A stretch of 64,000 nucleotides of DNA, taken from positions 64,001-128,000 of the forward strand of contig JBJKRI010000005.1 in NCBI GenBank assembly GCA_046704725.1, written 5' to 3'. Positions within the stretch are counted from its first letter, which is position 1, and every line of letters starts with the position of its first letter. Of this stretch, positions 1 through 64,000 are shown in pieces. Both the position numbers and the translations under genes were made by a program. The DNA is from Candidatus Woesearchaeota archaeon (GTDB lineage Archaea; Nanobdellota; Nanobdellia; Woesearchaeales; SKIA01). The notes beneath the pieces are model-generated. The model saw nothing but the letters and a program-made list of their open reading frames with translations. It had not been told where the DNA came from and did not search any database.

Positions 1-82
1 GGCGCTGCGGTTCCTCATAGAGAACACGAACGGTTTCCAGAGAATCCATTCTGGCGACTATGACATCTGGGAGGTGGTCTGA
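1..82 (+). CDS. 3' end of a CDS running in from the window edge (..ALRFLIENTNGFQRIHSGDYDIWEVV*)
   Basis: Open frame from position 2 to TGA 80-82, which overlaps the next ATG (TGATG coupling). Confidence 0.6.
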   Translation, partial: ALRFLIENTNGFQRIHSGDYDIWEVV

Positions 83-798
83 TGCGCGTCAGCGTGATCA
101 TACCGGCGCTCAACGAGGAGCGGACACTGCCGCTCCTTCTCGAGAGCCTGCACAATCAGACGCGTCCCCCCGAAGAGATTATCGTGGCGGTCAGCCCGAA
201 GAGTAGCGACGGCACACGCGAGGTGGCGAAGCGGGCAGGAGTCACGGTCGTGGAAGGGGGCATGCCCGCGGAAGCGCGCAACGCCGGTGCGGAACGCGCG
301 ACGGGCAACCTTTTAGTCTTCATGGACGCCGACGTGCAGTGCGGCAGCGAGGACTTCTTGGAGCGCGCGGAAAAAGAGATGCGCGAGCGCGGGCTGGAGG
401 TGGCTGTGTGCGACCAACACACTGCGGGACCGCTCAAGGGACGCGCGTTCCTGGGCATCAGCAATCTTGTCGTGCGCGCCGGATCGCTCCTCCGCTCTCC
501 GTTCGCCATCGGGACGTGCATGTTCGCGACCCGCGACGCCTTCGAGGATATCGGGGGATTCGACGCCACGATCACGCTGTTCGAGGACTCGGAGTTCGTC
601 CAGCGGGCGCACAAGAAGGGGAAGCGGCTGCGCGTGCTCTCGCGCAGGACGCACATCGTGCCCGACACGCGTCGGTTGTCCAAGCGCGGCCTATGGGGGA
701 CGTTGCTCTTCTCGGTGCGCGTGCAGATGCACCGGCTACGTCACGGCGAGCTGCGGGACATGGAGCTCGACCCAGAGTACTTCGAGCACGAAAACTGA
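82..798 (+). CDS. Glycosyltransferase family 2
   Basis: VSVIIPALNEE, ARNAGA, FMDAD (DxD), GGFD..ED motifs. Confidence 0.93.
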   Translation: MRVSVIIPALNEERTLPLLLESLHNQTRPPEEIIVAVSPKSSDGTREVAKRAGVTVVEGGMPAEARNAGAERATGNLLVFMDADVQCGSEDFLERAEKEMRERGLEVAVCDQHTAGPLKGRAFLGISNLVVRAGSLLRSPFAIGTCMFATRDAFEDIGGFDATITLFEDSEFVQRAHKKGKRLRVLSRRTHIVPDTRRLSKRGLWGTLLFSVRVQMHRLRHGELRDMELDPEYFEHEN

Positions 799-799
799 A

Positions 800-1543
800 T
801 CAGGTCGTGTTGGTCGCGTTCGTGGCGTTCAGGGTGTCGCGGGTCGGGATGCCGGCCTGGGTGCAATACGTGCTGTTGACGAGATACTTGCAGACGTGCT
901 CGAGAATGAACTTCTTGTCCTGCATGCCGCAATACGGGTGCTCCTCGATGACCACGCACGGGTATTGTGTGATGTTGTAGTATTGCGTGAGCAGATTGAT
1001 GGTCTGGATTCCCAGGTCCTCGTCGTAGCTGAAGATGCTCACCTGCGAACCGAGATCGTGGTTGATGTCGGTGAGGACGAACGACTGGTCATCGCACTTC
1101 GGACAGGCGGATGCATTCTTGTAGTAGTACGAGACGACGACCTGGTCGCCGTAGTTGCAGGTCTTCTTGAGCTTGGTGAGCAGCATCATGTAGACGACCT
1201 CGTTCTCGTTGAAGATCTTCTTCTGCTGGATGTAGAACGGATCGGTCTGGAACTGCTCGCTGGCGGCGCGGTACTCGTCGAGCTTGACCCCGAGATTCCA
1301 GATGCTCTTGTCCAAGTCTCGCAGCTTATTGCGGAATGCGAGGCACGCCATGCCGTTTCCGTAGGTGTCCGACATGAGGAAGAACGTCTGGATGTCGTTG
1401 ATGTCGTTGTACATCTTCTGGACCTCTCCGTTGATGTACGCCTGCCGCGAGTTGTCGAACTGCTTGCCGATGAGCAGTATCCCTCCGAGAAGGAGTATTG
1501 TTATGCCGAGCGCCGCGAGAGCGATCTGCCACTTCACTTCCAT
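800..1543 (-). CDS. Membrane-anchored protein with thioredoxin-like CxxC domain
   Basis: Start re-assigned to MEVKWQ (ATG 1543) overlapping the upstream stop; N-terminal TM helix; CPKC and YP(cis-Pro)CVVI thioredoxin-fold signature. Confidence 0.75.
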   Translation of the reverse strand: MEVKWQIALAALGITILLLGGILLIGKQFDNSRQAYINGEVQKMYNDINDIQTFFLMSDTYGNGMACLAFRNKLRDLDKSIWNLGVKLDEYRAASEQFQTDPFYIQQKKIFNENEVVYMMLLTKLKKTCNYGDQVVVSYYYKNASACPKCDDQSFVLTDINHDLGSQVSIFSYDEDLGIQTINLLTQYYNITQYPCVVIEEHPYCGMQDKKFILEHVCKYLVNSTYCTQAGIPTRDTLNATNATNTT

Positions 1544-2766
1544 TTGACTTTCTTCCCCCGGACTGCGTTCCACACCGCGGATATCCAGAACACCTGGTAC
1601 AAGAAGAACAGGAGCGGATAGCCGATGATGCCGAGCTTCCGGTCCCTGAACCGCTTGTTGGCGTACGCCAATCCCATGAACATGCTGACGATCGTCGCGA
1701 GGAACGCTGTGATCCCGATCATGTTGATGTTGCCGACCTGGAGCAGATCGATGTTGAAGGTGATGTGATCGAGAAAATTGAATCCAGTGTACTGGATGTT
1801 GAAGAGGAACTGGACGACCTGCGATAGCGAGAGGTAGACTCCGGCGATGAACAATGCGAGGCCGAGGAAGATGATGAGATAGTTGATGGGAACCACATAG
1901 GCGAACATGCCGTACCGCCTGTCGAAGAGCATGGAGCGATGCTGGTTGAGCGTCTGCAACGCGCCCGTATACCAGCGCCGGCGCTGCTTGTACAGGCCGC
2001 TGAACGTCGGCGGGATGTAGGTGCGAACCTTCGCCTCCATGCACGTGGCGATACGGTAGTGCGCTTTCTGCAGGCGATAGGCGATCTCCAGGTCCTCGGT
2101 GATATTGTTGGCGTCAAAGCCGCCGATGTGCCTGAGAGCCGTGGCGCGATAGATGGAGAACGGGCCGGGTGTGACGAAGACGCTGTCGAAGAACGAGAAG
2201 ACCTTCAGGAACAACGACAATCCGATGATGTACTCGATGTCGAAGATGCGGTGCAAGAAGCGCTTCTTCTCGGCGACCTCGACGGTGATGGTGACCGCGC
2301 CCACGCGCTTGCCGCGGAAGTACGGCAACGCCTTCTCGAAGACGTCGGGCTCGACCATGCTATCAGCGTCCATGCAAGCGACGAACTGCCCTTGCGCCAG
2401 GTCGATCCCCTGGTTGAGCGTGGCGGCCTTGCCCTTGTTCTCGGTGTTGTCGACGAAGCGGAAACGAGGATCGCCTTGTATGGCGCGTCGCACCGCGTCT
2501 CCCGTACCGTCGCTGCTGCCATCGCTGAGGACGATGAACTCGACCTTGGGATAGGTGATCTTCTGGAGGCTCTCGATGGTGTGCGCGATGGTCTTCTCCT
2601 CGTTGTAGGCGGGGACGATGACCGAGACGCTCGGGCGCCACTTGCCCAGCGAACGCTTCTCGAAGAGCTTGTCCTTGCCGATGATGAGGGCCAACAGCAG
2701 GAAGACGACATAGTACGTGGCGCAGAACCAGACCATGTAGACGAAAGCGTTGTAGAGGGGCGTCAC
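1534..2766 (-). CDS. Processive GT2 (PgaC/IcaA/cellulose-synthase-like) glycosyltransferase
   Basis: DGSSD, DADS, TED and QRRRW motifs with N- and C-terminal TM helices. Confidence 0.92.
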   Translation of the reverse strand: MTPLYNAFVYMVWFCATYYVVFLLLALIIGKDKLFEKRSLGKWRPSVSVIVPAYNEEKTIAHTIESLQKITYPKVEFIVLSDGSSDGTGDAVRRAIQGDPRFRFVDNTENKGKAATLNQGIDLAQGQFVACMDADSMVEPDVFEKALPYFRGKRVGAVTITVEVAEKKRFLHRIFDIEYIIGLSLFLKVFSFFDSVFVTPGPFSIYRATALRHIGGFDANNITEDLEIAYRLQKAHYRIATCMEAKVRTYIPPTFSGLYKQRRRWYTGALQTLNQHRSMLFDRRYGMFAYVVPINYLIIFLGLALFIAGVYLSLSQVVQFLFNIQYTGFNFLDHITFNIDLLQVGNINMIGITAFLATIVSMFMGLAYANKRFRDRKLGIIGYPLLFFLYQVFWISAVWNAVRGKKVKWK

Positions 2767-2925
2767 GCGTCAGTAAAGCCAGAATTCATTTATAAAGCTT
2801 GGTGTGCTTGGAGGGCTGAATAAACGCTATTCGACGATGTGCGGCCTTTTTTGGCGATAACAGGCGCATCCCCTCCGGACAAAGAGGAGGAGCCCTTATA
2901 TACCCTGCACAAGTCGCTAGGAACC

Positions 2926-4389
2926 GTGGCGAAGGACCGGAGCTCGCTGATACTGCTCGGCGGGATCGTGGTATACGCGATCCTCAAGATCGTGCTGCTC
3001 TTGCGTTACCACCAAGTACAGTGGGACGAAGCGGTCTTCCTCACCATGGGGAAATACCTCGTCACCGGGGGCGCCCAGGGATACTGGGAAGCGCTGCGCC
3101 CGCCATTGCTCCCCGTGCTGCTCAGCGGGCTGCAGGCCGTCGGGAATCCTGTGGTGATTGCGGAGCTTCTCATCGCCGCCATGGGAGCCGTCGCGTCCTA
3201 TCTGCTGTACGACCTGCTCAAGGAGTATGTGCGCCCGACAATCGCGGCGCTGGCCGCGGTGACGCTCTTGTTCTCGACGACCTGGTTCTGGTACGGGAGC
3301 ATGATCATGGAAGGGGTGCCGAGCGCCTTTCTCATCCTCCTCGCTGTCTGGCTGCACAGAAGGAAGCGCTTCGGACTCTCGGGAATGGTCGCCGCAGGAG
3401 CGTTCCTCACGCGCTTTCCAGCGGGACTCGTGCTCGTGGGCATCGCCGCGCACCACGCCTACCTGCTCTGGAGAGAGTGGCCGACGCGCGAACGGACAGA
3501 ACGCATCCGGGACGCCGTCTTGTTCGGCATCGGCTTCGCCGTGCCCGTCATCGCCTGGCTCATCCTGAACGCAGCATTGTGGGCGCCGCGCTACGGCCTC
3601 TTGCGCGGAGCGCTTTATCCCATCCTCGCGGGAGCGGGCAACGTCTTCACGCAGAACCTCTGGCTGCGCGCAGGGGAGTGGTGGTACTACCTGTGGGGGT
3701 TGCTCTTGGGACTGCCCATCAGCGTGCTCGCACTCTTCGGGGTCACCGAATTGCGGAAAAAGGACGCCTTGGTGCCCGTGGCGATCACAGGCATCCTCGC
3801 GCTCGTGTTCTTCAGCGCTATCGCGGACAAGCAGCTGCGATTCCTCATCATCGTGCTCCCAGGAATCCTCGCGCTCGTCGCCTTGGGAGCGGATAGGCTC
3901 TATCGCGTCGGGAGATACGCTCCGACGATCATTATCGCGCTCTTGGCGCTCAGCGGTATCGTGCTCGCCGTACAGGACGCCCGGATGATCCAGCAGCGCC
4001 CCGTCGCCCCGACACCCATCCTCTCCTACTACACCTACGCGCAACGGCATCCCCTGCCGGGCCTTGTCGCGGTGAGCGACCCGGGAGCGGCGTGGCAGAG
4101 CCCGAACCCTGCCATACCGACGTACTTCGAGTTCCTGCCCAACCTGCGCGCGGCAATCGCGCTGAACGCGAGCACCATATTCTTCGTGCCGTTCCAGCAA
4201 GCGTGCGATCCGGGTGATGCACAGTGCGCGAAGACTCTGCGCGCGGACGAGATCCTGCTCGAGAACCAGTACGTCCTGGTCTACCAGCAACGATACCAGG
4301 GGCGCGGCTACTACGTCTTCCGCAAGGGCGGGAAGGCGCTGCCGCTCGACATGTTCGAGAATGAGACAGGGCTCACCGCTTCTTCATGA
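2926..4389 (+). CDS. GT-C fold (family 39/ArnT-like) membrane glycosyltransferase
   Basis: WDEAVF and RPPLLP motifs, many TM helices; GTG 2926 lies about 25 nt after a CTTATATA box. Confidence 0.8.
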   Translation: MAKDRSSLILLGGIVVYAILKIVLLLRYHQVQWDEAVFLTMGKYLVTGGAQGYWEALRPPLLPVLLSGLQAVGNPVVIAELLIAAMGAVASYLLYDLLKEYVRPTIAALAAVTLLFSTTWFWYGSMIMEGVPSAFLILLAVWLHRRKRFGLSGMVAAGAFLTRFPAGLVLVGIAAHHAYLLWREWPTRERTERIRDAVLFGIGFAVPVIAWLILNAALWAPRYGLLRGALYPILAGAGNVFTQNLWLRAGEWWYYLWGLLLGLPISVLALFGVTELRKKDALVPVAITGILALVFFSAIADKQLRFLIIVLPGILALVALGADRLYRVGRYAPTIIIALLALSGIVLAVQDARMIQQRPVAPTPILSYYTYAQRHPLPGLVAVSDPGAAWQSPNPAIPTYFEFLPNLRAAIALNASTIFFVPFQQACDPGDAQCAKTLRADEILLENQYVLVYQQRYQGRGYYVFRKGGKALPLDMFENETGLTASS

Positions 4390-4798
4390 GGTCGCCGATG
4401 GTCATGCCAGCGCCCGGAGCGTTGAACGTGGACGTGTCCGGCGCCTCCATCTCCTGGACGAGCGAGACGCCGAGGCGTTTTTCGAGGGTGCGCGCCATCT
4501 CAAGCGTCGGGGTGCGATGACCGGTCTCCCACGCGTGGAGGTCGGACTCCTTGACGGCGAGCATGCGCGCGAGGTCCTTCTGGGAGAGGTCCTTGCGCTC
4601 GCGGGCAGAACGGATGATATTGGATGCGTCAGAGCGGACGACGAGATCCTTCTTGGCCCCCTTGGTCCGCGCTCTCGGTGCCTGTCGCTCGTGGATGACC
4701 TCGCCGTAGGACGCGCACTGGGCGCAGACGCGGTACGTCACGCCCTCGATGCGCGCGAGCACGGTCGCGCCCTGGGCCCCGCAGAGGTCACACGCCAT
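4373..4798 (-). CDS. mbf1: Archaeal multiprotein bridging factor 1 (Zn ribbon + HTH)
   Basis: CDLCG..IEG..VCAQC, cro-type HTH, C-terminal TIGDL; start at ATG 4798. Confidence 0.9.
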   Translation of the reverse strand: MACDLCGAQGATVLARIEGVTYRVCAQCASYGEVIHERQAPRARTKGAKKDLVVRSDASNIIRSARERKDLSQKDLARMLAVKESDLHAWETGHRTPTLEMARTLEKRLGVSLVQEMEAPDTSTFNAPGAGMTIGDLMKKR

Positions 4799-5834
4799 AG
4801 CGCACCACCCGTACCGGGAGCTTTCCGGAATACACCACGCTCGTCCCATGGGAAGTGAGCTTATATGTCTTCGCGTAGCGCTCGACGGCTGCGAGGGTCT
4901 CTTCGGTGAGGCACGCGACGAGCAGCTCTCCGCCCTTCTTGAGCACGAAGGCCGCCTGGTAGCAGAGCTCGCGCAGGTGCGTGTCCTCGGGGTTGCGGTG
5001 CGTGACTGGAGGTGGGATGGTGACGATCGCGTCGATCGCTTTTGCCTCGAACTTGACGTCCATCCACTCCGGATCCAGCTTGCTGAAGGTGATGGCTTTT
5101 TCCACGCCCGCGAGCTTGGCGTTTTTCTTGCAGCTACGCAGGTTACCGAGTTGGGGATCGAAGCACCAGACCGCGTGCGTCTCTTTCTGCTCATCGATGA
5201 ACGCGTCCTTCCGCTGATCCTCGAGCACGTCGATACGCTCGTGCTTGCGGAAGAGGAGCGGCGAGGTGCTGGTGGCGCGTAACGCGGCCTCGATAGCGAC
5301 CTCGCCCGTGTTGCCGAACGGATCGAGGATAGCTGATGGAGGGAGCATCCAGACCAAGGCCGCGGCGAGCGTGCCCTTGGGCGAGGTGCGTCCGGTGAAG
5401 ACGCGATAGTAACGCTTGCTCAGGTCGCCGGCGACATCGATGCCGCACAGGCAGGTCTTCCCGACCTGGCAGAACAATACGTGCTGCGGCTTCGACAGGT
5501 CCACGGGGCGCTGGATGCGGCCGCCCAAGGAGGCGGCGAGGTCCACGCTGTTGCCTTCCCCGCCATGGACGATGTCGCACTCGGCCTTGAAGGTCTCATC
5601 CTTCGGAATGAGTTCTTCCACCTTTCCGAGGTCGAGGGAATCGAAAGGTCCGTGCGAGACCGCGGCGAGCAATCGCGTGGCCGTCTGGAGATGATAGAGC
5701 AGATGGGTCGCCTTCTTCTTATCGGCCTGGAAGGCGCAGCCGCCTTGGAGCCTCTCGCAGGAGACGCCATGGCTCTCCAACTCGTTCGCGAGCGCCTCTT
5801 CCGCTCCGATGTGCGTGAGGGCATACCATTCCAT
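4788..5834 (-). CDS. THUMP-domain RNA methyltransferase (UPF0020/Trm14-RlmL-like)
   Basis: DLSKRYYR, LAAALV, ILDPFGNTGEVAIEAA, IVTIPP motifs. Confidence 0.8.
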   Translation of the reverse strand: MEWYALTHIGAEEALANELESHGVSCERLQGGCAFQADKKKATHLLYHLQTATRLLAAVSHGPFDSLDLGKVEELIPKDETFKAECDIVHGGEGNSVDLAASLGGRIQRPVDLSKPQHVLFCQVGKTCLCGIDVAGDLSKRYYRVFTGRTSPKGTLAAALVWMLPPSAILDPFGNTGEVAIEAALRATSTSPLLFRKHERIDVLEDQRKDAFIDEQKETHAVWCFDPQLGNLRSCKKNAKLAGVEKAITFSKLDPEWMDVKFEAKAIDAIVTIPPPVTHRNPEDTHLRELCYQAAFVLKKGGELLVACLTEETLAAVERYAKTYKLTSHGTSVVYSGKLPVRVVRYGV

Positions 5835-5907
5835 GGCCGTGCGGAACAGAAGGCGATTCTTAAAGCTGTGCGGAAGGCTTTTTCTTCTCGGATGTTCTCC
5901 TGCCTAG

Positions 5908-6354
5908 ATGCGTCCAATCCTCTCCTTGGACATCGGCGAAACCCTGCTCATGGAGTTCGGGAGCAGGTACCGTCCGCTCGCGCGCCCGTACGCAGAGCTG
6001 TTCCTGCGCGAGACACGCGGACTCTTCGCGGAGCGTTACTTCAACAGCACCGATATCCGCGAGACGGCCACGCCCGCGCTCACCAAGTGTTTTCCCTTGG
6101 AGATCTGGAGTGATTTCCGTTTCCTGCGCCACAGCAACAAGGCCGTGCCGCTCTTCGGCCTTGACGGCCAGGTCATCCATGTGGAGGACGGAGGGATGCT
6201 GCCGGACGAGAGAAGGGACTTCGCGCTCGTCGGCGCCCTCTATCTGACAGTCCCGACGTGGGATGTGGTGGACGTCCGGGAGGGAGTGCCGATCATGGCG
6301 GAGGATGATGCGCTGCTCGCGGCGTTGGACATCATCCGCGATTGGGCGACCTAG
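5908..6354 (+). CDS. Hypothetical protein (weak HAD-like N-terminus)
   Basis: ORF fills the gap; ILSLDIGETL and IHVED resemble HAD motifs. Confidence 0.55.
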   Translation: MRPILSLDIGETLLMEFGSRYRPLARPYAELFLRETRGLFAERYFNSTDIRETATPALTKCFPLEIWSDFRFLRHSNKAVPLFGLDGQVIHVEDGGMLPDERRDFALVGALYLTVPTWDVVDVREGVPIMAEDDALLAALDIIRDWAT

Positions 6355-6383
6355 TTTTTCGTCAGGACCGAAAAAGCTTATAA

Positions 6384-6992
6384 ATGACGGAGTCGCCAAA
6401 AGTCACCATGGAGCAGGGACCTGAATACTGCGTCTACTACGAGCGCGACAGCGAGGACATCCTGGACTTCGTGCCGGCGATCGACGCCGACCTGCGCAAC
6501 ACGGTTATCGCCGTCTGGAAGCAGGAGATCCCGCGCAAGATCCTCCAGGCCATCAGCGAAGGCGGATTGACGATGCAGGAACTGCGAAAGCGCATCGGGC
6601 ACAGCAACAGCACGCTGCACGAGAACGTCAAGAAGCTCGAGGAGCTGCAGCTCATCCGCACCAACATCATCTACGAAGGCAACAAGATCCGCGTGCTCGA
6701 GCCGAGATTCCTCTTCGTGACCAAGAACCCCAAGTTCCGCATCGCCGTGCAGCGATTCTTCCAGGGATTGTGGGTGGACAGCAGCGCGAACGAGAAGGTG
6801 CTGGAGTTCTTGTCGAAACACCCCGACGAGTACTTCACGGCAGAGGAGATCGCCGCTAAGACCGGACTGACTGTGGACAAGGTCGAGCTCGCGCTCACCA
6901 GCTGGGACAGCCAAGCGACGCGCGCTCTCAGCGACTTCATGCGGAAGCGGCCCTTCGAGAAGAAGGTCCTCTACAAGGGTTTCGCGGAGTAA
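6384..6992 (+). CDS. Winged-helix (ArsR-like) transcription regulator with two HTH domains
   Basis: TMQELRKRIGHSNSTLHENVKKLEELQLI and a second TAEEIAAKTGL HTH; host-like codon usage. Confidence 0.8.
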   Translation: MTESPKVTMEQGPEYCVYYERDSEDILDFVPAIDADLRNTVIAVWKQEIPRKILQAISEGGLTMQELRKRIGHSNSTLHENVKKLEELQLIRTNIIYEGNKIRVLEPRFLFVTKNPKFRIAVQRFFQGLWVDSSANEKVLEFLSKHPDEYFTAEEIAAKTGLTVDKVELALTSWDSQATRALSDFMRKRPFEKKVLYKGFAE

Positions 6993-6996
6993 GACT

Positions 6997-7992
6997 TTAT
7001 CCCGTCGCGTTCACCGGAGCCAACGTCGACACGTCCTGCAGATGCACGATCGTGGCCTGGCTGCGCAGTTGCACGAGCAGGTCGTTGAACAATGTACGCG
7101 CCTTGTCGTTCTGGATCGTCTGGTTGATGGAGGAGCGCACCTGCGAGAGCGGGATGATGTTCGACTCGCGCTGGATGAGGTGCCAGCCGTACTGCGTGTG
7201 CACGGGCTGGGAGATCTCTCCGACAGACAGGTTGAGAGCGACGCTCTTGAAAGGCTCGACGATGCTGCTGTTGCTGCTGATGAAGCCGAGCTCGCCGCCC
7301 TTGCTCGCGCTGCCGGTATCCGTGCTGTTCTCCTTAGCGACGGTACCGAAATCCGTGCCGTTCATGATCTCGGCGCGGAGCGCGATGGCCTCGCTCTGGT
7401 TCGGGACGAGGATGTGACGGACGCGGACCTCTCCGGGCTGCGCGATGTACTGGCTCTGGTGCTGCTGGTAGTAGTCGCGGATCTCCTGCTCGGAGACCGA
7501 CACGTTCGGCATGATGTATTGGTTGACGAAGTCCGAGAGGACGAGGTCGTCATGCACGGCCTGGCTGTACGTGGCGAAGGAGACGTTGTTGGTCGCCAGC
7601 ACGCTCTTGAGCGTGGAGACATTGATGCCCAGCGAAGCCGCTTGCTGCTGGATACGCTGGTCCACCTGCGCCTGGGTCGCGTTGATGCCGTCCTTGGTGG
7701 CCTCCTGCAACACCAGCATCTTGTCGATGGTCTGGTTCAGGATGACCTCGGGCGAGTACTGCGCCCGGACGCTCGCGGGCAACGTGTCGTACTGGCTCAT
7801 GATGTCGGCCGAGTAGATGGGCTGACCGTTCACCGTCGCGACGACGGTCCCGCCCTGCGTCGCTTGCTTGCCCTGGAAGGACGTGATGATGAAGAACGCG
7901 AGGACGGCGATGACGACGACGAGGAGAGCGGCGAGACCCCATTGGACCTCACGCCGCTGGAAGAACGATTGCTTCTTGCGCTTGCGAGCCAT
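6997..7992 (-). CDS. PrsA/SurA-like parvulin peptidyl-prolyl isomerase, membrane anchored
   Basis: N-terminal TM, VATVNG SurA-N domain, VRHILV..STDTGSASKGGELG..PVHTQYGWHLI parvulin motifs. Confidence 0.92.
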   Translation of the reverse strand: MARKRKKQSFFQRREVQWGLAALLVVVIAVLAFFIITSFQGKQATQGGTVVATVNGQPIYSADIMSQYDTLPASVRAQYSPEVILNQTIDKMLVLQEATKDGINATQAQVDQRIQQQAASLGINVSTLKSVLATNNVSFATYSQAVHDDLVLSDFVNQYIMPNVSVSEQEIRDYYQQHQSQYIAQPGEVRVRHILVPNQSEAIALRAEIMNGTDFGTVAKENSTDTGSASKGGELGFISSNSSIVEPFKSVALNLSVGEISQPVHTQYGWHLIQRESNIIPLSQVRSSINQTIQNDKARTLFNDLLVQLRSQATIVHLQDVSTLAPVNATG

Positions 7993-8067
7993 ACCCCTGC
8001 CGCAACCGAGTGCGATTTAAGAATATTGTGCAGCAACCTTATAAACGGCCGGATGGAGTGCGAGGAC

Positions 8068-8679
8068 ATGCTCACCGTCTCGGAGATCATGTCGCGGGAT
8101 GTCCTGCTCGTCCCCGAGCGCACGCCGATCCAGCGGGCAGCGGCCTTGATGACGGAACGGCGCATCGGGAGCCTATTGGTGACGAGGAACGACCAGCCCG
8201 TCGGCATCGTGACCGAGCGTGACTTCACACGAGTGGTCGGACGGGCCATGGACTGGCGCGCGGCCGTCAGCGACATCATGAGCTCGCCGCTGTACTCGAC
8301 GCGACCGGACGCGGATATCATCGAGGTCGCGCACATCATGGCCGCGAACCACATCAAGAAGATGCCCGTCATCAATCAAGGGAAGATTGTGGGTATGGTG
8401 ACGCAGACCGACATCATCGCGCACCTGTTCACCACCATCGAGAGCCTCGAGAGCTCCTACGCCAAGGGAGAGATCGCCGGGAAGGACTTCGCGAGGAAAT
8501 TCACGAAGGTGTTCCGGGGCTACGAGCCCGCGGTCGAGGGCGTGACCAAGCACTGGCACATGCGCTGTCGGGCGTGCAACGCCTCGTTCACCGCGGAGGA
8601 GAAGGATGGCAGCGTGGACGAGCGCTGCCCGAAATGCGGCTCCACGGACGTCGAGTTCGACAAGCACCCGCCTATATGA
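8068..8679 (+). CDS. CBS-pair protein with C-terminal zinc ribbon
   Basis: Two CBS repeats (GIVTERD, GMVTQTD) plus CRAC..CPKCGS; TATA box at about 8038-8045. Confidence 0.88.
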   Translation: MLTVSEIMSRDVLLVPERTPIQRAAALMTERRIGSLLVTRNDQPVGIVTERDFTRVVGRAMDWRAAVSDIMSSPLYSTRPDADIIEVAHIMAANHIKKMPVINQGKIVGMVTQTDIIAHLFTTIESLESSYAKGEIAGKDFARKFTKVFRGYEPAVEGVTKHWHMRCRACNASFTAEEKDGSVDERCPKCGSTDVEFDKHPPI

Positions 8680-9217
8680 GCATGAGCAAGGCGCCTGTCG
8701 CGAGCGGCAGGATGAGATTGTCGTCGAGCACAGCGATGCTCGAGTAATCGATGGATTCGAGCGCGGTCACCACGAGCGCGCCGAGCCACCAGAACGAGGT
8801 AGCGAAGGCGAGGATGACAGCGGATACGAGATAGAACGCGTACAATCCCTCCCAGGTCTTCTTCGGGCTCCAAGGCAACTTGTGCTTTCCGTGCCTGCCA
8901 ACGAGGGTGGAGGCGCTGTCGGCCCACGCGAGCACGAGCGTCGCGACGACGATGTGCGCAGGAAAGAGCAACGCGGTGAGGAGCACGCCGACCGTCATGG
9001 CGAACGCACCCTTTCCCGGGCGCTTGCTGTTCGGGCGCTCGAAATGCGTGAGGATGAACGTGCCGACGGGATTCCTGAAGGCGACGATCACCGCTTGGAC
9101 CAGGAGAAGGGCCGCGCAGACGATGAGGAAGACGGGCTGCGAGAATATGGCCGCGAGCGCGGCGAACACCGTCCCCAGGACGAAGTGGAAGAGTTGCCGC
9201 TTGGTCTCGATGCGCAT
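8672..9217 (-). CDS. Dolichol/phytol kinase-like (CTP_transf_1) membrane protein
   Basis: RQLFH, ADSASTLVG, KKTWEG, DDNLILP motifs. Confidence 0.88.
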   Translation of the reverse strand: MRIETKRQLFHFVLGTVFAALAAIFSQPVFLIVCAALLLVQAVIVAFRNPVGTFILTHFERPNSKRPGKGAFAMTVGVLLTALLFPAHIVVATLVLAWADSASTLVGRHGKHKLPWSPKKTWEGLYAFYLVSAVILAFATSFWWLGALVVTALESIDYSSIAVLDDNLILPLATGALLMLI

Positions 9218-9292
9218 GGACGGTGCGCGATGTATCTGTATAAATGCGTATGGGCCACGTACTTTTTAAAGGGGCGTTCCCGGGAACAACGC

Positions 9293-11896
9293 ATGGCGTA
9301 CGAGGTGACCATCGGCCGCAGCGAGGCCGATCGCAAGCGGCTCGGGCTGCAGGGCTGCGTGCTCTTGGGAAAGCACTACGTCAAGATGGGCCAGACATCG
9401 TCATTGTCGAACGAGGTCTTCTTGGACGTGAGCCGCAGCCACGTCGTGTTCTTGAGCGGCAAGCGTGGCAGCGGGAAGTGCCTTGTGGCGGGGACGAGAG
9501 TGACGCTTGGGGATGGATCGGTCGTTCCTATCGAACAACTCGCGGAGAGCAGGACGGACATCCTCTCGCTCGATGCGAGCTTGAAGATCTCTCCAGCCAA
9601 AAGAGAGGGTTTCTACTCGCGTCAGGTCCGGCGGGTCCTGAGTATCCAGCTACGATCGGGGCGAGAGATCACGCTTACCCCAGAACATCCGCTCCTCACC
9701 GTCCGAGGCTGGGTTCAAGCGCAGAACCTCACTGTCAACGACCGTATTGCGACGCCCCGTGAAGAAGCAGTCTTTGGGGATGAAGAGTTGGGAGATGCGC
9801 CTGTCAAGCTCCTCGCTTACTTCATCGCCGAGGGACACACGAAGGGGCATTATGTCCGTTTCGTGAATTTCGATCCTGAGATTGTGGACGACTTCAAGCA
9901 GGCGGTCGCTGAATTCGATACACGCGCCAGACTAGCAGAAGTCCGTCCTAGCCATTTCGCTGTCTATCGGAACACAGCCAAATATGACCCTGCAGGAGTC
10001 ACACGGGACGAGCGTGGCAGGATCACAGGCGGATCCATGCGTGTCCACGAGCGAACACGCTGTGATGAGTTATTGATTACGCAGGGTGTGAAAGGAAAAT
10101 TGGCGGCCGAGAAATCCGTTCCCGAAGCGGTGTTCCGACTCCCGAAGACACGACTAGCGCTATTCCTCAACCGCCTATTCAGCTGCGATGGAACGATATA
10201 CGAGAAGAAGAATTCCCACTCCTGTATGTGGCAAGTGCAGTACGCGAGCAAATCGAAACGACTCATCCAAGACGTACAGCATCTCCTGCTTCGCTTCGGG
10301 ATACTGTCTTCTATCCGTAGAAAGAACGTAAAATGCAACGGCAAGCGCTTCTTGAATTTCGAACTCACAGTTCAGGATACTAAGCGATATCTCGATGAGA
10401 TTGGTTTTGTCGGAGAAAAGCATGTCCGTGCTCAGCGCGCCAAAAAGGAGCTGAGTCAAGTGGTGCACAACCCGAATGTCGACACGATACCTCGCGAATT
10501 ATGGGACTTCTATCGTCCGAAGAGTTGGGCGGCCGTGGGGCGGACGATGGGATACGCTTACCCGAAGGCAATGCGCGAGAGCATGCGATATTCTCCCTCA
10601 AGGCAGAAGCTCCTGCAGATCGCGATGGCGGACGAGCGAGAGGATATTCGTTTGCTTGCGCAATCGGATATATTCTGGGACTCGGTCGCGTCCATCACTG
10701 AGCGGCGAGGCATCTTCACGGTGTATGATATCACAGTGCCGGGGAACCACAATTTCGTGGCGAACGATATAATCGTCCATAATTCGCACACCCTTGGGGT
10801 GCTCGCTGAGGGGATATCTTCATTGCCTCCCGATGTGGCGAAGAACATCGCGGTCATCATCCTTGACACCATGGGCATCTTCTGGACGATGAAATACCCG
10901 AACCAGCGCGACCGCGACCTGCTCGAGGAATGGGGCATGCGCCCGCACGGCCTGGACGTCGAGGTGTTCGTGCCGCAAGGGCTCTACCAGGACCTGGTGG
11001 ATGCCGGGATTCCGGCGGACAAGCCGTTCGGCATCGCGCCCTCGGAGCTGTCGCCGGGACAATGGGTGAACGTCTTCGGCCTCTCGCCGACGAGCGGCAC
11101 CGGAGCGTTGCTCGAAGAAGTTGTGGCAGAACTGCAGGAGAAGGGAGACTTCACGCTCGACCAACTGCTCAAGGCCGTGAACAAGAAGGACGCCGACAAG
11201 GCATCCTTGCGCGCGGCCGATAACCTCATCCGGGCCGCGCAGCGCTGGGGAATCTTCAGCGACAAGTCAACCCGCCTATCGGACCTCATCACTCCGGGGA
11301 AAGTGACGGTGCTCGATGTGAGCCCGTACGCGACACTGTCGGGGACGTGGAACATCCGCGCGTTGGTCATCGGCATCGTCGCGCAAAAACTCTTCACCGA
11401 ACGCATGCTGGCTCGGCGCCACGAGGAGCACGAGGAGCTCGAGAAGGAGCTGGCCTTCCAGCCCGAGGACGAGCAGGGAGACCCCGTCGTGTGGATGCTG
11501 ATAGACGAGGCGCACGAGTTCCTGCCGAAGGAAGGCAGCACGCCCGCCACCGACGCTCTTGTGACATTGCTGCGCGAAGGACGGCAGCCGGGCGTGAGCC
11601 TGGTATTGGCGAGCCAGCAACCGGGAAAGATCCACACCGACGTCATGACTCAGAGCGATATCATCATCAGCCACCGCGTGACCGCGAAAGTGGATACCGA
11701 CGCGCTCTCCATGCTCACGCAGAGCTACATGCGCGGGGACCTCGACGTATTGCTCAACGAACTGCCGCGCATGAAAGGGGCCGCTGTCGTCCTGGACGAC
11801 AGCAACGAGAAGATCTACAGCATCCGCGTGCGGCCGCGCTTCACCTGGCACGGTGGCAGCGACCCCGACGCGTTGCGCGGAGTGACCGAACTGTGA
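9293..11896 (+). CDS. HerA/FtsK-like DUF87 ATPase containing an intein
   Basis: Start MAYEVTIGR (ATG 9293); Walker A GKRGSGK|S split by the intein; LIDEAHEF Walker B; REGRQPG..ASQQP. Confidence 0.9.
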   Translation: MAYEVTIGRSEADRKRLGLQGCVLLGKHYVKMGQTSSLSNEVFLDVSRSHVVFLSGKRGSGKCLVAGTRVTLGDGSVVPIEQLAESRTDILSLDASLKISPAKREGFYSRQVRRVLSIQLRSGREITLTPEHPLLTVRGWVQAQNLTVNDRIATPREEAVFGDEELGDAPVKLLAYFIAEGHTKGHYVRFVNFDPEIVDDFKQAVAEFDTRARLAEVRPSHFAVYRNTAKYDPAGVTRDERGRITGGSMRVHERTRCDELLITQGVKGKLAAEKSVPEAVFRLPKTRLALFLNRLFSCDGTIYEKKNSHSCMWQVQYASKSKRLIQDVQHLLLRFGILSSIRRKNVKCNGKRFLNFELTVQDTKRYLDEIGFVGEKHVRAQRAKKELSQVVHNPNVDTIPRELWDFYRPKSWAAVGRTMGYAYPKAMRESMRYSPSRQKLLQIAMADEREDIRLLAQSDIFWDSVASITERRGIFTVYDITVPGNHNFVANDIIVHNSHTLGVLAEGISSLPPDVAKNIAVIILDTMGIFWTMKYPNQRDRDLLEEWGMRPHGLDVEVFVPQGLYQDLVDAGIPADKPFGIAPSELSPGQWVNVFGLSPTSGTGALLEEVVAELQEKGDFTLDQLLKAVNKKDADKASLRAADNLIRAAQRWGIFSDKSTRLSDLITPGKVTVLDVSPYATLSGTWNIRALVIGIVAQKLFTERMLARRHEEHEELEKELAFQPEDEQGDPVVWMLIDEAHEFLPKEGSTPATDALVTLLREGRQPGVSLVLASQQPGKIHTDVMTQSDIIISHRVTAKVDTDALSMLTQSYMRGDLDVLLNELPRMKGAAVVLDDSNEKIYSIRVRPRFTWHGGSDPDALRGVTEL
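9479..10783 (+). mobile_element. Intein (435 aa) with LAGLIDADG homing endonuclease
   Basis: Starts CLVAGT, TPEHP block B, LLAYFIAEG and FLNRLFSCDG LAGLIDADG motifs, VYDITV..HNFVAN..VHN/S C-terminus; visibly more A/T-rich than the host gene. Confidence 0.96.
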
Positions 11897-12282
11897 TTCA
11901 CCGGGACGTCGCTGTCGTGGCTTTGTATCAGGACGGGAAGGTCCTGCTGCAAGACCGCCGGTCCATCAGCAAGGTGGGCGAGAAATGGGGTTTGTTCGGC
12001 GGTGGCATCGAGGAGGGCGAGACTCCCGAGCAAGCCGTTCGTCGGGAGGTGCGCGAGGAGTTGGATATGCGTCTCGGCGAGCTGGCATCCCTCGGCCGCT
12101 TCACCTACGAGGATGCTGGCTTCCACGCCGATATCTGGGCGTTCGCCGCTCCCTGCCCACCCGTGGAGTCGCTGCAGTTGCATGAAGGGGACGGTTTCGA
12201 GCTCGTCCCGTTCGCTGAGGCGCGAGGGCGGCTCTTCGGCAGCGACCCGCAGATACTGGCCGCGCTCGAGCAATGGCTCTAG
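11893..12282 (+). CDS. NUDIX hydrolase
   Basis: GGGIEEGETPEQAVRREVREEL Nudix box; GTG start overlaps the upstream TGA. Confidence 0.9.
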   Translation: MIHRDVAVVALYQDGKVLLQDRRSISKVGEKWGLFGGGIEEGETPEQAVRREVREELDMRLGELASLGRFTYEDAGFHADIWAFAAPCPPVESLQLHEGDGFELVPFAEARGRLFGSDPQILAALEQWL

Positions 12283-12611
12283 GGCTTTTTCTCGCGCTTG
12301 GCGATCTCCTCGACGAGGCGGGAGATATCCTTGCGCACGTCTTGCAACGAGAGCATGGTGCGGTACGCGATGTAGAAGAGCAGGATGATGGAGAGGTAGA
12401 TGACCACGGTGCTGCCCTGCTGGCCGCCGAGGAGCTGCCCGATGTCGTCGAGCACGCCCGTGAAGAACATCATCACGCTGCCCACGATCCAGATGGCCGT
12501 CCAGAACATCGCCCACGCGCCCGTGATGCGGCGGCGCTGGAACTGGATGACTGTGCTGACGACCATGATCGCCGCGACGACCAGGAAGAAGATGCCGAAG
12601 GGAGTCACCAT
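12279..12611 (-). CDS. DUF2304-like small membrane protein
   Basis: Three TM helices and C-terminal ISRLVEEIA; typical partner of DPM-like GT2. Confidence 0.8.
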   Translation of the reverse strand: MVTPFGIFFLVVAAIMVVSTVIQFQRRRITGAWAMFWTAIWIVGSVMMFFTGVLDDIGQLLGGQQGSTVVIYLSIILLFYIAYRTMLSLQDVRKDISRLVEEIAKREKKP

Positions 12612-13270
12612 CCGAACACCTTCCGCGCGAGCAGCTTGAAGCCCATGCGTATCGCCTTGAGCGGGTGCTGTCCCTTCTCGTGATAGACGATGGTGACCGG
12701 CACCTCTTTCCAGCGCAGGTGGTTGCGGCCGGTCTCCTCGACGAAGTCCGACGCATGCTCCATGCCGTCGAACGTGATGACGATGCGCTTCGCGGCCTTC
12801 TTGTTGAGGGCGCGTAGGCCGTTGTGGCTGTCGGTCAATCGGATGCCGCTGAAGATCCACATGACCAGGGCGCCGAGCTTGAGGACGAACCGCTTCCCTG
12901 CGGTGATGTTCACGGCTTTCCCGAGGAAGCGGCTGCCGAAGACGATATCCGCTTTCCCGTCCTCGATGGGCTTGAGCAGGCGCGGAATGTCAGAGACCTG
13001 GTGCTGGCCGTCGGCGTCGAAAGTGACGATCGCTTCCGCACCGTAGTCGGCGGCGTAATGGATGCCCGTGCGCAAGGCCGCTCCCTGCCCGCGGTTGATG
13101 ATGTGCTGGAGGACGGTGGCGCCCGCTTTCTCCGCGATGGACGCGGTCTTGTCCGATGAACCGTCGTCCACGATGACGACCCAGTCGTAGCCCGCCTTCT
13201 TCAGATCGCGGACGACGCTCGCGAGGCGTTTTTCCTCGTTATAGGCCGCGACCACCACGCACGTCTTCAT
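12605..13270 (-). CDS. GT2, dolichol-phosphate glycosyltransferase-like
   Basis: VDDGSSD, NRGQGAAL, FDADGQH, GSRF, TDSHNG motifs. Confidence 0.93.
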   Translation of the reverse strand: MKTCVVVAAYNEEKRLASVVRDLKKAGYDWVVIVDDGSSDKTASIAEKAGATVLQHIINRGQGAALRTGIHYAADYGAEAIVTFDADGQHQVSDIPRLLKPIEDGKADIVFGSRFLGKAVNITAGKRFVLKLGALVMWIFSGIRLTDSHNGLRALNKKAAKRIVITFDGMEHASDFVEETGRNHLRWKEVPVTIVYHEKGQHPLKAIRMGFKLLARKVFGW

Positions 13271-13313
13271 GGGGTTGGTTGGGGAATATCGTATTTATAT
13301 GTGTGCGTTTGCC

Positions 13314-13413
13314 TGTGTAGTGCCTAAATACATTTTGTGTAGTGGGCATTCATACAGTAGGAAAATTGTTTTTAAGCGGCAGCGACATGAATAAAAAGAG
13401 GAGTGGTGCCTAA
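13314..13413 (+). promoter_or_regulatory. Direct repeats in an AT-rich promoter region, putative operator sites
   Basis: TGTGTAGTG at 13314 and 13336 (22-bp spacing); GTGTAGTGCCTAA at 13315 vs GAGTGGTGCCTAA at 13401. Confidence 0.5.
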
Positions 13414-13420
13414 TACTAGC

Positions 13421-13558
13421 GTGTTCTTGCGCAAGAAACGCATCAACGGCCACACCTACTGGTACCTGGTGGAGAACCGCCGGGAGAACGGCAAGGTGCG
13501 CCAGCATGTCGTGCGCTACATCGGTAAAGCCGAACGGCTCGCGGAGGGAAGGCCATGA
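13421..13558 (+). CDS. 45-aa basic protein resembling the N-terminal DNA-binding domain of IS1634 transposases / SSV1 D-335-like domain (not in the ORF track)
   Basis: Hand translation MFLRKKRINGHTYWYLVENRRENGKVRQHVVRYIGKAERLAEGRP; ATGA coupling with the downstream gene. Confidence 0.8.
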   Translation: MFLRKKRINGHTYWYLVENRRENGKVRQHVVRYIGKAERLAEGRP

Positions 13559-16500
13559 ACAAGGACGTGATCCTCCTGTTGCTGCTGCTCGTGCCGGCCG
13601 TGCACGCATTGTCGCTGGACAACACCCTCTACGTGCAGGGACAGCCGATCGTCGTTCACACCGGAGGGCAGACCCTCACGGTGCAGACGCCCGACGGCAT
13701 CTACACGTTGCTGGGGACCAGCAACGACGTGAGCTTCCCGACGAGCACGCCTGGAAGATATGTCTTCAAGACGCCGGGAGCGACGGTGTCGGCGACCGTC
13801 TCCAGAGCGTACAGCGTGCTCCTGCGCTCGGCGAACGGCGCGAGCACGGTGCAAGCGGCGACGGACGGAACACAGACACGCATCGACATCCCCGGATTCA
13901 CCGACGTGCGCACGCAAGGGATGCCGCCCGCTTCAGTTCGCATCACACCGGACATGGGCCGGCGATGGGGCTTCGCGGACACGTACGCGGCCGACCCCGG
14001 GAACGGGGCGTACACCCTTACGCGCATCGCGAAAGGCAGCAAGCTGTACAAGTGCGCGAACTACGACTATGCGGCGGAGCGCTGCAACGGCGGCTGGAGC
14101 TATCTGCAAAGCATCACGCCCGGAGCGCCGTACACGATACGCGTCACGGGAAGCGACCCGGCGTTCGGGGAAGGGAGCACGCAAGGAACGCCAGACAGCT
14201 GCCTGTACACGGACGAGTCTGGGGCGGGGACGGCGGTGAACGCGGACTGCCTGTCGGAGGTGCAGACGGCGAACAACGGCACCACAGTGCAGGTCATCGA
14301 CAACGAGGGGAGCGGCGGAACAAGCCACATCGACGTGAACTTCACGAACACCCTGAGCGTGCAGAGCATCACCGCAGTGAACGTGACGTACCGCTACCAG
14401 CGCGTCACCAACACGCAGGTCGGCGCGACGACAGCGAGCTTCCAGATCTATACGGCGGGCGCGTGGACCACGGCGTGCACCACGACGGTGCCGATCGGGA
14501 CGTGGGGGGACTACACGTGCGACCTATCTGCGTACATCACCACGCAAGCGCAAGCCAACAACGTGGTGACGCGCGTGGTGTTCAGCACGGCGAAGAGCGG
14601 CAAGCCATCGAGCACGGGGACCGTCTACGTGGACGAGGCGTATCTCTCCATGGACTATGTCTACGCCGACATCTATCCCCCGACCTACAGCAACATTGCA
14701 TCCCAGCCAACAAGCCCCAAGACCTACGACGGCGTAGCGAGCAACTTCAGCGCGGACTGGACGGACGACGTGGGGGTCACGACCGTGTACCGGGAGGACA
14801 ACTTCACCGGGACAGTACAGAACACGACCGTGACGGGAGGGCCGACATACCAGTCGAGCGCGACGCTCGGCGCGGGGACATATGAGTGGCGTGAACTGGC
14901 GACGGACGCGGCCGGGAACTGGAACGACACGATGCCCTACCAGACCTACGTGGTGGACAAGGCGACCGGACAGGTGTATCTCACGCTCAACGGCACGCAC
15001 GGCGACCTCACCATCGACCAAGGAAGGACCGTCACGATAGGCGGCACGCGGACGGCGGGAGAGACGACGATGCTCTTGTACGAGAACGGCAGCCTGCTCA
15101 CGAGCGGCACGAGCATCAGCCTGCCGCGGACGTACAACACGCCGGGAGAGTACAACCTGACCTTGAGCATGGCCGCGACGCAGAACTACACCGCCGCGCA
15201 GGAGAGCTGGAACCTGACCGTGCTGGACGTCACGCCGCCGGGACCCATAACCAGCCTGACGAACCAGAGCGCGGGACAGACCTGGATCTACTGGACCTGG
15301 ACCAACCCGCCGGACACGGACTACAGCCATGCCGAGGTCTCCATCAACGGGACGTTCTACGCGAACGTCACCACGCCGCACGTGAACGTGACCGGACTGC
15401 TCGCCGGGACGCTGTACCAGATCGCCGTGCGGACGGTGGACACGAGTGGGAACGTGAACACGACGAGCGTGACCGGGCTCGGACAGACCCTCACCAGCAC
15501 GGACGTCACTCCGCCGAGCATCACCTCGGTGGCGGCGACGAACATACAGGACAGCGAAGCGACCATCACGTGGCTGACCAACGAGATCGCGGACAGCGTG
15601 GTGAAGTACGGCACCACGAGCGGGAGCTACACGAACACCAACACCAACCATTCCTATACGACCACGCACAGCGCGACGCTCACCGGGCTTGTCCCGAGCA
15701 CGATCTACTACTACGTCGTCAACAGTAGCGACCCCGCTGCGAACAGCAACCAGAGCGCGCAATACAGCTTCACGACCGGGCCGGACGTGACGCCCCCGCG
15801 TTACGGGAGCACGAGCGCCACGCCGGCGAGCGGCTCGACGTACCCGTTGACGGCGACGTTCAACGCGACGTGGACGGACAACGGCGCTCTCGGCATGGTG
15901 GATATCGAGGACAACTTCACAGGCGCGTGGCGCAACGACACGATGACAGCGGTCGGCGGCGGACTGTACACGTTCACCGCGGCATTGGCAGCGGGCAACT
16001 ACTCCTGGCGGAGCGTCGCGAACGACACGGCAGGCAACCGCAACAACAGCATGGCGTACATGACGTATACTGTGGCCAAGGCGGCGGGTCAGGCGCGACT
16101 CCTCCTCAACGCCTCGGACGCGAACCTGACGGTGGACCAAGACATCATCGTGAACGTCACCGCGCAACGCACAGCAGGAGAAGGGAAGATGGACGTACTC
16201 GAGAACGGTACGAGCATCGGTACGGGCAGTCCACCGGTCTACGTGCTCAAGAACTACACGATGCCAGGGACGTACCTGCTCACAGCACGGCTCAACGCGA
16301 CGCAGAACTACACTGCAGCGCAGGCGAACCACACGCTCACCGTGCTCGACACACAGCCGCCGAGCGTGACACTCATACAACCCTTCGACGGCAAGACGAG
16401 CACGCTGGCGCTCGTGCAGTTCGACTACTTGGCGTCGGACAACGTCGCCGTGCGGAACTGCACCTTGTATGTGGACGGAACAGCGAACCAGACGAACGGT

Positions 16501-17934
16501 ACCATCACCGGAGGAACGAACAGATTCTGGCAGACGTTCAACGACGGCGTGTACACTTGGAACGTGGGGTGCACGGACACGTCAGGGAACGCGGCGAACG
16601 CATCCGCGGCGCGGACGCTCAACGTGAGCATCATCCCGCCATGGATACCGACCGACGCGAACCACAGCGTGAACGGGAACGTGACCAGCCAGGTGAACGC
16701 GAGCGACAACGTGACGACATCGCTCAACAAGAACGAGATAGTGACGGTGGACACGTGGTCGCACAGCGCGCCGAGCAACGCGAACGTCTCCGGCGTGACG
16801 GCGTACTGCGAGATCGACAGCGCGGTGCGCGGTGCGCAGCTGTACTTCGAGTATTACACGGGAACGAACTGGTCGGCCGACGTGTGCCCGGGGGCGCAGG
16901 ACGGAGTGGGAACGTTCAGCTGCGACCTGTACGCGCAAGGCGTCACGAGCGTGTCGGCGCTCAACGCGTTGCAGGTGCGCTGCATCGACCGGGACGCGGA
17001 CGCCAGCTCGTCGTCGCAAGCCACGCTCGACTACGTCTACGTCCAGCCGGACTGGACGCTCATCCAGAAGCCCGACTTTGCCGTGGCGGACGCGAACCTG
17101 ACCTTGCCCGTCTCGCCGTCCGAGGGGGAGACGGTCACGCTGCACGCGAACGTGTCGAACATCGGGGTGGTGGGAGCCACCGCGCTCGTGGAGTTCTACG
17201 CCGATGGCACACCGATCGGCAACAGCAGCGTCCTCATCGATGCGGGAGGAATGGTCGAGTTCAACCAGACGTGGACCGCGCATGTGGGCCAATCGAACAT
17301 CAGCGTCGTCGTCGATCCCCTGGGCACCGTGAGCGAGCTCAACGAGACCAACAACAACGCGAGCGGCCTGGTGAACGTGAGCCTCTGGCAGACCTATTAC
17401 GGGAACACGTACAAGCGCTTCCTCGCGCTCGCCTCGGGCAACCAGTTCGCGTACAACTGGAGCAACAGCAACCTCCAGGGCAATATCTTCGCGGCCGACG
17501 CGGACGCGAACGTGAACGTGCTCGCCTTGCAGGCATTGACGCGCACGCCCTCGGGCACGTATAACTTCAGCGAGCTCTCCGCGGCGGACAGCCACCTAGG
17601 CAGCGCTGGACTGCCTGACAGCATCAACGCGACATACAGCAATGGAGGCGCACTGAAGGCGACGCAGACCTTCACCGTCTTCGGCACGCCGATCGCGAAC
17701 GTACCTACCGTGAACAGCACGAACACCTCTTCCTTCGTGACGGGGATACTCTACGACACGAGCGACGGCACCGGCGGCTATGACGGCACGCAGGACCTCG
17801 TGTTCATCACGCGCGTGAACCAATCGCACGTGGGCAAGTACGGCACGTACGACTACGAGTTGACGGTGCCGGCGTTCCTGAGAAACGACACGCCCGGGAC
17901 CAACGCTATCGACTTGTTCATCGAGATCACCTAG
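13555..17934 (+). CDS. Large secreted multi-domain surface protein (Ig-like/FN3/CARDB) with C-terminal WQxYYGN-family domain; putative tip adhesin
   Basis: Signal peptide, FN3-like repeats, CARDB motif VVVDPLGTVSELNETNN, many NxS/T sequons, no TM anchor. Confidence 0.9.
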   Translation: MNKDVILLLLLLVPAVHALSLDNTLYVQGQPIVVHTGGQTLTVQTPDGIYTLLGTSNDVSFPTSTPGRYVFKTPGATVSATVSRAYSVLLRSANGASTVQAATDGTQTRIDIPGFTDVRTQGMPPASVRITPDMGRRWGFADTYAADPGNGAYTLTRIAKGSKLYKCANYDYAAERCNGGWSYLQSITPGAPYTIRVTGSDPAFGEGSTQGTPDSCLYTDESGAGTAVNADCLSEVQTANNGTTVQVIDNEGSGGTSHIDVNFTNTLSVQSITAVNVTYRYQRVTNTQVGATTASFQIYTAGAWTTACTTTVPIGTWGDYTCDLSAYITTQAQANNVVTRVVFSTAKSGKPSSTGTVYVDEAYLSMDYVYADIYPPTYSNIASQPTSPKTYDGVASNFSADWTDDVGVTTVYREDNFTGTVQNTTVTGGPTYQSSATLGAGTYEWRELATDAAGNWNDTMPYQTYVVDKATGQVYLTLNGTHGDLTIDQGRTVTIGGTRTAGETTMLLYENGSLLTSGTSISLPRTYNTPGEYNLTLSMAATQNYTAAQESWNLTVLDVTPPGPITSLTNQSAGQTWIYWTWTNPPDTDYSHAEVSINGTFYANVTTPHVNVTGLLAGTLYQIAVRTVDTSGNVNTTSVTGLGQTLTSTDVTPPSITSVAATNIQDSEATITWLTNEIADSVVKYGTTSGSYTNTNTNHSYTTTHSATLTGLVPSTIYYYVVNSSDPAANSNQSAQYSFTTGPDVTPPRYGSTSATPASGSTYPLTATFNATWTDNGALGMVDIEDNFTGAWRNDTMTAVGGGLYTFTAALAAGNYSWRSVANDTAGNRNNSMAYMTYTVAKAAGQARLLLNASDANLTVDQDIIVNVTAQRTAGEGKMDVLENGTSIGTGSPPVYVLKNYTMPGTYLLTARLNATQNYTAAQANHTLTVLDTQPPSVTLIQPFDGKTSTLALVQFDYLASDNVAVRNCTLYVDGTANQTNGTITGGTNRFWQTFNDGVYTWNVGCTDTSGNAANASAARTLNVSIIPPWIPTDANHSVNGNVTSQVNASDNVTTSLNKNEIVTVDTWSHSAPSNANVSGVTAYCEIDSAVRGAQLYFEYYTGTNWSADVCPGAQDGVGTFSCDLYAQGVTSVSALNALQVRCIDRDADASSSSQATLDYVYVQPDWTLIQKPDFAVADANLTLPVSPSEGETVTLHANVSNIGVVGATALVEFYADGTPIGNSSVLIDAGGMVEFNQTWTAHVGQSNISVVVDPLGTVSELNETNNNASGLVNVSLWQTYYGNTYKRFLALASGNQFAYNWSNSNLQGNIFAADADANVNVLALQALTRTPSGTYNFSELSAADSHLGSAGLPDSINATYSNGGALKATQTFTVFGTPIANVPTVNSTNTSSFVTGILYDTSDGTGGYDGTQDLVFITRVNQSHVGKYGTYDYELTVPAFLRNDTPGTNAIDLFIEIT

Positions 17935-19520
17935 CGGCGCTTGCGGACCGCGTAGAGGATGAGCAGCAGCGCGACGGCGGCAGCGACGAGTATCGCCCAG
18001 AGGGGGATGCCTGGCGTGCGCACGACAAAGGGCAATGTGGAGCGCTCGTTCTTCACCAATGAAAGAGCGCGCTGTCCGAAGAAGGCCTGCAAGGAGACCT
18101 CCTGGTTGGACTGCTCGTCCTGCAATGTGAGATTGAGCGGGATGGGCAACGTCGCCGTCTTGCCGGCGGCGACGGGAGTGACCGTCGAGGTCGCCTTGAG
18201 AAGTTCTCCGCCGCTGCGGACGTTGTCCGCCTCGACGAGGACGTACGCGTCGACCGTCCCGGTGTTCTTGACCTGGATCTCGAGGGCGTGGGCCGACGGG
18301 TCGTAGGAGGCGTCTGCGATCGTGATATTGCTCTTGTCGTCGATGGTGACATGCTCTATCGTGGCGTTGCCCTGCTTGATGAGCTCGAGGGTGTTCGGTG
18401 ACGCGCCGTACAAGAGGGTGTAGGGGAGCGTGGCGCCCGGGTCGGGCATGCTGTAGCGAACGGTCTTGTAGGTCTTGGCGTCGAGGAAGAGCGGGGCGCT
18501 GTCGCCGACGGTGCCGTTCGGGCCGCTGTAGGAGCCCGTGACGTACGTGGCGATGGTCCCGGGGTTCTGGTAGGTGACGAGCAGGGCGTGCTGGCTGGCG
18601 TCGTACTGGGCCTGCCCGATCGTGACCTCGGGGTTGGCGATGGGCACGGGGAACAGGTCGAGAGCGTACTGCTGCTGGTTCTGGCCCTGCGCGAACTTGA
18701 TGAAGATGCTGATGTTCGTCTTGTCCTTGATGAACTTGGCGTTGGGGGCGAGTGAGTTGCCGACGAGGACGGCGACGCTGAAATGGTGGGCAGTGATGAA
18801 GTCCAGGACGTCCTGCGGGACGTTCTGGCGCCCGATGAACAAGACGGGATCGTTGCCCATGATAAGACCTTGCTCGATGAACTCTCCGTTGGTGAGCTGC
18901 AAGGCCTTTGTCGGCGTGAGGTTGATGAAGCGCTGGACGAGGGCGAAGTTGTCGTCGAAGCGGTCCTGCTTGTTGATGACGACCGGATGGTCCTGGGAGA
19001 GGGTGTCGTACAGCGACGAGGGGATGTGGCCGTACAAGAGGAGCTCTTGCGGGTGCTTCTCGAGGATGATGGACTGCACTCCCGTGTGTGCGAAGACGAC
19101 CGAGGCGTGGCGCATCTTGGCGTAGGTCGCGACGCTGATCGCGTTGTAGCCGTAGGCGTCGTCCACGACGACGAGGTTGGTCGTGTTCGCGACGGTCGCG
19201 AAGTGCTGGTTGGTCGCGATGGGGTCCTCGCTGGTGTATTCATTGACGGTGAAGCCCTTGCTCTGGAGCATGGCGCGGAAACCCGGCATGGCCTGGTTGC
19301 GCCCGGTGATGAGCAGCACGTCCTTGTCGCCGCCGAGCGTGCTGAGGAGACGCTGCGCCTGGGTGGCGTTGATGACGAAATGCGCGGGCATGCCCTCCAC
19401 GGAGGCGTACTGCAATCCCGTGTAGACGTCGCGCCAGTCCTTGCTGTTGACAACGACCTGCTGCCCGAGGACGGGCGCTGCGAGCAAGACGATGAGGATT
19501 GCGACGATCCACGCTCTCAT
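17931..19520 (-). CDS. Secreted protein with C-terminal TM anchor (alpha/beta repeats resembling cell-wall-binding repeat 2, then Ig-like domains)
   Basis: Signal peptide; DRFDDN..PVLFIG..VPQDV repeat-like segments; C-terminal hydrophobic helix followed by RKRR. Confidence 0.85.
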   Translation of the reverse strand: MRAWIVAILIVLLAAPVLGQQVVVNSKDWRDVYTGLQYASVEGMPAHFVINATQAQRLLSTLGGDKDVLLITGRNQAMPGFRAMLQSKGFTVNEYTSEDPIATNQHFATVANTTNLVVVDDAYGYNAISVATYAKMRHASVVFAHTGVQSIILEKHPQELLLYGHIPSSLYDTLSQDHPVVINKQDRFDDNFALVQRFINLTPTKALQLTNGEFIEQGLIMGNDPVLFIGRQNVPQDVLDFITAHHFSVAVLVGNSLAPNAKFIKDKTNISIFIKFAQGQNQQQYALDLFPVPIANPEVTIGQAQYDASQHALLVTYQNPGTIATYVTGSYSGPNGTVGDSAPLFLDAKTYKTVRYSMPDPGATLPYTLLYGASPNTLELIKQGNATIEHVTIDDKSNITIADASYDPSAHALEIQVKNTGTVDAYVLVEADNVRSGGELLKATSTVTPVAAGKTATLPIPLNLTLQDEQSNQEVSLQAFFGQRALSLVKNERSTLPFVVRTPGIPLWAILVAAAVALLLILYAVRKRR

Positions 19521-19589
19521 GCCTCGCTGCCCGCAGGGACTGCTTAAAAAAGTGTGGTATGAAGCTGCTTGCCGCTCGCTGGAAAGGTG

Positions 19590-19632
19590 TGGGGGAGAAG
19601 AACGGAGAGAAAAGAGAAAAGAAAAGAGATGC
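19590..19632 (-). terminator. Pyrimidine/oligo-T terminator after the 228-aa secreted protein gene
   Basis: Minus strand reads CTCTTTTCTTTTCTCTTTTCTCTCC just after the stop codon. Confidence 0.6.
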
Positions 19633-19638
19633 TTCTGC

Positions 19639-20325
19639 CTAGATCTCCAGGTAGAAGTAATAGCTCTGGGTCGTGGCGTTCACGGGTACCATCAGCTGGA
19701 ACTGCGCGGTGTTACCGTTGTACGTGTCCGCTCCGGCAGATATCACATCTGTGCCGAAGACGGCGCCGGTCACACCACCGGTCGAGTCCTCACCGATGCA
19801 TGTCGTCCACTGTCCAGCCGTGCCGGTGCTGTTGAATGGGGTGACTCCCGCCGCTGAGGCGATCGCCGTTCCCGCATTGCAGGCAGTGCCGCTGAACGTG
19901 TTGTTGATGCTATCGGCATCCGAGGACGTGAAACCGTAGTCCGTGTCCAATGTCGCCAGGTTGGGCGTGCTCGCCGAGGTCACGGCGGTGATGCCGTTGC
20001 CCCAGTTCACATTGCTGTCCGGGCTGGCGAAGACACCTTGGAACGTGACACCGGTCCAGTCGTAGAACGTGCTGGAGCCGTCGCCGAGCTTGAGGCTTCC
20101 CGACACGTTGCCGTAGAAACCCTGCCACTTCTGCGTCCCTTGGTTGGAGCTGACGTTTACTTCCGTGACGTTACCGCCGCCGGCGGTGACCGAGTTCGCC
20201 GCTGGTGCGGAGTACTGCCCGGTCGCCCCGATGGTGCTCTGGCCAGCTTGGGGCGCGGCGAGCGCGAACCCGATGCCGAGCGTGAACACCATGGCGTACG
20301 CCATCAGGGTGATGAGTCGCTTCAT
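19639..20325 (-). CDS. Small secreted beta-rich protein (GNVTEVNV..WQGFYGNVSG..YYFYLEI); putative major filament subunit
   Basis: Signal peptide ending ALA, Gly/Thr/Ser-rich, one Cys pair, strong SD GAGGTGA, own promoter and terminator. Confidence 0.9.
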   Translation of the reverse strand: MKRLITLMAYAMVFTLGIGFALAAPQAGQSTIGATGQYSAPAANSVTAGGGNVTEVNVSSNQGTQKWQGFYGNVSGSLKLGDGSSTFYDWTGVTFQGVFASPDSNVNWGNGITAVTSASTPNLATLDTDYGFTSSDADSINNTFSGTACNAGTAIASAAGVTPFNSTGTAGQWTTCIGEDSTGGVTGAVFGTDVISAGADTYNGNTAQFQLMVPVNATTQSYYFYLEI

Positions 20326-20447
20326 GTTGTTGTTTCACCTCGCTGGTCTCGCACCCGGGGGACTTTTTCGGCAGAACCGAAAGGATTACCCTACCAGGAT
20401 ACGATTCCTGCTTTGAGTATACCTTTGTCTACACTGCTATATAAGGG
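20326..20447 (-). promoter_or_regulatory. TATA box plus long structured 5' leader with SD
   Basis: CTTATATA at about 20438-20445 (minus strand); hairpins CAGGA/TCCTG and TTTCGG/CCGAAA; GAGGTGA before the ATG. Confidence 0.55.
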
Positions 20448-20528
20448 TTATGTGTGTACGGAGCCGAATAGAGGTTCTTTTAAAAGGAAAGAGCGGCTTT
20501 TTAAGAGAAGAGCGGCCGGAAACGACCG

Positions 20529-21758
20529 ATGCGCCTCAAACTCCTCATCACCATCCTGCTGCTCGCCCAGATCGTGCTGTTCGGAGACCTCCTGTACCAC
20601 ATCGGGAGCGGGCAACAAGGCCTTGTCGTGGCCCATGCAGGGCAAGTGAGCTTCGTGCAGATCACGCCCGCGTCGCCATGGGGCGGCTCGTCAGGGATGC
20701 TGAGCCCGGCAGGACAGACCTCCATATCCATCACTGCCAACACCATCACGCAACAGAACGTCTCCTTCAACGACCCGAAGAACAACTGCAGCCGCACAGA
20801 GCTCGTCGCCGCGGTGACAGCGACCAACGTCACGGCCGTCGGGCCCGTGGACCCCGCGTACGCCGACACGCAACTCGGCTTCGACAGCAACAGCCCGCTG
20901 TCGGTGGAACGCATGTTCACCACGCAAGAGACCTACAGCCTGGCAGGACAGAACGTGACCTTGTGGAGCACGCGCACGCACGGCGCGCTCACGGACTTCA
21001 TCGAAGGGGTCGGGCAAGCGAACGGGCAGATCGTCTTCGTGACAGAGACGGTACGCAACGGCGAGGACTACCAAGGGAATCCCGCGAACTACCAATTCAT
21101 CCTGCCCCCCGGAGCCTGGCAAGTGACCTACGACGGCACGGACGTGTGCAGCGTGCTCTCGCAATACCAGCAACCCAACGCGACGCCCACGAGCGGAAGA
21201 CTGGTGTCGGCATTGCCGGACCGCATCTGCACAGGACAGCCAACGACGATGTACGCCGCGTACACCATCGACCGCACCTACTGCCTGCCGCAGGACGTGG
21301 GCGGCCCAACGTGCGGGCCGGCCAAGAACGTGCAGGCGGAGATCGACCGCAACGGTTCGACGCTACAGACCACGACGACCGGAGCGGACGGCAGCATCGG
21401 CTTCACGCCGGGACAGAGCGCGACCTACGTGCTGCACCTGAAGAGCGCGAACCAAAGCGTGACCACGCGGTTCACGACGCAGACTTGTCTCGCAGCGGGA
21501 CAGACATCATCGGGAACGACGGTGCAAGAGCCGGCGCCGAGCGTGACGCTGCTGCCCGGACTCAACAGCTCGAGCCCGCAGACGCAATCGCCCGGCACCG
21601 TAGCGGCGCGCGTGGGAGCCGACTACACGCTCATCAGCATCCTCACCGTGCTCATCGTCGGACTCTCCTTGTACGGCTACTATGAAAGCTTCCGCGACGC
21701 GAGCCCATTCCTGCTGCGGCTACGGATCTGGTGGTACGAGCACATCATGCGCCGTTAG
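20529..21758 (+). CDS. Membrane-anchored divergent paralogue of the 19639-20325 protein; putative filament base
   Basis: N-terminal hydrophobic segment, shared motifs (ADTQLGF, IVFVTE..GEDYQGNPANYQFILP), prealbumin-like TTTGADG domain, S/T/P linker, C-terminal TM. Confidence 0.85.
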   Translation: MRLKLLITILLLAQIVLFGDLLYHIGSGQQGLVVAHAGQVSFVQITPASPWGGSSGMLSPAGQTSISITANTITQQNVSFNDPKNNCSRTELVAAVTATNVTAVGPVDPAYADTQLGFDSNSPLSVERMFTTQETYSLAGQNVTLWSTRTHGALTDFIEGVGQANGQIVFVTETVRNGEDYQGNPANYQFILPPGAWQVTYDGTDVCSVLSQYQQPNATPTSGRLVSALPDRICTGQPTTMYAAYTIDRTYCLPQDVGGPTCGPAKNVQAEIDRNGSTLQTTTTGADGSIGFTPGQSATYVLHLKSANQSVTTRFTTQTCLAAGQTSSGTTVQEPAPSVTLLPGLNSSSPQTQSPGTVAARVGADYTLISILTVLIVGLSLYGYYESFRDASPFLLRLRIWWYEHIMRR

Positions 21759-21792
21759 GAACCCATAAGAACGGTCAACGAGAACGGAGGCT

Positions 21793-22059
21793 ATGCGCTG
21801 GAAGCCTGTCCTGTCTCTCGCGGGCATCATCGCCGTGCTCGGCCACGCTCCTGTCCGACCCACCATCGACGTGTATTCGCGGATCGCGTCAGAGGACAGC
21901 GCATTCGTCCAGGCGCTCCCCGAGCCTTACACGCGGCGCAAGGCCCTCCGTGCCGGCAAGAAGCGGAGCGACCCCGCGCGTGCCGCTTCAGGCCCGACGC
22001 CAGCCATCTTCTGCACGCCTTCAAGACTCGTGGAAGCGCTGAAGAACGGGCTCTCATAG
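21793..22059 (+). CDS. Hypothetical protein with signal-like N-terminus
   Basis: CATAAG box about 25 nt upstream; hydrophobic N-terminus. Confidence 0.45.
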   Translation: MRWKPVLSLAGIIAVLGHAPVRPTIDVYSRIASEDSAFVQALPEPYTRRKALRAGKKRSDPARAASGPTPAIFCTPSRLVEALKNGLS

Positions 22060-22124
22060 AACGTTTCGGGCTGCAGCCCCTCACACTCACGTTCACGACG
22101 GACTCCGCATGGGCCTATAGTGTG

Positions 22125-22673
22125 ATGGAGCGTTCCCTCCCTGATGCGCGCATGCTTGCTCGCATGACGGATTACCTGCGCAAGGGAAACGTGATGGCGT
22201 TCATCAAGCACGACACGATATACGTGAATCCGCGGGGAATGGAGATCACGTCTCCTCGAGGCATCGAACGCAACTCCGTCCATGAGCGCATGCACGCGTA
22301 CAATCCTGAGCTCTTCGCCCGATTCGGCCCGCAAGGGGGTCCTGATGATTCTCCCCTGCTCGATGAAGCGTTCGCCGTCTACTTCTCCAACCGGCTCGTC
22401 TATCAGCACGAACATCCCGGCGCGAGCGAAGCGGACATCGCGCGCGCATTGCAGGAACGCTTCTTGAACAAAGCAAAAGCTTGGAGGTACTTCATGGGCG
22501 TGTCGGCAGCAAACTTGCGGAAAGGCGTCCAATACGTGTATGTGCCGGAGATTATCACAGGTCTCGTGCGCGAGCACGGGTTGGAGCAAGGGATGCGGAT
22601 CGCGCTTTCGAGAACGTATGACTACAGTGAGCGATCACTTGCGCGGGCCGAGAAAGGCCGTCCACACCCGTGA
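22125..22673 (+). CDS. Hypothetical protein
   Basis: ORF fills the gap with plausible composition; HE..H..DEAFA has a weak zincin-like look. Confidence 0.55.
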   Translation: MERSLPDARMLARMTDYLRKGNVMAFIKHDTIYVNPRGMEITSPRGIERNSVHERMHAYNPELFARFGPQGGPDDSPLLDEAFAVYFSNRLVYQHEHPGASEADIARALQERFLNKAKAWRYFMGVSAANLRKGVQYVYVPEIITGLVREHGLEQGMRIALSRTYDYSERSLARAEKGRPHP

Positions 22674-23366
22674 AGGGACATGCGACGGACCGATATGGCC
22701 GCCTTCGGGGACGCGCGTGAGCGAGACCTGGACCTGTTTTGCCAGCCACTCGGAATGCGCGATCGGAACGACGGTATCGTCGCGCGCGGCGACTACGAAT
22801 ATCGTGGCGTGATGCAAGGCCTTGACCTCGTCGGCGGGATTGACGACGCCCCACTCGTCCCAATCATCGCCGGGGCGCATCGTCTTCGGGAACGCGCGGC
22901 GCATGATGCGCTTGAGCTCGGCATCATCCTCTCCGAGTTCCATCTTCCAATCTACGACCGGGCTGATCGCCAGGACGCGCTGGATGTGCAGGCGCGCGGT
23001 AGCGACCAATGCCAATGCGCCGCCGAACGATGTGCCGAGCAACGCGACCTCGCGGCAGCGCCACGAGACGTCCGTATCGCCCCAGAGCTCCGTTCCCGTG
23101 CCCCCTTCGCAGAAGGCGACGCAGCGACGGACCATGCGCAACGCCTGGCGCGGGCTGAAGGTGCCTGAGCTGTCATACGTGCCGGGATAGCTCGGGACGA
23201 GCACGGACCAGCCGCGCGAGACGGCCTCGACGACAGCGGGATGATGCTTGCTCAACGGTGCGCCCGGAGGCATGCCCGAGAGCGAGACGAGGAAACGCGG
23301 GCCCGGCGCGCCCTCGAAAAACAGCGATGCCTGGACGCCGGAGAAGCGGAAGAGCAGATGTTCCAT
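22635..23366 (-). CDS. Alpha/beta hydrolase
   Basis: GTSFGG nucleophile elbow, DDTVVP Asp, GGH His; start ATG 23366. Confidence 0.85.
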   Translation of the reverse strand: MEHLLFRFSGVQASLFFEGAPGPRFLVSLSGMPPGAPLSKHHPAVVEAVSRGWSVLVPSYPGTYDSSGTFSPRQALRMVRRCVAFCEGGTGTELWGDTDVSWRCREVALLGTSFGGALALVATARLHIQRVLAISPVVDWKMELGEDDAELKRIMRRAFPKTMRPGDDWDEWGVVNPADEVKALHHATIFVVAARDDTVVPIAHSEWLAKQVQVSLTRVPEGGHIGPSHVPSRVWTAFLGPRK

Positions 23367-23451
23367 ACGTAAAGTGCGCAGGCGTCGCTTAAAAGCGTTC
23401 AGCCTTGGCATCACCAGAGGATTTATAAAGCAACTTCGAATCTCCACGAGC

Positions 23452-23856
23452 ATGGGTGAAGTCAAGCTCGCCAGCGTCAGTTCCCTCAAGAAAGGGAGCT
23501 ATATCGTCCTCGAAGGGGCCGCGTGCAGCGTCGTGGACCTGAAGACCTCGCGCCCCGGAAAGCACGGTCACGCGAAGGTCAACCTCATGGCGGTGGGCAT
23601 GCTCGACGGCAAGAAGCGCAACGCGGTCATGCCGGGACACGACAACGTCGAGGTCCCCATCATCGACAAGCGCAACGCCCAAGTGCTGTCCGCGACGAAC
23701 GAGAGCGCGAACGTCATGGACATGGAGACCTACGAGACCTTCGACCTCGTCGTCCCTCCAGAACTCAAGGGCAAGGTCAGCGAAGGACAGATCGTGGTGT
23801 ACTGGGTCGTGCTCGACGACCGCGTGCTCAAACAGATCAAGAGCGAGGCTGAATAA
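23452..23856 (+). CDS. eif5a: Translation factor aIF-5A
   Basis: SRPGKHGHAK hypusine motif; VPIIDKR..QVL; MDMETYETF. Confidence 0.97.
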   Translation: MGEVKLASVSSLKKGSYIVLEGAACSVVDLKTSRPGKHGHAKVNLMAVGMLDGKKRNAVMPGHDNVEVPIIDKRNAQVLSATNESANVMDMETYETFDLVVPPELKGKVSEGQIVVYWVVLDDRVLKQIKSEAE

Positions 23857-23857
23857 A

Positions 23858-24019
23858 ATGGTCGTGTTCCCCGAAGCAACCCAGCGATTGTACAAGGACG
23901 TGTACGTGTGCAAGCGCTGCAAGAGCAAGGTCAAGGCACAGAACCTGCAGGTGCAGGCCGGGAAAGTGGCCTGCCGCAAGTGCGGAAGCCACGCACTGCG
24001 CACCGTGCGCAAGAAGTAA
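23858..24019 (+). CDS. rpl40e: 50S ribosomal protein L40e (not in the ORF track)
   Basis: Hand translation MVVFPEATQRLYKDVYVCKRCKSKVKAQNLQVQAGKVACRKCGSHALRTVRKK; FPEA..CxxC..CRKCG..LR pattern. Confidence 0.9.
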   Translation: MVVFPEATQRLYKDVYVCKRCKSKVKAQNLQVQAGKVACRKCGSHALRTVRKK

Positions 24020-24050
24020 AGCATAAATAGTCCTTTCTCGAGAGCGCGAT

Positions 24051-24605
24051 GTGCTATTCAGGAACTATCTTCTCGCCGGCTTCCGCTATCTCACCTTCGA
24101 CAAGAAGACCATCCGCGAGGCGGCCGAGGAGCCCAGAGCGTTCTATTGGGGGATCGGACTGGCAGTGTTCTGGGCGCTGCTCAGCGTGCTGGTCCTCGTC
24201 CTTGAGTACGACGGGTATACCATGCTCAATGACTTCATCCTGGCCGGCGTCCAGCTCGTGCTCGGATTCGCGCTCATCGCCATCGTGCACGGCGTCGCGC
24301 GCCTGCTCGGCGGGAAGGCGCGCTACACGCAGATGTACGGTGTGTGGGCCGCGCTCATCGTGCCAGAAGCGGCATTCTCCCTCGCGCTCGGCCACACCTA
24401 TCTATCGTTCCTCGTCGTGGTCCATTTCCTGCTCTCGCTCCTCATTCTCGTCGCGTCCGTGTTCGCGGTGCGCGAGATCTACAGTCTTCCGATATGGAAG
24501 GCGATCGTCAGCGTCCTTGTGCCGGTGGTGCTGTTCGGCATGCTCATCATCATTCTCGCCGGTTACAGCGCGCTCATCGTCGCCGCAATCAACACCCATC
24601 CATAA
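24051..24605 (+). CDS. Yip1-domain membrane protein
   Basis: About five TM helices, HGVARLLGGKARY motif. Confidence 0.82.
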   Translation: MLFRNYLLAGFRYLTFDKKTIREAAEEPRAFYWGIGLAVFWALLSVLVLVLEYDGYTMLNDFILAGVQLVLGFALIAIVHGVARLLGGKARYTQMYGVWAALIVPEAAFSLALGHTYLSFLVVVHFLLSLLILVASVFAVREIYSLPIWKAIVSVLVPVVLFGMLIIILAGYSALIVAAINTHP

Positions 24606-24642
24606 TGAAAACCTTAAATAGGAGCCTTTCCAGGTCTTCCGC

Positions 24643-25236
24643 ATGACATTCGGCTCCTACATCTCCAACGGCTTCCGATTCTTGACCTTCAAGGCGGACG
24701 CTGTCCATTCGGTGCGCGACGACGAGAATTCCTTCCGATACGGATTGGGGATACTGACCGCCGTGTCGCTGCTCGTCTTCCTTGCCTTCGGCGCGCTCGG
24801 AAGCCTGGTGGTCGGGTTGTTCGCGGGCGGGACCGGATTCGCGTCGGGATGGGTCTTCGGAGTCGTCGCGGGCATCTTCACGTTCGTCCTCGGATTCGTC
24901 GGGCCCGGCATCATCCACTTGTGCGCACGGCTCTTCGGCGGCAAGGCACGCGTCACGCAATACTTCTCTGTCGTCATGGCGATGACGATACCGTCGTTCA
25001 TCATATCGATCATCCTGGGGATACTCAATGTGATACCGTTCCTCGGTGTCCTCCTCTCATTGATCTGGGATGTCTACGCGTTCATCATCGGCGTCTTCCT
25101 CGTGAGAGAGACCTACACGATGTCCACGCTGCGAGCTGTCTTCGCGGTGCTACTGCCGGTGATCGTTGTGTTCATCTTGTTCGTCGCGTTCTTCGCGTCG
25201 CTCATGCCGTTCAGCGCGATGTCCGGACTGCCCTAG
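24643..25236 (+). CDS. Yip1-domain membrane protein (paralogue of the preceding gene)
   Basis: HLCARLFGGKARV, VRETY..AVLLP; own TATA CCTTAAATA. Confidence 0.85.
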   Translation: MTFGSYISNGFRFLTFKADAVHSVRDDENSFRYGLGILTAVSLLVFLAFGALGSLVVGLFAGGTGFASGWVFGVVAGIFTFVLGFVGPGIIHLCARLFGGKARVTQYFSVVMAMTIPSFIISIILGILNVIPFLGVLLSLIWDVYAFIIGVFLVRETYTMSTLRAVFAVLLPVIVVFILFVAFFASLMPFSAMSGLP

Positions 25237-26104
25237 GCTCGTGCGCTGCGAGGTTGCGTGAGACCGTCTGGTAGACGTCCTGCACGGCTGGGACGAGATT
25301 GCGCAACGCGCGCACGAACGATTCGGGGCGATCCTCCCACTGTACGGCCCTGTAGAGCAGGTCGGCGACCGTTCCGCGGAAGCTGCGCGGAAGGTCATCA
25401 CGCCCTTTCGCCATCCGTATCGTCGTGAAGGAATCGTAGGACGTCGAGAACCAGTGCTTCCTCTGGGCGTGGGTGGTGGTGAGGACGGTGAACAGATCAG
25501 CATCATCGTGCGCGGCGGTCACCTGAAGCTCGCTTCCATCGTGGATGCCCACGGTGTACGAGATACCCTCCTGCTCGCTGACCATCGGGGAGAGATCCCT
25601 ACCAACGCCCTGCAGGACCGCAGTGAGCGGCCCATGATAGAGCGACTGGACACGCTCCAGGTCCATGGGGAGCGTCGATGGCTCCTCGAGCGACTGCCCC
25701 GCAGGGACCATGGACTCGAGATTGCGCTGCAACGCGTCGCGGACGGACCGGTACGCCTCGGGCAGGCCCGCGATGCTGCGGGCAGTGTCCGTGCCCTCCT
25801 GCGCGAGTTCCCAGACCGCATCGCTGAAGGATATCGGATGGTGCTGTGGGAAACGGACGCGGAGATGGGGGCTGCGCCCGGTGCGCGACTCCACATCGAA
25901 CAGCCGTTCCTCGCCCTCGAGCACCTCGGCGTAAAGCACGTAGCTCTGGCCGTGCGGCTTGCCGTTCCAGACGATGCGGCGCTCATCCTGCCGCAACGCG
26001 AACGGACCGATCTGGTCCCCGAGATATGCCGCCGTCTTCTCCGCTTCCTCACGCACAGCGTCCTCGATGGTCTGTACGCGTCCGGCCAGGGTCTGTTCTT
26101 CCAT
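25211..26104 (-). CDS. Hypothetical protein
   Basis: 297-aa ORF filling the gap, TTTAGAA box upstream, no recognised motif. Confidence 0.65.
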   Translation of the reverse strand: MEEQTLAGRVQTIEDAVREEAEKTAAYLGDQIGPFALRQDERRIVWNGKPHGQSYVLYAEVLEGEERLFDVESRTGRSPHLRVRFPQHHPISFSDAVWELAQEGTDTARSIAGLPEAYRSVRDALQRNLESMVPAGQSLEEPSTLPMDLERVQSLYHGPLTAVLQGVGRDLSPMVSEQEGISYTVGIHDGSELQVTAAHDDADLFTVLTTTHAQRKHWFSTSYDSFTTIRMAKGRDDLPRSFRGTVADLLYRAVQWEDRPESFVRALRNLVPAVQDVYQTVSRNLAAHEPRAVRTSR

Positions 26105-26184
26105 CGGTCACGCATGCTCTTCGCATTCTAAACCCTTGTGGAAAACCGACGGCTTCTTAAACGCGGAGCGTGTCGAGAAGGCTC

Positions 26185-27348
26185 ATGGCGTCGTTTCTCG
26201 CGCAGCACTGGCTGGTCATCAGCTTCTACGCGCTGGTCATCGGCGCTGTCATCATCTTCCGCAAGAAATTCGAGTGGCAAGGAAAGATCGTCGCCCTGCT
26301 CCGGACGAACTGGGGGATACGCTGGATGGAGCGCACCGGGCAGAAGCACGCGAGGCTCATCCGCGTGCTGGGGACGATCGGCATCTACGTCGGCTTCGCG
26401 GGGATGCTCGCCATCCTCGCCATGCTTGTGTACGGCTTGTGGGAGCTCATCGTCAATCCGGCCGCGCCGCCCATCATCACCCCTGTATTGCCGGGAGTGC
26501 AGGTGCCCGGCAGCCCCATCGCCTTCCCCTTGTTCCAGACGCTCATCGCCTTGTTCATCGTGATCGTCGTGCACGAGTCGTCGCACGGCCTTGTCGCGGC
26601 GGCGCACGGCATGAAGGTGGAGAGCAGCGGGATATTGATACTCGGGCCCATCTTCGGGGCGTTCGTCGAGCCCGACGAGAAGCAACTCACCAAGAAGAAG
26701 CACCGCGTCCAGCAAGGGGTCTTCGCGGCGGGGCCGTTCAGCAACATCATCCTCGCTATCGTGCTCTTGGGCATCTGGATCGGTGGATTGTGGGTGGCGG
26801 GAAGCGCGATCGCCGCGACCGGGCTCACCTTCAGCTCTGTCGTTCCCGGTTCTCCCGCGGAGCACGCTGGCCTGGTGCCGGGACAGACATACATCAGGGC
26901 GGACAACCAGTCATTGACGAACAACTCCTTGACGACGATACTCGCCGCCACCAAGCCCAACGACACCTTCACCATGTCGACGGCGACGCATACCTATACG
27001 ATCACGCTCGGCGAGCGCTCCGACGCGAAAGGGCAATCCTGGATCGGCATCGACGGCGTGCGGACGGTATTGCAGGACGAGAGCAGCTGGGGCTGGCTCT
27101 ACGCGGTCATCAGCTGGGTGCTCGGCGTCTTCTACTGGGCGTTCATCCTGTCGCTGGGGCTCGGATTGGCGAACCTGTTGCCGCTGGGACCGGTGGACGG
27201 CGGGCGGATGCTGCAACTGAGCCTGCGCGAATGGCTGGGCAAGAAGCGCGGCGACGCGGTGTGGGCGAAGACGAGCTTCATCGTGCTCGGCGTGGTGCTC
27301 TTGCTGCTTCTCGTGCCGATCATCCGCGCTCTTGTGACGGGCGCCTAA
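26185..27348 (+). CDS. Site-2 protease (M50) with PDZ-like insert
   Basis: HESSH, GAFVEPDE, AAGPFSN, NLLPLGPVDGG. Confidence 0.95.
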   Translation: MASFLAQHWLVISFYALVIGAVIIFRKKFEWQGKIVALLRTNWGIRWMERTGQKHARLIRVLGTIGIYVGFAGMLAILAMLVYGLWELIVNPAAPPIITPVLPGVQVPGSPIAFPLFQTLIALFIVIVVHESSHGLVAAAHGMKVESSGILILGPIFGAFVEPDEKQLTKKKHRVQQGVFAAGPFSNIILAIVLLGIWIGGLWVAGSAIAATGLTFSSVVPGSPAEHAGLVPGQTYIRADNQSLTNNSLTTILAATKPNDTFTMSTATHTYTITLGERSDAKGQSWIGIDGVRTVLQDESSWGWLYAVISWVLGVFYWAFILSLGLGLANLLPLGPVDGGRMLQLSLREWLGKKRGDAVWAKTSFIVLGVVLLLLLVPIIRALVTGA

Positions 27349-27662
27349 GAATCCTGTCCGTTCACCGCCTCGATGACGCGGTCGTCGCCTTTCGGCTTGG
27401 CCTCGGGTCCGAGCTTGTAGATGATGCGTTCGGCCGAAGGCCCCCAAGAATACTCTCCCGTGTCTTTTTCGACACGGACCTTGACGAACTCTCCGAGCTC
27501 GCTTCCCTTGCGCAGGTGGTAGTACATGCTGCGTAACGTGACGGGCGGGAAGACTTGCTTGTACACCTTGTAGATCTGATAGCCGTACGCTTCGCCGAGG
27601 ACGAAGAGAATCTCTATCATGTTCTGCCGGATGTCCGATTGGACCGGTCTTCCTCGCTTCAT
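27345..27662 (-). CDS. PadR-like winged-helix protein
   Basis: YGYQIYK..TLRSMYYHLRKG..RIIYKLG; TATA about 25 nt upstream of ATG 27662. Confidence 0.8.
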   Translation of the reverse strand: MKRGRPVQSDIRQNMIEILFVLGEAYGYQIYKVYKQVFPPVTLRSMYYHLRKGSELGEFVKVRVEKDTGEYSWGPSAERIIYKLGPEAKPKGDDRVIEAVNGQDS

Positions 27663-27827
27663 TCCGTATGCACTCCCGCCGCGCACGGTATAAAAAAATA
27701 TGTGTAGTGGACGTCCAGGTTATTTTTCCATACGACCCCGTTTGCGCACGTGAGATTGCCGAATTCGCGGGACTGAAAGCTTTTCGGCATTGACGAAAAA
27801 CGTATCTTGGGGCGGGAAAGCCCCCAC

Positions 27828-29576
27828 TCAGAACTCCTTGACGAAGCGCTGGGCGGTCTCGAGCGCGAGGGCGACCTGGTCGGGGGCGGGGTCGTCAAAA
27901 CTGTCGCGCATCTCCCACAACGACAGGATGCGCTGCTTGTAAGGGACAGAGCGTTTCTGCGCGACGAGCTGCACGAGCGCGTCGAAATCCTCGGGCTGGT
28001 CGTCGTCGCGCAGCCATTCACGCATGGTGCGCTCGATCGCGTCGAGCGCCTGGTTGAGCATATCGGTAGCGAGGTTGCGCGTCTCCTCGAGGGACTCCGA
28101 CGCGGACATGTCCTCGTCCCCATCGGCTTCCTCATCCTCGTCGTCCCCATCGGCTTCCTCATCCTCGTCGTCCTCATCGGCCTCCTCGTCTTCAGGCTCA
28201 TCGGCTTCCTCATCCTCGTCGTTGTACTCCTCTTCGTCACCCTCTTCCGACTCTTCGTCTTGGGGGGCTTCTTCGTCACCTTCTTCGTACTCTTCGGCAT
28301 CCTCGTCGTCCAGGTCTTCCTCGTCGTACGCTTCAGCGTCCTCCTCGTCCTGAGGGATCTCCTCATCCGTTTCTTCGTCGAGGCCTTCCTCCGGTTCGTC
28401 CTCCTCGTCAGCAGGTGGCTCCTCGGCTTCCTCTTCTTGGTCGGGCTCCTCTTCGATGTCGGGCTCCTCTTCCTCGTCGGCAGGATTCTCGACCGAGGGT
28501 TCCTCGGGTTCCGGTTCGGCGGGCTCGGTCTCGGGCTCTTCGAAATCCATGGTCTCCACCGATTCGCTCCGGACGTCCTCCTCGACGCTCTCGCGCACGA
28601 GCTCCTCGGCCTCGGGGACTTCCTCCGGTTCCGGAGCGGCCTGCTCGTCCAGATCAACGATCTCTATCGCGGGTTCGGGTACAGCTTGCTCTTCAGGCTC
28701 CGGCTCGGGGGCCGGACGGTCGAGGGGTTGTGAATCGGACGGGAACGAGAGCAGGTACTGCTTCTCGGCCGACGCGCCGAAGACGGCGGCGTCCTCGCCG
28801 CACTTCTTGGCGTCGCCGGCGATGCGGCGTACGAAGTCATCGGTGAGCTTCTGGCTGCCGCGGTCGCGAGGGGCGGTGCGGGCGATCTCGCCCGTGCGTG
28901 GATTGCGATAGACCATGCTGTCCTGCTTGCCGATATTGCGGTCGAGGATGCGGAGCGTGTTGCCATCCACGAGATAGCTGTCGCCCACCTCCTCCTCGCC
29001 CACGAGACGTCCCCAGCCAAGGCCGGCGCGCACGGTGATGGACTGCCCGATCGTCACGCGCGCGGACACCGTGACGGGGGGCATGCGGTAGAAGACGATG
29101 CACGCCTTGACCGGGCCGCTCGGGTACGGGCTGGTGAAGACGCGGGACCAGAGCTGACGGACCGCGTCCGCCAGGGCCTTGATGCCGGTGATGTTGATGA
29201 TGACCGCGTCCTGTCGCAGGGCGGCGTCGGTGTAGAGCGTGGCGACCAGCGGCACTTCCGAGACGCTCATGTCCTGGCGGTGCAGCCCGAGGACCTCGAC
29301 GACCTCCGTGAGGACGGTCCCGACCTCGTCGGGGATGCGTCCGGTGACCACGCGACGCTTGATCTCCGCGTCCACGCGTTTCTGCGAGGGCTCGTCGGTC
29401 ACCGCCTCGATGAGGGACGCGACCTCTTTGCCGGTCCCCGAACGGTCGAGATAGCGTTCCAGCGCCTCGGGGCCGAGGACGAGGCCTGACTGGCCGAGCG
29501 CGTGCGCCGCGCGGACGAATCGGTGTGCCCGTTGGGGCAGTTCCTGCTGGAGTGCTTCGGTGTAGGAAAAGAGCAT
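27828..29576 (-). CDS. Degenerate PEP/pyruvate-binding (PpsA N-terminal-like) domain + long acidic tract + helical C-terminal domain
   Basis: AVRQLWSRVF, RAGLGWGRLV..GDSYLVD..KQ, QKLTDD resemble PpsA; about 200 aa of D/E/P low complexity. Confidence 0.8.
   Translation of the reverse strand: MLFSYTEALQQELPQRAHRFVRAAHALGQSGLVLGPEALERYLDRSGTGKEVASLIEAVTDEPSQKRVDAEIKRRVVTGRIPDEVGTVLTEVVEVLGLHRQDMSVSEVPLVATLYTDAALRQDAVIINITGIKALADAVRQLWSRVFTSPYPSGPVKACIVFYRMPPVTVSARVTIGQSITVRAGLGWGRLVGEEEVGDSYLVDGNTLRILDRNIGKQDSMVYRNPRTGEIARTAPRDRGSQKLTDDFVRRIAGDAKKCGEDAAVFGASAEKQYLLSFPSDSQPLDRPAPEPEPEEQAVPEPAIEIVDLDEQAAPEPEEVPEAEELVRESVEEDVRSESVETMDFEEPETEPAEPEPEEPSVENPADEEEEPDIEEEPDQEEEAEEPPADEEDEPEEGLDEETDEEIPQDEEDAEAYDEEDLDDEDAEEYEEGDEEAPQDEESEEGDEEEYNDEDEEADEPEDEEADEDDEDEEADGDDEDEEADGDEDMSASESLEETRNLATDMLNQALDAIERTMREWLRDDDQPEDFDALVQLVAQKRSVPYKQRILSLWEMRDSFDDPAPDQVALALETAQRFVKEF
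28114..28194. repeat. 27-bp coding tandem repeat (9-aa acidic unit), two exact copies and one degenerate copy
   Basis: TCGTCCCCATCGGCTTCCTCATCCTCG at 28114 and 28141, degenerate copy at 28168. Confidence 0.8.
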
Positions 29577-29600
29577 GCGGCGTTCGCTCCGATATCGTAT

Positions 29601-30443
29601 TTAATGGTTGTGTAGCGCGAGCCGCTCGAGCTCTTCCTGGCGTCGCTTGGCGTCCATCGCGGGACGGTATAGGTTCCAGAAGACGCGCGACAACCACTGC
29701 ACCCATGACGGGTCGCGCACCGCATAGGTGATGCGCAGATCCTCCTCGAGCTCTCCGGCACGATACGTGGAGGCGTGTTCCTCGTCGGTGAAGCGCGCGT
29801 ACGAGCCGTCGATGAGAAAACCACGCAAGGGTTGCTCCGCGTGGCGGATCTCGACACGCTCGGGGTGTTTCTTTCCGAGGGCGTGGACGGGCGCGAGGTT
29901 CGAAAGGCCGCCGAAGGAGACGCGCGTGAGGATGCGGAGCGTGACGCCACGCCCGACCAGGCGTGCGAGCACGTCTGCCACGCTCGTGCCGCCGGCATGG
30001 GCCTTGAGCACGGACAGGTTCCCGCTGAAGACGAGCAACTGCCGCTCGCACGACTCGAGATCGCGTATGATGCCTGCTGCGGCATTCTCAGAGAGCGGCT
30101 GGGCGCGGGCCGTCTTCTGCGCGTCGTCCGCCCACTGGTAGATGTCGAAGAAGCGGAAGTCCCGCTTGGCGGTGCCTGAGCGGATGCGCTTGTAGAGCTC
30201 TTTCTCCAGCTCGTCGCGCATGGGACGGTCGGCGTGGTCGTAATAGACGAGCTTGAGGGCGCCGCGCGTGCCCTTGCGGAAGACCTTGATGCGCAGCACG
30301 CCGGTGCGCTCGGCGATATCCTGCACGTAGCGCTCGGCGGTCACCCAGGAGCGCTCGATGCGGCGGGCCACCTCGCTGATGGCCCTCGGCTCCTTGCGCA
30401 CGAAGCCGATGATGGCCTCCTGCTCCTCCTGGCTGACGCCCAT
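29601..30443 (-). CDS. HTH regulator with TrmB/PLD-like C-terminal domain
   Basis: ISEVARRIERSWVTAERYV HTH; GVTLRILT..VEIRH..RGFLIDG..VFWNLY pattern. Confidence 0.75.
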   Translation of the reverse strand: MGVSQEEQEAIIGFVRKEPRAISEVARRIERSWVTAERYVQDIAERTGVLRIKVFRKGTRGALKLVYYDHADRPMRDELEKELYKRIRSGTAKRDFRFFDIYQWADDAQKTARAQPLSENAAAGIIRDLESCERQLLVFSGNLSVLKAHAGGTSVADVLARLVGRGVTLRILTRVSFGGLSNLAPVHALGKKHPERVEIRHAEQPLRGFLIDGSYARFTDEEHASTYRAGELEEDLRITYAVRDPSWVQWLSRVFWNLYRPAMDAKRRQEELERLALHNH

Positions 30444-30529
30444 GCAACCTTACACCCCTCATATAATAAAACACTTTCTATAATTATTTAGACTAATCAA
30501 GATATTCAGTGAATCTATATGTATAAGGT

Positions 30530-31555
30530 ATGGCAGAACTGTACGGCATCAGCGGAACCACATCCAGCGGCAAGACGACACTCATCAAACACCTCCAAGC
30601 GCGAGGCTACCCGGTCGCGCACGAATCGGCGACCACAATTATCGAAGAAGGATACCATCCGGCGAACGACTTCCACGACTTCGAACGACGCGTCCTGGAC
30701 CTGTCGATCGAACGGACGCTCGCGGTGCAGGACCTGGAAGGACCGGCCTTCCTCGACAGGCCCATAGCGGATATCATCGCGTACTACGGACTGGCCGGAG
30801 AACCGGTGCCCCCGACGGTGATCGAGGCGGCGGAGAAGTACATGCCGCGGCGTGTCCTCTTCTTGAGCGCGCTCCCCCTCGAGGACAACGGTATACGATA
30901 CGAGGACGAGGAGGGGCAGCGCCGGCTCGACAAAGAGCTGCGCCGCGTCTACGACTGGCTCGGAGCGGACGTCGTGGAGATACCCGCACCCTGGCGCGGG
31001 AGCGTGGATGCGAGCGTCGAGGCGCGCGCCGAGCTCGTCTTGTCGAACATCCTGCCTGACACGGGAGAGGAGATCGAACAGCTCTACCGAGCCTCGCATG
31101 AGGACGTGCGCACGCGTCTTTCCCACTATGCTGTCCGGTCTACGGACGAGACGGAGGAGCGCACGCAATTGTACGACTTCAACGGACGCTTGGCGAGGAG
31201 GGGCGAGCGACTGCGCGTGCGCTGGGGCGACGGCGTCGAGCTCACATACAAGACCGCCATGGACGGCAGGGACGTGAAGCGACGAAAAGAGGTCACGCTC
31301 GTGCGCGGACCCCTGGCGCGCTTCGCCGCGCTCGTGCTGCCAAAAGACGTCGCGTACCTGAACCACACGCAGACCTACCGTCCGGTCGGTGACGACGGCT
31401 GCAATATCTGCCTCGACCGCGTGGCAGGCCTAGGGGAGTTCGTGGAGGTCGAGGCCCGCAGCGAGCACCAACTGCTCTTGTGGCGGGAGCGGCTCGGACT
31501 CTCAGAACCCATCAGTCACGGCTACGCGGAGATGGTGCGGAAGGCGCGCGCATGA
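30530..31555 (+). CDS. P-loop kinase (AAA_28/NadR-like) fused to a CYTH domain
   Basis: GTTSSGKTT, FLDRPIADIIAY; C-terminal LRVR..LTYK, ICLDRVAGLGEFVEVE CYTH motifs. Confidence 0.85.
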   Translation: MAELYGISGTTSSGKTTLIKHLQARGYPVAHESATTIIEEGYHPANDFHDFERRVLDLSIERTLAVQDLEGPAFLDRPIADIIAYYGLAGEPVPPTVIEAAEKYMPRRVLFLSALPLEDNGIRYEDEEGQRRLDKELRRVYDWLGADVVEIPAPWRGSVDASVEARAELVLSNILPDTGEEIEQLYRASHEDVRTRLSHYAVRSTDETEERTQLYDFNGRLARRGERLRVRWGDGVELTYKTAMDGRDVKRRKEVTLVRGPLARFAALVLPKDVAYLNHTQTYRPVGDDGCNICLDRVAGLGEFVEVEARSEHQLLLWRERLGLSEPISHGYAEMVRKARA

Positions 31556-31911
31556 GCTGGAGGGAAGCCCGCATCGTCAGCGGTATCGTCGAGGACGTCA
31601 CAGGCTCGCATGGATCACTGGAGCTCACGGTGCGCGACGGGGAGAAGACGCAATGCGCGAGCATCCCGTCAAGCATCAAGACGGCGTTCGACGCCCTGCC
31701 CTACAGGGAGTTCTTCGTCGGCGAACTGGTATGGTACGCGGCCGGGACGCTCGTGCAGCACGGCATGGGCATGACCGGATACACGAGCACCACGGAATAC
31801 GAACGCCTGGAGCTGCGGACAGGACCGCACGCAGGGATGGCTTACACAAGACCCGACCATGGGGAGCGCTTCTGGGAGTGGGAGGGTTTTGCCGAGCTGA
31901 GTCGCGCGTAG
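31552..31911 (+). CDS. Hypothetical protein
   Basis: ATGA coupling to the upstream gene. Confidence 0.6.
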   Translation: MSWREARIVSGIVEDVTGSHGSLELTVRDGEKTQCASIPSSIKTAFDALPYREFFVGELVWYAAGTLVQHGMGMTGYTSTTEYERLELRTGPHAGMAYTRPDHGERFWEWEGFAELSRA

Positions 31912-32005
31912 TGTCCACTGGACTGGCACGCACGAAAGGGTTATGGCCTGCAGGGGCTCTGAGGGGTCCGTGCAGGCCGTTCGTCCCTCCGGAAGAGCAC
32001 AAAAT

Positions 32006-32021
32006 ACACTATATCTAGTGT
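32006..32021. promoter_or_regulatory. NrdR box
   Basis: ACACTATATCTAGTGT matches the bacterial consensus acaCwAtATaTwGtgt and lies upstream of nrdR-nrdJ. Confidence 0.8.
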
Positions 32022-32146
32022 TTTTTGGGCCACAATTCTTTTCTACTACACTAGCATATATCTCCACGGACAACGATGCTTTTAATGCGTGCCCGGTAAA
32101 GACCGCACCGGAAGCCGTGCGGGCTTTGCGCGCGGCAACGTACACC

Positions 32147-32596
32147 ATGCGATGCACCCACTGCGACAACGAGGACACCAAGGTCATCGAGACCAGGGAG
32201 GCGGGCGAGGACGTCCGCCGCCGCAGAGAGTGTCCGTCGTGCGGGGAGCGTTTCACGACCTACGAGCGCGTCGAGCGCCCGCAGCTGCGCGTCATAAAAA
32301 AGGACGGCAGCCGGGAGTTGTTCGACCGCGAGAAGATGCTGCGCGGCATGCTGCTCTCGTGCGAGAAGCGGCCGGTCGCGACGGACAAGGTCGAGGAAGC
32401 GGCACGCGTGGTGGAGGATCGTCTGCGCGGCCTCGGGGAGACCGAAGTGCAGACGAAGATGATCGGAGACCTCATCATGGAGCAACTACGGAAGCTCGAC
32501 CACGTGGCGTATATCCGGTTCGCGAGCGTGTACAAGGACTTCCGCAGCGTCCGGAGCTTCGAGAAAGAGATCAAAGTACTGACAGGGGGAAAATAG
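32147..32596 (+). CDS. nrdR: Transcriptional repressor NrdR
   Basis: MRCTHC..TKVIETR..RRRRECPSCGERFTTYE, ATP cone, AYIRFASVY. Confidence 0.97.
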   Translation: MRCTHCDNEDTKVIETREAGEDVRRRRECPSCGERFTTYERVERPQLRVIKKDGSRELFDREKMLRGMLLSCEKRPVATDKVEEAARVVEDRLRGLGETEVQTKMIGDLIMEQLRKLDHVAYIRFASVYKDFRSVRSFEKEIKVLTGGK

Positions 32597-32598
32597 CT

Positions 32599-35130
32599 AT
32601 GCAGCAGAAGACAGTGAACATGGACATGCCGAAGATCACCGCGACTGAGAACCAGAGGAAAGTCATCAAGGACAAGTATCTGCGCGACGCTCCCAGCCTA
32701 GAGGCCTGGTTGATGGGCGTCGCACACAACATCGCTCTCGCGGAGATCGTCCATTCGCTGCCCGAGGAGAAGGTCTTCAAGGACGTGTCCTATGAGAAGC
32801 GCGCCTTCGACAACCGCGGACAGACGACGTACGAGTACTTCCTGCACGCCAAGGCCAAGGACATCGACGAGCAGAAAGAGAACTTCCGCCGCTTCATGCA
32901 GAACCTCAACGAGCTCGCGGCGAACGACCCCCAAGCCAAGAAGATCGTCGAGAAGACGCAACGCGAGTTCTACGCGCTCATGTCCACCTGGAAGTTCCTG
33001 CCCAACAGCCCGACGCTCATGAACGCCGGCAGGGACCTGCAGCAACTGTCCGCATGCTACGTCCTGCCGGTCGAGGATTCCCTCGAGGGCATCTACGATA
33101 GCGTCAAGAGCATGGCGATCATCCACCAGAGCGGCGGCGGGACCGGATTCGACTTCAGCCACCTGCGGCCATCAGGGAGCAGGGTGCAGAGCACGCTCGG
33201 CGTGGCCTCCGGACCGCTCACCTTCATGCAATTGTTCGACAAGAGCACGGACGTGGTCAAGCAAGGAGGGACGCGTCGAGGCGCGAACATGGGTATCCTG
33301 CGCTACGACCACCCTGACATTGACAAGTTCATCGAGATGAAGAAGACGCCCGGCGTGATGGAGAACTTCAACGTGTCGGTCACCATCACCGAGGACTTCA
33401 TGGACAAGGTCGGCAAGGGAGAGGACTACGACCTCATCGACCCGCACACCAACAAGGTCGTCGGCACGCGGAACGCCAAGAAGATGTGGGACCGTCTCGT
33501 GCACGGCGCGTGGGAGACCGGCGACCCAGGCATCATCTTCATCGACCGCATCAACAACAGCAGGAGCAACCCGACGCCCGCGCAAGGCATGATCGAGAGC
33601 ACGAACCCGTGCGGCGAGCAGCCGTTGCTGCCTTTCGAGCCGTGCAACCTGGGAAGCATCAACCTCTCCAAGTTCGTCTCCGGAGACGACATGGACTGGA
33701 CCGCGCTCAAGCAGACCGTGCGGACGTGCGTGCACTTCTTGGACAACGTCGTGACTGTGAACAACTACCCGCTCTTCCAGATCGAGCGGATCGCCAAGTC
33801 GAACAGGCGCATCGGCCTGGGCGTCATGGGATGGGCGGAGACCCTCGTCAGGCTCGGTCTGCCCTACGGCGGCCCCGAATCCCTCGAGAAGGCAAAAGAG
33901 GTCATGCGCGTCATAAACGAAGAAGCCATGGCGGCTTCCGAAGCGTTGGCGAAGGAGCGCGGAGCGTTCGGGGGCTGGAAGGACAGCATCTTCGACAAGC
34001 AAGGAGACTACTATCGCGGCGAGGACCACACGCCGCGCAACAGCGCGCGCACCACCATCGCCCCGACGGGAACGATCGGCATCGCGGCTGGCCTGCAGGG
34101 AGCGGGCATCGAGCCGTTCTTCGCCATCGTCTACACGCGATACAACGCGAAAGCGCTGGACGCGCTCAAGAAGGGAGAGACCCCGAATCCGAACGACACC
34201 TTCTGGGAGGTCAATCCCTTGTTCGAGAAGATCGCCGCGGAGAACGATTACTTCGGCCTGGGCAAGGAGGAGTTGTGGAAGCGCATCGACGCCAACCACA
34301 AGAGCGTCACGGGCATGAAGGAGATTCCCGAGAAGGTGCAGGCACTGTTCAAGACGAGCCACGACCTGACGCCGCTCGACCATGTGCGCATGCAATGCGC
34401 CTTCCAGGAGTACACGGACAACGCCGTGTCAAAGACGGTGAACCTCAAGAACGAGGCCAAGCCAAAAGACATCGAGGAGGTCTACATGCTCGCCTTCAAG
34501 CTCGGCGCGAAGGGCGTGACCGTCTATCGCGACGGCTCGAAGAGCTTCCAGGTATTGAACCTCGGCGACAAGAAGGCCAAGGCCGAGAAGAAGCCCAAGA
34601 AGATCGACCGCGACACGCTCCAGGAGAAGAGCGATTACTACCAGATCGAGACCGGTTCGGGCACATTGCACATGCACATCAACTACGACGAGCTCGGGCC
34701 CAGACGCATCTTCGGCAACCTCTCGCCGTTGGGGACGGAGATCAGCGGACTGACCTCGGCGTTGTGCATCATGATCTCGAAGTACCTGGAGGCAGGCGGG
34801 GACCCCGTGCGCATCCTCAAACACCTCAACAGCATCAAGAGCGACCGGCCCTACGGCTTCGGAGCGAAGCGCGTGGACAGCGTGCCGCACGCCATCAGCA
34901 AGGCATTGCGGCAGAACCTCGTCAAGACGGGTTTCTTCGCCGACCAGAGCGGACAGACGTCCCTGACGGGAAAGAAGCTCGATGTCGGCGATACCGTCGA
35001 GGAGGTCGTGAAGGCCGAGAGCGTGTCGGACAGGCTGCACTGCAGCAAGTGCTTTTCCACGAACGTGCAGATGATGGCCGGCTGTTCGGAGCCGACGTGC
35101 TTCGACTGCGGCTACTCGAAGTGCAGCTGA
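32599..35130 (+). CDS. nrdJ: Class II adenosylcobalamin-dependent ribonucleotide reductase
   Basis: FLPNSPTLMNAG, QLSACYV, TNPCGEQPL, TIAPTGT, SKTVN, YRDGS, C-terminal CFDCGYSKC. Confidence 0.96.
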   Translation: MQQKTVNMDMPKITATENQRKVIKDKYLRDAPSLEAWLMGVAHNIALAEIVHSLPEEKVFKDVSYEKRAFDNRGQTTYEYFLHAKAKDIDEQKENFRRFMQNLNELAANDPQAKKIVEKTQREFYALMSTWKFLPNSPTLMNAGRDLQQLSACYVLPVEDSLEGIYDSVKSMAIIHQSGGGTGFDFSHLRPSGSRVQSTLGVASGPLTFMQLFDKSTDVVKQGGTRRGANMGILRYDHPDIDKFIEMKKTPGVMENFNVSVTITEDFMDKVGKGEDYDLIDPHTNKVVGTRNAKKMWDRLVHGAWETGDPGIIFIDRINNSRSNPTPAQGMIESTNPCGEQPLLPFEPCNLGSINLSKFVSGDDMDWTALKQTVRTCVHFLDNVVTVNNYPLFQIERIAKSNRRIGLGVMGWAETLVRLGLPYGGPESLEKAKEVMRVINEEAMAASEALAKERGAFGGWKDSIFDKQGDYYRGEDHTPRNSARTTIAPTGTIGIAAGLQGAGIEPFFAIVYTRYNAKALDALKKGETPNPNDTFWEVNPLFEKIAAENDYFGLGKEELWKRIDANHKSVTGMKEIPEKVQALFKTSHDLTPLDHVRMQCAFQEYTDNAVSKTVNLKNEAKPKDIEEVYMLAFKLGAKGVTVYRDGSKSFQVLNLGDKKAKAEKKPKKIDRDTLQEKSDYYQIETGSGTLHMHINYDELGPRRIFGNLSPLGTEISGLTSALCIMISKYLEAGGDPVRILKHLNSIKSDRPYGFGAKRVDSVPHAISKALRQNLVKTGFFADQSGQTSLTGKKLDVGDTVEEVVKAESVSDRLHCSKCFSTNVQMMAGCSEPTCFDCGYSKCS

Positions 35131-35140
35131 ACCTTCTTTT

Positions 35141-35680
35141 TCAGTCCTTCACTCCCTCGACACCCCAGCTCTTGTCGATGAGGCGCTTGATGGCGGCGTA
35201 GATTTCATCAGCGTTGCCGTCGGGAACAGCGATGAACTCGATCTTCTGACGGACGATGTCGGCCTTGTCGAAACTCCCGTTGATAACGATGTTGCCGTTC
35301 TTGTCCCTCTTCACACTGTCCATGTACTTGACGGGGCAGTACGTTCCCTCGTACGCGCGGCGACGCACGCTACCGAACGATTGGTCCATGTCAGAACCGA
35401 AGGAAACCTTGCTATCCTTCTTGAGGATGACGCGTGAGATGGCCTCGTCGGTGAGGGTGTAGCGGAAGCGGCGTTTCGGAAAATGCTGGAACAGCGTGAC
35501 CATCGCGACGATGAAGACCGCGAACAGGATGCCTGCGAAGAACTGGTTGCGGAACTCAGGATACAGGACGTAGACGACCACGTCCGCCGCCACGAGAACC
35601 AGTCCGAGCGCCCACGCGCCGTGACCGGTCAGGACGATGAGGGGGCGTGTGACTTCCCATTCGAGGAGGGTCTTGGCCAT
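35141..35680 (-). CDS. Hypothetical membrane protein (2 TM + PH-like domain)
   Basis: Two hydrophobic helices then YTLTDE; start ATG 35680 with TTAAG box upstream. Confidence 0.7.
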   Translation of the reverse strand: MAKTLLEWEVTRPLIVLTGHGAWALGLVLVAADVVVYVLYPEFRNQFFAGILFAVFIVAMVTLFQHFPKRRFRYTLTDEAISRVILKKDSKVSFGSDMDQSFGSVRRRAYEGTYCPVKYMDSVKRDKNGNIVINGSFDKADIVRQKIEFIAVPDGNADEIYAAIKRLIDKSWGVEGVKD

Positions 35681-35756
35681 GCAAGGGAACTCTGAAAGAC
35701 AGTACTTAAGCGCTCCTATCGTTATGCATATAACCGAGCGCCGGTTCCATATCCGT

Positions 35757-36260
35757 GTGATCCACATCTACACGGGGCAGAGCAAGGGGAAGACCACGGC
35801 CTCTGTGGGCCTTGCCGTGCGGGCCATGGGCGCGGGGATGAAAGTGCTTTTCGTCTCCTACTTCAAGCCGGACGGCTCGTCGGAGCACGGCGTGCTCGAG
35901 AAGCTCGGCGCCAAGGTCCTGCGCTTCACCTACCGCGGGAACTTCTTCAAGCGATACAACAAGGAGCAATTGACGGAGGCCAAGAAGGCGTTCGCCGGGT
36001 TCTTCGTGGACGTGGAGGCGGAGACGCCGGACTACGACCTCATCATCCACGACGAGGTGGTCTACGCGGTCCATATGGGCTTGACGACGGAGCAGAAGCT
36101 GCTGGACTACCTCGATCTGTACAAGGACAAGGAGATCGTGCTGACCGGACGTGATTTCCCCGAAAAGCTTATCCAGCGAGCGGATTACGTGACAGAGATG
36201 CAGAAGGTCAAGCACCCCTTCGACAAGGGCGCGCAACCACGCAAGGGGATCGAGCACTGA
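35757..36260 (+). CDS. btuR: Cob(I)yrinic acid a,c-diamide adenosyltransferase (BtuR/CobA/CobO)
   Basis: IHIYTGQSKGKTTASVGLAVRA, DLIIHDE, VLTGR, ADYVTEM..KHPF..GIE. Confidence 0.93.
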   Translation: MIHIYTGQSKGKTTASVGLAVRAMGAGMKVLFVSYFKPDGSSEHGVLEKLGAKVLRFTYRGNFFKRYNKEQLTEAKKAFAGFFVDVEAETPDYDLIIHDEVVYAVHMGLTTEQKLLDYLDLYKDKEIVLTGRDFPEKLIQRADYVTEMQKVKHPFDKGAQPRKGIEH

Positions 36261-36685
36261 TGGTAGACAGGTTCTTCGCAGCCACAAAAGCATTCATCGT
36301 CTCGGACGGGAAGGTGTTGATCCTGCGCGAGTCCGCCGACTACGACGACGGCACGAACGAGGGGCGCTACGATGTCCCGGGAGGGCGCGTGGAGCCTGGC
36401 CAGCGTTTCGACGAGAGCCTCCGCAGGGAGATCAGGGAGGAGACTGGACTCGAGATCGATATCGGCAGGCCGTTCCACATCGACGAATGGCGCCCGCACG
36501 TCCATGACGAGGACTGGCAGGTCGTTGGGACGTACATCCTGTGCGTCCCGCACAAGACGGAGGTCACGCTCGGCCCCGATCATGATGACTTCCAATGGAT
36601 ATCGCCCGCAGACCACAAGGAGTATCCCATGACGAGCGGATTGCGAAAAGGGTTCGAACAGTATCTCTTGCTGGAGGAGCGATGA
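36260..36685 (+). CDS. NUDIX hydrolase (MutT-like)
   Basis: PGGRVEPGQRFDESLRREIREETGL. Confidence 0.92.
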   Translation: MVDRFFAATKAFIVSDGKVLILRESADYDDGTNEGRYDVPGGRVEPGQRFDESLRREIREETGLEIDIGRPFHIDEWRPHVHDEDWQVVGTYILCVPHKTEVTLGPDHDDFQWISPADHKEYPMTSGLRKGFEQYLLLEER

Positions 36686-37113
36686 GGATACGCATACACA
36701 CCATCGGGGACACGCCATTGCCGGAGTACGAGACGGAAGGAGCGGTCGCCTTCGACCTGCGCGCTCGCGAGCGCACCGTCATCGAGCCGCGCTCCCTGGG
36801 ATTGGTACGTACAGGGCTTGTGATAGAGGTGCCGAAGGGATACACGATGCTGCTCGCCGCCCGCTCGTCTACGCCCAAGAAGAAGGGGCTGCTCATGCCG
36901 CATGGCATGGGCGTCATCGACCAGGACTACTGCGGACCGGACGACGAGAACCTCTTGCAGTACTACAACTTCACCGACGAGCCAGTCGTGATAGAGAAAG
37001 GCGAGCGCTGCGGACAAGCGTTCTTCGCGCGCATCGCCAAGGCCGAGTGGGAAATGGTCGAGACCATCAAGGATACCAGCCGCGGCGGCTTCGGCGGCAC
37101 GGGAAACGATTAG
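36682..37113 (+). CDS. dut: dUTP diphosphatase
   Basis: AFDL, ARSS, GVIDQDYCG, GER..Q, RGGFGGTG motifs. Confidence 0.95.
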   Translation: MRIRIHTIGDTPLPEYETEGAVAFDLRARERTVIEPRSLGLVRTGLVIEVPKGYTMLLAARSSTPKKKGLLMPHGMGVIDQDYCGPDDENLLQYYNFTDEPVVIEKGERCGQAFFARIAKAEWEMVETIKDTSRGGFGGTGND

Positions 37114-37391
37114 CGGTCGAGCACGGCGTACACAAGGTGTATCCAATGCGCTGTGCTATAATTGATCACGTGCGTCGCGTCCGAAGGCATGCGCTGGGAA
37201 GCGAAATCAGCTATCAATTCCCGGCGTACCCCATCGTTCGCCGGCATATCGGGGACGAAACGCGATGCATGGCCGATAATCCTGCCCGAGAAGAGGGTCC
37301 GCTGGCCTGGAGCGCGGAGGACACGCCTATTAAGTCCGATGTATGAAGGGACGAGCTCGCTTCTACCCATCGATTCGAGACTGCTATCCAT
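37110..37391 (-). CDS. Small hypothetical protein
   Basis: TATAATATA box about 25 nt upstream on the minus strand; fills the gap. Confidence 0.45.
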   Translation of the reverse strand: MDSSLESMGRSELVPSYIGLNRRVLRAPGQRTLFSGRIIGHASRFVPDMPANDGVRRELIADFASQRMPSDATHVINYSTAHWIHLVYAVLDR

Positions 37392-37424
37392 GCAATCCTT
37401 GCGAAGCGCTCCTATATTATACTT

Positions 37425-38219
37425 TCAGTGCTGCGAGAAGTACTGCAGCACGTCCTCGGGCTTCTTGTTCTGGAAAAGGATGCCCGACAAGGCGCGCGCC
37501 AATGTCAAGGGACGCGGGTGCTGCCAGATGCTGCGGCCGTACGCCAAGCCCGTGGCGCCGGCGTGCACCACGTCATAGGCGTGCTTGATGATCTCTTCGT
37601 CAGAACCATACTCGTTGTCCGCAACAAGCACGCCCGCGCGTCCGGCGGCCTTGACCGCCCACTCGAAGCCGTGCAGGTCGTGATTGTACTTGAGCTTGAC
37701 GAAATCCGCCCCCAATTCGAGACCGACGCGGGCGGCGTAGGCGATGACGTCGGAATCGGCGTCCCTACCGACCACTCCGGGGCCGCGCGGATACATCCAC
37801 GCGATGACGGGGATGCCGTAATCGTGGGCCTCCTCGCAGATGCGGCCGAACTCAGCGAACATCTCCGGCTCGGCGGGACTGCCGTCGTAGATGGTGTAGC
37901 CCACCGCGTCCGCTCCGAGCTTGACCGCGCGCTCCACGCTGCAGATCTGCTTTGAGAACGGATTGAGCTCGGACAATTCCGTGCGGCCGTTGAGCTTGAT
38001 GACCAATGGAATGTCCGTGTATGCGCCGTGATAGTACTTCTCAGCGAGGCCCGCGTGCAGGACGACGCCTGTGAAACCGCCCTCGAGGGCGATGTTGAGG
38101 ACGTGCGTGGGATCGACGGTGTGCAGGTCGAAGAGCTTGGGACCGTGCTCGAGCCCCTGGTCGAAGGACAAGAGCAACGCGTGCTTGTCGCGCAGAATCC
38201 GATTCGCGTCAGCGACCAC
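37425..38219 (-). CDS. Class I (DhnA-type) fructose-bisphosphate aldolase
   Basis: DQGLEHGP, AWMYPRG, AYAARVGLELGADFVK (Schiff-base Lys), GRSIWQ. Confidence 0.92.
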   Translation of the reverse strand: MVADANRILRDKHALLLSFDQGLEHGPKLFDLHTVDPTHVLNIALEGGFTGVVLHAGLAEKYYHGAYTDIPLVIKLNGRTELSELNPFSKQICSVERAVKLGADAVGYTIYDGSPAEPEMFAEFGRICEEAHDYGIPVIAWMYPRGPGVVGRDADSDVIAYAARVGLELGADFVKLKYNHDLHGFEWAVKAAGRAGVLVADNEYGSDEEIIKHAYDVVHAGATGLAYGRSIWQHPRPLTLARALSGILFQNKKPEDVLQYFSQH

Positions 38220-38257
38220 TCACCCTCACCTCACGTGCAGGGCGTGGAAAGCCGTAT

Positions 38258-39262
38258 TTAAATGTTCTGGAGGAGTGGCTTCGCCGGTATCTCCCGTTTA
38301 TCGGCGGAGAGGCGTTCGAGGGCCTTGTCACGGTCGAGCAGGCCGTTCTTGGCGCCGACCTCGCTGATGAGGCTCTCGGTGTTCACGCACGCGAGCCGCA
38401 ACGATTCCTGGGGATCCTTGCCGAGGATGAGCCCCGCGAGGAAAGAGGAAGCGAAGCAATCACCGGCTCCAGTCGTCTCCACGATACGCGCTTCGGGAGA
38501 CGGGGCGGCGAAATAGATCGTGTCCGCGTACAGCAAGGTGCTTCCCGCACGGCCGTTGGTGACCATGACGATCTCCGCTCCCTGCATCCGCAGGCGCACG
38601 CACAACTCCTCGGGAGAGCCCTTGCCAACGAGCATCTCGGCCTCCTCCTTGTTCATGATGAGCAATTGCGAGAGCGATATCGGCTCGCGCAACGCGGCCA
38701 ATCCCTGTTGGGTCTGGTAGCTCGACGGATTGAAGGCGACGGCGATGCCGCTCTGCCGGGCGTGGCGCATGAGCGCGAGCATGGTGCGGTAGCTCTCGCC
38801 CACGAGCGAGGAGAAGTAATACCATGTCGAGTGCATCTTGGAGAGGTCGAGGTCCTCCGCCCGCAACAGGGAAGAGGAACCCTTGTAGATGAGGATGGTC
38901 CGGTCGTGCAGGCGCTTGCTGTCGAGCACGAGCGACAGGTTGGTCTTGGCGTCCACGCGCGTGCCGAGGAAGTCCACGCCCGCGCCATCGCACCACGAGA
39001 CGACGGCGTCGCCGTTGCCGTCCTTTCCCACAGCACCGCCGTACGCCACGGGGATGCCGAGCTTGGAGAGGCACGCGGCGGTGTTCGTGCCGCCTCCGCC
39101 GATCTCCGTGTGCACGTCGCTGAGCAACACCTTCTCGCCCGAGGGATAGAAGACGACCTCCTCGCAGCTGTCGTCCGTGCAGATCTGCATGGTGCGTTCG
39201 CTCGCCGTCTCGGTGTGGATGTCGATCGTCCCGCTCCCGAAGGTGATGACCTCGTACTTCAT
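38258..39262 (-). CDS. PfkB family carbohydrate kinase
   Basis: GGGGTNTA, NKEEA, ETTGAGDCF; start MKYEVITFGSG. Confidence 0.93.
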   Translation of the reverse strand: MKYEVITFGSGTIDIHTETASERTMQICTDDSCEEVVFYPSGEKVLLSDVHTEIGGGGTNTAACLSKLGIPVAYGGAVGKDGNGDAVVSWCDGAGVDFLGTRVDAKTNLSLVLDSKRLHDRTILIYKGSSSLLRAEDLDLSKMHSTWYYFSSLVGESYRTMLALMRHARQSGIAVAFNPSSYQTQQGLAALREPISLSQLLIMNKEEAEMLVGKGSPEELCVRLRMQGAEIVMVTNGRAGSTLLYADTIYFAAPSPEARIVETTGAGDCFASSFLAGLILGKDPQESLRLACVNTESLISEVGAKNGLLDRDKALERLSADKREIPAKPLLQNI

Positions 39263-39858
39263 GGCAAGGCGTCCGGCGGATAGATGCTGGGAGGCTGCTC
39301 CTGCGTCTGGCTCAAGCGCAGGAACTCCTTGATGACATTCTGCATCTCGACGAGCTTCGCGATGAGCTCGTCCTCCGCCTTCTTGATGCGGGGCTTGTAT
39401 ATCCAGAGCCTCCATCGCTCCTGGATGGACTTGAGCAATCCTCCGGAGAAATCATCCTCCCAGTTGCGGATGAGGTGCGCCTCGAAGCGCATGATCGTGT
39501 TGGACTGGAACATCTTCCACTTCTTGCCCTTGTGCATGACCTCCTTCTTGCTGACGGCGATGGTCTGGAAGTTGAACTTGAGGAACCACGTGAACTCCTT
39601 CTGCTCGATGTGCTGGGAGCCGGGGTGCCTCCAGGCACGCCACCAGATGTGGTGCTCCGTCAGACCGCTGGGCAGGTCCCGCTGCCAATAGAGCGTCTCG
39701 TAGTTCTTGTCTCCGTTCGTGTCCTTGAAATCGTTGTCGTCGAGCCAGGTGTGCAGGCGCTTGTACAGCTCCTTGAGCTGGTGGACGTACTCGATCTCGA
39801 TCTCCGTCTTGAAGATGCGTTCGCCGTTCTTCGTCCAGTCGATGAGGTTGGAGGGCAC
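39259..39858 (-). CDS. Conserved-looking hypothetical protein
   Basis: Strong host codon usage, coupled to the kinase gene. Confidence 0.75.
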   Translation of the reverse strand: MPSNLIDWTKNGERIFKTEIEIEYVHQLKELYKRLHTWLDDNDFKDTNGDKNYETLYWQRDLPSGLTEHHIWWRAWRHPGSQHIEQKEFTWFLKFNFQTIAVSKKEVMHKGKKWKMFQSNTIMRFEAHLIRNWEDDFSGGLLKSIQERWRLWIYKPRIKKAEDELIAKLVEMQNVIKEFLRLSQTQEQPPSIYPPDALP

Positions 39859-39950
39859 ATGGCGAACCCGTCAGCGGCATATATAAACGTGCGGTTGTGA
39901 GCGAGGGGTGGGGACGAACGATTCATAAGGGAGCCGTCCGGGGTGGAAGC

Positions 39951-40730
39951 ATGCTCCGCACAGCGACCATTATCGTTTTGTCCCTGCTCTTGGTAGGGAC
40001 TGCATCGCTGGCGCTCACGGAGATCGCGTTCAGCAAGCTCTTGTACCCCGAGGCGTACGTCGGTCCGGTGATGCAGCTTGAGCAGCAGGTTGTGCCGCAG
40101 CACTTCCCCGTGCCCTTGCCGCAATCGCTCGTACGCAACGAGACCTCGCGACTGCTCGGCAACGCACTGGCGTACATCCGCGGCGACACCGCGACAGCGA
40201 ACCTGACTATTCCCGTCAGAGCGGACCTGACCCGAGCGCTCGATGCGCTCCCGCCCTGCCAGGGCGTCCCGCAGAACGGCACGCTCGACTGCCGGCCGCC
40301 GAACGCGACGATCATCCTCGCGCAGGTCCCACAGACCATGAACCTGAGCACGCCGAACCTCACGAGCTACCTGCAGCGCGGACGCCAGGCCGTGCAGACC
40401 GCCGAAGCCTCGCTGCAGATCGCGCTGATCCTGGCGCTGGTGTGTGTATTGCTCATCCTGTTCCTGACGCGCAAGTCCATCCGCTCGGGAGCGGAATGGA
40501 TAGAGAGCGATATGATCATCGTGGGCGGCTCGCTCGCGACGACGAGCATCGCCATCCGACCGCTCCTCGCGCGAGCGTTCCCGCCGGCGCTGTCATCGTT
40601 GCAAGGTTTTGTCACGACGGTGCTCGGGACGGTGCTCGCGGCCATGCTGACCTACGGATTGGTGGCGGGCATCGGCGGGGCGGCGCTCTTGCTGTTCACC
40701 CTGCTGTTCCCGAAACCAAAGAAGAAGTGA
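39951..40730 (+). CDS. Hypothetical membrane protein
   Basis: N-terminal TM, extracellular loop with a Cys pair, three C-terminal TM helices. Confidence 0.75.
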   Translation: MLRTATIIVLSLLLVGTASLALTEIAFSKLLYPEAYVGPVMQLEQQVVPQHFPVPLPQSLVRNETSRLLGNALAYIRGDTATANLTIPVRADLTRALDALPPCQGVPQNGTLDCRPPNATIILAQVPQTMNLSTPNLTSYLQRGRQAVQTAEASLQIALILALVCVLLILFLTRKSIRSGAEWIESDMIIVGGSLATTSIAIRPLLARAFPPALSSLQGFVTTVLGTVLAAMLTYGLVAGIGGAALLLFTLLFPKPKKK

Positions 40731-40814
40731 TGTGGGTGGCAGGGTTCGAACCTGCGTAGGCGCTAAGCCACACGGCCCTGAACCGTGCCCGTTTGACCGC
40801 TCCGGCACACCCAC
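40731..40814 (-). tRNA. tRNA-Leu(CAG), CCA not encoded
   Basis: Acceptor stem GTGGGTG/CACCCAC, anticodon arm CACGG-TTCAGGG-CCGTG, long variable arm, GGTTCGAACC T-loop. Confidence 0.96.
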
Positions 40815-40853
40815 GTGCTATCAGGGAGATTCCCCGTCCACTTATAAACGTTG

Positions 40854-41267
40854 TCAGAGGGTGAGCGTGACGAGGTTCGTATTGCCCAATCCGTGCTTCT
40901 CGATCACGCCGCGCTCGGAGAGGTGCTTGAGGACGCGCGAGACCTTCACCTTGCCAAGGCCTGTGAGCGCGACGAGCCGGTTCTGCTCGAGACGGTTGTT
41001 GTTGTCGAGCAAGGTCTTGACGACGAGGCGCTCCTCGCGCGGCAACACAGAGAGCACGCGCGAGAGCTGCGCGCGGTTGATGCGCCACTGGAACAAGAGC
41101 ACGAGCGACGCGCCGAGAAGGACGGAGAGAAAAGCGATGCCGTAGACGAGCAGCGGCAGTTGCGAGCCGCTCTGCTCGACGTACGCGCCGTTCACCAAGG
41201 CGAAAGCGATGCCGAGCAAGAAGACGAGGACGAGTCCGGCGATGAGCCGGCGCGGCTCAAGCTCCAT
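40854..41267 (-). CDS. Membrane-anchored winged-helix protein
   Basis: Two TM helices then LEQNRLVALTGLGKVKVSRVLKHLSERGVIEK..GNTN. Confidence 0.85.
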   Translation of the reverse strand: MELEPRRLIAGLVLVFLLGIAFALVNGAYVEQSGSQLPLLVYGIAFLSVLLGASLVLLFQWRINRAQLSRVLSVLPREERLVVKTLLDNNNRLEQNRLVALTGLGKVKVSRVLKHLSERGVIEKHGLGNTNLVTLTL

Positions 41268-41481
41268 TCCCGCCCCCCAACTCCTTTCTCAGCCTGCGAT
41301 ATTCCCTGTCCGTGATCTCGCCGCGCGCGAGGCGCTTGTCGAGGATGTCCTTTGCGCTCTCCTTGCTGGTCCCACGGAGCAGCCACCAGACGATGAGGAG
41401 GAAGGCCGCGAGGATGAGCAGGGAGAACAGCCATCCGAGGCCCATGCCAGAGCCCATGCCGTACCCCATCATCCCCGCCAT
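41257..41481 (-). CDS. SHOCT-domain small membrane protein
   Basis: MMGYGMG leader, TM, AKDILDKRLARGEITDREY. Confidence 0.88.
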   Translation of the reverse strand: MAGMMGYGMGSGMGLGWLFSLLILAAFLLIVWWLLRGTSKESAKDILDKRLARGEITDREYRRLRKELGGGNGA

Positions 41482-41524
41482 GCCGTCCTCCAGGCGTCAG
41501 TCGCTCTTATGTCTTTTGGAGCCA

Positions 41525-41830
41525 TCAACTCATGGGACAGTCGTCGTGCATCTCCTGCCAGTCGGCGAAGGTCTCGTTGTCGGTCACCCAGTACGGGCCG
41601 ATGCGTCCATAGTCCTCGCGTGCCTGGACAAAGTCGGCGTAGGTCCCGTTCTCGACGATGTCCTGCATCACGTATAGCGGACCGTTCCGCGCGTACAGCA
41701 TGCCGTGACCCATCCCATAGCCCATGCCGTACTGGCTCTGCTCCTGCGCGCTCCAGCGCGGGCCGAATGCGACGGCGAGGCCGCCGACGACCACCAGCAT
41801 CGCGAGCGACGCGATCAATGTCTTGTTCAT
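41525..41830 (-). CDS. Small secreted Met/Gly/His-rich protein
   Basis: Signal peptide, GMGYGMGHGM, SD GGAGG. Confidence 0.75.
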   Translation of the reverse strand: MNKTLIASLAMLVVVGGLAVAFGPRWSAQEQSQYGMGYGMGHGMLYARNGPLYVMQDIVENGTYADFVQAREDYGRIGPYWVTDNETFADWQEMHDDCPMS

Positions 41831-41868
41831 GGTTCTTCCTCCGGCCTTGCGGCCGAAGTATCAGAGGG

Positions 41869-41900
41869 TGAAACGAGACATACTCTTTGCTGAAACGAGA
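41869..41900. promoter_or_regulatory. Exact 10-bp direct repeat TGAAACGAGA, putative operator
   Basis: Copies at 41869 and 41891 (22-bp spacing) upstream of the 41830 gene. Confidence 0.55.
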
Positions 41901-41971
41901 ATGTGAGGGGGAAGCAGGGCCAGAAACGGTGTGTTGGGGGTATGCTTTGGCCCTGCCCCACCCACTCTCCG

Positions 41972-42160
41972 CTAGGAGGGTGAGACGCCGAGATCCTTCG
42001 CTGCCTGGACGGTGCTCTCGGCGTCACGGATCTTGCGCAGGGCGTTACGCTCGAACGCGGAGTCAGCGGCCTGCGTGATGTGGAGGCGCTGCGCCACGAC
42101 TGTTTGCGTAAGCCCTTTCGCCCGGAGGCGGAGGACTTCCTGCTCGCGATCCGTTAACAC
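41972..42160 (-). CDS. Tfx/LuxR-like small HTH protein
   Basis: LTDREQEVLRLRAKGLTQ..VAQRL..S.FERNALRKI. Confidence 0.8.
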   Translation of the reverse strand: MLTDREQEVLRLRAKGLTQTVVAQRLHITQAADSAFERNALRKIRDAESTVQAAKDLGVSPS

Positions 42161-42170
42161 ATTGAATCAC

Positions 42171-42187
42171 TTGTACAGACTGTACAA
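42171..42187. promoter_or_regulatory. Perfect inverted repeat TTGTACAG-A-CTGTACAA, putative operator
   Basis: Lies between the TATA element (42190-42204) and the start of the HTH gene. Confidence 0.6.
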
Positions 42188-42252
42188 CTGATATAATTTA
42201 TATCCTTTTCCGTGGTCAAAACGCTTAACAACAGCCATGGAGTCCACCCGGC

Positions 42253-43446
42253 ATGAAGATCGGGCTCGTGGGAAAGCCGTCGGCAGGGAAATCCACCTTC
42301 TTCAAGGCGGCCACGCTCATGGACGTGGACATCGCGAACTATCCCTTCACCACTATAGCGCCGAACACCGGCTTCGCGCACGTGCGCATCGACTGCGTGG
42401 ACGAGGAGCTGGGGGTGCAGTGCAACCCCCGCACGGGCTACTGCATCGAGCACCAGCGGTTCGTGCCATTCGAGCTCATGGACGTGGCGGGCCTGGTGCC
42501 CGGAGCGCACGAAGGACGGGGACGCGGCCTGGCGTTTCTGTCCGACCTCAACGAGGCCGACGGGCTCATCCACGTCGTGGACTGCTCGGGAAGCGTGAAC
42601 GCCGACGGCGAGGACGTGGAGGCAGGCAGCTACGACCCAGCGAAAGACGTGCGCTTTCTCACCGACGAGCTCGACTACTGGTACCTGGGCATCATCACCA
42701 AGAACTGGGAGCGCTTCGCGCGGCGTGTCCAGCAAGAGAAACAGGACGCGATCAAGGCGTTGGCCGAGCAACTGTCAGGACTGCGCGTCACCGAGGACCA
42801 CCTGAAGAGCGCTTTTTCCACGCTCGGACTGCCGCAGAACGTGACGGAATGGAAGGAGGATGAACTGCACGCGCTCGCGCGCGACCTGCGGCAGAAGACG
42901 AAGCCCATGGTGATAGCGGCCAACAAGATCGACCGGCCATCGGCGAGGGCGCATTACGAAAAGTTGGTGGAGGAGTTCCCTGGATTGACGATCATCCCCT
43001 GCAGCGCGGAGGTCGAGCTGGCATTGCGCGAAGCGGGAAAGCACGGCCTGATAGACTACCTGCCCGGGGACCAGACGTTCACCCTGAAAGACGATGCATC
43101 ACTTTCTGACGCGCAGAAGAAGGGACTGAACTACATGGCCGCGTTCCTCAAGGAGAACGGCGGAACAGGCGTGCAGCGCGTGCTCAACAGCGCCGTGCTC
43201 GACCTGTTGGGATACATAGCGGTCTATCCCGGCGGGACAAAGAAGCTCGAGGACAGCGAAGGACGCGTCCTCCCGGACTGTTTCCTCATGGCGCCCGGCA
43301 CGACGCCATTGGACTTCGCCCGCTCCCTGCACACCGACTTCGCCAAACACTTCATCAAGGCGATCAACGTCAAGACCCGATTGCCCGTGGGGAAGGACCA
43401 GCCGTTGTCGCACCGCGACGTCATCGAGATCGTCAGCGCGAAATAG
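42253..43446 (+). CDS. ychF: Obg-family ATPase/GTPase YchF (archaeal type)
   Basis: GKPSAGKST, YPFTT, DVAGLVPGA, NKID, C-terminal TGS domain. Confidence 0.95.
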   Translation: MKIGLVGKPSAGKSTFFKAATLMDVDIANYPFTTIAPNTGFAHVRIDCVDEELGVQCNPRTGYCIEHQRFVPFELMDVAGLVPGAHEGRGRGLAFLSDLNEADGLIHVVDCSGSVNADGEDVEAGSYDPAKDVRFLTDELDYWYLGIITKNWERFARRVQQEKQDAIKALAEQLSGLRVTEDHLKSAFSTLGLPQNVTEWKEDELHALARDLRQKTKPMVIAANKIDRPSARAHYEKLVEEFPGLTIIPCSAEVELALREAGKHGLIDYLPGDQTFTLKDDASLSDAQKKGLNYMAAFLKENGGTGVQRVLNSAVLDLLGYIAVYPGGTKKLEDSEGRVLPDCFLMAPGTTPLDFARSLHTDFAKHFIKAINVKTRLPVGKDQPLSHRDVIEIVSAK

Positions 43447-43448
43447 GT

Positions 43449-43916
43449 CTATTTCTTGATCAGGCCGTACTTGTCGAGGAGGCGCTTGAACTCGACGTAC
43501 TCGTCCGAGCGACGGATCTCCTGGATCTCTTCGGAAGGCAGGCGGTTCACCCACTGCACGCAGATGCGCAGCATCTCCTTCACGTCGCTATCGACGGAAG
43601 GCTTCTTATCAGAGAGGACGGACAGGTCGACGTCATCCTCGGCGACAGCCTCGCGCGGCCGACTACCGAACATGCGCTTCCACCAGCTCTTGTGTTCGGG
43701 CTCGGCGAGCTCGAAATCATCGTCCTCGTGGGGGACGCTCTCGCCGCGAAGGACCGCCTCGACGTGCTCCCTGGGCACTTCTTCGGGCTTGGGAGGCTGC
43801 TTGTCCTCGGAGACGATCTCCACCTTGGGCACGATGCGGCTGAAAAAGCTCTTCCCGCCGCTCTTGCGCTCGCGAAGGTAACTGCCCATGTCCCGGTTGA
43901 AGTCCCGCTGGTCCAT
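43449..43916 (-). CDS. Hypothetical protein
   Basis: Host codon usage, TTTATA box about 25 nt upstream. Confidence 0.75.
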   Translation of the reverse strand: MDQRDFNRDMGSYLRERKSGGKSFFSRIVPKVEIVSEDKQPPKPEEVPREHVEAVLRGESVPHEDDDFELAEPEHKSWWKRMFGSRPREAVAEDDVDLSVLSDKKPSVDSDVKEMLRICVQWVNRLPSEEIQEIRRSDEYVEFKRLLDKYGLIKK

Positions 43917-43962
43917 CCCAGGGAAAGCAGGAGCCGTGAATATAAAGATTACTGCTCAAGAA

Positions 43963-44077
43963 TGGGGATGGAGGGATTCGAACCCCCGTCGGCCGGTATC
44001 TTCAATGGTCATCGGCCTTGCGACCTCAACGCTCCACTACTGGAGCCGGCTGTTCTACCAGGTTATACTACATCCCC
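43963..44077 (-). tRNA. tRNA-Trp(CCA) with a 42-nt intron at 37/38 (intron 43998-44039)
   Basis: Acceptor GGGGATG/CATCCCC, anticodon stem GCCGG/CCGGC, CT-CCA-G loop, bulge-helix-bulge motif; spliced length 73 nt. Confidence 0.95.
43998..44039 (-). ncRNA. Intron-encoded minimal box C/D-type guide, predicted target C34 of tRNA-Trp
   Basis: TGGAGC antisense to G31-A36, followed by G-TTGA (D-like box), a GCAA hairpin and CGATGA (C-like box); D+5 position pairs with C34. Confidence 0.65.
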
Positions 44078-44116
44078 AACCCGTTAGGAGTGTACGGACG
44101 AAGTGGCGGGCGTCTT

Positions 44117-44791
44117 TTAAAGATATAGGCTGTTGCTCGTCCGTCGCAGCGCGGGCAGGTCCAGCAAGGAGAAACGCGCATCCGCGCGCAAGCGAGCCAA
44201 CACAGATGGCGAAGAAGGCGGATTGAGACGCCGGACCCAGTCCCGGAAATCCCCCGCCTCGAACGTCGCGTACCCGTTCCGATCAGCGAGGCCGAGCACG
44301 CGCTTGTCCCAGCCGTACTGCTGCTTCTCCGATCGGACATCCCACCACCGGCTCCGCCGCGGATCGGTGAGGACGCTGAACTGCATACCACCCTCAAAGG
44401 CCCAATCCTCGGCGTGATGCAGCAGCATGTCCGGCCAATCGCTCTCGCCGAGCACCTTGTAGAACTTCCGACCGATCGGAGCGCCCTTCACCTGGAGCAC
44501 GTACATCGCGTCGCCATCGAGCACGAACTCCAGACCGGCGAGGAACGCTCCGGGACGAGATCCCTCCTCGAGGAGCGTGAGGCCGAAGGAATGCCACTCC
44601 TCGTACCATGGGCAAGGCGCTCCCGGCCCGTGACGGCGCAATAGAAGCCTTCTCTCCGGGACGCGAACCCCGTACGCCTGCGCGACGCCCGAGAGATCGA
44701 AACAGTCCATCGAGAAGAAGGACCGGAAATCGAGACACGGATAGTTCTTCGCGACGTCGCGCGCAGCCTCCTTGAACGGATGGAAATACAT
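44117..44791 (-). CDS. Hypothetical protein (weak DUF535/VirK-like segment)
   Basis: Follows the upstream gene closely; MYVLQVKG..LLHHAEDWA segment. Confidence 0.55.
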   Translation of the reverse strand: MYFHPFKEAARDVAKNYPCLDFRSFFSMDCFDLSGVAQAYGVRVPERRLLLRRHGPGAPCPWYEEWHSFGLTLLEEGSRPGAFLAGLEFVLDGDAMYVLQVKGAPIGRKFYKVLGESDWPDMLLHHAEDWAFEGGMQFSVLTDPRRSRWWDVRSEKQQYGWDKRVLGLADRNGYATFEAGDFRDWVRRLNPPSSPSVLARLRADARFSLLDLPALRRTSNSLYL

Positions 44792-44795
44792 CGCT

Positions 44796-47396
44796 CTACT
44801 CGTCGAAGGGCCTGCACAAACGGCAGGGGGAGTACCCGCCCTTCAAGGCCTCTTCGCGGCTCTTGTAGACGACGCGCTTCTCCTTGGAGATGCGCTGGGC
44901 GATCGGGCACTCGGCGCGGTGGATGCGCTTGCCGCCCTCGGAGGTCACGAAGACCTCTTTCTTGGGCGCGGCCTGGTTGATCACCTTGTCGCCAGCGATG
45001 ACATCACCGTGGACGGTCGGGCCCTTCACCTGCTCGGGCGTCTGCTCGACGCGCACGACAGGGGCTTGCGAGCCAGCGACGAGCTCGCGGACGGGCTTGC
45101 CGTAGCGCTCCTCGAGCTTCTTGTGCGGCAGCATCACCGCATAGATTGCGCAGAGCACGAAGAGCAGCGCGAGCAGCGCGAAGAAGATAGGACCGCAGAA
45201 CAGCGAGACGTAGTCGCCGAAGGAGTGCGGCACCAATCGCAGGACGCGCACCGTCATGACCGGGCTGTCCGTCGAGGCGCCCTTATTGTCCGTCGCGGTG
45301 AACACCACATGCTCCTCGCCGAAGAAGCCGCTCTGTGGCTTGAGGTAGGCTGTGGTGTTCTCGATGCGCACGGCCATGTGCTGCGGCTGGGACGAGGTGA
45401 ACGTGAGATTGTCGAGGTCAGGGTCGTAGAAGTACTTGGCCAGGTTGATGGTCAGGACGTTGCCCTGCGGGACCTCGTAGTAGAGGGCGGACGCGTTCGT
45501 GCCGTGCGGCGTCTCGGCGAGCTGCTGGGGCACGGTGACCTGGCTCGCGAGTATCGCCGCGACGATCAACGACAATACCATGAGCGCGAGCAGCACGGTC
45601 ACGATGGCGGGCTTGCTCGCTTCCTTGAAGGATATCTTTGGGAGCACCCCCGTGTAGGTGAGCAGCAAGACGATGAGCGCGAGCACGACGAGGACCACAC
45701 CGATGGCGACCAGCAGCAAGCACCAGTCGAGGCTGCCGGCGGCGCCGAAGGCGATGCTCTCGTACGCGCTGGTCAGCCAGCTCTTCTGCGAGACCTGGAA
45801 GCTCATGTCGTAGCGGTACTGGGAGCGCGGCGAGGTCAGGACGAGCGAACCGACGGTCGTGCCCTGGTTCTGCGAGAGGTTCGTCGGAATGAGGTGGAGC
45901 ACGGCCTGCTCGCCCGGAGCGAGGAAGACGCTCGTCGTGTTCAGCCTGAACAGCGGGCTGTTCCACTGCACCGCGTAGGTCGCGGCATCGATGCCCGTGT
46001 TCGTGATGAGGATGGGGACGACCTTGGCGTCCGTGTAGACCTTGTACTTGGTGTTCTCGGGAGCGACCATGGTGCAGTCCGCGTTGCTCACGGCGTGCAC
46101 AGGGATGTGCGTGGTCGTGGAGATGCCAGAGGACTGCGTGGCCGTCGCGGTCACGTCATAGGTCTGCGTGCGATCAGGGATCACCATTTGGAGGGTGACG
46201 TCCTTATGCTCGCCCGGACGCAGCCAGAACCGGCTCTGCACCGGGTGCGAGTAGATGTCGCCGCTGCTGGTGACAGTGAAGTTCTGCGCGTACATGCCGC
46301 GGTTCTGCACCTGCACGGTCACGTTCGTGGGGCCGGCGCACGCGGTCTGCTGCGCGGGCAGGGACTGGACGACCTGTTCGTAGCAGTCCTGCACCTGCAG
46401 GGGAGCGTCGAGCGTGTGTGTGGTACCGCCGAGCAAGGCCTTGGCAGTGATGCGAAGGTCCTGCGTGCCGAGGTCCGACTTGTGCGGCCGGAGCGTGACG
46501 GGGATGTCCACGGACTGTCCGGGAGCGAGCGAGACGTTCGTGACGCCGAGCGTCGCCCAGTACGGACCGTCTACATTGAGCGTGTAGGTGTTCGCCGTCT
46601 GCGCGGTGTTCGCGAGGTGCACGGTCATGGGCGTCGTGACCTCGGCGCAGACCGCCTGCTGGTTCGTCGTGAGCGCGAACTCGTAGTCCCACTGGATGTG
46701 CACGTCAGAGACGTGCGACTGCGAGACGCCCGTCTTGTCGGCGTGCGCGACGAATACCACTTGCTTGTTCCCGTACTCGCTGCAGCTGAAGCGCGCGACG
46801 GCATCGACGGTCTCGTTCTCGCCCGGAGCGAGCGCGAAGGACCGCCGGCTGAAGAGGACCTGCGCGGACGTGTCGGCCGAGAGGTTGTAGGTCTCGGTGT
46901 ACGTCGCGGTGTTCTGCACGGTCACCTCGTAACGGATCGGGCGGCAGGGAAGGACGTTGTCGTCGAGCTGCTGCACGGAGAGCCCGATGGGCTGGCAGGC
47001 CTCGACGGTGATGTCCCTGTTCGCCGCTCGATAGCGGCCGAACTGGCTGGTCGCGTAGATATTGTAATGGCTGGTGCCTGTGGTGCCGCACGGCGGCTGG
47101 AGCGTAACGGCGACCTGGGTCGCCTCTCCGGGCTGGAGGTCCACATGATTGCGGCTCACCCAGATCCAGGGCTGGCTCGCGTCGAGCGAGACCTGGTAGG
47201 AGGCGGGGAAATCCCCGAGATTATTGATGGTGAAGTAGTCCGTCGTCTGCCCGCAGGCGCAGACCTTGGTCTGCTGCGGCGCGGCGTTGAACTGCGCCTC
47301 GTGGCTGTAGGTCGTGACGCTGATGGCAGCGCTCGCTATCGGCGCGAGCAGCGCGAGGGCGAGCACGAGACTAATAATGCGTGATGAGTTCTTCAT
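44796..47396 (-). CDS. Multi-pass surface protein: Ig-like repeats, 3 TM, cadherin-like domain, C-terminal Ada-type Zn-binding domain
   Basis: Signal peptide MKNSSRII; repeated N.G..Y.L..LAPGE units; YFYDPDLDNLTF; IHRAEC..EEALKGGYSPCRLC. Confidence 0.9.
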   Translation of the reverse strand: MKNSSRIISLVLALALLAPIASAAISVTTYSHEAQFNAAPQQTKVCACGQTTDYFTINNLGDFPASYQVSLDASQPWIWVSRNHVDLQPGEATQVAVTLQPPCGTTGTSHYNIYATSQFGRYRAANRDITVEACQPIGLSVQQLDDNVLPCRPIRYEVTVQNTATYTETYNLSADTSAQVLFSRRSFALAPGENETVDAVARFSCSEYGNKQVVFVAHADKTGVSQSHVSDVHIQWDYEFALTTNQQAVCAEVTTPMTVHLANTAQTANTYTLNVDGPYWATLGVTNVSLAPGQSVDIPVTLRPHKSDLGTQDLRITAKALLGGTTHTLDAPLQVQDCYEQVVQSLPAQQTACAGPTNVTVQVQNRGMYAQNFTVTSSGDIYSHPVQSRFWLRPGEHKDVTLQMVIPDRTQTYDVTATATQSSGISTTTHIPVHAVSNADCTMVAPENTKYKVYTDAKVVPILITNTGIDAATYAVQWNSPLFRLNTTSVFLAPGEQAVLHLIPTNLSQNQGTTVGSLVLTSPRSQYRYDMSFQVSQKSWLTSAYESIAFGAAGSLDWCLLLVAIGVVLVVLALIVLLLTYTGVLPKISFKEASKPAIVTVLLALMVLSLIVAAILASQVTVPQQLAETPHGTNASALYYEVPQGNVLTINLAKYFYDPDLDNLTFTSSQPQHMAVRIENTTAYLKPQSGFFGEEHVVFTATDNKGASTDSPVMTVRVLRLVPHSFGDYVSLFCGPIFFALLALLFVLCAIYAVMLPHKKLEERYGKPVRELVAGSQAPVVRVEQTPEQVKGPTVHGDVIAGDKVINQAAPKKEVFVTSEGGKRIHRAECPIAQRISKEKRVVYKSREEALKGGYSPCRLCRPFDE

Positions 47397-48201
47397 CTTC
47401 TTTCTCCTTTCTCCGGTTCCAGGCAATCGCCAGGATGATGAGCGCGATGAGCACGACCACGATGATGACAGAGACCAGCCACTGCGAGAATCCCTTGGCG
47501 GGCTCCGCGCTGAGCACGGCGAAAGCGCTGTCCAACCGCTCGTGGGTGTTGTCGTAATCGACGGTGAAGGTGACCTGATGCATGCCGAGCGGCGCGTCCT
47601 TGTCGATGCTGACGGACAGGTATGCCGTCCGCTCGCTGTTCGCGGGGATCGTGAGGTATTGTGTGGGCTCGACGGCGAAGGTGCTCCACGTGCGGGCGCC
47701 CTGCATGCCGAGCAGCACCTGCTTGGGCGTGCTATAGGTGTTGGTGATGGTGACGGGGAAGTAGACCGTGCTGCCCTGCGGGATGTTCCGCAAGGGGTCG
47801 AAGGTCACGTGGATGGTGTCCGTGGAATAGTTCTGCTGCGGCAGCGTCGGGAGCGGAGTGACCTCGACGCGATAGGCCTGCTGGATGCCCGGACCGTACT
47901 CGGGAACGACGCGCAGCTCCATGCGCTGCGGGCCCGTGTAATCGGACGGGATGGGATACGTCTTGTCGAAGCGATAGACCAGGCCGGCCTGCGCGACCTG
48001 ATGGTCGTTGATCGCGCCGGGCAAGGTGATGTCCGTGGCCACCTGCCCGAGGGATGTGTCTCCCATGAGGGTGTACGCGACCTCGAGGTTCGATCCCGGA
48101 GCGACGGGCTGCGGCGTGACAGAAAGCTGGGTGATGCGCGGGACGGCCAGTACGCTCGAGGCGCACAGGACGAGCACCGCTATCAGCATCACGCTTCTCA
48201 T
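47371..48201 (-). CDS. Membrane-anchored Ig-like (COG1470/S-layer-associated-like) protein
   Basis: Signal peptide, two beta-sandwich domains, C-terminal TM and charged tail. Confidence 0.85.
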   Translation of the reverse strand: MRSVMLIAVLVLCASSVLAVPRITQLSVTPQPVAPGSNLEVAYTLMGDTSLGQVATDITLPGAINDHQVAQAGLVYRFDKTYPIPSDYTGPQRMELRVVPEYGPGIQQAYRVEVTPLPTLPQQNYSTDTIHVTFDPLRNIPQGSTVYFPVTITNTYSTPKQVLLGMQGARTWSTFAVEPTQYLTIPANSERTAYLSVSIDKDAPLGMHQVTFTVDYDNTHERLDSAFAVLSAEPAKGFSQWLVSVIIVVVLIALIILAIAWNRRKEKEDEELITHY

Positions 48202-48254
48202 TGTCGCCGAGAACGTGATTTTCTATATAAACATTGGCCTTTCGTCCCCATCCA

Positions 48255-51200
48255 TTAGTGATGACGGCGAGGGCGTTTCTTATGGACGCGTGGCTGCTTG
48301 TGCACACGCAACGCGGCGACGATCGCGATCGCGACGATCAGGGCGACGAGCACGATCCACAACACATCCCACGCAGTGAAACCGCCCCTGCTGGTGTGCG
48401 GCACGTTCGAGAGGGGCACAACATGGGCGACGAGATAGACATCCTTCTGCGAACCGTCGGTGGTGAGGGTGACGCGGAACGGGTACTGTCCCTCGGGCGT
48501 CGCCTTGGGAGCGAAGACGCGCAGGTCGGTGTGCAAGGTCTGGCCCGCCGGGACCACGACGACGTTGCCCGACTCGAAGACGTAATCGCCCCACGGCAAT
48601 ATGCCGTCGGCCGCGAGCATGTAGGTGCGCGATGTGGAACCGTCATTGCTGATGGTGAGCGGGAACACGCCGCCCTGGGAACTGCCGGCGAGCACATCCT
48701 GCATCTGGTAGAACGAGGCGTTGGTGCCGCCCGCTCCGGGAGCGCACGTCTTCGACGGGTCGACACGCAGGTTGGTGCCCTTCTGGGACTGGACGCCGGC
48801 GCCCTGCACGCCGCACAAGACGAGGTACGTCCCCGGTTGGCTGCACACGGGCAGGCGCAGGTTCAACGTGCGCGAGGTCATCTGTCCGGGCTGGAGGCTG
48901 AGGATGGTGTGGCCTTGCTCGACGCCGAGGCTCGGGATCGCCGCTGAGAGGCGGGCGTTCTGCAAGGCGTGGTCGAGGTTGTTTGTGACGATGACATCGA
49001 CGGGAGCGTACAGGCCGCCCGACAAGCCCTGCGTCTGCTGGAGCTGGCACTGGACCATGACATCGCACGCGTCGCCGCGCCCGTCATGGTTGCTGTCGAT
49101 CTGGGAGGGGTTGTACGCCAACGGGCAGTTGTCCTTGGAGTCGATGACGCCGTCGCAATCCGTATCGTCCTGGAAGACGCCGTTCACCTTGATGGCGCAG
49201 GTCTTGGACGGCGGGATGCCCGGACCGAGGACGGGCGGTGGGTAGAAGCCGTTGTCGTTGGTCAGGTCATGGTTGACGACGGTGAAGGTCGCGCTGTCCG
49301 TCGCCTGGGTGCAGCCGCGCACGCCGAAGGTGATGGCTTCGGAGATCTGGCCGACCGGTGACGAGGACGAGAAGATGTTCTTGTCGAAGCCAACGTGCAC
49401 GGTCGAGTCGTTCGCGATGGTGACAGAGAGGAACTTGCTGCCCGTCGCGGTGTAGCGCAGGCCCGTCGTGTCCACGCCCTGCACGTAATCGCCGAGCTTG
49501 AAGTCGTCGAAGTGTTCGTCCGACTGGATGATCTGGTCGGGGATGCCCGCGATGATGGGCGCGACAGAACTCGTGGGCAATGTGTTGTAGGTGACCGTCT
49601 GCGTCGAGGTGCGTCCCTTGTCATCGGTGAGGGTGATGGTGAGCGTCTCGGTGAACGGACCGCTCTGGAGAGGGTCGGTCACGTTGAGGACGTGCGTGTT
49701 CGGGTCCAGGTGGACCTGCAGACGCTGGTTGCCTGAGACGGAGAGATGATAGTTGTTCTTGATGGCGTCATCCACGATGTAGTTGTCCAGGTCGATGCTC
49801 GGGAACGAGCTGCCGCAGGTGAGCACCTGGTTGGGGATGGGCAGGATGTAGGGCGCCTTGTCCACCGAGGGGACCGTCGTCTGTCCCGTGCCTGTGAGGA
49901 TGATGCGCGCGCTCGCCGTGCGCCCGTTGGCGAGGTGGGCGGTGTTCCATATCGTGGACTGCACGCCAGGGTCGAGGTCGCTGCTGCTCACCTTCGCTTG
50001 GTAGCTGATCGTGGCTGTGGACTGCGCGGGGATATTGTAGAGCGTGAGCCCGTTGCCGTCGGCGACGCTGCCCGATGTGGCGACGTAGAAGGTGCCGGAG
50101 GGGCCTGTTCCCGTCACGTACTGGTTGCCCAGGAAGGTGACCGAACCGCCGTTGGTGCCCTGGATGACGCCGCCGTCCTCGCCGAGGGTGTCCGTCACGG
50201 TAGTGTTGCCTGCGGAATCACCGTTGTTGCGCACGGTGATCGTGTAGCCGACGACATTGCCGTTCGATGGCTGGTTATTGGTGACGGCCTTGGTGACCGA
50301 GAAGTCGGGACCTTGCCCAGGACCGGGGATGACCTGCCCGCTGGGCGAGACGGTGAGGGTGGCCGACGAGCTCTTCGTCACGCCGTCGGCGACAGCGGTG
50401 GCCGTGTTCGTGATGGTGTCTTGCGTCGGTGCTGAGCTGACGTCCGCCTGGTAGGTGATGGTTGCCGTGCCGTTCAGGTTCGTGATATGCAGTCCGTTGC
50501 CGATGCTGCCATAGGCGTAACCGTCATGGGAGAAGACGACGGAGGTGCCGCCGTAGACATAGGTGGCGGTGGCGCCCGCGCTGCCCGTCAACGTCTTGGA
50601 TTGCGTGAAGCTGTCGGTGAGGTCCACGGTGGATGCTGTCCCCGAGACGGTGATGGTGTAGGTGACGCGACCGTCCTTGACCGTGGTCGGAGCGACGGTC
50701 TTGGAGATCGTGACGCCCGTAGAGGGGGTCGTGCCGCCTGTCGTGAGGTATACGCTCGCGCTCGCGGATTTCGTGGTGCCGTCGGCGAGCGTGGCCTTGG
50801 CGATGTTCGCGAGGTACTGCGCTGTGGATCCGGCGGTGGCGACCGCCGAATAGGTGATCGTGGCGGTGCCGTCGAGGTTGCTGAAGACATAGCCGCCGCC
50901 GGCCTGGCGATAGTAGCTGCCGGACGGGTCGTTCACGATCGGCGTTCCGGTCAGCGTGAGGGCGGCGCCGTTGGTCCCTGAGATGCCGCCACTGAGCAAG
51001 CCGTCGGCGAGCGTGACCGAGCTCTCCTGACCGCTGAGCGTGATGGTGTAGGTCGCGGACTGGCCATCTGTGAGCGTGCCGGTGCTCGCGGCCTTGCTGA
51101 TGGAGAATGTGGACGCGCTTGCCGCGCAGGCGGACGGGTCCTGGCTGGGGTTGAATGTGCAGGGGCAATTGTCGATGTTGTCGGGGACCTTGTCGCGGTC

Positions 51201-51422
51201 GCTATCGGCGAGATAGCAACTGAGCGTGCTGGAGCCCGGGCTCGATCCGCTCGGCGTGTAGCACGTCCCGTCCGTCGGGGTGCACGCCGGAGTGATGCCG
51301 GGGCACGCGATGGGTGTCTGCCCCGCGCAGGCGGTCCAAGCGTGGGCCGCGGTCGTGTGCACCAAGAAGAGTGCCACGACGATAGCGAGGACGAGAAGAA
51401 TGCGCGTTCCGGCCGCTCTCAT
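48255..51422 (-). CDS. Large surface protein with thrombospondin type-3 Ca-binding repeats, DUF11-like and Ig-like domains, C-terminal TM
   Basis: DSDRDKVPDNIDNCP, DTDCDGVIDSKDNCP..DGRGDACD; ISK..TYTITV repeats; TM followed by a basic tail. Confidence 0.9.
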   Translation of the reverse strand: MRAAGTRILLVLAIVVALFLVHTTAAHAWTACAGQTPIACPGITPACTPTDGTCYTPSGSSPGSSTLSCYLADSDRDKVPDNIDNCPCTFNPSQDPSACAASASTFSISKAASTGTLTDGQSATYTITLSGQESSVTLADGLLSGGISGTNGAALTLTGTPIVNDPSGSYYRQAGGGYVFSNLDGTATITYSAVATAGSTAQYLANIAKATLADGTTKSASASVYLTTGGTTPSTGVTISKTVAPTTVKDGRVTYTITVSGTASTVDLTDSFTQSKTLTGSAGATATYVYGGTSVVFSHDGYAYGSIGNGLHITNLNGTATITYQADVSSAPTQDTITNTATAVADGVTKSSSATLTVSPSGQVIPGPGQGPDFSVTKAVTNNQPSNGNVVGYTITVRNNGDSAGNTTVTDTLGEDGGVIQGTNGGSVTFLGNQYVTGTGPSGTFYVATSGSVADGNGLTLYNIPAQSTATISYQAKVSSSDLDPGVQSTIWNTAHLANGRTASARIILTGTGQTTVPSVDKAPYILPIPNQVLTCGSSFPSIDLDNYIVDDAIKNNYHLSVSGNQRLQVHLDPNTHVLNVTDPLQSGPFTETLTITLTDDKGRTSTQTVTYNTLPTSSVAPIIAGIPDQIIQSDEHFDDFKLGDYVQGVDTTGLRYTATGSKFLSVTIANDSTVHVGFDKNIFSSSSPVGQISEAITFGVRGCTQATDSATFTVVNHDLTNDNGFYPPPVLGPGIPPSKTCAIKVNGVFQDDTDCDGVIDSKDNCPLAYNPSQIDSNHDGRGDACDVMVQCQLQQTQGLSGGLYAPVDVIVTNNLDHALQNARLSAAIPSLGVEQGHTILSLQPGQMTSRTLNLRLPVCSQPGTYLVLCGVQGAGVQSQKGTNLRVDPSKTCAPGAGGTNASFYQMQDVLAGSSQGGVFPLTISNDGSTSRTYMLAADGILPWGDYVFESGNVVVVPAGQTLHTDLRVFAPKATPEGQYPFRVTLTTDGSQKDVYLVAHVVPLSNVPHTSRGGFTAWDVLWIVLVALIVAIAIVAALRVHKQPRVHKKRPRRHH

Positions 51423-51449
51423 GGCTTTTCTCCCCTGAAAGGGCGTTTA

Positions 51450-53171
51450 TTAATGTTTGTGCCTGATCGGGATCTCGACGGTGATACCGGCGCGGAACTG
51501 CCTGTTCTGGCCGAGGGTGTGGAGCGCGGCGCCGCTGTAGGAGGGGATGTCCTGCTCGAACCTGTTCTGGACGAATTCCCCTGTGACGCCCACATTTACC
51601 GGTCCGAGCGTGCGCGTCAGGGATGCACGCGTGTCGAGCTCCTTGTATCGCATGTCTGCGTTCTCCGACTGCACGTCGGTGTATTGCGCGTCGGCGCCGA
51701 TCCGCCATTCATGGACGGGGATGCGCACGCCCATCGCGGTGCTTGAGCCCTTCATGTCCGTTCTGGAATAGTTATGGGGTGTCGTCCCGAGCTCGCGTCG
51801 GGCGAACTGCGACCAGTTGGTGACTCCCGACATCGCGTAGAATCGCCCCCCCGCGTTGTTGGACCACAAGAGCATGGGGCCGACGCCCACAGCATAGATC
51901 GATTGGTCCTCCCCGTTGGGGATCCTCGATGCGGTCCGCTGGCGCAGGAACAGACCATCGCCGCCGACGAGGAAACGGACGTTGCCCGCCCTGGCCACCG
52001 CGAGCCCCGCCACGCCGTGCGCGTCGTAGAGGTTATCCGCTGTTCCCTGGTTTCCGCTGCGTCGGTACAGGCCTTGTCCGTTAGCGAACAGCGGTCCCAC
52101 GTCCGCGTCGAGAGAGACGCCGGCACCCCATTCGGGGTCGTTGCCGACCGTCCTTGTGGGCTGCAATGAGCGATAATCGGTTGTCAGCGAGCTGTTGACG
52201 CCTCCGTAGCCGATCACACCCACATCGAGATGGACGGCAGAGGGTCCATGCGTCTTTTTGTGAGCGTGTCGTGGGGCTTCGTGCGCTTTCTGCTCGCGGG
52301 CTTTCTGTTGACCTTGCGTCTTGTGGTGCTCATGCGCTTGCGGCTGCTCGTGGGTCTTGCGCTCGTGTTGGGCCTTCTTGCGCTTTCGCGCTGGCTCGCC
52401 TCCGAGCGAGGCGATGGTTGGAGCGGTGATATCGACTTTCTCTTCGATATGCACGATGTACGGCGCCGGTCGCGGAACGCCCGGCTGCGGCTTTCCGGCT
52501 TGCGCCACGGCCTTCTTTTCTCCAGGGTGTTGCGCTTTCGCCAGATATTGCGTGACGATCCGTGGCGGATTCGCGTACTCGATCGCCGCGAATGCGGAGC
52601 TGCAGATGTCCCGCTTGGGCTGGCAATCGTCGGAGTCGTTCCACATGTAGGCCTTGAAGGTGCGGTTCTGGTTGTCGCCGAGCGCTTTGTTCGTGTGCAC
52701 GACCCATCCGTCCCGCTCCTTGCCGTCGACGACGACAGTGGTATCCTGCTGGACGATGTCCTTGTAGTCTGCCTTGAACCCGGGGACGAAGCGGATGTGG
52801 TCATCCTTCTTGCCGTGGACGAAGACGGTCGGCCGCGTCCCGTCGAGGACGACGAGCTGCGAGTCCTTCGCGACGGCGGCCTTGCCGAAGGTGTCCATGA
52901 TACGATTGCCGTCCGGCGTGGTCGCGAGGTGCTTCTGGTTCCAGGGGGATCCCTCGATGCTGAGATACCCGAGGACCTTGCCGTCCTGCATGACCAGCAT
53001 CGGGCTGGTCTTCGGATTGCTGTTATTGGGCTGGACGAGGGTGTAATTATCGAGCTCGGGCTGCTGTTGGGGCTTCTGGGCGTGTAGCGGAAGGGCTGTC
53101 GCGAGCATCGCTGCCCCGGCGAAGACGCCGAGACGCGCCGTCCGGGCCACGCGTTCCAGAAGACTGTCCAT
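51450..53171 (-). CDS. Secreted protein with predicted C-terminal outer-membrane-type beta-barrel
   Basis: Signal-like N-terminus, K/Q/H/P-rich linker, about 12 amphipathic alternating strands in the last ~260 aa. Confidence 0.75.
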   Translation of the reverse strand: MDSLLERVARTARLGVFAGAAMLATALPLHAQKPQQQPELDNYTLVQPNNSNPKTSPMLVMQDGKVLGYLSIEGSPWNQKHLATTPDGNRIMDTFGKAAVAKDSQLVVLDGTRPTVFVHGKKDDHIRFVPGFKADYKDIVQQDTTVVVDGKERDGWVVHTNKALGDNQNRTFKAYMWNDSDDCQPKRDICSSAFAAIEYANPPRIVTQYLAKAQHPGEKKAVAQAGKPQPGVPRPAPYIVHIEEKVDITAPTIASLGGEPARKRKKAQHERKTHEQPQAHEHHKTQGQQKAREQKAHEAPRHAHKKTHGPSAVHLDVGVIGYGGVNSSLTTDYRSLQPTRTVGNDPEWGAGVSLDADVGPLFANGQGLYRRSGNQGTADNLYDAHGVAGLAVARAGNVRFLVGGDGLFLRQRTASRIPNGEDQSIYAVGVGPMLLWSNNAGGRFYAMSGVTNWSQFARRELGTTPHNYSRTDMKGSSTAMGVRIPVHEWRIGADAQYTDVQSENADMRYKELDTRASLTRTLGPVNVGVTGEFVQNRFEQDIPSYSGAALHTLGQNRQFRAGITVEIPIRHKH

Positions 53172-53282
53172 TGTCTCGGTGAACGCTGTCTTGGAATATA
53201 AATCTTACGTATTGTAACTACTAATAAGTTGTATCTTTATTCCCCAGAAACCTTATAAGCGCCCAGCCTGACCCCCAAGCGG

Positions 53283-56153
53283 ATGGCACGGGGGAAGCAC
53301 GAGAAGCACGCGCACAAGAAAGAAGCGCCAGAGTGGCAGCAGAAAGTCACGACGGTCGCCAAGAGCAAGTACGTGCTCATCGCCCTGCTGCTCGCCGTGA
53401 TGTTCTTCGCGGTCTACTTCCGCGCGTACCCGGCAAGCCTGCCCATCACCAAGACCTGGGCGCAAGGCACGCTGGAGAACCAGTACGTGCAGCAAGCGAC
53501 CACCCAGCTGCAGCAGCAATTCCCGCACCTGCCACCAGCGCAACTCCAGCAACGCGCGCAACAGCTCTACCAACAGCAAGTGGCACAGAATCCGCAACAG
53601 ATACAGCAACAGGTGGACACGCTCGCAGCGCAATTCAAGAGCAGGCTGCAGATGCCTGTGGTGACACCGTCAGGCAAGACGGTGCAACAGACCTACTTCC
53701 TCGCCATCGACCCGTACTACTGGCTGCGGCGCGTGCGCAACATCTACGCGCACGGCAACGTCTGCGACGCTACGATCAACGGGACATGCATGGACACGCA
53801 CATGCTCGCACCCAACGGCGTGCCCACGCAGAACGACTTCCACAGCTTCGTCGAAGCGGCCATCGGCAAGATCGGCTCGTTCTTCGGCTTCGCGCCCATC
53901 AGCGCGATGTTCTTCCTGCCGGCCATCTTCGCCGCGATAGCGGCGATACCGGCGTTCTTCATCATCGACAGGCGCTACGGCAGCTTCGCGGCCGCGGTCG
54001 GCGCATTGGTCATCGTCATCCATCCGGTCTTGTTAGGGAGAACCCCGGCCGGCTTCGTCGACACGGACATCTGGAACGCGCTATTCCCGCTCATGCTCGC
54101 ATGGCTGTTCCTCATCGGGCTCGACCGCAAGGACAAATGGGGATACGCCTACATGGCCGGAGCCGCAGTCTTCACCGGGCTCTACGCCAAGTTCTGGTCG
54201 GGCTGGTACTTCGCGTTCATCATCGTCTTGCTCACGCTCATCGGCTCGGCCGTCTACGCCGTGATACGCATGCTCATCGCGCAGAGGACCGAGCGCCTCT
54301 CGGCGGAGCACGCGAAAGCGGCGAAGGACTACGCGAAACGCAGCCTCATCCATCTCGGCGTGTTCATCGTGGTGACCGGCATCGTCGTGACGCTGCTCGC
54401 CGACTTCAAGACGTTCATCCAAGCGTTCTACGCACCGCTGCAGGCGTCCATAGGCATCCAGGCGCCCGTGAACCCAGACCTGTGGCCCAACGTATTGACG
54501 ACCGTCGCGGAGCTCAACACGGTGCCATTGGGGACCATCATCGGTGAGCTCGGCGGACGGCTCATCTTCATCCTCTCCGTGCTCGGGACGTTCACCTACG
54601 TGCTGCGCCTCAAGAGCCTCGGCTGGAAGCGCTGGGCCGCGGCGGTCGGCGTGATCGCGTACTACCTGCTGCTCACCACGACAACCGCGCTCAACATGAG
54701 CCTGTTCCTGTACTTCGTGCTCTTCATGCTCCCGCTCGTGCTCACCTACGCGTACAGCATCTTCAGCGAGGAGACCGTCACCATCCACTACGGGCTGCTC
54801 GTCATGGGTTGGTTCGCCGCGAGCATGTTCGCCACCACGCAAGGGACGCGTTTCCTGCTGCTCATCATCCCGTTCTTCGGCATCGCCATCGGCTTCGCCG
54901 TGGGCTGGCTGCTCAAGGTCCTGCCGCCCCTCGCGGAGAAGGAGATACAGATACCGCGCTTCTGGGGCGCGATCGTCACCATGGCGCTCGTGTTCGCCTT
55001 CATCTTCACGCCGGTGAGCGCGAACCTCATCGGCACGGCGCACAGCACCGGCATCAACGAGGTACCGAGCATGAACGACGCGTGGTGGACCGCCCTCAAG
55101 ACCATCGAGGCCGACTCGCAACCGAACGCCATAATCACGAGCTGGTGGGATTTCGGCCACTGGTTCAAGTACGTGGCGAACCGTTCGGTGACCTTCGACG
55201 GGGCGTCTCAGACAACGCACCAGGCACACTGGGTCGGTCTAATCCTGCAGACGAACAACGACACGAAAGCCGTGGGGATACTGCGCATGCTGGACTGCGG
55301 AGGCAACGACGCCTACGCGCGCGTGCTGGCGGTCGAGAAGGATCCGCTCAAGGCCTACAACGTGACTGACAGCCTCTTGGGGGTGAGCAAGCAGACCGCG
55401 GAGCAAAGACTGCTCGCGGACGGATTCACGCAGGCCCAGGCGCAAGGCGTGCTCGCCAAGACGCACTGCGACCCGCCCGAAGCATACCTCATCACCTCGT
55501 CGGACATGGTCGGCAAGGCAGCCGTGTGGGGCCACTTCGGTCTCTGGAACTTCGATAAGGCCTACGTCGCGAACGCCGCGGACAACGACAACCGTCAGAC
55601 GGCAATCGACAACATCTCGCACGAGCTCAACGTGAGCACAGCGGAAGCCACGCAGCTATACACGCAGGCCAAGACGCAGCCGACACGCGCGGCGCTCAAC
55701 GCCTGGGTATCGCCGTGGCCGTCGTTCGCCGGCGCCTCGACCTGCACGCCGCACAACGGCACGGAGAACTGCGGACTCGGACTGCAGGTCGGGACGCAAG
55801 CCGGGCAGAAGATCATCGCCAACCAGCTCATCGTCAATACCACGAGCCCGATGAACAGCAGTATCCTGCTCACCGCGAACGGGCAGTACGTCGGCGTGGT
55901 CAAGCCAGGTGTCTTGTACTACAACGGGACGCGGTACGACTTGGGTGGGCAATTGTCGCTCAGCGTGGACGTGGAGAACGATACAGTCATCATCGCGGAC
56001 GACTCGCTCGTGCACAGCATGTTCGCGCAGCTCTTCTACAGGCACGACAGCGGACCGTTCTTCCACGAAGTCACGACGCAGCGCCAGGTCACCGGAGGCT
56101 CCATCATCGTGTGGAAGGTCAACTGGGGCGCGTACATCAACGCGACCCGATAA
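53283..56153 (+). CDS. aglB: Oligosaccharyltransferase AglB (STT3 family)
   Basis: DPYY, GFVDTD, TVAE, SWWDFGHW and DMVGK motifs; many TM helices. Confidence 0.96.
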   Translation: MARGKHEKHAHKKEAPEWQQKVTTVAKSKYVLIALLLAVMFFAVYFRAYPASLPITKTWAQGTLENQYVQQATTQLQQQFPHLPPAQLQQRAQQLYQQQVAQNPQQIQQQVDTLAAQFKSRLQMPVVTPSGKTVQQTYFLAIDPYYWLRRVRNIYAHGNVCDATINGTCMDTHMLAPNGVPTQNDFHSFVEAAIGKIGSFFGFAPISAMFFLPAIFAAIAAIPAFFIIDRRYGSFAAAVGALVIVIHPVLLGRTPAGFVDTDIWNALFPLMLAWLFLIGLDRKDKWGYAYMAGAAVFTGLYAKFWSGWYFAFIIVLLTLIGSAVYAVIRMLIAQRTERLSAEHAKAAKDYAKRSLIHLGVFIVVTGIVVTLLADFKTFIQAFYAPLQASIGIQAPVNPDLWPNVLTTVAELNTVPLGTIIGELGGRLIFILSVLGTFTYVLRLKSLGWKRWAAAVGVIAYYLLLTTTTALNMSLFLYFVLFMLPLVLTYAYSIFSEETVTIHYGLLVMGWFAASMFATTQGTRFLLLIIPFFGIAIGFAVGWLLKVLPPLAEKEIQIPRFWGAIVTMALVFAFIFTPVSANLIGTAHSTGINEVPSMNDAWWTALKTIEADSQPNAIITSWWDFGHWFKYVANRSVTFDGASQTTHQAHWVGLILQTNNDTKAVGILRMLDCGGNDAYARVLAVEKDPLKAYNVTDSLLGVSKQTAEQRLLADGFTQAQAQGVLAKTHCDPPEAYLITSSDMVGKAAVWGHFGLWNFDKAYVANAADNDNRQTAIDNISHELNVSTAEATQLYTQAKTQPTRAALNAWVSPWPSFAGASTCTPHNGTENCGLGLQVGTQAGQKIIANQLIVNTTSPMNSSILLTANGQYVGVVKPGVLYYNGTRYDLGGQLSLSVDVENDTVIIADDSLVHSMFAQLFYRHDSGPFFHEVTTQRQVTGGSIIVWKVNWGAYINATR

Positions 56154-56183
56154 GCACTTAAGCGCGCATACCACGACAGACGC

Positions 56184-57290
56184 ATGCGACTATTGATATT
56201 CGCCGCGCACTTCCACCCGAAGATCGGTGGCGTGGAGAACTACGTGCTCGAACTCTCGAGACGGCTCGGAGGGATGGGCATTGATTGCATGATCGTCACC
56301 TTCAATACCATGGACGCTCCCGCGGAAGAACGCGTGGAGGGCGTGCGCGTCGTACGCTTGCCCTGCATATCCGTGCTCGGCGGCGAGCAGGCCATACCGC
56401 TGCCCGGCGCGTGGAAGGCCCTCCGGGCGTTGGGTCAGGAACGCTGGGACGCGGTGAACACGCACACACGGTTCTACCTCACGGCGTGGCTGGGAGCGCG
56501 CTTCGCGCAGAAGCACGGCCTGCCGCTCATCCACACGGAGCACGGGAACAGGCACGTCACGCACCCGAACCCCATCGTGACCGCATGCGCATGGCTCTAC
56601 GACATGACTCTCGGCCGCCTGCCGCTGCGGGCGGCGGACAAGGTGGTGTGCATCAGCAAGGCAGGCATACCGTTCGCCGAGCGTATGGGCGCCTCTAAGG
56701 AGGATATCGTCTACCTGCCGAACGCCATCGATATGAAGGCCGTCAAACGCACGGCATCATCCCTGCGTGCACGCTTGGGGATACCGAAGAAGCGGCGCAT
56801 CATCACGTACGTCGGACGGCTCATCCATGCGAAGGGGGTGCAGGACCTGTTCCAGGCCGTCGCTCCGCTGCGAGATATCGATGTGGTCATCGTCGGGGAC
56901 GGACCGTACCGCGCTGCGCTGGAGCGCTCTGCGCGCTCGTTCGGCGTGCGAGCGCACTTCCTCGGACAATTGCAGGTCAAGGGAGTATACTCGGCGCTTA
57001 GCGGGAGCGACCTGTTCGTCAATCCATCCTACTCCGAGGGACTGCCCACGAGCGTGCTCGAGGCGGCCGCGCTCGGCGTTCCCGCGATCGCCACGGACGT
57101 CGGGGGCACGCGCGAGATCCTGCCGGAGGACTGCCTGTTCGCGCCTCGGGATGTGGAGGCACTGCGTTCTCTCATCGGACGAGAGCCGGACGAGAAGCGG
57201 ACCGCGCAAGTGCAGAGACGCGTCCGCAGGACATTCGGCCTCGACACGGTCGCCCGGCGGTTCGCTGCACTGCTGAATACGCTGGTCTAG
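56184..57290 (+). CDS. Glycosyltransferase family 4
   Basis: GGVE, YVGRL..KG, PSYSEGLPTSVLEA. Confidence 0.94.
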   Translation: MRLLIFAAHFHPKIGGVENYVLELSRRLGGMGIDCMIVTFNTMDAPAEERVEGVRVVRLPCISVLGGEQAIPLPGAWKALRALGQERWDAVNTHTRFYLTAWLGARFAQKHGLPLIHTEHGNRHVTHPNPIVTACAWLYDMTLGRLPLRAADKVVCISKAGIPFAERMGASKEDIVYLPNAIDMKAVKRTASSLRARLGIPKKRRIITYVGRLIHAKGVQDLFQAVAPLRDIDVVIVGDGPYRAALERSARSFGVRAHFLGQLQVKGVYSALSGSDLFVNPSYSEGLPTSVLEAAALGVPAIATDVGGTREILPEDCLFAPRDVEALRSLIGREPDEKRTAQVQRRVRRTFGLDTVARRFAALLNTLV

Positions 57291-58153
57291 TCCTTTTCCG
57301 CTGCCAGGTCGATGACAGGATATAGACCGGTTCCCATGAGGATTCCGTACACGATCCTCCCGAGACCGACGGCCCGGAGCGCGCCAGCGACCCGCGAGAA
57401 GGCTGGGTGCGTCTTCGCCGCTTTCCCCGGACGTCCGGAGACGAGGAGGGAGCGGAGCGCCTCCGCGGAGAAGTCGCGCGTGATACGGAAGCCGTTGTCG
57501 GCGAGCAAGCGCCGGACCAGCCGCGGCGTGGTGTAGTTGATGCTGTCGATGAACGCGGGGTCGCGACCAGTGAGGCGGGCGATCACCTTGAACATCCAAC
57601 GTGGCATGTAGGGCAGCATGTACAGGTGATAATGCCCCTCATAGATCCAGAGGTAGTTCGGGCACATGAGGTAGAGCTTCCCCTTCTTGCGGAGCACGCG
57701 GGCGCTTTCCGCCATCGTCTTCTCGACATCCTGCACGTGCTCGAGGACCGTCTCGGAGGTGATGACATCCACTGATGCGTCATCCAGCGGAAGACGCTCT
57801 GCTCCGGCGAGGTAGAAACGGACGTTCTTCACACCGAAATACTCTTGCTTGAGCAAGCTCATCTCGTGTTCTTGCTTCTGGGGCTCCACGCCATGCACGA
57901 AGGAGGCGTGCTCGGCCATTGCCAAGGCCTTCTGCCCGGTGCCGCTGCCGAGGTCGAGCACGCGCTTGCCTTTCAGCCTGACCTTGCGCTCGATGGAACG
58001 GACGTGCGCGCGGCTCTCCTCGAGCTCCTGCTCGACGTTTATCGGTTCGCGGCCAGTGGACGCATAGCGGTCCTTGCGAAGTTTCGCCTGCAGCTCCTCG
58101 ATTCGTCGATCAACGCTCTTTCGTGACGAAGTCGACCGCGGCCGTGAACCCAT
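57287..58153 (-). CDS. Class I SAM-dependent methyltransferase (start uncertain)
   Basis: VLDLGSGTG, AERLPL, VLEHV, PNY..YEGHY. Confidence 0.9.
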   Translation of the reverse strand: MGSRPRSTSSRKSVDRRIEELQAKLRKDRYASTGREPINVEQELEESRAHVRSIERKVRLKGKRVLDLGSGTGQKALAMAEHASFVHGVEPQKQEHEMSLLKQEYFGVKNVRFYLAGAERLPLDDASVDVITSETVLEHVQDVEKTMAESARVLRKKGKLYLMCPNYLWIYEGHYHLYMLPYMPRWMFKVIARLTGRDPAFIDSINYTTPRLVRRLLADNGFRITRDFSAEALRSLLVSGRPGKAAKTHPAFSRVAGALRAVGLGRIVYGILMGTGLYPVIDLAAEKD

Positions 58154-59228
58154 TCGCCTGACGGAGGTATGAATGCTTCTTAAGGCTATGTTCACTTGTC
58201 ATTCGTACTATTTTTTTATCGAGTCCCAAGGCGTGCTTGATGGCTTCGGCCAAGGCTGTCGGGTCTTGTTGGGGGACCAGGAAACCGTTCTTGCCGTTGA
58301 CGATGAGGTCGAAGGCGGCGGCGACAGCGGTCGTGGAGACGACGGGGATGTGGCGCCCGAGCGCCTCGTTGATGGACAACCCCCACGCCTCGCTGCTCAC
58401 CACATCCTGCTTGCGGAAGACCGAGGGAAGCACATAGACGTCGCACGCGTCGTAATACGCACAGACGTTCTCGTGCGGGACCGCGCCGACCCACTCGACG
58501 TCCAGACCAAGCGTCTTGGCGAGCGCCTTGCACTCCTCCTCGAACGGTCCGGTGCCCGCGACGACGAGACGATACTTCTCTGGGTCGAGGTTCATCATCG
58601 CGTGGAGCAGCACGTCGAGCCCCTTGTAGCGCACGATGCGCGCGAGGTAGAGCACCATCCTTTTCCCCTTGGCCTTCTGGCGGATCGCCTGCATGTCTTT
58701 CCTCTCGGGGTCGGGCAAACGCTCGGCCGCGTTCGGCGCGATGAAGACCTTGTCAGGGGAGGCGCCCAGGGAGATGAAGAACTCGCGCGCCTTGGAGCCA
58801 GCGGCGATGCACGCGTCGCAGTTGCGCATGATGCGGCGCACATAGGGCAGGATGAATCGTGCCGCCCGCGTCTCGGGCCACTCCCAGTTCTCCCCCCACA
58901 CGATGAACGGGCGCTTGCGGATGCGCGTTGCCGCGTACAGGGCGTGCGTCGGGAACGAGCTCAGGTCGCTGGTGATGATGACGTCCGAGTCCCAGACCTT
59001 CCAGAGCACGCTCGGAGCGAGGTAGGAATAGCCGAGGTTTCGGATGGGCGTGAGGATCTCGTAGCGCCACTTCCTCGATTCCTCCTGCCACTCCTTGCGG
59101 AACTTCCCTGACTGCTTCTTGCCGACGTAGAAGAGGAAGCGGATGTCCAGCCTCTCGCTGAGGAGTGTGAACAGGCGGTTGCGGTACGCCCGCGGACCGC
59201 CATGCACGAACACGACGCGCGGCCTCAT
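58110..59228 (-). CDS. Glycosyltransferase family 4
   Basis: Start MRPRVVFVH; YLARIVRYKG, EAWGLSINEA. Confidence 0.93.
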   Translation of the reverse strand: MRPRVVFVHGGPRAYRNRLFTLLSERLDIRFLFYVGKKQSGKFRKEWQEESRKWRYEILTPIRNLGYSYLAPSVLWKVWDSDVIITSDLSSFPTHALYAATRIRKRPFIVWGENWEWPETRAARFILPYVRRIMRNCDACIAAGSKAREFFISLGASPDKVFIAPNAAERLPDPERKDMQAIRQKAKGKRMVLYLARIVRYKGLDVLLHAMMNLDPEKYRLVVAGTGPFEEECKALAKTLGLDVEWVGAVPHENVCAYYDACDVYVLPSVFRKQDVVSSEAWGLSINEALGRHIPVVSTTAVAAAFDLIVNGKNGFLVPQQDPTALAEAIKHALGLDKKIVRMTSEHSLKKHSYLRQANGFTAAVDFVTKER

Positions 59229-60328
59229 CGACGCACCTTCTCGAACAAGGCGATGTACTGCTCCGCGATCGCGTCCCAATCGTAGTGCGCGACGGCGTGC
59301 TTTCGCATCGCTGCCCTCGCTTTCCTGGAAGATGTGCGCGTACACTTCTCGGCGATCGCTTGCGCGGTCTTCTCCGTGTCGGAGAAATCGAGCACCAATC
59401 CGGCAGGAGCCTCCTTCACCAGGTGGGAGAGGTTCGGGATGTCGTTGAGCACGCACGGGAGTCCCGCGCTCATCGCCTCGAGGATCGTGGTGGGTTGTCC
59501 CTCGTAGATGCTGCTCATGATATAGTAGTGCGCGGCCGCGTACAATCCCGGCAGCGTGTCGTGCGGGACCCTTCCGAGGAAGTGGATGAACGGAGCGCCT
59601 TTCGCGTCCTCCTTCGCCTGGGCGAGGAGGGAGCCATCGCCAGCGCACACGAGATGGATATCATCGCGCAGCTCGTGCGCGCGACGCACGACCTTGATGA
59701 GGGCGGGGATGTCTTTTTGGTATTCGAAGCGGCCGACGTAGAGCAGGACCGTGGTGTCCTTGGGCGTCGGCAGCGACGCGTGCTTGACGGTCGGCGAGAA
59801 CATCTTCGTGTCCACGCCGTTGGGGACGTAGAACGAACGGCGCTTGGGGATGCCCAGGCGCGTGAGCTCTTTTCGCACCTCCGGGCTGACCGTTGTGGAG
59901 AGGAAACGGTTCTTCCTGTAGCACTTGCGCTCGAGTAGGCGCATGAGCCAGTAGTACGCCTTGTGATACGCAGGGATTGGCGAATGCCTGTAGAGCGAGA
60001 AGTAGCGGTCGTAGGTGGTGTGCACGGTGGACACTGCGTTGGGGAGATCGATGCGTCGCAGGAACAACGGGTTGTGCAGCCAGACCGCATCGTACTCGGC
60101 CGCGTGCTCCTTGAGGTACGCTCTCACCGTCCCCCAGAAACGGAGCAGTCCGAGCCCCGCCCAGCGATTGATCGTCGCCTCGTCGCCGAGGCGGATGTCA
60201 GGCCCTGTGGGCGAGAGGACGACGCACTCCACGCCTTTCTTGCGCAACGCCTCCACGACGAAATGCGCGACCGTCGCGATGCCGGAGCCGTGCGGATAAT
60301 ACTCTTGTGCGCAGACGAGGACTCGCAT
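59225..60328 (-). CDS. Glycosyltransferase family 4
   Basis: YVGRFEYQK, SIYEGQPTTILEAMSAG, YDW. Confidence 0.94.
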   Translation of the reverse strand: MRVLVCAQEYYPHGSGIATVAHFVVEALRKKGVECVVLSPTGPDIRLGDEATINRWAGLGLLRFWGTVRAYLKEHAAEYDAVWLHNPLFLRRIDLPNAVSTVHTTYDRYFSLYRHSPIPAYHKAYYWLMRLLERKCYRKNRFLSTTVSPEVRKELTRLGIPKRRSFYVPNGVDTKMFSPTVKHASLPTPKDTTVLLYVGRFEYQKDIPALIKVVRRAHELRDDIHLVCAGDGSLLAQAKEDAKGAPFIHFLGRVPHDTLPGLYAAAHYYIMSSIYEGQPTTILEAMSAGLPCVLNDIPNLSHLVKEAPAGLVLDFSDTEKTAQAIAEKCTRTSSRKARAAMRKHAVAHYDWDAIAEQYIALFEKVRR

Positions 60329-60353
60329 GTGTCGGGCATGCGCGAAGCGCTTT

Positions 60354-61832
60354 TTATCTATTCTGGTTCAGGAGCGCCTCGCGGAGCAAGCGCAGTTCCG
60401 GCCGACCGACGATACGGGCGTACCAGAGATACGCGACGTAGAGGATGCCCGCGATGACGACGCTGACTGCAGCGGCCCACAGGGCGCTCGGCAACACGTC
60501 CTTGAGGATGGCGACCGCGCCCACGAAGACGACGATGCCTCCCAAGGACTTGAGGACGTCCTTGCGCGAGAAGACCGCTCCCCCGATGACGTACCGGCAC
60601 CAGGCCCAGATGACGATGAAGGCGGCGAGCGCTGCGATCGCGGCCCCGGCGATGCCGAGCGTCGGGATGAGGATGAGGTCGAGCACGAGATTGATGCCGA
60701 TGCCAACGAGCATGATGTAGGTGCGTTGGCGCGGCTTCCCCAGGCCGGCGATGATGGAGAAATAGACCTCTCCGAGGGCGCGGAAGAAGAAGGCGGCCGC
60801 GAGGACGCGCAACGCGAGCGCGGCGCCGAGATAAGCGTTGCCGAAGAACAATACGAGGAGGCTCTGGGGGTAGAGCGCGAGGATGAGCGCCGCCGGAAGC
60901 AGGAGGAGCATGGAGAACTTGCCGAGCAATCCCATGCTCTGGCGCACGAAGCTGTCGTCCTTCTGGTGCGTGAAGTGCGCGGTCATGGGCATCATCACGA
61001 GCTTGAGGGGCGTGGTGAAGAACAGCAGGAGGCTGGCGAGGGGGATGGCAGCGTTATAGAGCCCGCTGTCGGTCGCTCCGCGCAACGCGTTGACGAGCAG
61101 CACGTCGAGGCTCGCGATGGTCGCGAGGCCGAGCGTGCTCAAGAGGATCTCTCTCGCGTACTTTCCGAGCTGCTTGTTCGCGGCAGGATCCCATCTCCAG
61201 GATCCCTGCAGGACTGCGCGGTGCGAGCGCAGGAAGAACGCCCAGTACGCGAGGTCGGCGATAGGGGAGAGCGCCCAGGCCAAGCCGATGCCCAGGACGC
61301 CCCAATGGAACGCGTACAAGAAGACGGCGGAGAGCACGAGGATGGTGCCCGTACGGACGGTGTCCGAGCTGCCGTAGGCGAGCGTCTCCTGATAGCCCTG
61401 GAACAGGGTGGTCATGACCTCGCGGAAACTGCTCCCGAGGAAGTAGAACGCGATGAGGATGACAAGATCCGCCGCGAGCGTGCTATGGAATATGACTGAC
61501 GCGAGCGTGCCGCGCAGGATGACCGCGAGCGCGGCGATGACGAGCGACGTGCAGAACACGACGGCCGACACGAGCAAGAGGATGCTGCGCACCTTCTTGG
61601 GGTGCTTCTCCACATATCCCGGCAAGAAGAACACTGCAGCGTTGGTGACGCCGAAGTTCTTGAACGGCATGATGATCGTGAACAATGCGATGACCGCGTA
61701 GAGGACGCCGTACTCCGCGACAGGGATGGTGTGCGTGTAGAGCACGCGCGTGAGGAAAGCGATGAGGACCCCGAGCAGCGAGAAGCCGAAGACGAAGAGG
61801 GTCTCGCGCAAGAATCGGCGTTTCACGTCCAT
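60354..61832 (-). CDS. Oligosaccharide flippase (Wzx/MATE-like)
   Basis: About 14 TM helices, EYG.Y, SGLYNAA, NLVLDLILIP.LGI.GAAIA. Confidence 0.92.
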   Translation of the reverse strand: MDVKRRFLRETLFVFGFSLLGVLIAFLTRVLYTHTIPVAEYGVLYAVIALFTIIMPFKNFGVTNAAVFFLPGYVEKHPKKVRSILLLVSAVVFCTSLVIAALAVILRGTLASVIFHSTLAADLVILIAFYFLGSSFREVMTTLFQGYQETLAYGSSDTVRTGTILVLSAVFLYAFHWGVLGIGLAWALSPIADLAYWAFFLRSHRAVLQGSWRWDPAANKQLGKYAREILLSTLGLATIASLDVLLVNALRGATDSGLYNAAIPLASLLLFFTTPLKLVMMPMTAHFTHQKDDSFVRQSMGLLGKFSMLLLLPAALILALYPQSLLVLFFGNAYLGAALALRVLAAAFFFRALGEVYFSIIAGLGKPRQRTYIMLVGIGINLVLDLILIPTLGIAGAAIAALAAFIVIWAWCRYVIGGAVFSRKDVLKSLGGIVVFVGAVAILKDVLPSALWAAAVSVVIAGILYVAYLWYARIVGRPELRLLREALLNQNR

Positions 61833-61884
61833 GGAACGCCTGAGGGCGTGATACCTTTAAATACGCTTCCTGCCGCCCCCGCCC

Positions 61885-63642
61885 ATGCGCATCCTCGGAC
61901 TCATCATCGGCCACGACGGCAGCGCCGCCCTCATCAAGGACGGGAAGGTCGTCGCCGCGATGCACGAGGAACGGCTCAGCCGCATCAAGAAGGACATCAG
62001 CTTCCCGCGGGAAGCCATCAAGGAATGCCTACGCATCGGCAAGCTCAAGCCCGAGGACATCGACGCGGTGGCGGTCGCGGGAGCGCGCGACACCGCGTCC
62101 CGTGCACAGCTCGAATTCATCTACCACCGCAAGCGGATAGGAAAGGTGCGCGGGGTGGCGAGCAGGACCGCGCTCAAGCTCGGCGCGCCGTCGGCGGCGG
62201 ACCAGTACCTGCGCGCAGCGCTCTCCGAGCTCGGCATCGACGCGCCCATCAGACGATACAACCATCACCGCTGCCACGCGGCCTCCGGCTACTACACCGC
62301 CGGCCTCAAGGACCCGCTCGTCATCACGCTCGACGGGGCGGGGGACACGTACGCGGGAACAGTGAGCATCATCAACAACGGGAAGCTCAGCCAGCTCCAC
62401 ACCGTGGCCATCACGGACAGCCCGGGCATGTTCTACTCGGGAGTCACCAAGCACCTCGGTCTTCGGCCGCTGCGCCACGAGGGGAAGGTCACCGGGCTCG
62501 CCGCGTACGGGAACCCCGACACCTACCACGAAGCGCTCAAACGCATCCTCTGGTACGAGCACGGCGGGAGGGACCTCGTCTCGAAGGAGTTCCGGGAGAT
62601 CGAGCGCCGCATCCCCAAAGCCGTGATGGACTTCGCGTTCGACCTCGCCCGCGGACAGGACACGCAGCTCTCCTACCGCGCGAACGCCATGCGGAGGGTC
62701 TTCGAACGCATCCTGCCGGAAGTGCGCTCCGTGAAACAGGACCGGAAGATAGCCGAGGACATCGCGGCCGCAGCGCAGCGCATCCTCGAGCAAGCGGTCG
62801 TGGCCTTCGCAGAGTACTGGCTCAAGGAGACCGGAAAACGCGAGATCATCCTCGCCGGAGGCATCTTCGGCAACGTCAAGCTCAACCAGCGCATCCACGA
62901 ACTGCCGCAGGTCGACCATATCGTCGTGCACCCAGCGATGGGCGACGAGGGGCTCGGCGTGGGAGCCGCGCTGCTCGACCACGCGCTCCAGACGGGGTCG
63001 AAGCCCTACCGCATCAACGACGTCTACTTCGGGCCGTCATACACGGACGAGGAGATGCTCGCGGCCGCCAAGCGCCACGGCGTGAAGCTCACGCGCATGA
63101 GAAGCCCTGCCAAGGAGATCGCGTCGCTGCTCGCCGACGGGAAGGTCATCGGGCACTTCAACGGACGCATGGAGTACGGACCGCGCGCCCTGGGCAACCG
63201 CACGATCCTCGCATTGCCGACTGACGCGTCCATCAACGACTGGCTCAACAAGCGCCTGCGCCGCACCGAATACATGCCCTTCGCGCCGATCATCCTCGAG
63301 GACGCCCTGCCCAAGTGCTACGCGGGAACGCCGGGAGCGAAGTTCACGGCGCAGTTCATGACCATCACCTTCGACGTCAAGCCGCCATGGCCAAAGAAAG
63401 CGCCCGCGGTATCGCACATCGACAACACCGCGCGCCCGCAGGCCGTCACCAAGAAGACGAACGCCCGGGCGCACGCCATCCTCACCGAGCTCAAGAAGAA
63501 GACCGGACTGCCGCTGTGCATCAACACGAGCTTCAACATGCACGAGGAGCCCATCGTGTGCAGCCCGGACGACGCGCTGCGCGCCTTCAAGGCGGGGAGC
63601 GTGGACGTGCTCGTCCTCGGGTCCTACCGCACGCAAACATAG
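61885..63642 (+). CDS. Carbamoyltransferase (NodU/CmcH family)
   Basis: HDGSAA..EERLSRIK, HH.CHAAS, DGAGD, EGKVTGLAAYG, GRMEYGPRALGNRTIL, RPQ, NTSFN. Confidence 0.95.
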   Translation: MRILGLIIGHDGSAALIKDGKVVAAMHEERLSRIKKDISFPREAIKECLRIGKLKPEDIDAVAVAGARDTASRAQLEFIYHRKRIGKVRGVASRTALKLGAPSAADQYLRAALSELGIDAPIRRYNHHRCHAASGYYTAGLKDPLVITLDGAGDTYAGTVSIINNGKLSQLHTVAITDSPGMFYSGVTKHLGLRPLRHEGKVTGLAAYGNPDTYHEALKRILWYEHGGRDLVSKEFREIERRIPKAVMDFAFDLARGQDTQLSYRANAMRRVFERILPEVRSVKQDRKIAEDIAAAAQRILEQAVVAFAEYWLKETGKREIILAGGIFGNVKLNQRIHELPQVDHIVVHPAMGDEGLGVGAALLDHALQTGSKPYRINDVYFGPSYTDEEMLAAAKRHGVKLTRMRSPAKEIASLLADGKVIGHFNGRMEYGPRALGNRTILALPTDASINDWLNKRLRRTEYMPFAPIILEDALPKCYAGTPGAKFTAQFMTITFDVKPPWPKKAPAVSHIDNTARPQAVTKKTNARAHAILTELKKKTGLPLCINTSFNMHEEPIVCSPDDALRAFKAGSVDVLVLGSYRTQT

Positions 63643-63669
63643 ATAAACAGCGCCCGGATGAAGCGGTAG

Positions 63670-64000
63670 ATGCGCGTGCTCTACACGGGACGGAACCTGC
63701 GCCTGCGACGGCGCGAGATGATCGCGCACCCGCCGCCAGGCGTGGAGTACGTGACCGAATACCCCTTGTCGTCGCAGCCCCCCGAGCACAAGCTCAGCAA
63801 CCCGAAGCGCACGCTGTCGTACCGGCTGCAACGGTTCGCGCTGCACCTGATATGGATGTTGCGGCTGCCGAACGTGCGCAACGTCGACATCCCGGAAGGG
63901 GTCGACGTCATCCACACGCCCGGACAGCTCCTGCGGACGACCACGCCATACGTGGTGGAGGTGGACAATCCGACCTGCCTGTCGTTCTACAACAGCGCCC
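63670..64000 (+). CDS. 5' part of a probable glycosyltransferase (runs off the window)
   Basis: Open frame MRVLYTGRNL..HPPPGVEY..DVIHTP..PYVVEVDN to the window end; glycan-cluster context. Confidence 0.6.
   Translation, partial: MRVLYTGRNLRLRRREMIAHPPPGVEYVTEYPLSSQPPEHKLSNPKRTLSYRLQRFALHLIWMLRLPNVRNVDIPEGVDVIHTPGQLLRTTTPYVVEVDNPTCLSFYNSA

Follow-up and report, generated by a model that had tools for sequence, protein, structure and literature searches.

Four adjoining genes in the window, the whole 64,000-nucleotide stretch of Candidatus Woesearchaeota DNA analysed, raise the question of whether three secreted proteins with a common domain are tip, shaft and base of one surface fibre, and of what the gene lying among them contributes. 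The common domain, A1, is a beta-rich unit of ~180 residues that fills P0002, ends P0001 and, in a diverged form, starts P0003; the remaining gene encodes P0004 ("A2"). A preliminary description had proposed donor-strand exchange among the three A1 proteins and had given the fourth gene, which proves to be their tightest partner, no role. All four open reading frames were confirmed at the coordinates below.

13555-17934, plus strand: P0001, 1459 aa; signal peptide, fn3/Ig-like adhesin-type domains, CARDB, C-terminal A1; tip-type component
17341..17934, plus strand: A1 domain of P0001, residues about 1263-1459 (hmmsearch, hhalign, junction sequence)
17931..19520, minus strand: P0004 (A2), 529 aa; signal peptide, triple CWB2-like module, two Ig-like beta-sandwiches, C-terminal transmembrane helix
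17937..18002, minus strand: C-terminal transmembrane helix of P0004, residues about 507-528 (helix 507-528 in the model)
18021..18632, minus strand: two Ig-like domains of P0004, residues about 297-500 (DSSP of the model, structure matches, Foldseek)
18708..19472, minus strand: triple CWB2-like module of P0004, residues 17-271 (structure match)
19521..19638, minus strand: P0002-P0004 spacer (by eye)
19639-20325, minus strand: P0002, 228 aa; Sec signal peptide, ~25-aa N-terminal extension, A1 domain to the C-terminus; shaft-type subunit
20056..20181, minus strand: most conserved stretch of P0002, residues 49-90 (invariant columns and model interface)
20326..20528, no strand assigned: divergent P0002/P0003 intergenic region (by eye)
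20529-21758, plus strand: P0003, 409 aa; signal peptide, diverged N-terminal A1, linker and Ig-like region, C-terminal transmembrane helix; base/anchor-type
20613..21134, plus strand: A1-like domain of P0003, residues 29-202 (hhalign, alignment A3, arm counts)
21624..21683, plus strand: P0003 transmembrane segment YTLISILTVLIVGLSLYGYY, residues about 366-385 (translation by eye, crude hydrophobicity scan)

By inspection the N-termini read as Sec-type signal peptides and not class III, in agreement with the preliminary description. Its claim that only the shaft gene has a promoter of its own finds no support by eye: a TATA-like CTTTTTTAAG also stands about 28 nt ahead of the ATG of the 529-aa gene. 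Upstream of the P0002 ATG, on the same strand, a TATA-like CCTTATATAG lies at about 115 nt and GAGGTGA at 7-13 nt, and a T/C-rich tract follows the P0002 stop in the spacer (all by eye). AglB and glycosyltransferase genes are also found within the window.

The proposed paralogy of the three genes is borne out by BLASTP and hhalign, for P0003 through intermediates. The C-terminus of P0001 matches P0002 with 32% identity over 190 aa (BLASTP, E 3e-6); the A1 profile, an alignment of 31 P0002 homologues, finds it at residues 1236-1459 by hhalign (probability 98%, E 2.6e-13) and at 1263-1444 by hmmsearch (E 3.2e-17), and recovers the same C-terminal stretch in a whole-genome search (E 4.5e-15). Pfam domains in P0001 are CARDB at 1172-1270 (1.7e-13), fn3 and Pur_ac_phosph_N. 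The apparent membership of P0003 in the family runs by way of related sequences: BLASTP against P0002 gives E 1e-4 over the second half of the domain only, direct comparison with P0001 gives no match, and hhalign of the A1 profile with P0003 by itself falls short of significance (probability 3%, E 0.014). P0003 does, by tblastn, match the N-terminal-A1 protein of locus L018 (E 5.9e-9), which itself matches A1 at 1.5e-18. Alignment A3, ten N-terminal-domain proteins with P0003 as first row, matches A1 at 99.7% (E 2.1e-26 over P0003 29-202), a value that mostly reflects rows other than P0003 because A3 was built from A1 matches. The profile comparison proposed earlier gives a match for P0001 and for the P0003-led alignment, and no significant one for P0003 taken singly. 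The orthologue of P0003 in locus L004 shows 45% identity over the aligned N-terminal ~250 residues of A3 and 38% at full length (tblastn).

The A1 family comprises 869 clusters at 50% identity, every named one archaeal, and no published description of it was found in the literature or family libraries searched, as the preliminary description had supposed. A1 corresponds to no Pfam or NCBIfam family; none of the 31 members matches any family, WxL included, at E<=1, and Peptidase_M73/TasA likewise finds no match among them. Compared with solved structures, the A1 model has no clear fold match (best Z 4.5) and none that is significant among pilins or strand-donating subunits (FimD-complex chain 6e14_G, Z 2.1); a Haloferax S-layer protein matches weakly (Z 3.1).

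The three classes differ at the N-terminus and in the arm. Where P0002 reads GGGNVTEVNV, P0003 reads AHAGQVSFVQI and P0001 has the end of its CARDB domain, so that the N-terminal strand difference described earlier stands. The A1 domain of P0001, directly abutting the CARDB end motif, lacks the GGNVTE strand and retains WQTYYGN, AYNWS and a C-terminal LFIEIT. The A1-like domain of P0003 keeps the N-terminal strand and the W/G/D/T positions and lacks the arm; the C-terminal transmembrane helix of the protein has a basic tail. Residues 49-90 of P0002 comprise the GGNVTEVNV strand, the WQGFYGNVSG strand and the FYDW arm, and a conserved, free YYFYLEI at the C-terminus closes its A1 domain. Across loci, 157 of 176 small proteins have the arm tryptophan, against 13 of 20 tip-type and 0 of 10 base-type ones; a fixed ~25-aa extension precedes GGNVTE in the small proteins (A at -2 in 168/184), and GGN(V/I)T directly follows the signal peptide in base-type proteins. 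The sequon NVT is kept in at least 173 of 184, and NxS/T at "GNVSG" in about 156. Among 20 tip-type proteins (19 loci and the window), at least 14 by eye have the CARDB end motif running straight into the WQ motif, with GGNVTE absent. The earlier statement that tips only accept a strand is nevertheless not universal, because three of the 20 keep the whole N-terminal extension. Tips without the N-terminal strand and bases without the docking arm fit a polar fibre, and the N-terminal differences match the tip-shaft-base polarity that had been predicted, with the same architectures adjoining in distant archaea.

Modelling of shaft homo-oligomers, proposed in the preliminary description, was carried out with three copies of P0002 residues 24-228 and the A1 alignment, for the homo-oligomer only. 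The model passes with ipSAE 0.68 (runs 0.69, 0.64 and 0.68; best of three controls 0.00), with contact agreement between runs of at least 93% and partner pLDDT of at least 86. In the calibration set 20 of 30 solved homo-pairs attain the pass mark, and so does 1 of 23 single chains; this job is unlike that set in having its own alignment and three copies. The copies form an asymmetric chain, head to tail, with the N-terminal strand region (36-64) packed on the adjoining copy. Residues 49-90 are the predicted inter-subunit interface: the interface list holds all eight invariant positions (G51, T54, T64, W67, G69, G72, L80, D138) and 11 of 14 nearly invariant ones, and the closest inter-copy pairs include 88-67, 88-143, 88-163 and 90-138. 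The scored copy makes about 206 contacts in two of the three runs and 408 in the third; in the best run (run 1) there is one large interface, between copies 2 and 3, copy 1 contributing just residues 80-82 and 87. Donor-strand exchange itself is one possible reading of this contact. The N-terminal region does meet the neighbour in the trimer, but in the AF2 monomer strand 51-63 pairs in cis with 67-81 to form a hairpin (pLDDT about 56), so the P0002 fold may be complete alone, an outcome that the preliminary description had named as counting against its proposal, and the modelled contact may represent sheet augmentation or a small oligomer instead of strand exchange.

A survey of 78 loci from species-representative genomes found small secreted A1 proteins in every locus (176 ORFs), large proteins with C-terminal A1 in 19, and longer proteins with N-terminal A1 in 8 by the A1 profile, or 9 counting L004. 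A clear C-terminal hydrophobic helix is present in 6 of 9 N-terminal-A1 proteins (8 loci plus P0003), and the payloads of the C-terminal-A1 proteins vary, from CARDB/Ig-like to Peptidase_C25 in L005. Most loci have tandem small A1 genes only, up to six paralogues in an array, and A2 lies inside the fetched flank in 22. A winged-helix regulator gene precedes the small paralogues in 44 of the 78. The synteny anticipated for the four genes does recur: tip, subunit, A2 and base form a same-strand run with gaps of about 15-65 bp in three Methanoperedens loci (L006, L009, L029), and the window and L004 likewise hold all four parts. In whole genomes, too, A1 and A2 go together. Among 201 genomes of the window's phylum, 55 have A1 and A2, 4 A1 only, 2 A2 only and 140 neither; among 121 genomes of a second, unrelated methanogen/methanotroph order, 23 have both, one has each singly and 96 have neither. 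P0004 is thus the most tightly coupled, obligate partner of the A1 genes. Within the phylum, 43 of 57 A2 genomes have a single A2 match, versus 1-9 A1 matches, and 14 have two to four, several of these being a gene broken into neighbouring fragments; each of the 24 A2 genomes of the second order has one match, with 1-4 A1 matches.

P0004 was modelled with AF2 (pLDDT 91.7). Its residues 17-271 superpose on the wall-anchoring CWB2 triple of the C. difficile surface proteins SlpA HMW, Cwp6 and Cwp8 (VIA-align Z 19.3, rmsd 3.2-3.9, 249-260 residues), and conserved motifs occupy equivalent places in the three repeats. Sequence similarity to CWB2 is marginal: Pfam CW_binding_2 matches 4 of 41 A2 family members and not P0004 itself. 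Unlike its C. difficile counterparts, the module is membrane-distal, in an archaeal protein with its own membrane helix, and has no peptidoglycan or PSII polymer to bind. The Ig-like domains give generic Ig-like matches of Z 7.7-9.5, including FlaF (4p94, Z 8.1) and the chaperone-usher chaperone YadV (5ghu, Z 7.7), and DUF916/DUF3324 finds no match in P0004. The role of P0004, every part of which we infer, is proposed to be that of a membrane-anchored assembly factor or anchor.

The typically single A2 gene beside one to nine A1 matches, together with that wall-anchoring module, would also suit display by docking without any filament, which we regard as possible though doubtful. A1 would then be an attachment module, as SLH, CWB2 and dockerin modules are, holding variable payload proteins and small coat proteins by non-covalent contacts, either on the membrane-anchored P0004 or on one another as short oligomers. 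The very dissimilar payloads that A1 ends, adhesin-like proteins and a C25 peptidase, speak for this, and the free YYFYLEI could serve as docking peptide; WxL domains, as far as the available part of the bioRxiv report goes (10.64898/2026.10.17.759780), were for a long time interpreted as binding modules. Pure docking, however, needs neither the asymmetric head-to-tail chain that passes nor the most conserved residues at its interface, does not readily explain why tips systematically lack the strand and bases the arm, and leaves base-type proteins with a membrane anchor of their own.

A two-component S-layer or sheath, with P0004 as membrane stalk (like SlaB or a CWB2-bearing HMW SLP), P0002 tiling the outer face and P0001 and P0003 as lattice-associated extras, is improbable. 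The best structural match of P0004 is indeed an S-layer HMW subunit with its Cwp relatives, its Ig pair and C-terminal anchor are stalk-like, the conserved A1 sequons and the AglB and glycosyltransferase genes suit a glycoprotein coat, and the weak Haloferax match points the same way. Against it, A1 occurs in just 59 and A2 in 57 of the 201 phylum genomes and within the window's own genus two of four genomes are without the pair, a patchiness that suits an accessory structure better than a main envelope; Methanoperedens-type genomes have a small operon with tip-like and base-like genes, arrays reach six paralogues per locus, and the predicted contact is a head-to-tail chain whose scored copy has a single interface in two of three runs, with twice the contacts in the third. 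Less likely again are co-regulated secreted glycoproteins that have a stable binding or protective domain in common without joint assembly, linked to P0004 through a common pathway such as glycan handling: the A1 model's want of a known fold, the small paralogues that are all most loci show and the regulator gene ahead of 44 would allow this, but the tight A1/A2 co-occurrence in two lineages with direct adjacency, the passing homo-oligomer and the class-specific N-terminal and arm differences speak against it.

For the fibre, the following assembly is envisaged. All four proteins would be exported via Sec, and P0002 copies would join head to tail, the beta-hairpin arm (residues about 68-90) of one docking in a pocket of the next (W67, G69, D138, T143). 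The docked arm would be covered by the receiving copy's N-terminal strand region (about 36-64, including GGNVTEVNV), placed between the neighbour's 67-81 strand and its C-terminal strand. P0001, having the arm and no N-terminal strand, could therefore occupy only the distal end, displaying its fn3/CARDB adhesin domains; P0003, with strand and pocket, no arm and a membrane helix, would terminate the chain and secure it at the membrane. P0004, the one-per-genome partner, would hold or prime subunits at the membrane with its membrane-proximal Ig-like pair, and its distal CWB2 module would bind a conserved ligand, perhaps N-glycans on the invariant A1 sequons. The computations show the homology, the three architectures, the synteny, the co-occurrence and a homo-oligomer model that passes; we infer a long filament, a strand exchanged instead of added, and this order of assembly.

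Chaperone-usher pili (Pap, Fim, Caf1, Csu) grow from the base, each subunit being completed by the N-terminal strand of its neighbour. The proposed A1 fibre would follow a like polar logic of tip, shaft and terminator, but has no usher, periplasm or PapD-like family match; its A1 model reaches Z 2.1 with the FimD-complex chain, and YadV matches one P0004 Ig-like domain no better than many unrelated Ig-like domains. Chaperone-free strand-donation fibres (TasA, AbpA bundling pili, CanA cannulae, Sulfolobus threads, haloarchaeal Tat-dependent pili), in the parts of their descriptions available, likewise have Sec/Tat-exported beta-sandwich subunits, distinct from type IV pilins, which join by donated strands, and some are archaeal and glycosylated; they are absent among the A1-model fold matches but may nonetheless be related.

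The closest analogues, not homologous, are WxL/Elr and CPR Pam pili. WxL/Elr pili (E. faecalis; csc-type clusters of Lactobacillales), reported only from Bacillota in the portion of the bioRxiv report available (10.64898/2026.10.17.759780), also combine a secreted subunit, small and equipped with an N-terminal strand, with a large tip adhesin that ends in the same domain, a base tied to the envelope and a membrane-anchored helper that has Ig-like domains as well as a helix at its C-terminus. In them the core of helper and subunit is conserved, and tip and anchor are variably present. Differences are the archaeal carriers, the lack of sequence relation (0/31 A1 members match WxL; P0004 is without DUF916/DUF3324), the additional CWB2 triple of P0004, and a base made of a whole domain with its own membrane helix, not an LPxTG peptide and sortase as that portion describes. 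Pam pili, strand-exchange fibres of the ultrasmall episymbiont Ca. Mycosynbacter amalyticus (CPR), which is without an outer membrane, resemble the A1 system, in the available part of their description (PMC13278184), in having membrane-anchored chaperones that bear a helix at the C-terminus, a tip of one domain, and a terminator whose N-terminus is inserted and which holds the fibre at the membrane; they differ in being bacterial, with two-domain Ig-like pilins. No relation of Pam to A1 or A2 came up in the searches made with those two families.

Host attachment by a DPANN cell, the purpose first suggested, is speculation, the system being equally present in Methanoperedens and Methanogenium cariaci. 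With a probability of about one half, the products of the four genes form a conserved archaeal surface appendage built from A1-domain proteins, and the genes look like a fibre system so far undescribed.

Four genes built from uncharacterised protein families make up the locus in the window, and we give about an even chance (roughly 0.5) to the reading that it specifies a surface fibre, or chain, conserved in archaea and made of subunits that share a beta-rich domain of ~180 residues (A1), with a tip, a base and an obligate membrane-anchored partner.

Genes of the locus (positions in the window, strand, product)
13555-17934, plus strand, P0001, tip-type protein, 1459 aa
17931-19520, minus strand, P0004, membrane-anchored helper or partner, 529 aa
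19639-20325, minus strand, P0002, shaft-type subunit, 228 aa
20529-21758, plus strand, P0003, base-type protein, 409 aa

P0002 and P0004 are consecutive on the minus strand, P0001 is convergent with them and overlaps the P0004 stop by 4 bases, and P0003 and P0002 are divergently oriented. The host genome (1.18 Mb, 8 contigs) is 99.7% complete, the G+C of the window is 59-66%, and the closest relatives of the four genes are held in records titled Candidatus Woesearchaeota, which makes the DPANN assignment of the preliminary description reasonable. By eye, P0002 is preceded by a TATA-like box ~115 nt upstream and by GAGGTGA before its ATG, and is followed by a T/C-rich tract 3' of the stop. The suggestion that only the shaft gene has its own promoter finds no support by eye: a TATA-like box is also seen ~28 nt upstream of the P0004 ATG.

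That three of the genes share one domain, as had been proposed, is confirmed. The last ~190 residues of P0001 align with P0002 (BLASTP 32%, E 3e-6), and a profile of A1 from 31 P0002 homologues finds the P0001 C-terminal stretch both by hhalign (98%, E 2.6e-13) and in a whole-genome search (E 4.5e-15). The link to P0003 is more roundabout: BLASTP matches it to P0002 over the second half of the domain only (E 1e-4) and gives no match to P0001, and the A1 profile against P0003 alone is not significant. By tblastn P0003 leads to a protein with an N-terminal A1 domain in another archaeal locus, L018 (E 5.9e-9), that itself matches A1 at 1.5e-18, and a full-length orthologue stands beside the same genes in locus L004 (identity 38% in tblastn and 45% across the ~250 N-terminal residues aligned). 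An alignment of ten such proteins with P0003 as its first row matches A1 at 99.7%, E 2.1e-26, a value that mostly reflects the other rows, which were themselves chosen by A1. A homologous-protein search with P0003 returned only P0003, its relatives coming from tblastn of the fetched loci. On these alignments P0003 is a member of a recognisable subgroup that carries A1 at the N-terminus of a longer protein.

Type IV pilins and archaellins carry a class III signal, a short basic leader cleaved before a hydrophobic helix that is kept in the mature protein. By inspection P0001-P0003 lack such a signal, as had been claimed; the family N-termini show instead a hydrophobic stretch followed by A-x-A/P and ~25 polar residues, with P at -25 in 71 of 184.

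The view of the family as undescribed is supported. Pfam and NCBIfam gave only CARDB, fn3 and weak matches for the four proteins and place the A1 domain in no family, a Pfam scan of all 31 A1 members at E<=1 brought no meaningful match, and literature searches found no prior description of the family. The profiles of A1 and of the P0004 family (A2) had no significant match to solved structures by sequence. The AF2 model of P0002 is a beta-sandwich (pLDDT 80.5, with residues 23-53 below 50) for which Foldseek against the PDB found nothing at E<=0.001, the best being adenovirus knobs (E 0.17), with the Cuniculiplasma filament 8rey at E 1.1; VIA wide reached Z 4.5 at best and a second look Z 4.3, with CBM3-like and fn3-like rows, and the ESM Atlas gave only unnamed archaeal clusters. 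No known strand-donating subunit is listed among these fold matches, which leaves room for a distant relation.

The A1 family is large: 869 representatives at 50% identity match at E<=0.001, and 318 still do so at E<=1e-10. They are mostly of 210-260 aa, together with some 500-840-aa proteins that end in the domain. Of 240 pattern matches in contigs from one genome per species, 222 encode a relative. Record titles of the 78 loci kept are Woesearchaeota, Pacearchaeota, Nanoarchaeota, Methanoperedens, 'Methanosarcinales' and Methanogenium cariaci JCM 10550, the last a cultured carrier (locus L046). N-glycosylation sequons are among the conserved A1 motifs: at least 173 of 184 carry NVT, and ~156 of 184 the N-x-S/T of 'GNVSG'. 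Genes of N-glycosylation type are abundant in the window (AglB/STT3, GT4 and GT2 glycosyltransferases, an Alg9/PMT-like transferase and a polysaccharide flippase; 53283-56153, 56184-57290, 58110-59648, 60354-61832, 82-798, 2839-4389 and 12605-13270), one GT2 gene directly adjoining the tip gene, and this set fits the invariant sequons of the family. Elsewhere in the window a second block of large secreted-type proteins (44796-53171, minus strand; 876, 276, 1055 and 573 aa) has Ig-like, DUF11 and thrombospondin-type-3 matches, is unrelated to A1, and possibly represents another surface structure or envelope proteins. A 1096-aa ORF at 8606-11896 carries an intein (Intein_splicing 3.4e-24) with a LAGLIDADG endonuclease (LAGLIDADG_3 7.8e-21), whose host protein received no identity from Pfam.

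Three architectures recur when the 78 loci are searched with the A1 profile (hmmsearch, HMMER filters off with --max): all 78 have small secreted A1 proteins (176 ORFs, often tandem), 19 have large proteins with a C-terminal A1, and 8, or 9 with L004, have longer proteins with an N-terminal one. Each class has its own ends. The small proteins have a constant ~25-aa extension between signal peptide and GGNVTE (A at -2 in 168 of 184), base-type proteins show GGN(V/I)T a few residues past the signal peptide, and in at least 14 of 20 tips, by eye, the CARDB end motif (..E.NE.NN..) abuts WQ..YG and GGNVTE is missing; the whole N-terminal extension is retained in three of the 20 (L005, L015, L066). 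A segment past WQGFYGN that ends in FY(N/D)W is present in small and tip proteins and absent from bases, a positional count finding W at +20 to +28 in 157/176 small, 13/20 tip and 0/10 base proteins; by eye this arm position is W in 16 and F in 2 of the 18 tips (out of 20) with a recognisable anchor motif. Six of nine base-type proteins have a clear hydrophobic helix at the C-terminus.

Payloads and partners vary within these classes. CARDB lies directly ahead of A1 in P0001 and in the tips of L006 and L037. A 1125-aa tip-type protein (L005:8684-12061) carries Peptidase_C25 (gingipain-family, 1.4e-54) ahead of a complete A1 unit, so that tip payloads are not adhesin-like alone. Two fusion proteins of 1215-1227 aa, L036:621-4304 (Pacearchaeota) and L059:2094-5741 (Woesearchaeota), join an N-terminal base-type A1, CarboxypepD_reg domains, a membrane helix and a cytoplasmic HerA/DUF87-type ATPase (Pfam 3.6e-10 and 1.4e-13); a base that carries a translocase-type ATPase in the same chain hints at a variant that is energised or coupled to transport. 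Small A1 genes are usually paired, a strong match (E ~1e-60) followed directly by a weaker paralogue (~1e-40), as in L007, L010, L016, L020, L049 and L052, and arrays of up to six precede the A2 gene; the pairs may be major and minor subunits or variable alternatives.

Self-binding of P0002 is supported by prediction. Three copies (residues 24-228) modelled with the A1 alignment in three runs with three controls gave an ipSAE of 0.68 (runs 0.69, 0.64, 0.68) against 0.00 for the best control. In calibration, 20 of 30 solved homo-pairs and 1 of 23 single chains came up to the mark it passes, under conditions other than the self-made alignment and the three copies used for P0002. At least 93% of contacts are common to the runs, and partner pLDDT is at least 86; two of the three give the scored copy about half the contacts of the third, and in the best (run 1) the large interface joins copies 2 and 3, with copy 1 giving only four residues. 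The interface is asymmetric, 36-64, 137-143, 161-168 and 202-212 of one copy facing 63-104 and 202-228 of the other; within it the N-terminal strand region 36-64 lies against residues 63-90 and 202-228 of the neighbour, 88-67, 88-143, 88-163, 90-138 and 69-53 are among the closest pairs, and the interface list takes in 8/8 invariant and 11/14 nearly invariant family positions. The AF2 monomer folds the N-terminal strand in cis, at low confidence. A passing head-to-tail model with the strand at the neighbour speaks for the expected shaft homo-oligomer, and the monomer, with its strand in cis, may already be a complete fold. The model would fit strand exchange or sheet augmentation, and a long fibre or a short oligomer alike; a docking-module display system, the nearest competitor to a fibre, is an unlikely but serious reading.

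In the fibre or chain that we favour, the arm of one subunit (a hairpin, residues 68-90) would dock in a pocket of the next (W67, G69, D138, T143) and be covered by the receiving subunit's N-terminal strand region. The tip, with an arm and no strand, could then only start a chain, and the base, with strand and pocket and no arm, could only end one; this polarity would follow from the arm and strand together. The class-specific ends match the polar tip-shaft-base logic proposed from the strand, with the amendment that the arm matters as well, and the three tips that keep the extension go against it.

P0004 gives a confident AF2 model (pLDDT 91.7). Over residues 17-271 it matches the fold of the triple CWB2 module found in C. 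difficile SlpA HMW, Cwp6 and Cwp8 (Z 19.3 to 7acz_D, 5j72_B and 5j6q_A; rmsd 3.2-3.9 over 249-260 residues). In CWB2 proteins three tandem repeats form one pseudo-threefold module; P0004 belongs to them at the fold level only, Pfam CW_binding_2 being found in 4 of 41 family members (E<=0.01). Residues strictly conserved in A2 cluster past the first strand of each repeat (NS.DW.D, DDAYGYNA, TNGEFIE), suggesting a single conserved site for a ligand. After this module come two Ig-like sandwiches (~297-500) and a C-terminal membrane helix, followed in 15 of 41 homologues, though not in P0004, by a cytoplasmic zinc ribbon; homologues are of 550-620 aa. The Ig-like matches (GH2 domains up to Z 9.5, an archaeal pilin domain 8.4, FlaF 4p94 8.1, the chaperone-usher chaperone YadV 7.7, rank 50 in Foldseek) are so many and so equally good that they say nothing specific. 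The name 'FlaF/FlaG family', which JGI applies to several P0004 homologues, would make P0004 a homologue of the archaellum stator ArlF/FlaF, which was rejected: the ArlF equivalog model NF052590 reaches only 26.6 bits where its cut-off is 110 and covers no more than residues 366-424, and the 4p94 match to one Ig-like domain is tied with other folds. The available part of 10.1101/2025.04.02.646754 contains no archaeal CWB2. A helper role for P0004 is inferred from its position, its Ig-Ig-helix core and the analogy to two recently described systems.

An A2 gene lies within the fetched flank in 22 of the 78 loci, often directly after a small A1 gene. In a sample of the window's phylum (201 genomes), A1 and A2 occur together in 55 genomes, A1 alone in 4, A2 alone in 2 and neither in 140, and the order holding Methanoperedens L006 (121 genomes) gives 23 with both, singles of 1 and 1, and 96 with neither; related genomes are not independent in such counts, and the pattern repeats in two distant lineages. 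A2 is matched once in 43 of 57 A2-positive genomes of the first sample and in 24 of 24 of the second, with A1 matches numbering 1-9 and 1-4 per genome. In the window's genus (four sampled genomes) G013 and G098, 97-99% complete, lack both and G000 and G157 have both; by this presence and absence the locus behaves as an accessory unit, gained or lost whole. Tip, subunit, A2 and base genes run on one strand with gaps of ~15-65 bp in Methanoperedens L006, L009 and L029, all four parts occur in other orientations in L004 and the window, and three or four occur in L037, L038, L079, L005 and L046 (M. cariaci); the expected synteny is present, the four recurring together in L006, L009, L029 and L004. 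An S-layer-type sheet is improbable: an S-layer is a two-dimensional lattice covering the cell, and the patchy distribution and the chain-like predicted contact argue, indirectly, against one. Least probable are unrelated co-regulated glycoproteins. The preliminary interpretation, a donor-strand-exchange filament, is partly supported, by the shared domain, recurring architectures and class-specific ends; its promoter claim finds no support by eye, and the strand in cis in the monomer counts against it.

Directly upstream of the small A1 gene, 44 of 78 loci have a gene for a ~200-aa winged-helix protein (ArsR/MarR-like, HVO_A0114-like; 49 genes in all, e.g. L072:7407-7946, L071:7081-7746); the window lacks this cluster, and its own 202-aa wHTH gene (6384-6992) clusters apart. 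A SipW-like peptidase was considered as the common neighbour and discarded, the common ~200-aa neighbour being the winged-helix protein, and no signal peptidase is among the eight most widespread neighbour gene clusters with Pfam-scanned representatives.

The A1/A2 locus differs in its parts from known fibre systems. Chaperone-usher pili use a PapD-like two-domain chaperone and an outer-membrane usher, neither matched by Pfam in the four proteins and 46 other ORFs of the window, and the YadV likeness of one P0004 Ig-like domain (Z 7.7) is tied with unrelated folds. TasA/camelysin-like fibres are built of the Peptidase_M73/TasA jelly-roll and usually come with a gene for a SipW-type signal peptidase of their own; for these, AbpA and CanA there is no Pfam match and none among the A1 fold matches, and a distant fold relation is possible. 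Each subunit of the WxL pilus (csc) has its fold completed by the N-terminal strand of a neighbour. The subunits carry WxL (which we take to be PF13731), lacking in 31 A1 members (E<=1) and P0001-P0003 (E<=0.1), and stand beside a DUF916/DUF3324 chaperone, in place of which the A1/A2 locus has a different anchored protein, P0004, which like 40 homologues matches neither among the families listed (E<=0.01). In the available part of 10.64898/2026.10.17.759780 the WxL/Elr pilus is reported from Bacillota alone, and the Pam pili of CPR bacteria are described, in the portion available of PMC13278184, with membrane-anchored chaperones and a membrane-tethered terminator. The A1/A2 locus would likewise have a membrane-anchored helper and base; its putative helper carries the CWB2 triple, and its base keeps the whole domain and its own helix. 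On paper it would thus work like WxL/Elr and Pam; judged by its sequences it is apparently not a member, because WxL, DUF916/DUF3324 and PapD-like matches are lacking.

A bolder reading is tentative, and somewhat less probable than the fibre itself: A1 and A2 would define a new archaeal pilus class unrelated to type IV pili, a strand-complementation fibre primed by a membrane-anchored helper and invented independently of chaperone-usher, WxL and Pam, with interchangeable tip payloads (adhesins, C25 peptidase) and some bases fused to a cytoplasmic HerA-type ATPase, widespread in Woesearchaeota-type DPANN, Methanoperedens and other methanogen relatives, and serving host attachment in small-genome lineages. 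Known archaeal fibres are type IV pili and a few strand-donation fibres from cultured extremophiles, and to our knowledge the way most DPANN archaea hold other cells is unknown. The locus offers a concrete candidate for a DPANN attachment fibre, with a clear parts list, a large unannotated family and one cultured carrier. If the reading is right, the principle of a membrane-anchored chaperone with strand exchange would extend from Gram-positive and CPR bacteria to the archaea, the archaeal CWB2 module would gain a function, and the A1 domain would predict surface-displayed payloads in metagenomes.

Follow-up and report, generated by a model that had tools for sequence, protein, structure and literature searches.

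Porin-type membrane beta-barrels are considered a hallmark of organelles and of the bacterial outer membrane; their insertion requires insertases of the Omp85 family. To our knowledge, no outer membrane has been described for the archaeal group considered here. A literature search for archaeal porin-like relatives retrieved one passing remark, in the Discussion of PMC12228718, a paper that mentions a possible distant relative in DPANN Altiarchaeales.

The ORF described here maps to positions 51450–53171, on the minus strand, of the window, that is, the whole stretch of 64,000 nucleotides that was analysed. It encodes a protein of 573 aa (P0001) with a translation free of stops, and it belongs to the 1.18-Mb genome of a Woesearchaeales-type (DPANN) archaeon. 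The archaeal origin was borne out by the SSU rRNA, which scored 1425 bits with the archaeal model. The GC3 of the ORF (0.80) resembles that of the neighbouring genes (0.82–0.89), which supports the reading of this frame as coding. We conclude that the ORF is a real, native archaeal gene.

The preliminary description had placed this gene between a surface-protein cluster and aglB, and the flanking genes agree with it. On one side lies a gene for a giant surface protein of 1055 aa (48255–51422, minus strand), carrying TSP_3, DUF11 and Ig-like FixG_C/NPCBM_assoc domains together with a C-terminal membrane anchor, whose orthologues in the relatives G001, G002 and G006 match near full length with 41–44% identity. 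It is followed, on the same strand, by a secreted Ig-like protein of 276 aa (47371–48201), which has a C-terminal membrane anchor and the end ...ELITHY, and by a multi-Ig-domain surface protein of 876 aa (44796–47426). On the other side and in divergent orientation lies aglB, encoding the archaeal oligosaccharyltransferase (53283–56153, plus strand; STT3, E 6e-26), with orthologues of 37–45% identity in four of the five relatives searched; a GT4 glycosyltransferase gene is located downstream of it (56184–57290, plus strand). The ORF at 51450–53171 would be the first gene, and the gene for the 876-aa protein the last, of a putative four-gene surface-protein operon divergent from aglB. The AT-rich intergenic region between the two divergent genes (53172–53282) includes two TATA-like boxes: AATATAAAT at 53195–53203, 24–32 nt upstream of the ATG of the ORF, and TTATAA at 53253–53258, 25–30 nt upstream of the aglB ATG. 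Since this spacing fits the known position of archaeal TATA elements, both are putative promoter boxes. In addition, the 27-nt gap before the next gene (51423–51449, minus strand) holds an RBS-like GGGGAG, 7–12 nt ahead of the ATG of that gene, which suggests that the two genes may be co-transcribed.

The translation shows the layout of signal, N-terminal domain, linker and tail of about 12 amphipathic strands reported earlier, and all 12 quoted segments, the LHA|Q N-terminus and the IRHKH end were found in it. Residues 1–31 (53079–53171, minus strand, as for all parts of the protein) form a predicted Sec-type signal peptide with a positively charged start, a 16-residue hydrophobic core and a cleavage-type site, LHA|Q; a hydrophobic stretch was detected within the first 45 residues of the protein. 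The N-terminal domain (residues 32–214; 52530–53078) is of unassigned fold, and searches of Pfam, NCBIfam and the PDB sequences gave no match for it. It is followed by a basic, His/Lys/Gln/Pro-rich low-complexity spacer (residues 215–311; 52239–52529), whose 97 residues include 13 K, 11 H, 9 Q, 11 P, 9 E and 6 R, and by a beta-rich tail with 12 amphipathic segments (residues 312–570; 51462–52238), a candidate 12-stranded barrel of the outer-membrane (OMP) type on the grounds of its alternation, its connectors and its language-model neighbours. Residues 571–573 (HKH) and the TAA stop occupy 51450–51461; the C-terminus reads ...VEIPIRHKH, which confirms that the terminal aromatic residue is missing.

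Sequence searches returned the protein as an orphan. In an exhaustive phmmer search of 1.84 billion representatives, as well as in a word search of 5.8 billion proteins, the query found itself only, and the same was true of searches of its own genome and of 61 relatives, where no paralogue appeared. No match was obtained for the N-terminal domain or the tail in Pfam at E ≤ 10, in NCBIfam, or for either domain and alignment A2 among the PDB sequences.

The amphipathic pattern of the tail is above chance. The alternating-hydrophobicity score, taken as the sum over the best 12 non-overlapping 9-mers and compared with 300 shuffles, was 241.8 for residues 311–573 against 195.2 ± 15.9 for the shuffles (z 2.9), a value reached by none of the 300, while residues 32–230, covering the N-terminal domain, scored below their own shuffles (z −1.5; 275 of 300 reached the value). 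The segments measure 9–14 residues, with aromatic residues at their ends, and the connectors between them alternate strictly between long and short (25, 2, 10, 3, 15, 6, 25, 1, 12, 2 and 23 residues), a pattern that depends on the barrel hypothesis, the 12 strands having been assigned by eye. When protein language-model features were compared, residues 308–573 gave a best score of 0.95, and the named families among the neighbours listed (CymA, DUF6850, Phage_OMP, Tsx, OmpG and Porin_O_P) are all outer-membrane barrels; with the features of the whole protein, a score of 0.92 was obtained with Phage_OMP, OmpG and CymA.

Position and layout place the 573-aa protein in a hypervariable gene slot, found across the order upstream of the gene for the giant surface protein. 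The slot is defined here as the first gene of the operon, followed by the genes for the giant surface protein and for the Ig-like, C-terminally anchored protein, beside aglB. This arrangement is present in the window and in G001, G002 and G006, and the same gene order occurs in G216, G262, G358, G031 and others. The common layout of the slot proteins comprises a signal peptide, a variable N-terminal domain, a charged spacer (K/E/Q-rich in most relatives) and a beta-rich tail of 250–270 aa. At the level of sequence the members stand apart. P0001 compared with its positional relatives gave BLASTP E-values above 0.5 and local phmmer scores at noise level; in a set of 14 sequences the slot proteins scored at most 12 bits among themselves, and a comparison with 1373 ORFs gave no match at E < 1. 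Three slot members searched against 5.8 billion proteins each retrieved themselves only, a search of five congeners for a slot protein gave one marginal match, and searches of the PDB sequences with relatives returned noise only. Since every member tested is a singleton and the operon partners share about 40% identity, the slot protein is a likely determinant of specificity.

Several of these proteins do resemble a family of outer-membrane barrels. The slot protein of G002, which ends in ...GVRFSF, matched PF13505 (OMP_b-brl) with E 6.7e-4 and 20.3 bits as a single protein and with E 4.6e-6 and 26 bits in the genome scan. Across the order, matches to PF13505 at E ≤ 0.001 were found in 11 of 401 genomes, against a chance expectation of about 0.4 calculated from the per-genome E-value cut-off, and at least six of the 11 lie within the surface-gene cluster; among the controls, matches occurred in three diderm bacteria only. 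The slot relatives score 17–26 bits against a gathering score of 28.7, which two matches pass only if summed with neighbouring stretches, the remainder staying below it. Moreover, when 35 ORFs were picked by position alone at 40 further loci, PF13505 was the sole recurring Pfam family (4 of 35). A bacterial-style C-terminal strand, defined post hoc as an aromatic residue in the last three positions, was present in 5 of 36 slot ORFs, whereas 200 further ORFs from these loci lacked it; the slot proteins P0003 and P0004 have it, the latter with F at position −2. All together, these data show a family-level likeness of the slot proteins to OMP barrels. PF13505 matched neither P0001 nor anything else in the scan of its own genome (G000) and, sequence similarity being absent, the tie of P0001 to the OMP_b-brl-like members is one of position and layout only.

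The machinery that bacteria use for such barrels was looked for as well. The expected absence of BamA was borne out, as the Omp85 family (PF01103) was unmatched in the genome at E ≤ 1 and in all 401 genomes of the order, in a scan in which all seven diderm controls were positive. In addition, the search of the own genome gave no match to LptD, TolC-type, autotransporter, KdgM or Gcw_chp families.

The best reading of the tail is, in our opinion, a membrane-type barrel of 12 strands, a proposal for which the chances appear evenly balanced. Its main competitor, which we hold to be a less probable but still serious account, sees in the tail an extracellular, soluble domain rich in beta structure (a sandwich, a jelly-roll or a solenoid) that binds the S-layer or the giant adhesin and owes its likeness to porins to shared composition and strand alternation. 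The missing terminal aromatic residue, the failure to find BAM and the lack of a known outer membrane in the group all speak for the soluble domain, and so do the structure predictions. AlphaFold2 produced no barrel, either from the whole protein alone (pLDDT 32.2, with about 30–50 in the N-terminal domain) or from the tail when positional relatives were supplied as an alignment of four rows (pLDDT 28.7); the low-confidence model of the tail does contain long hairpins, at 381–395/398–412 and 422–437, matching strands 4–6 of the assignment by eye.

The scores devised for this work, which were checked on 12 OMP barrels and 113 other proteins of E. coli, give the soluble domain some further room. 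Counts of amphipathic windows did not discriminate OMPs, helical membrane proteins being dominant, and amphipathic coverage could not separate OMPs from FimA, FimG and NanM, which are soluble beta proteins of the same bacterium. Composition log-odds did set OMPs apart in E. coli; in the archaeon, where 814 proteins were ranked, P0001 came 40th and was outranked by many Ig-domain surface proteins of the same genome, which are more OMP-like by composition. Single-sequence hhalign reached a mean of 14.0 for OMPs against 13.8 for the other E. coli proteins, with no separation. All of these scores, dyad counts included, are uninformative on the choice between a barrel and a soluble beta domain. Against the soluble domain stand the language-model neighbours, which are outer-membrane barrels with no Ig or sandwich families among them, and 12 segments joined in a strict alternation of long loops and short turns, unusual in sandwiches. 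Furthermore, slot relatives repeatedly match OMP_b-brl and never a sandwich family, and the beta-signal-like ends are restricted to slot ORFs. The barrel reading is unproven, since the AlphaFold confidence is low (pLDDT of about 32 and 29) and the sequence scores do not discriminate.

Turning back to the membrane-type barrel, we infer its fold, its membrane insertion and the role of the 573-aa protein as follows. P0001 would be exported by the Sec route as a surface protein made of three parts, with the signal peptide removed at LHA|Q. From its last 260 residues or so an antiparallel beta-barrel of 12 strands would form, like those of bacterial outer membranes: the five short turns would face one side and the six long loops the opposite one, and the outer face would be hydrophobic. 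Because this outer face would have to be embedded, either in lipid or in a lattice of proteins, the barrel may serve as an anchor or as a pore; in a group in which no Omp85/BamA was found, its insertion would be driven by the barrel itself or aided by another factor. The basic spacer of about 100 residues would tie the variable N-terminal domain to the barrel. A divergence far above that of the operon partners would fit a part exposed where the cell meets a partner or viruses.

A broader proposal, which we consider unlikely and put forward as a speculation, is that in Woesearchaeales, and perhaps widely in DPANN archaea, BamA-independent, self-inserting barrels of the OMP type provide a hypervariable attachment operon with its membrane-penetrating head. 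The barrel would enter either the membrane of a partner cell, perhaps a diderm bacterium, or an archaeal outer layer that has so far escaped notice, while the spacer and the N-terminal domain would stay on the archaeal S-layer and the giant adhesin, thereby providing an anchor or a conduit between cells.

For an archaeal order in which no Omp85 was found, a conserved slot for porin-type barrels at the head of the surface-protein operon would raise the questions of which membrane is entered and by what route. It would also offer a concrete candidate for the way in which uncultured DPANN archaea attach to their partners or tap them.

The type Va autotransporters (Ag43/Flu, EspP; PF03797) share with P0001 the order of the parts, namely a signal peptide, a passenger-like N-terminal domain, a linker and a C-terminal tail of about 260 aa with, by the assignment by eye, 12 segments. 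To this extent the earlier label "autotransporter-like" holds; the family tie it implied does not, as PF03797 was unmatched in the genome at E ≤ 1, in a scan with positive controls in 4 of 14 cases, and the protein itself has no Pfam match. That P0001 is a highly diverged true type Va autotransporter acquired from bacteria is therefore very improbable, and this identity was rejected: no bacterial or other relative was found among the 1.84 billion representatives, the codon bias is native, Omp85, as well as BAM/TAM, is missing, and the linker is a long, basic, low-complexity and disordered-looking spacer of about 100 residues instead of a short helix. Least credible of all, in spite of the orphan status of the protein, is the reading of the region as bacterial contamination, as a chimera of the assembly or as a spurious ORF without coding function. 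The first assessment had already called simple contamination unlikely, and all three were rejected in view of a 273-kb contig in a genome 99.7% complete with 0.6% contamination, of a GC and GC3 like those of the neighbouring genes, of archaeal-type promoter boxes, and of a slot that is occupied in G001, G002 and G006, there too flanked by aglB and the giant-protein gene.

The small monomeric bacterial barrels of 12–14 strands (Tsx, NanC/KdgM, OmpG and CymA; PF03502, PF06178, PF09381 and PF16941) resemble the archaeal tail in its length of about 260 aa, in the 12 amphipathic segments, in the short turns alternating with long loops and in the aromatic residues at the strand ends, and they are its nearest language-model neighbours. 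Unlike them, the archaeal candidate has no sequence or profile match, no Omp85 and no terminal aromatic residue, and it is fused behind a domain of about 180 aa and a basic spacer of about 100 aa. As for PF13505, the OmpA-like 8-stranded "porin family protein", slot proteins match it weakly up to the C-terminus and several of them end in F; P0001 differs in having about 12 segments over 259 aa, against about 8 over 175. Finally, the PopA-type proteins of bacterial predators (PMC12228718) offer a further parallel, that of a porin-like barrel used by a cell whose way of life is at the expense of other cells.

The open reading frame at 51450-53171 (-) encodes a 573-aa product (P0001), in whose translation every segment quoted in the preliminary description was found. 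Specifically, a signal peptide ending LHA-Q (residues 1-31) is followed by an N-domain (residues 32-214), a basic, His/Lys/Gln/Pro-rich spacer (residues 215-311) and a beta-rich tail (residues 312-570), after which the protein closes with HKH. The alternation of hydrophobicity in the tail was above that of 300/300 shuffles (z 2.9), and that of the N-domain did not rise above its own shuffles. When 12 strands are marked out by eye, the segments joining them measure 25, 2, 10, 3, 15, 6, 25, 1, 12, 2 and 23 residues, a strict short-turn/long-loop alternation like that of bacterial outer-membrane barrels, and the outward faces of these strands are mostly hydrophobic (e.g., WAVLAV, MVIV, VVVGF and FAIVII). 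Our preferred reading, to which we give about even chances, is that P0001 is an exported surface protein whose tail would form a 12-stranded outer-membrane-protein (OMP)-type barrel acting as an anchor or pore; the long basic spacer would tie this barrel to a variable N-domain, and the protein would work together with co-transcribed adhesin and S-layer-like proteins.

The main rival, a lesser but serious possibility, is that the tail forms a soluble, beta-rich domain that mimics porins in its composition and in how its strands alternate. Points against the barrel include the missing terminal aromatic residue of P0001 and a composition less OMP-like than that of this archaeon's Ig-domain surface proteins. 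Our own sequence discriminators, when tried on 12 barrels and 113 further proteins of E. coli, did not separate membrane barrels from soluble beta domains or helical membrane proteins. Structure prediction, a check proposed in the preliminary description, gave two AlphaFold models, neither of them usable, the second drawing long hairpins at by-eye strands 4-6 with a pLDDT of about 30. On the side of the barrel, the language-model features of residues 308-573 were nearest to bacterial outer-membrane barrel clusters (CymA, DUF6850, Phage_OMP, Tsx, OmpG and Porin_O_P), with a best score of 0.95, a value which a shuffled protein reaches about once in 100 and which carries no calibration for parts of proteins; the whole protein scored 0.92, with similar families.

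P0001 is an orphan by sequence, not by position. A word search of 5.8 billion proteins and an exhaustive phmmer search of 1,835,955,588 representatives both returned the query only, no relative was found in 61 related genomes, and Pfam, NCBIfam and PDB sequences gave no match; the search of its own genome, where the preliminary description advised looking for paralogues, likewise returned P0001 alone. In relatives, the same gene position (the slot), upstream of the orthologue of a giant surface protein and near aglB, is occupied by proteins of 642 aa (G001, same genus), 473 aa (G002, same genus) and 625 aa (G006, from a different genus within the family). Each of them has a hydrophobic start of the signal type, probably preceded in G001 by a mis-called start, and continues through a variable N-part and a spacer that is charged or of low complexity to a tail of 250-270 aa rich in Gly, Ser, Thr and Asn. 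BLASTP of P0001 against these three proteins revealed no similarity (E>0.5), and their neighbours keep identities of 37-45% (AglB) and 41-44% (giant protein). Two more slot proteins are singletons among the 5.8 billion proteins, one of them with a marginal match (E 0.0017) in one of five genomes of its own genus. As judged from these comparisons, the slot is hypervariable.

Many slot proteins have signal peptides ending in A-Q (LHA-Q, ADA-Q, AQA-Q, AYA-Q, TYA-Q and AMA-Q among others), as seen in P0001 (residues 28-32) and in loci L008, L009, L064, L066, L070, L080, L084, L089, L095, L097, L099 and L105; they share no other sequence. Outer-membrane proteins of Bacteroidota typically carry Gln at the mature N-terminus.

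The slot protein of G002 matches OMP_b-brl (PF13505) across its last 107 residues (E 6.7e-4) and ends in GVRFSF. A six-frame scan, the controls of which were positive only in E. coli, Caulobacter and Bacteroides, detected PF13505 at E<=0.001 in 11 of 401 genomes of the order, two of which exceed the gathering cut-off once neighbouring stretches are summed. At least six of the 11 matches lie in ORFs next to aglB, immediately upstream of a giant surface gene, or both (G002, G243, G031, G216, G358 and G262, probably also G010); those of G098 and G196, whose contexts may be bacterial, were left out of this count. In an independent test, 40 loci were selected through their S-layer-like gene alone, and the giant gene's nearest one or two upstream ORFs were collected: the sole Pfam family to recur was PF13505 (4/35 ORFs), and the one match examined in detail extends to the C-terminus. 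A closing strand in the bacterial style, carrying an aromatic among the three C-terminal residues, appeared in 5/36 slot ORFs versus 0/200 other ORFs of the same loci, under a post hoc definition of our own, with one of the five positives possibly a spurious ORF and related genomes not being independent. Since a second OMP family, Gcw_chp (PF09694), was also found in 4/401 genomes, three of them just above the cut-off, porin-type families occur sporadically in the order, without BamA. These order-level tallies take in up to 10 genomes flagged unpublished, from which no sequence described here is drawn.

The Gcw_chp matches lie in small ORFs of 234-250 aa (L194-L197). Outside the surface-gene cluster, beside gyrB-like and SRP54-like ORFs, L064:5607-7892 (+) (genome G374) encodes a 761-aa secreted protein with two identical OMP_b-brl-like modules (25.5 bits each), each copied together with its charged spacer; the copies stem either from tandem duplication in the very recent past or from an error of assembly.

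P0001 and aglB are divergent genes separated by an AT-rich region of 111 nt, with a TATA-like box 24-32 nt ahead of each start codon. Just 27 nt, containing a GGGGAG motif, lie between the P0001 stop and the gene of the giant surface protein (48255-51422, -; 1055 aa; TSP_3, DUF11 and Ig-like domains plus a C-terminal anchor), followed on the same strand by an Ig-like anchored protein (47371-48201, -; 276 aa) and an 876-aa multi-Ig protein. We read these four genes as a surface operon, next to which lie aglB and a GT4 glycosyltransferase gene. Both ends of the giant protein carry thrombospondin type 3 (calcium-binding) repeats. Its order-wide conservation is limited to the last ~230 residues, and it is matched in 250/401 genomes at E<=1e-10, mostly via this module. 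Across the order, the operon-closing S-layer-like proteins (~410-480 aa) end with a membrane helix, a stretch that is first basic and then acidic, and an almost invariant (Q/E/K)TYY, found in 39 of 40 loci (L074-L113) chosen by homology to the S-layer-like module; the 276-aa protein ends in ELITHY. Such an ending may serve as a conserved signal for anchoring or sorting. Further along, Rfam places a 115-nt tRNA at 43963-44077 (-) (48.6 bits), not reported by ARAGORN and probably containing an intron; tRNA introns are common in archaea.

The source genome showed no match to Omp85, LptD, TolC-type, autotransporter, KdgM or Gcw_chp families. The search for BamA advised in the preliminary description was extended to the order, and Omp85 was found in 0/401 genomes and in 7/7 diderm controls. 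Without BamA, insertion of the putative barrel would have to be spontaneous or driven by an unknown helper. Possible destinations are a so far unrecognised outer layer of the archaeon itself, a lattice of protein or the membrane of a partner cell.

The source organism is a Woesearchaeales-type DPANN archaeon (1.18 Mb in 8 contigs, completeness 99.7%, contamination 0.6%, full-length archaeal SSU rRNA of 1425 bits). Contamination as the origin of P0001 is unlikely, as the preliminary description already proposed, given a GC3 (0.80) like that of neighbour genes (0.82-0.89) and a slot also filled in G001, G002 and G006; a spurious ORF is also unlikely, since the agreement in GC3 marks this frame as the coding one and the competing ORFs are typical high-GC shadows. 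Many public contigs with a Woesearchaeales-type AglB (32-40% identity to that of the window; L121-L123, L168 and others) are titled 'uncultured Methanosarcinales archaeon', and one 'Alphaproteobacteria bacterium'; they look like mislabelled bins.

Our literature search returned no account of Woesearchaeota with barrels of the porin type; the one related item found was a remark about an Altiarchaeales protein that may be a relative of PopA (PMC12228718).

In conclusion, the autotransporter-like character first proposed for P0001 holds for the layout, which matches type Va autotransporters, and fails for the family: the genome has no autotransporter match, and a true autotransporter is unlikely. 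Since no testable hallmark clearly places P0001 among autotransporters or porins, we class it as a protein that works like these systems, not as a member of them, with a tail resembling the monomeric 12-14-stranded porins.
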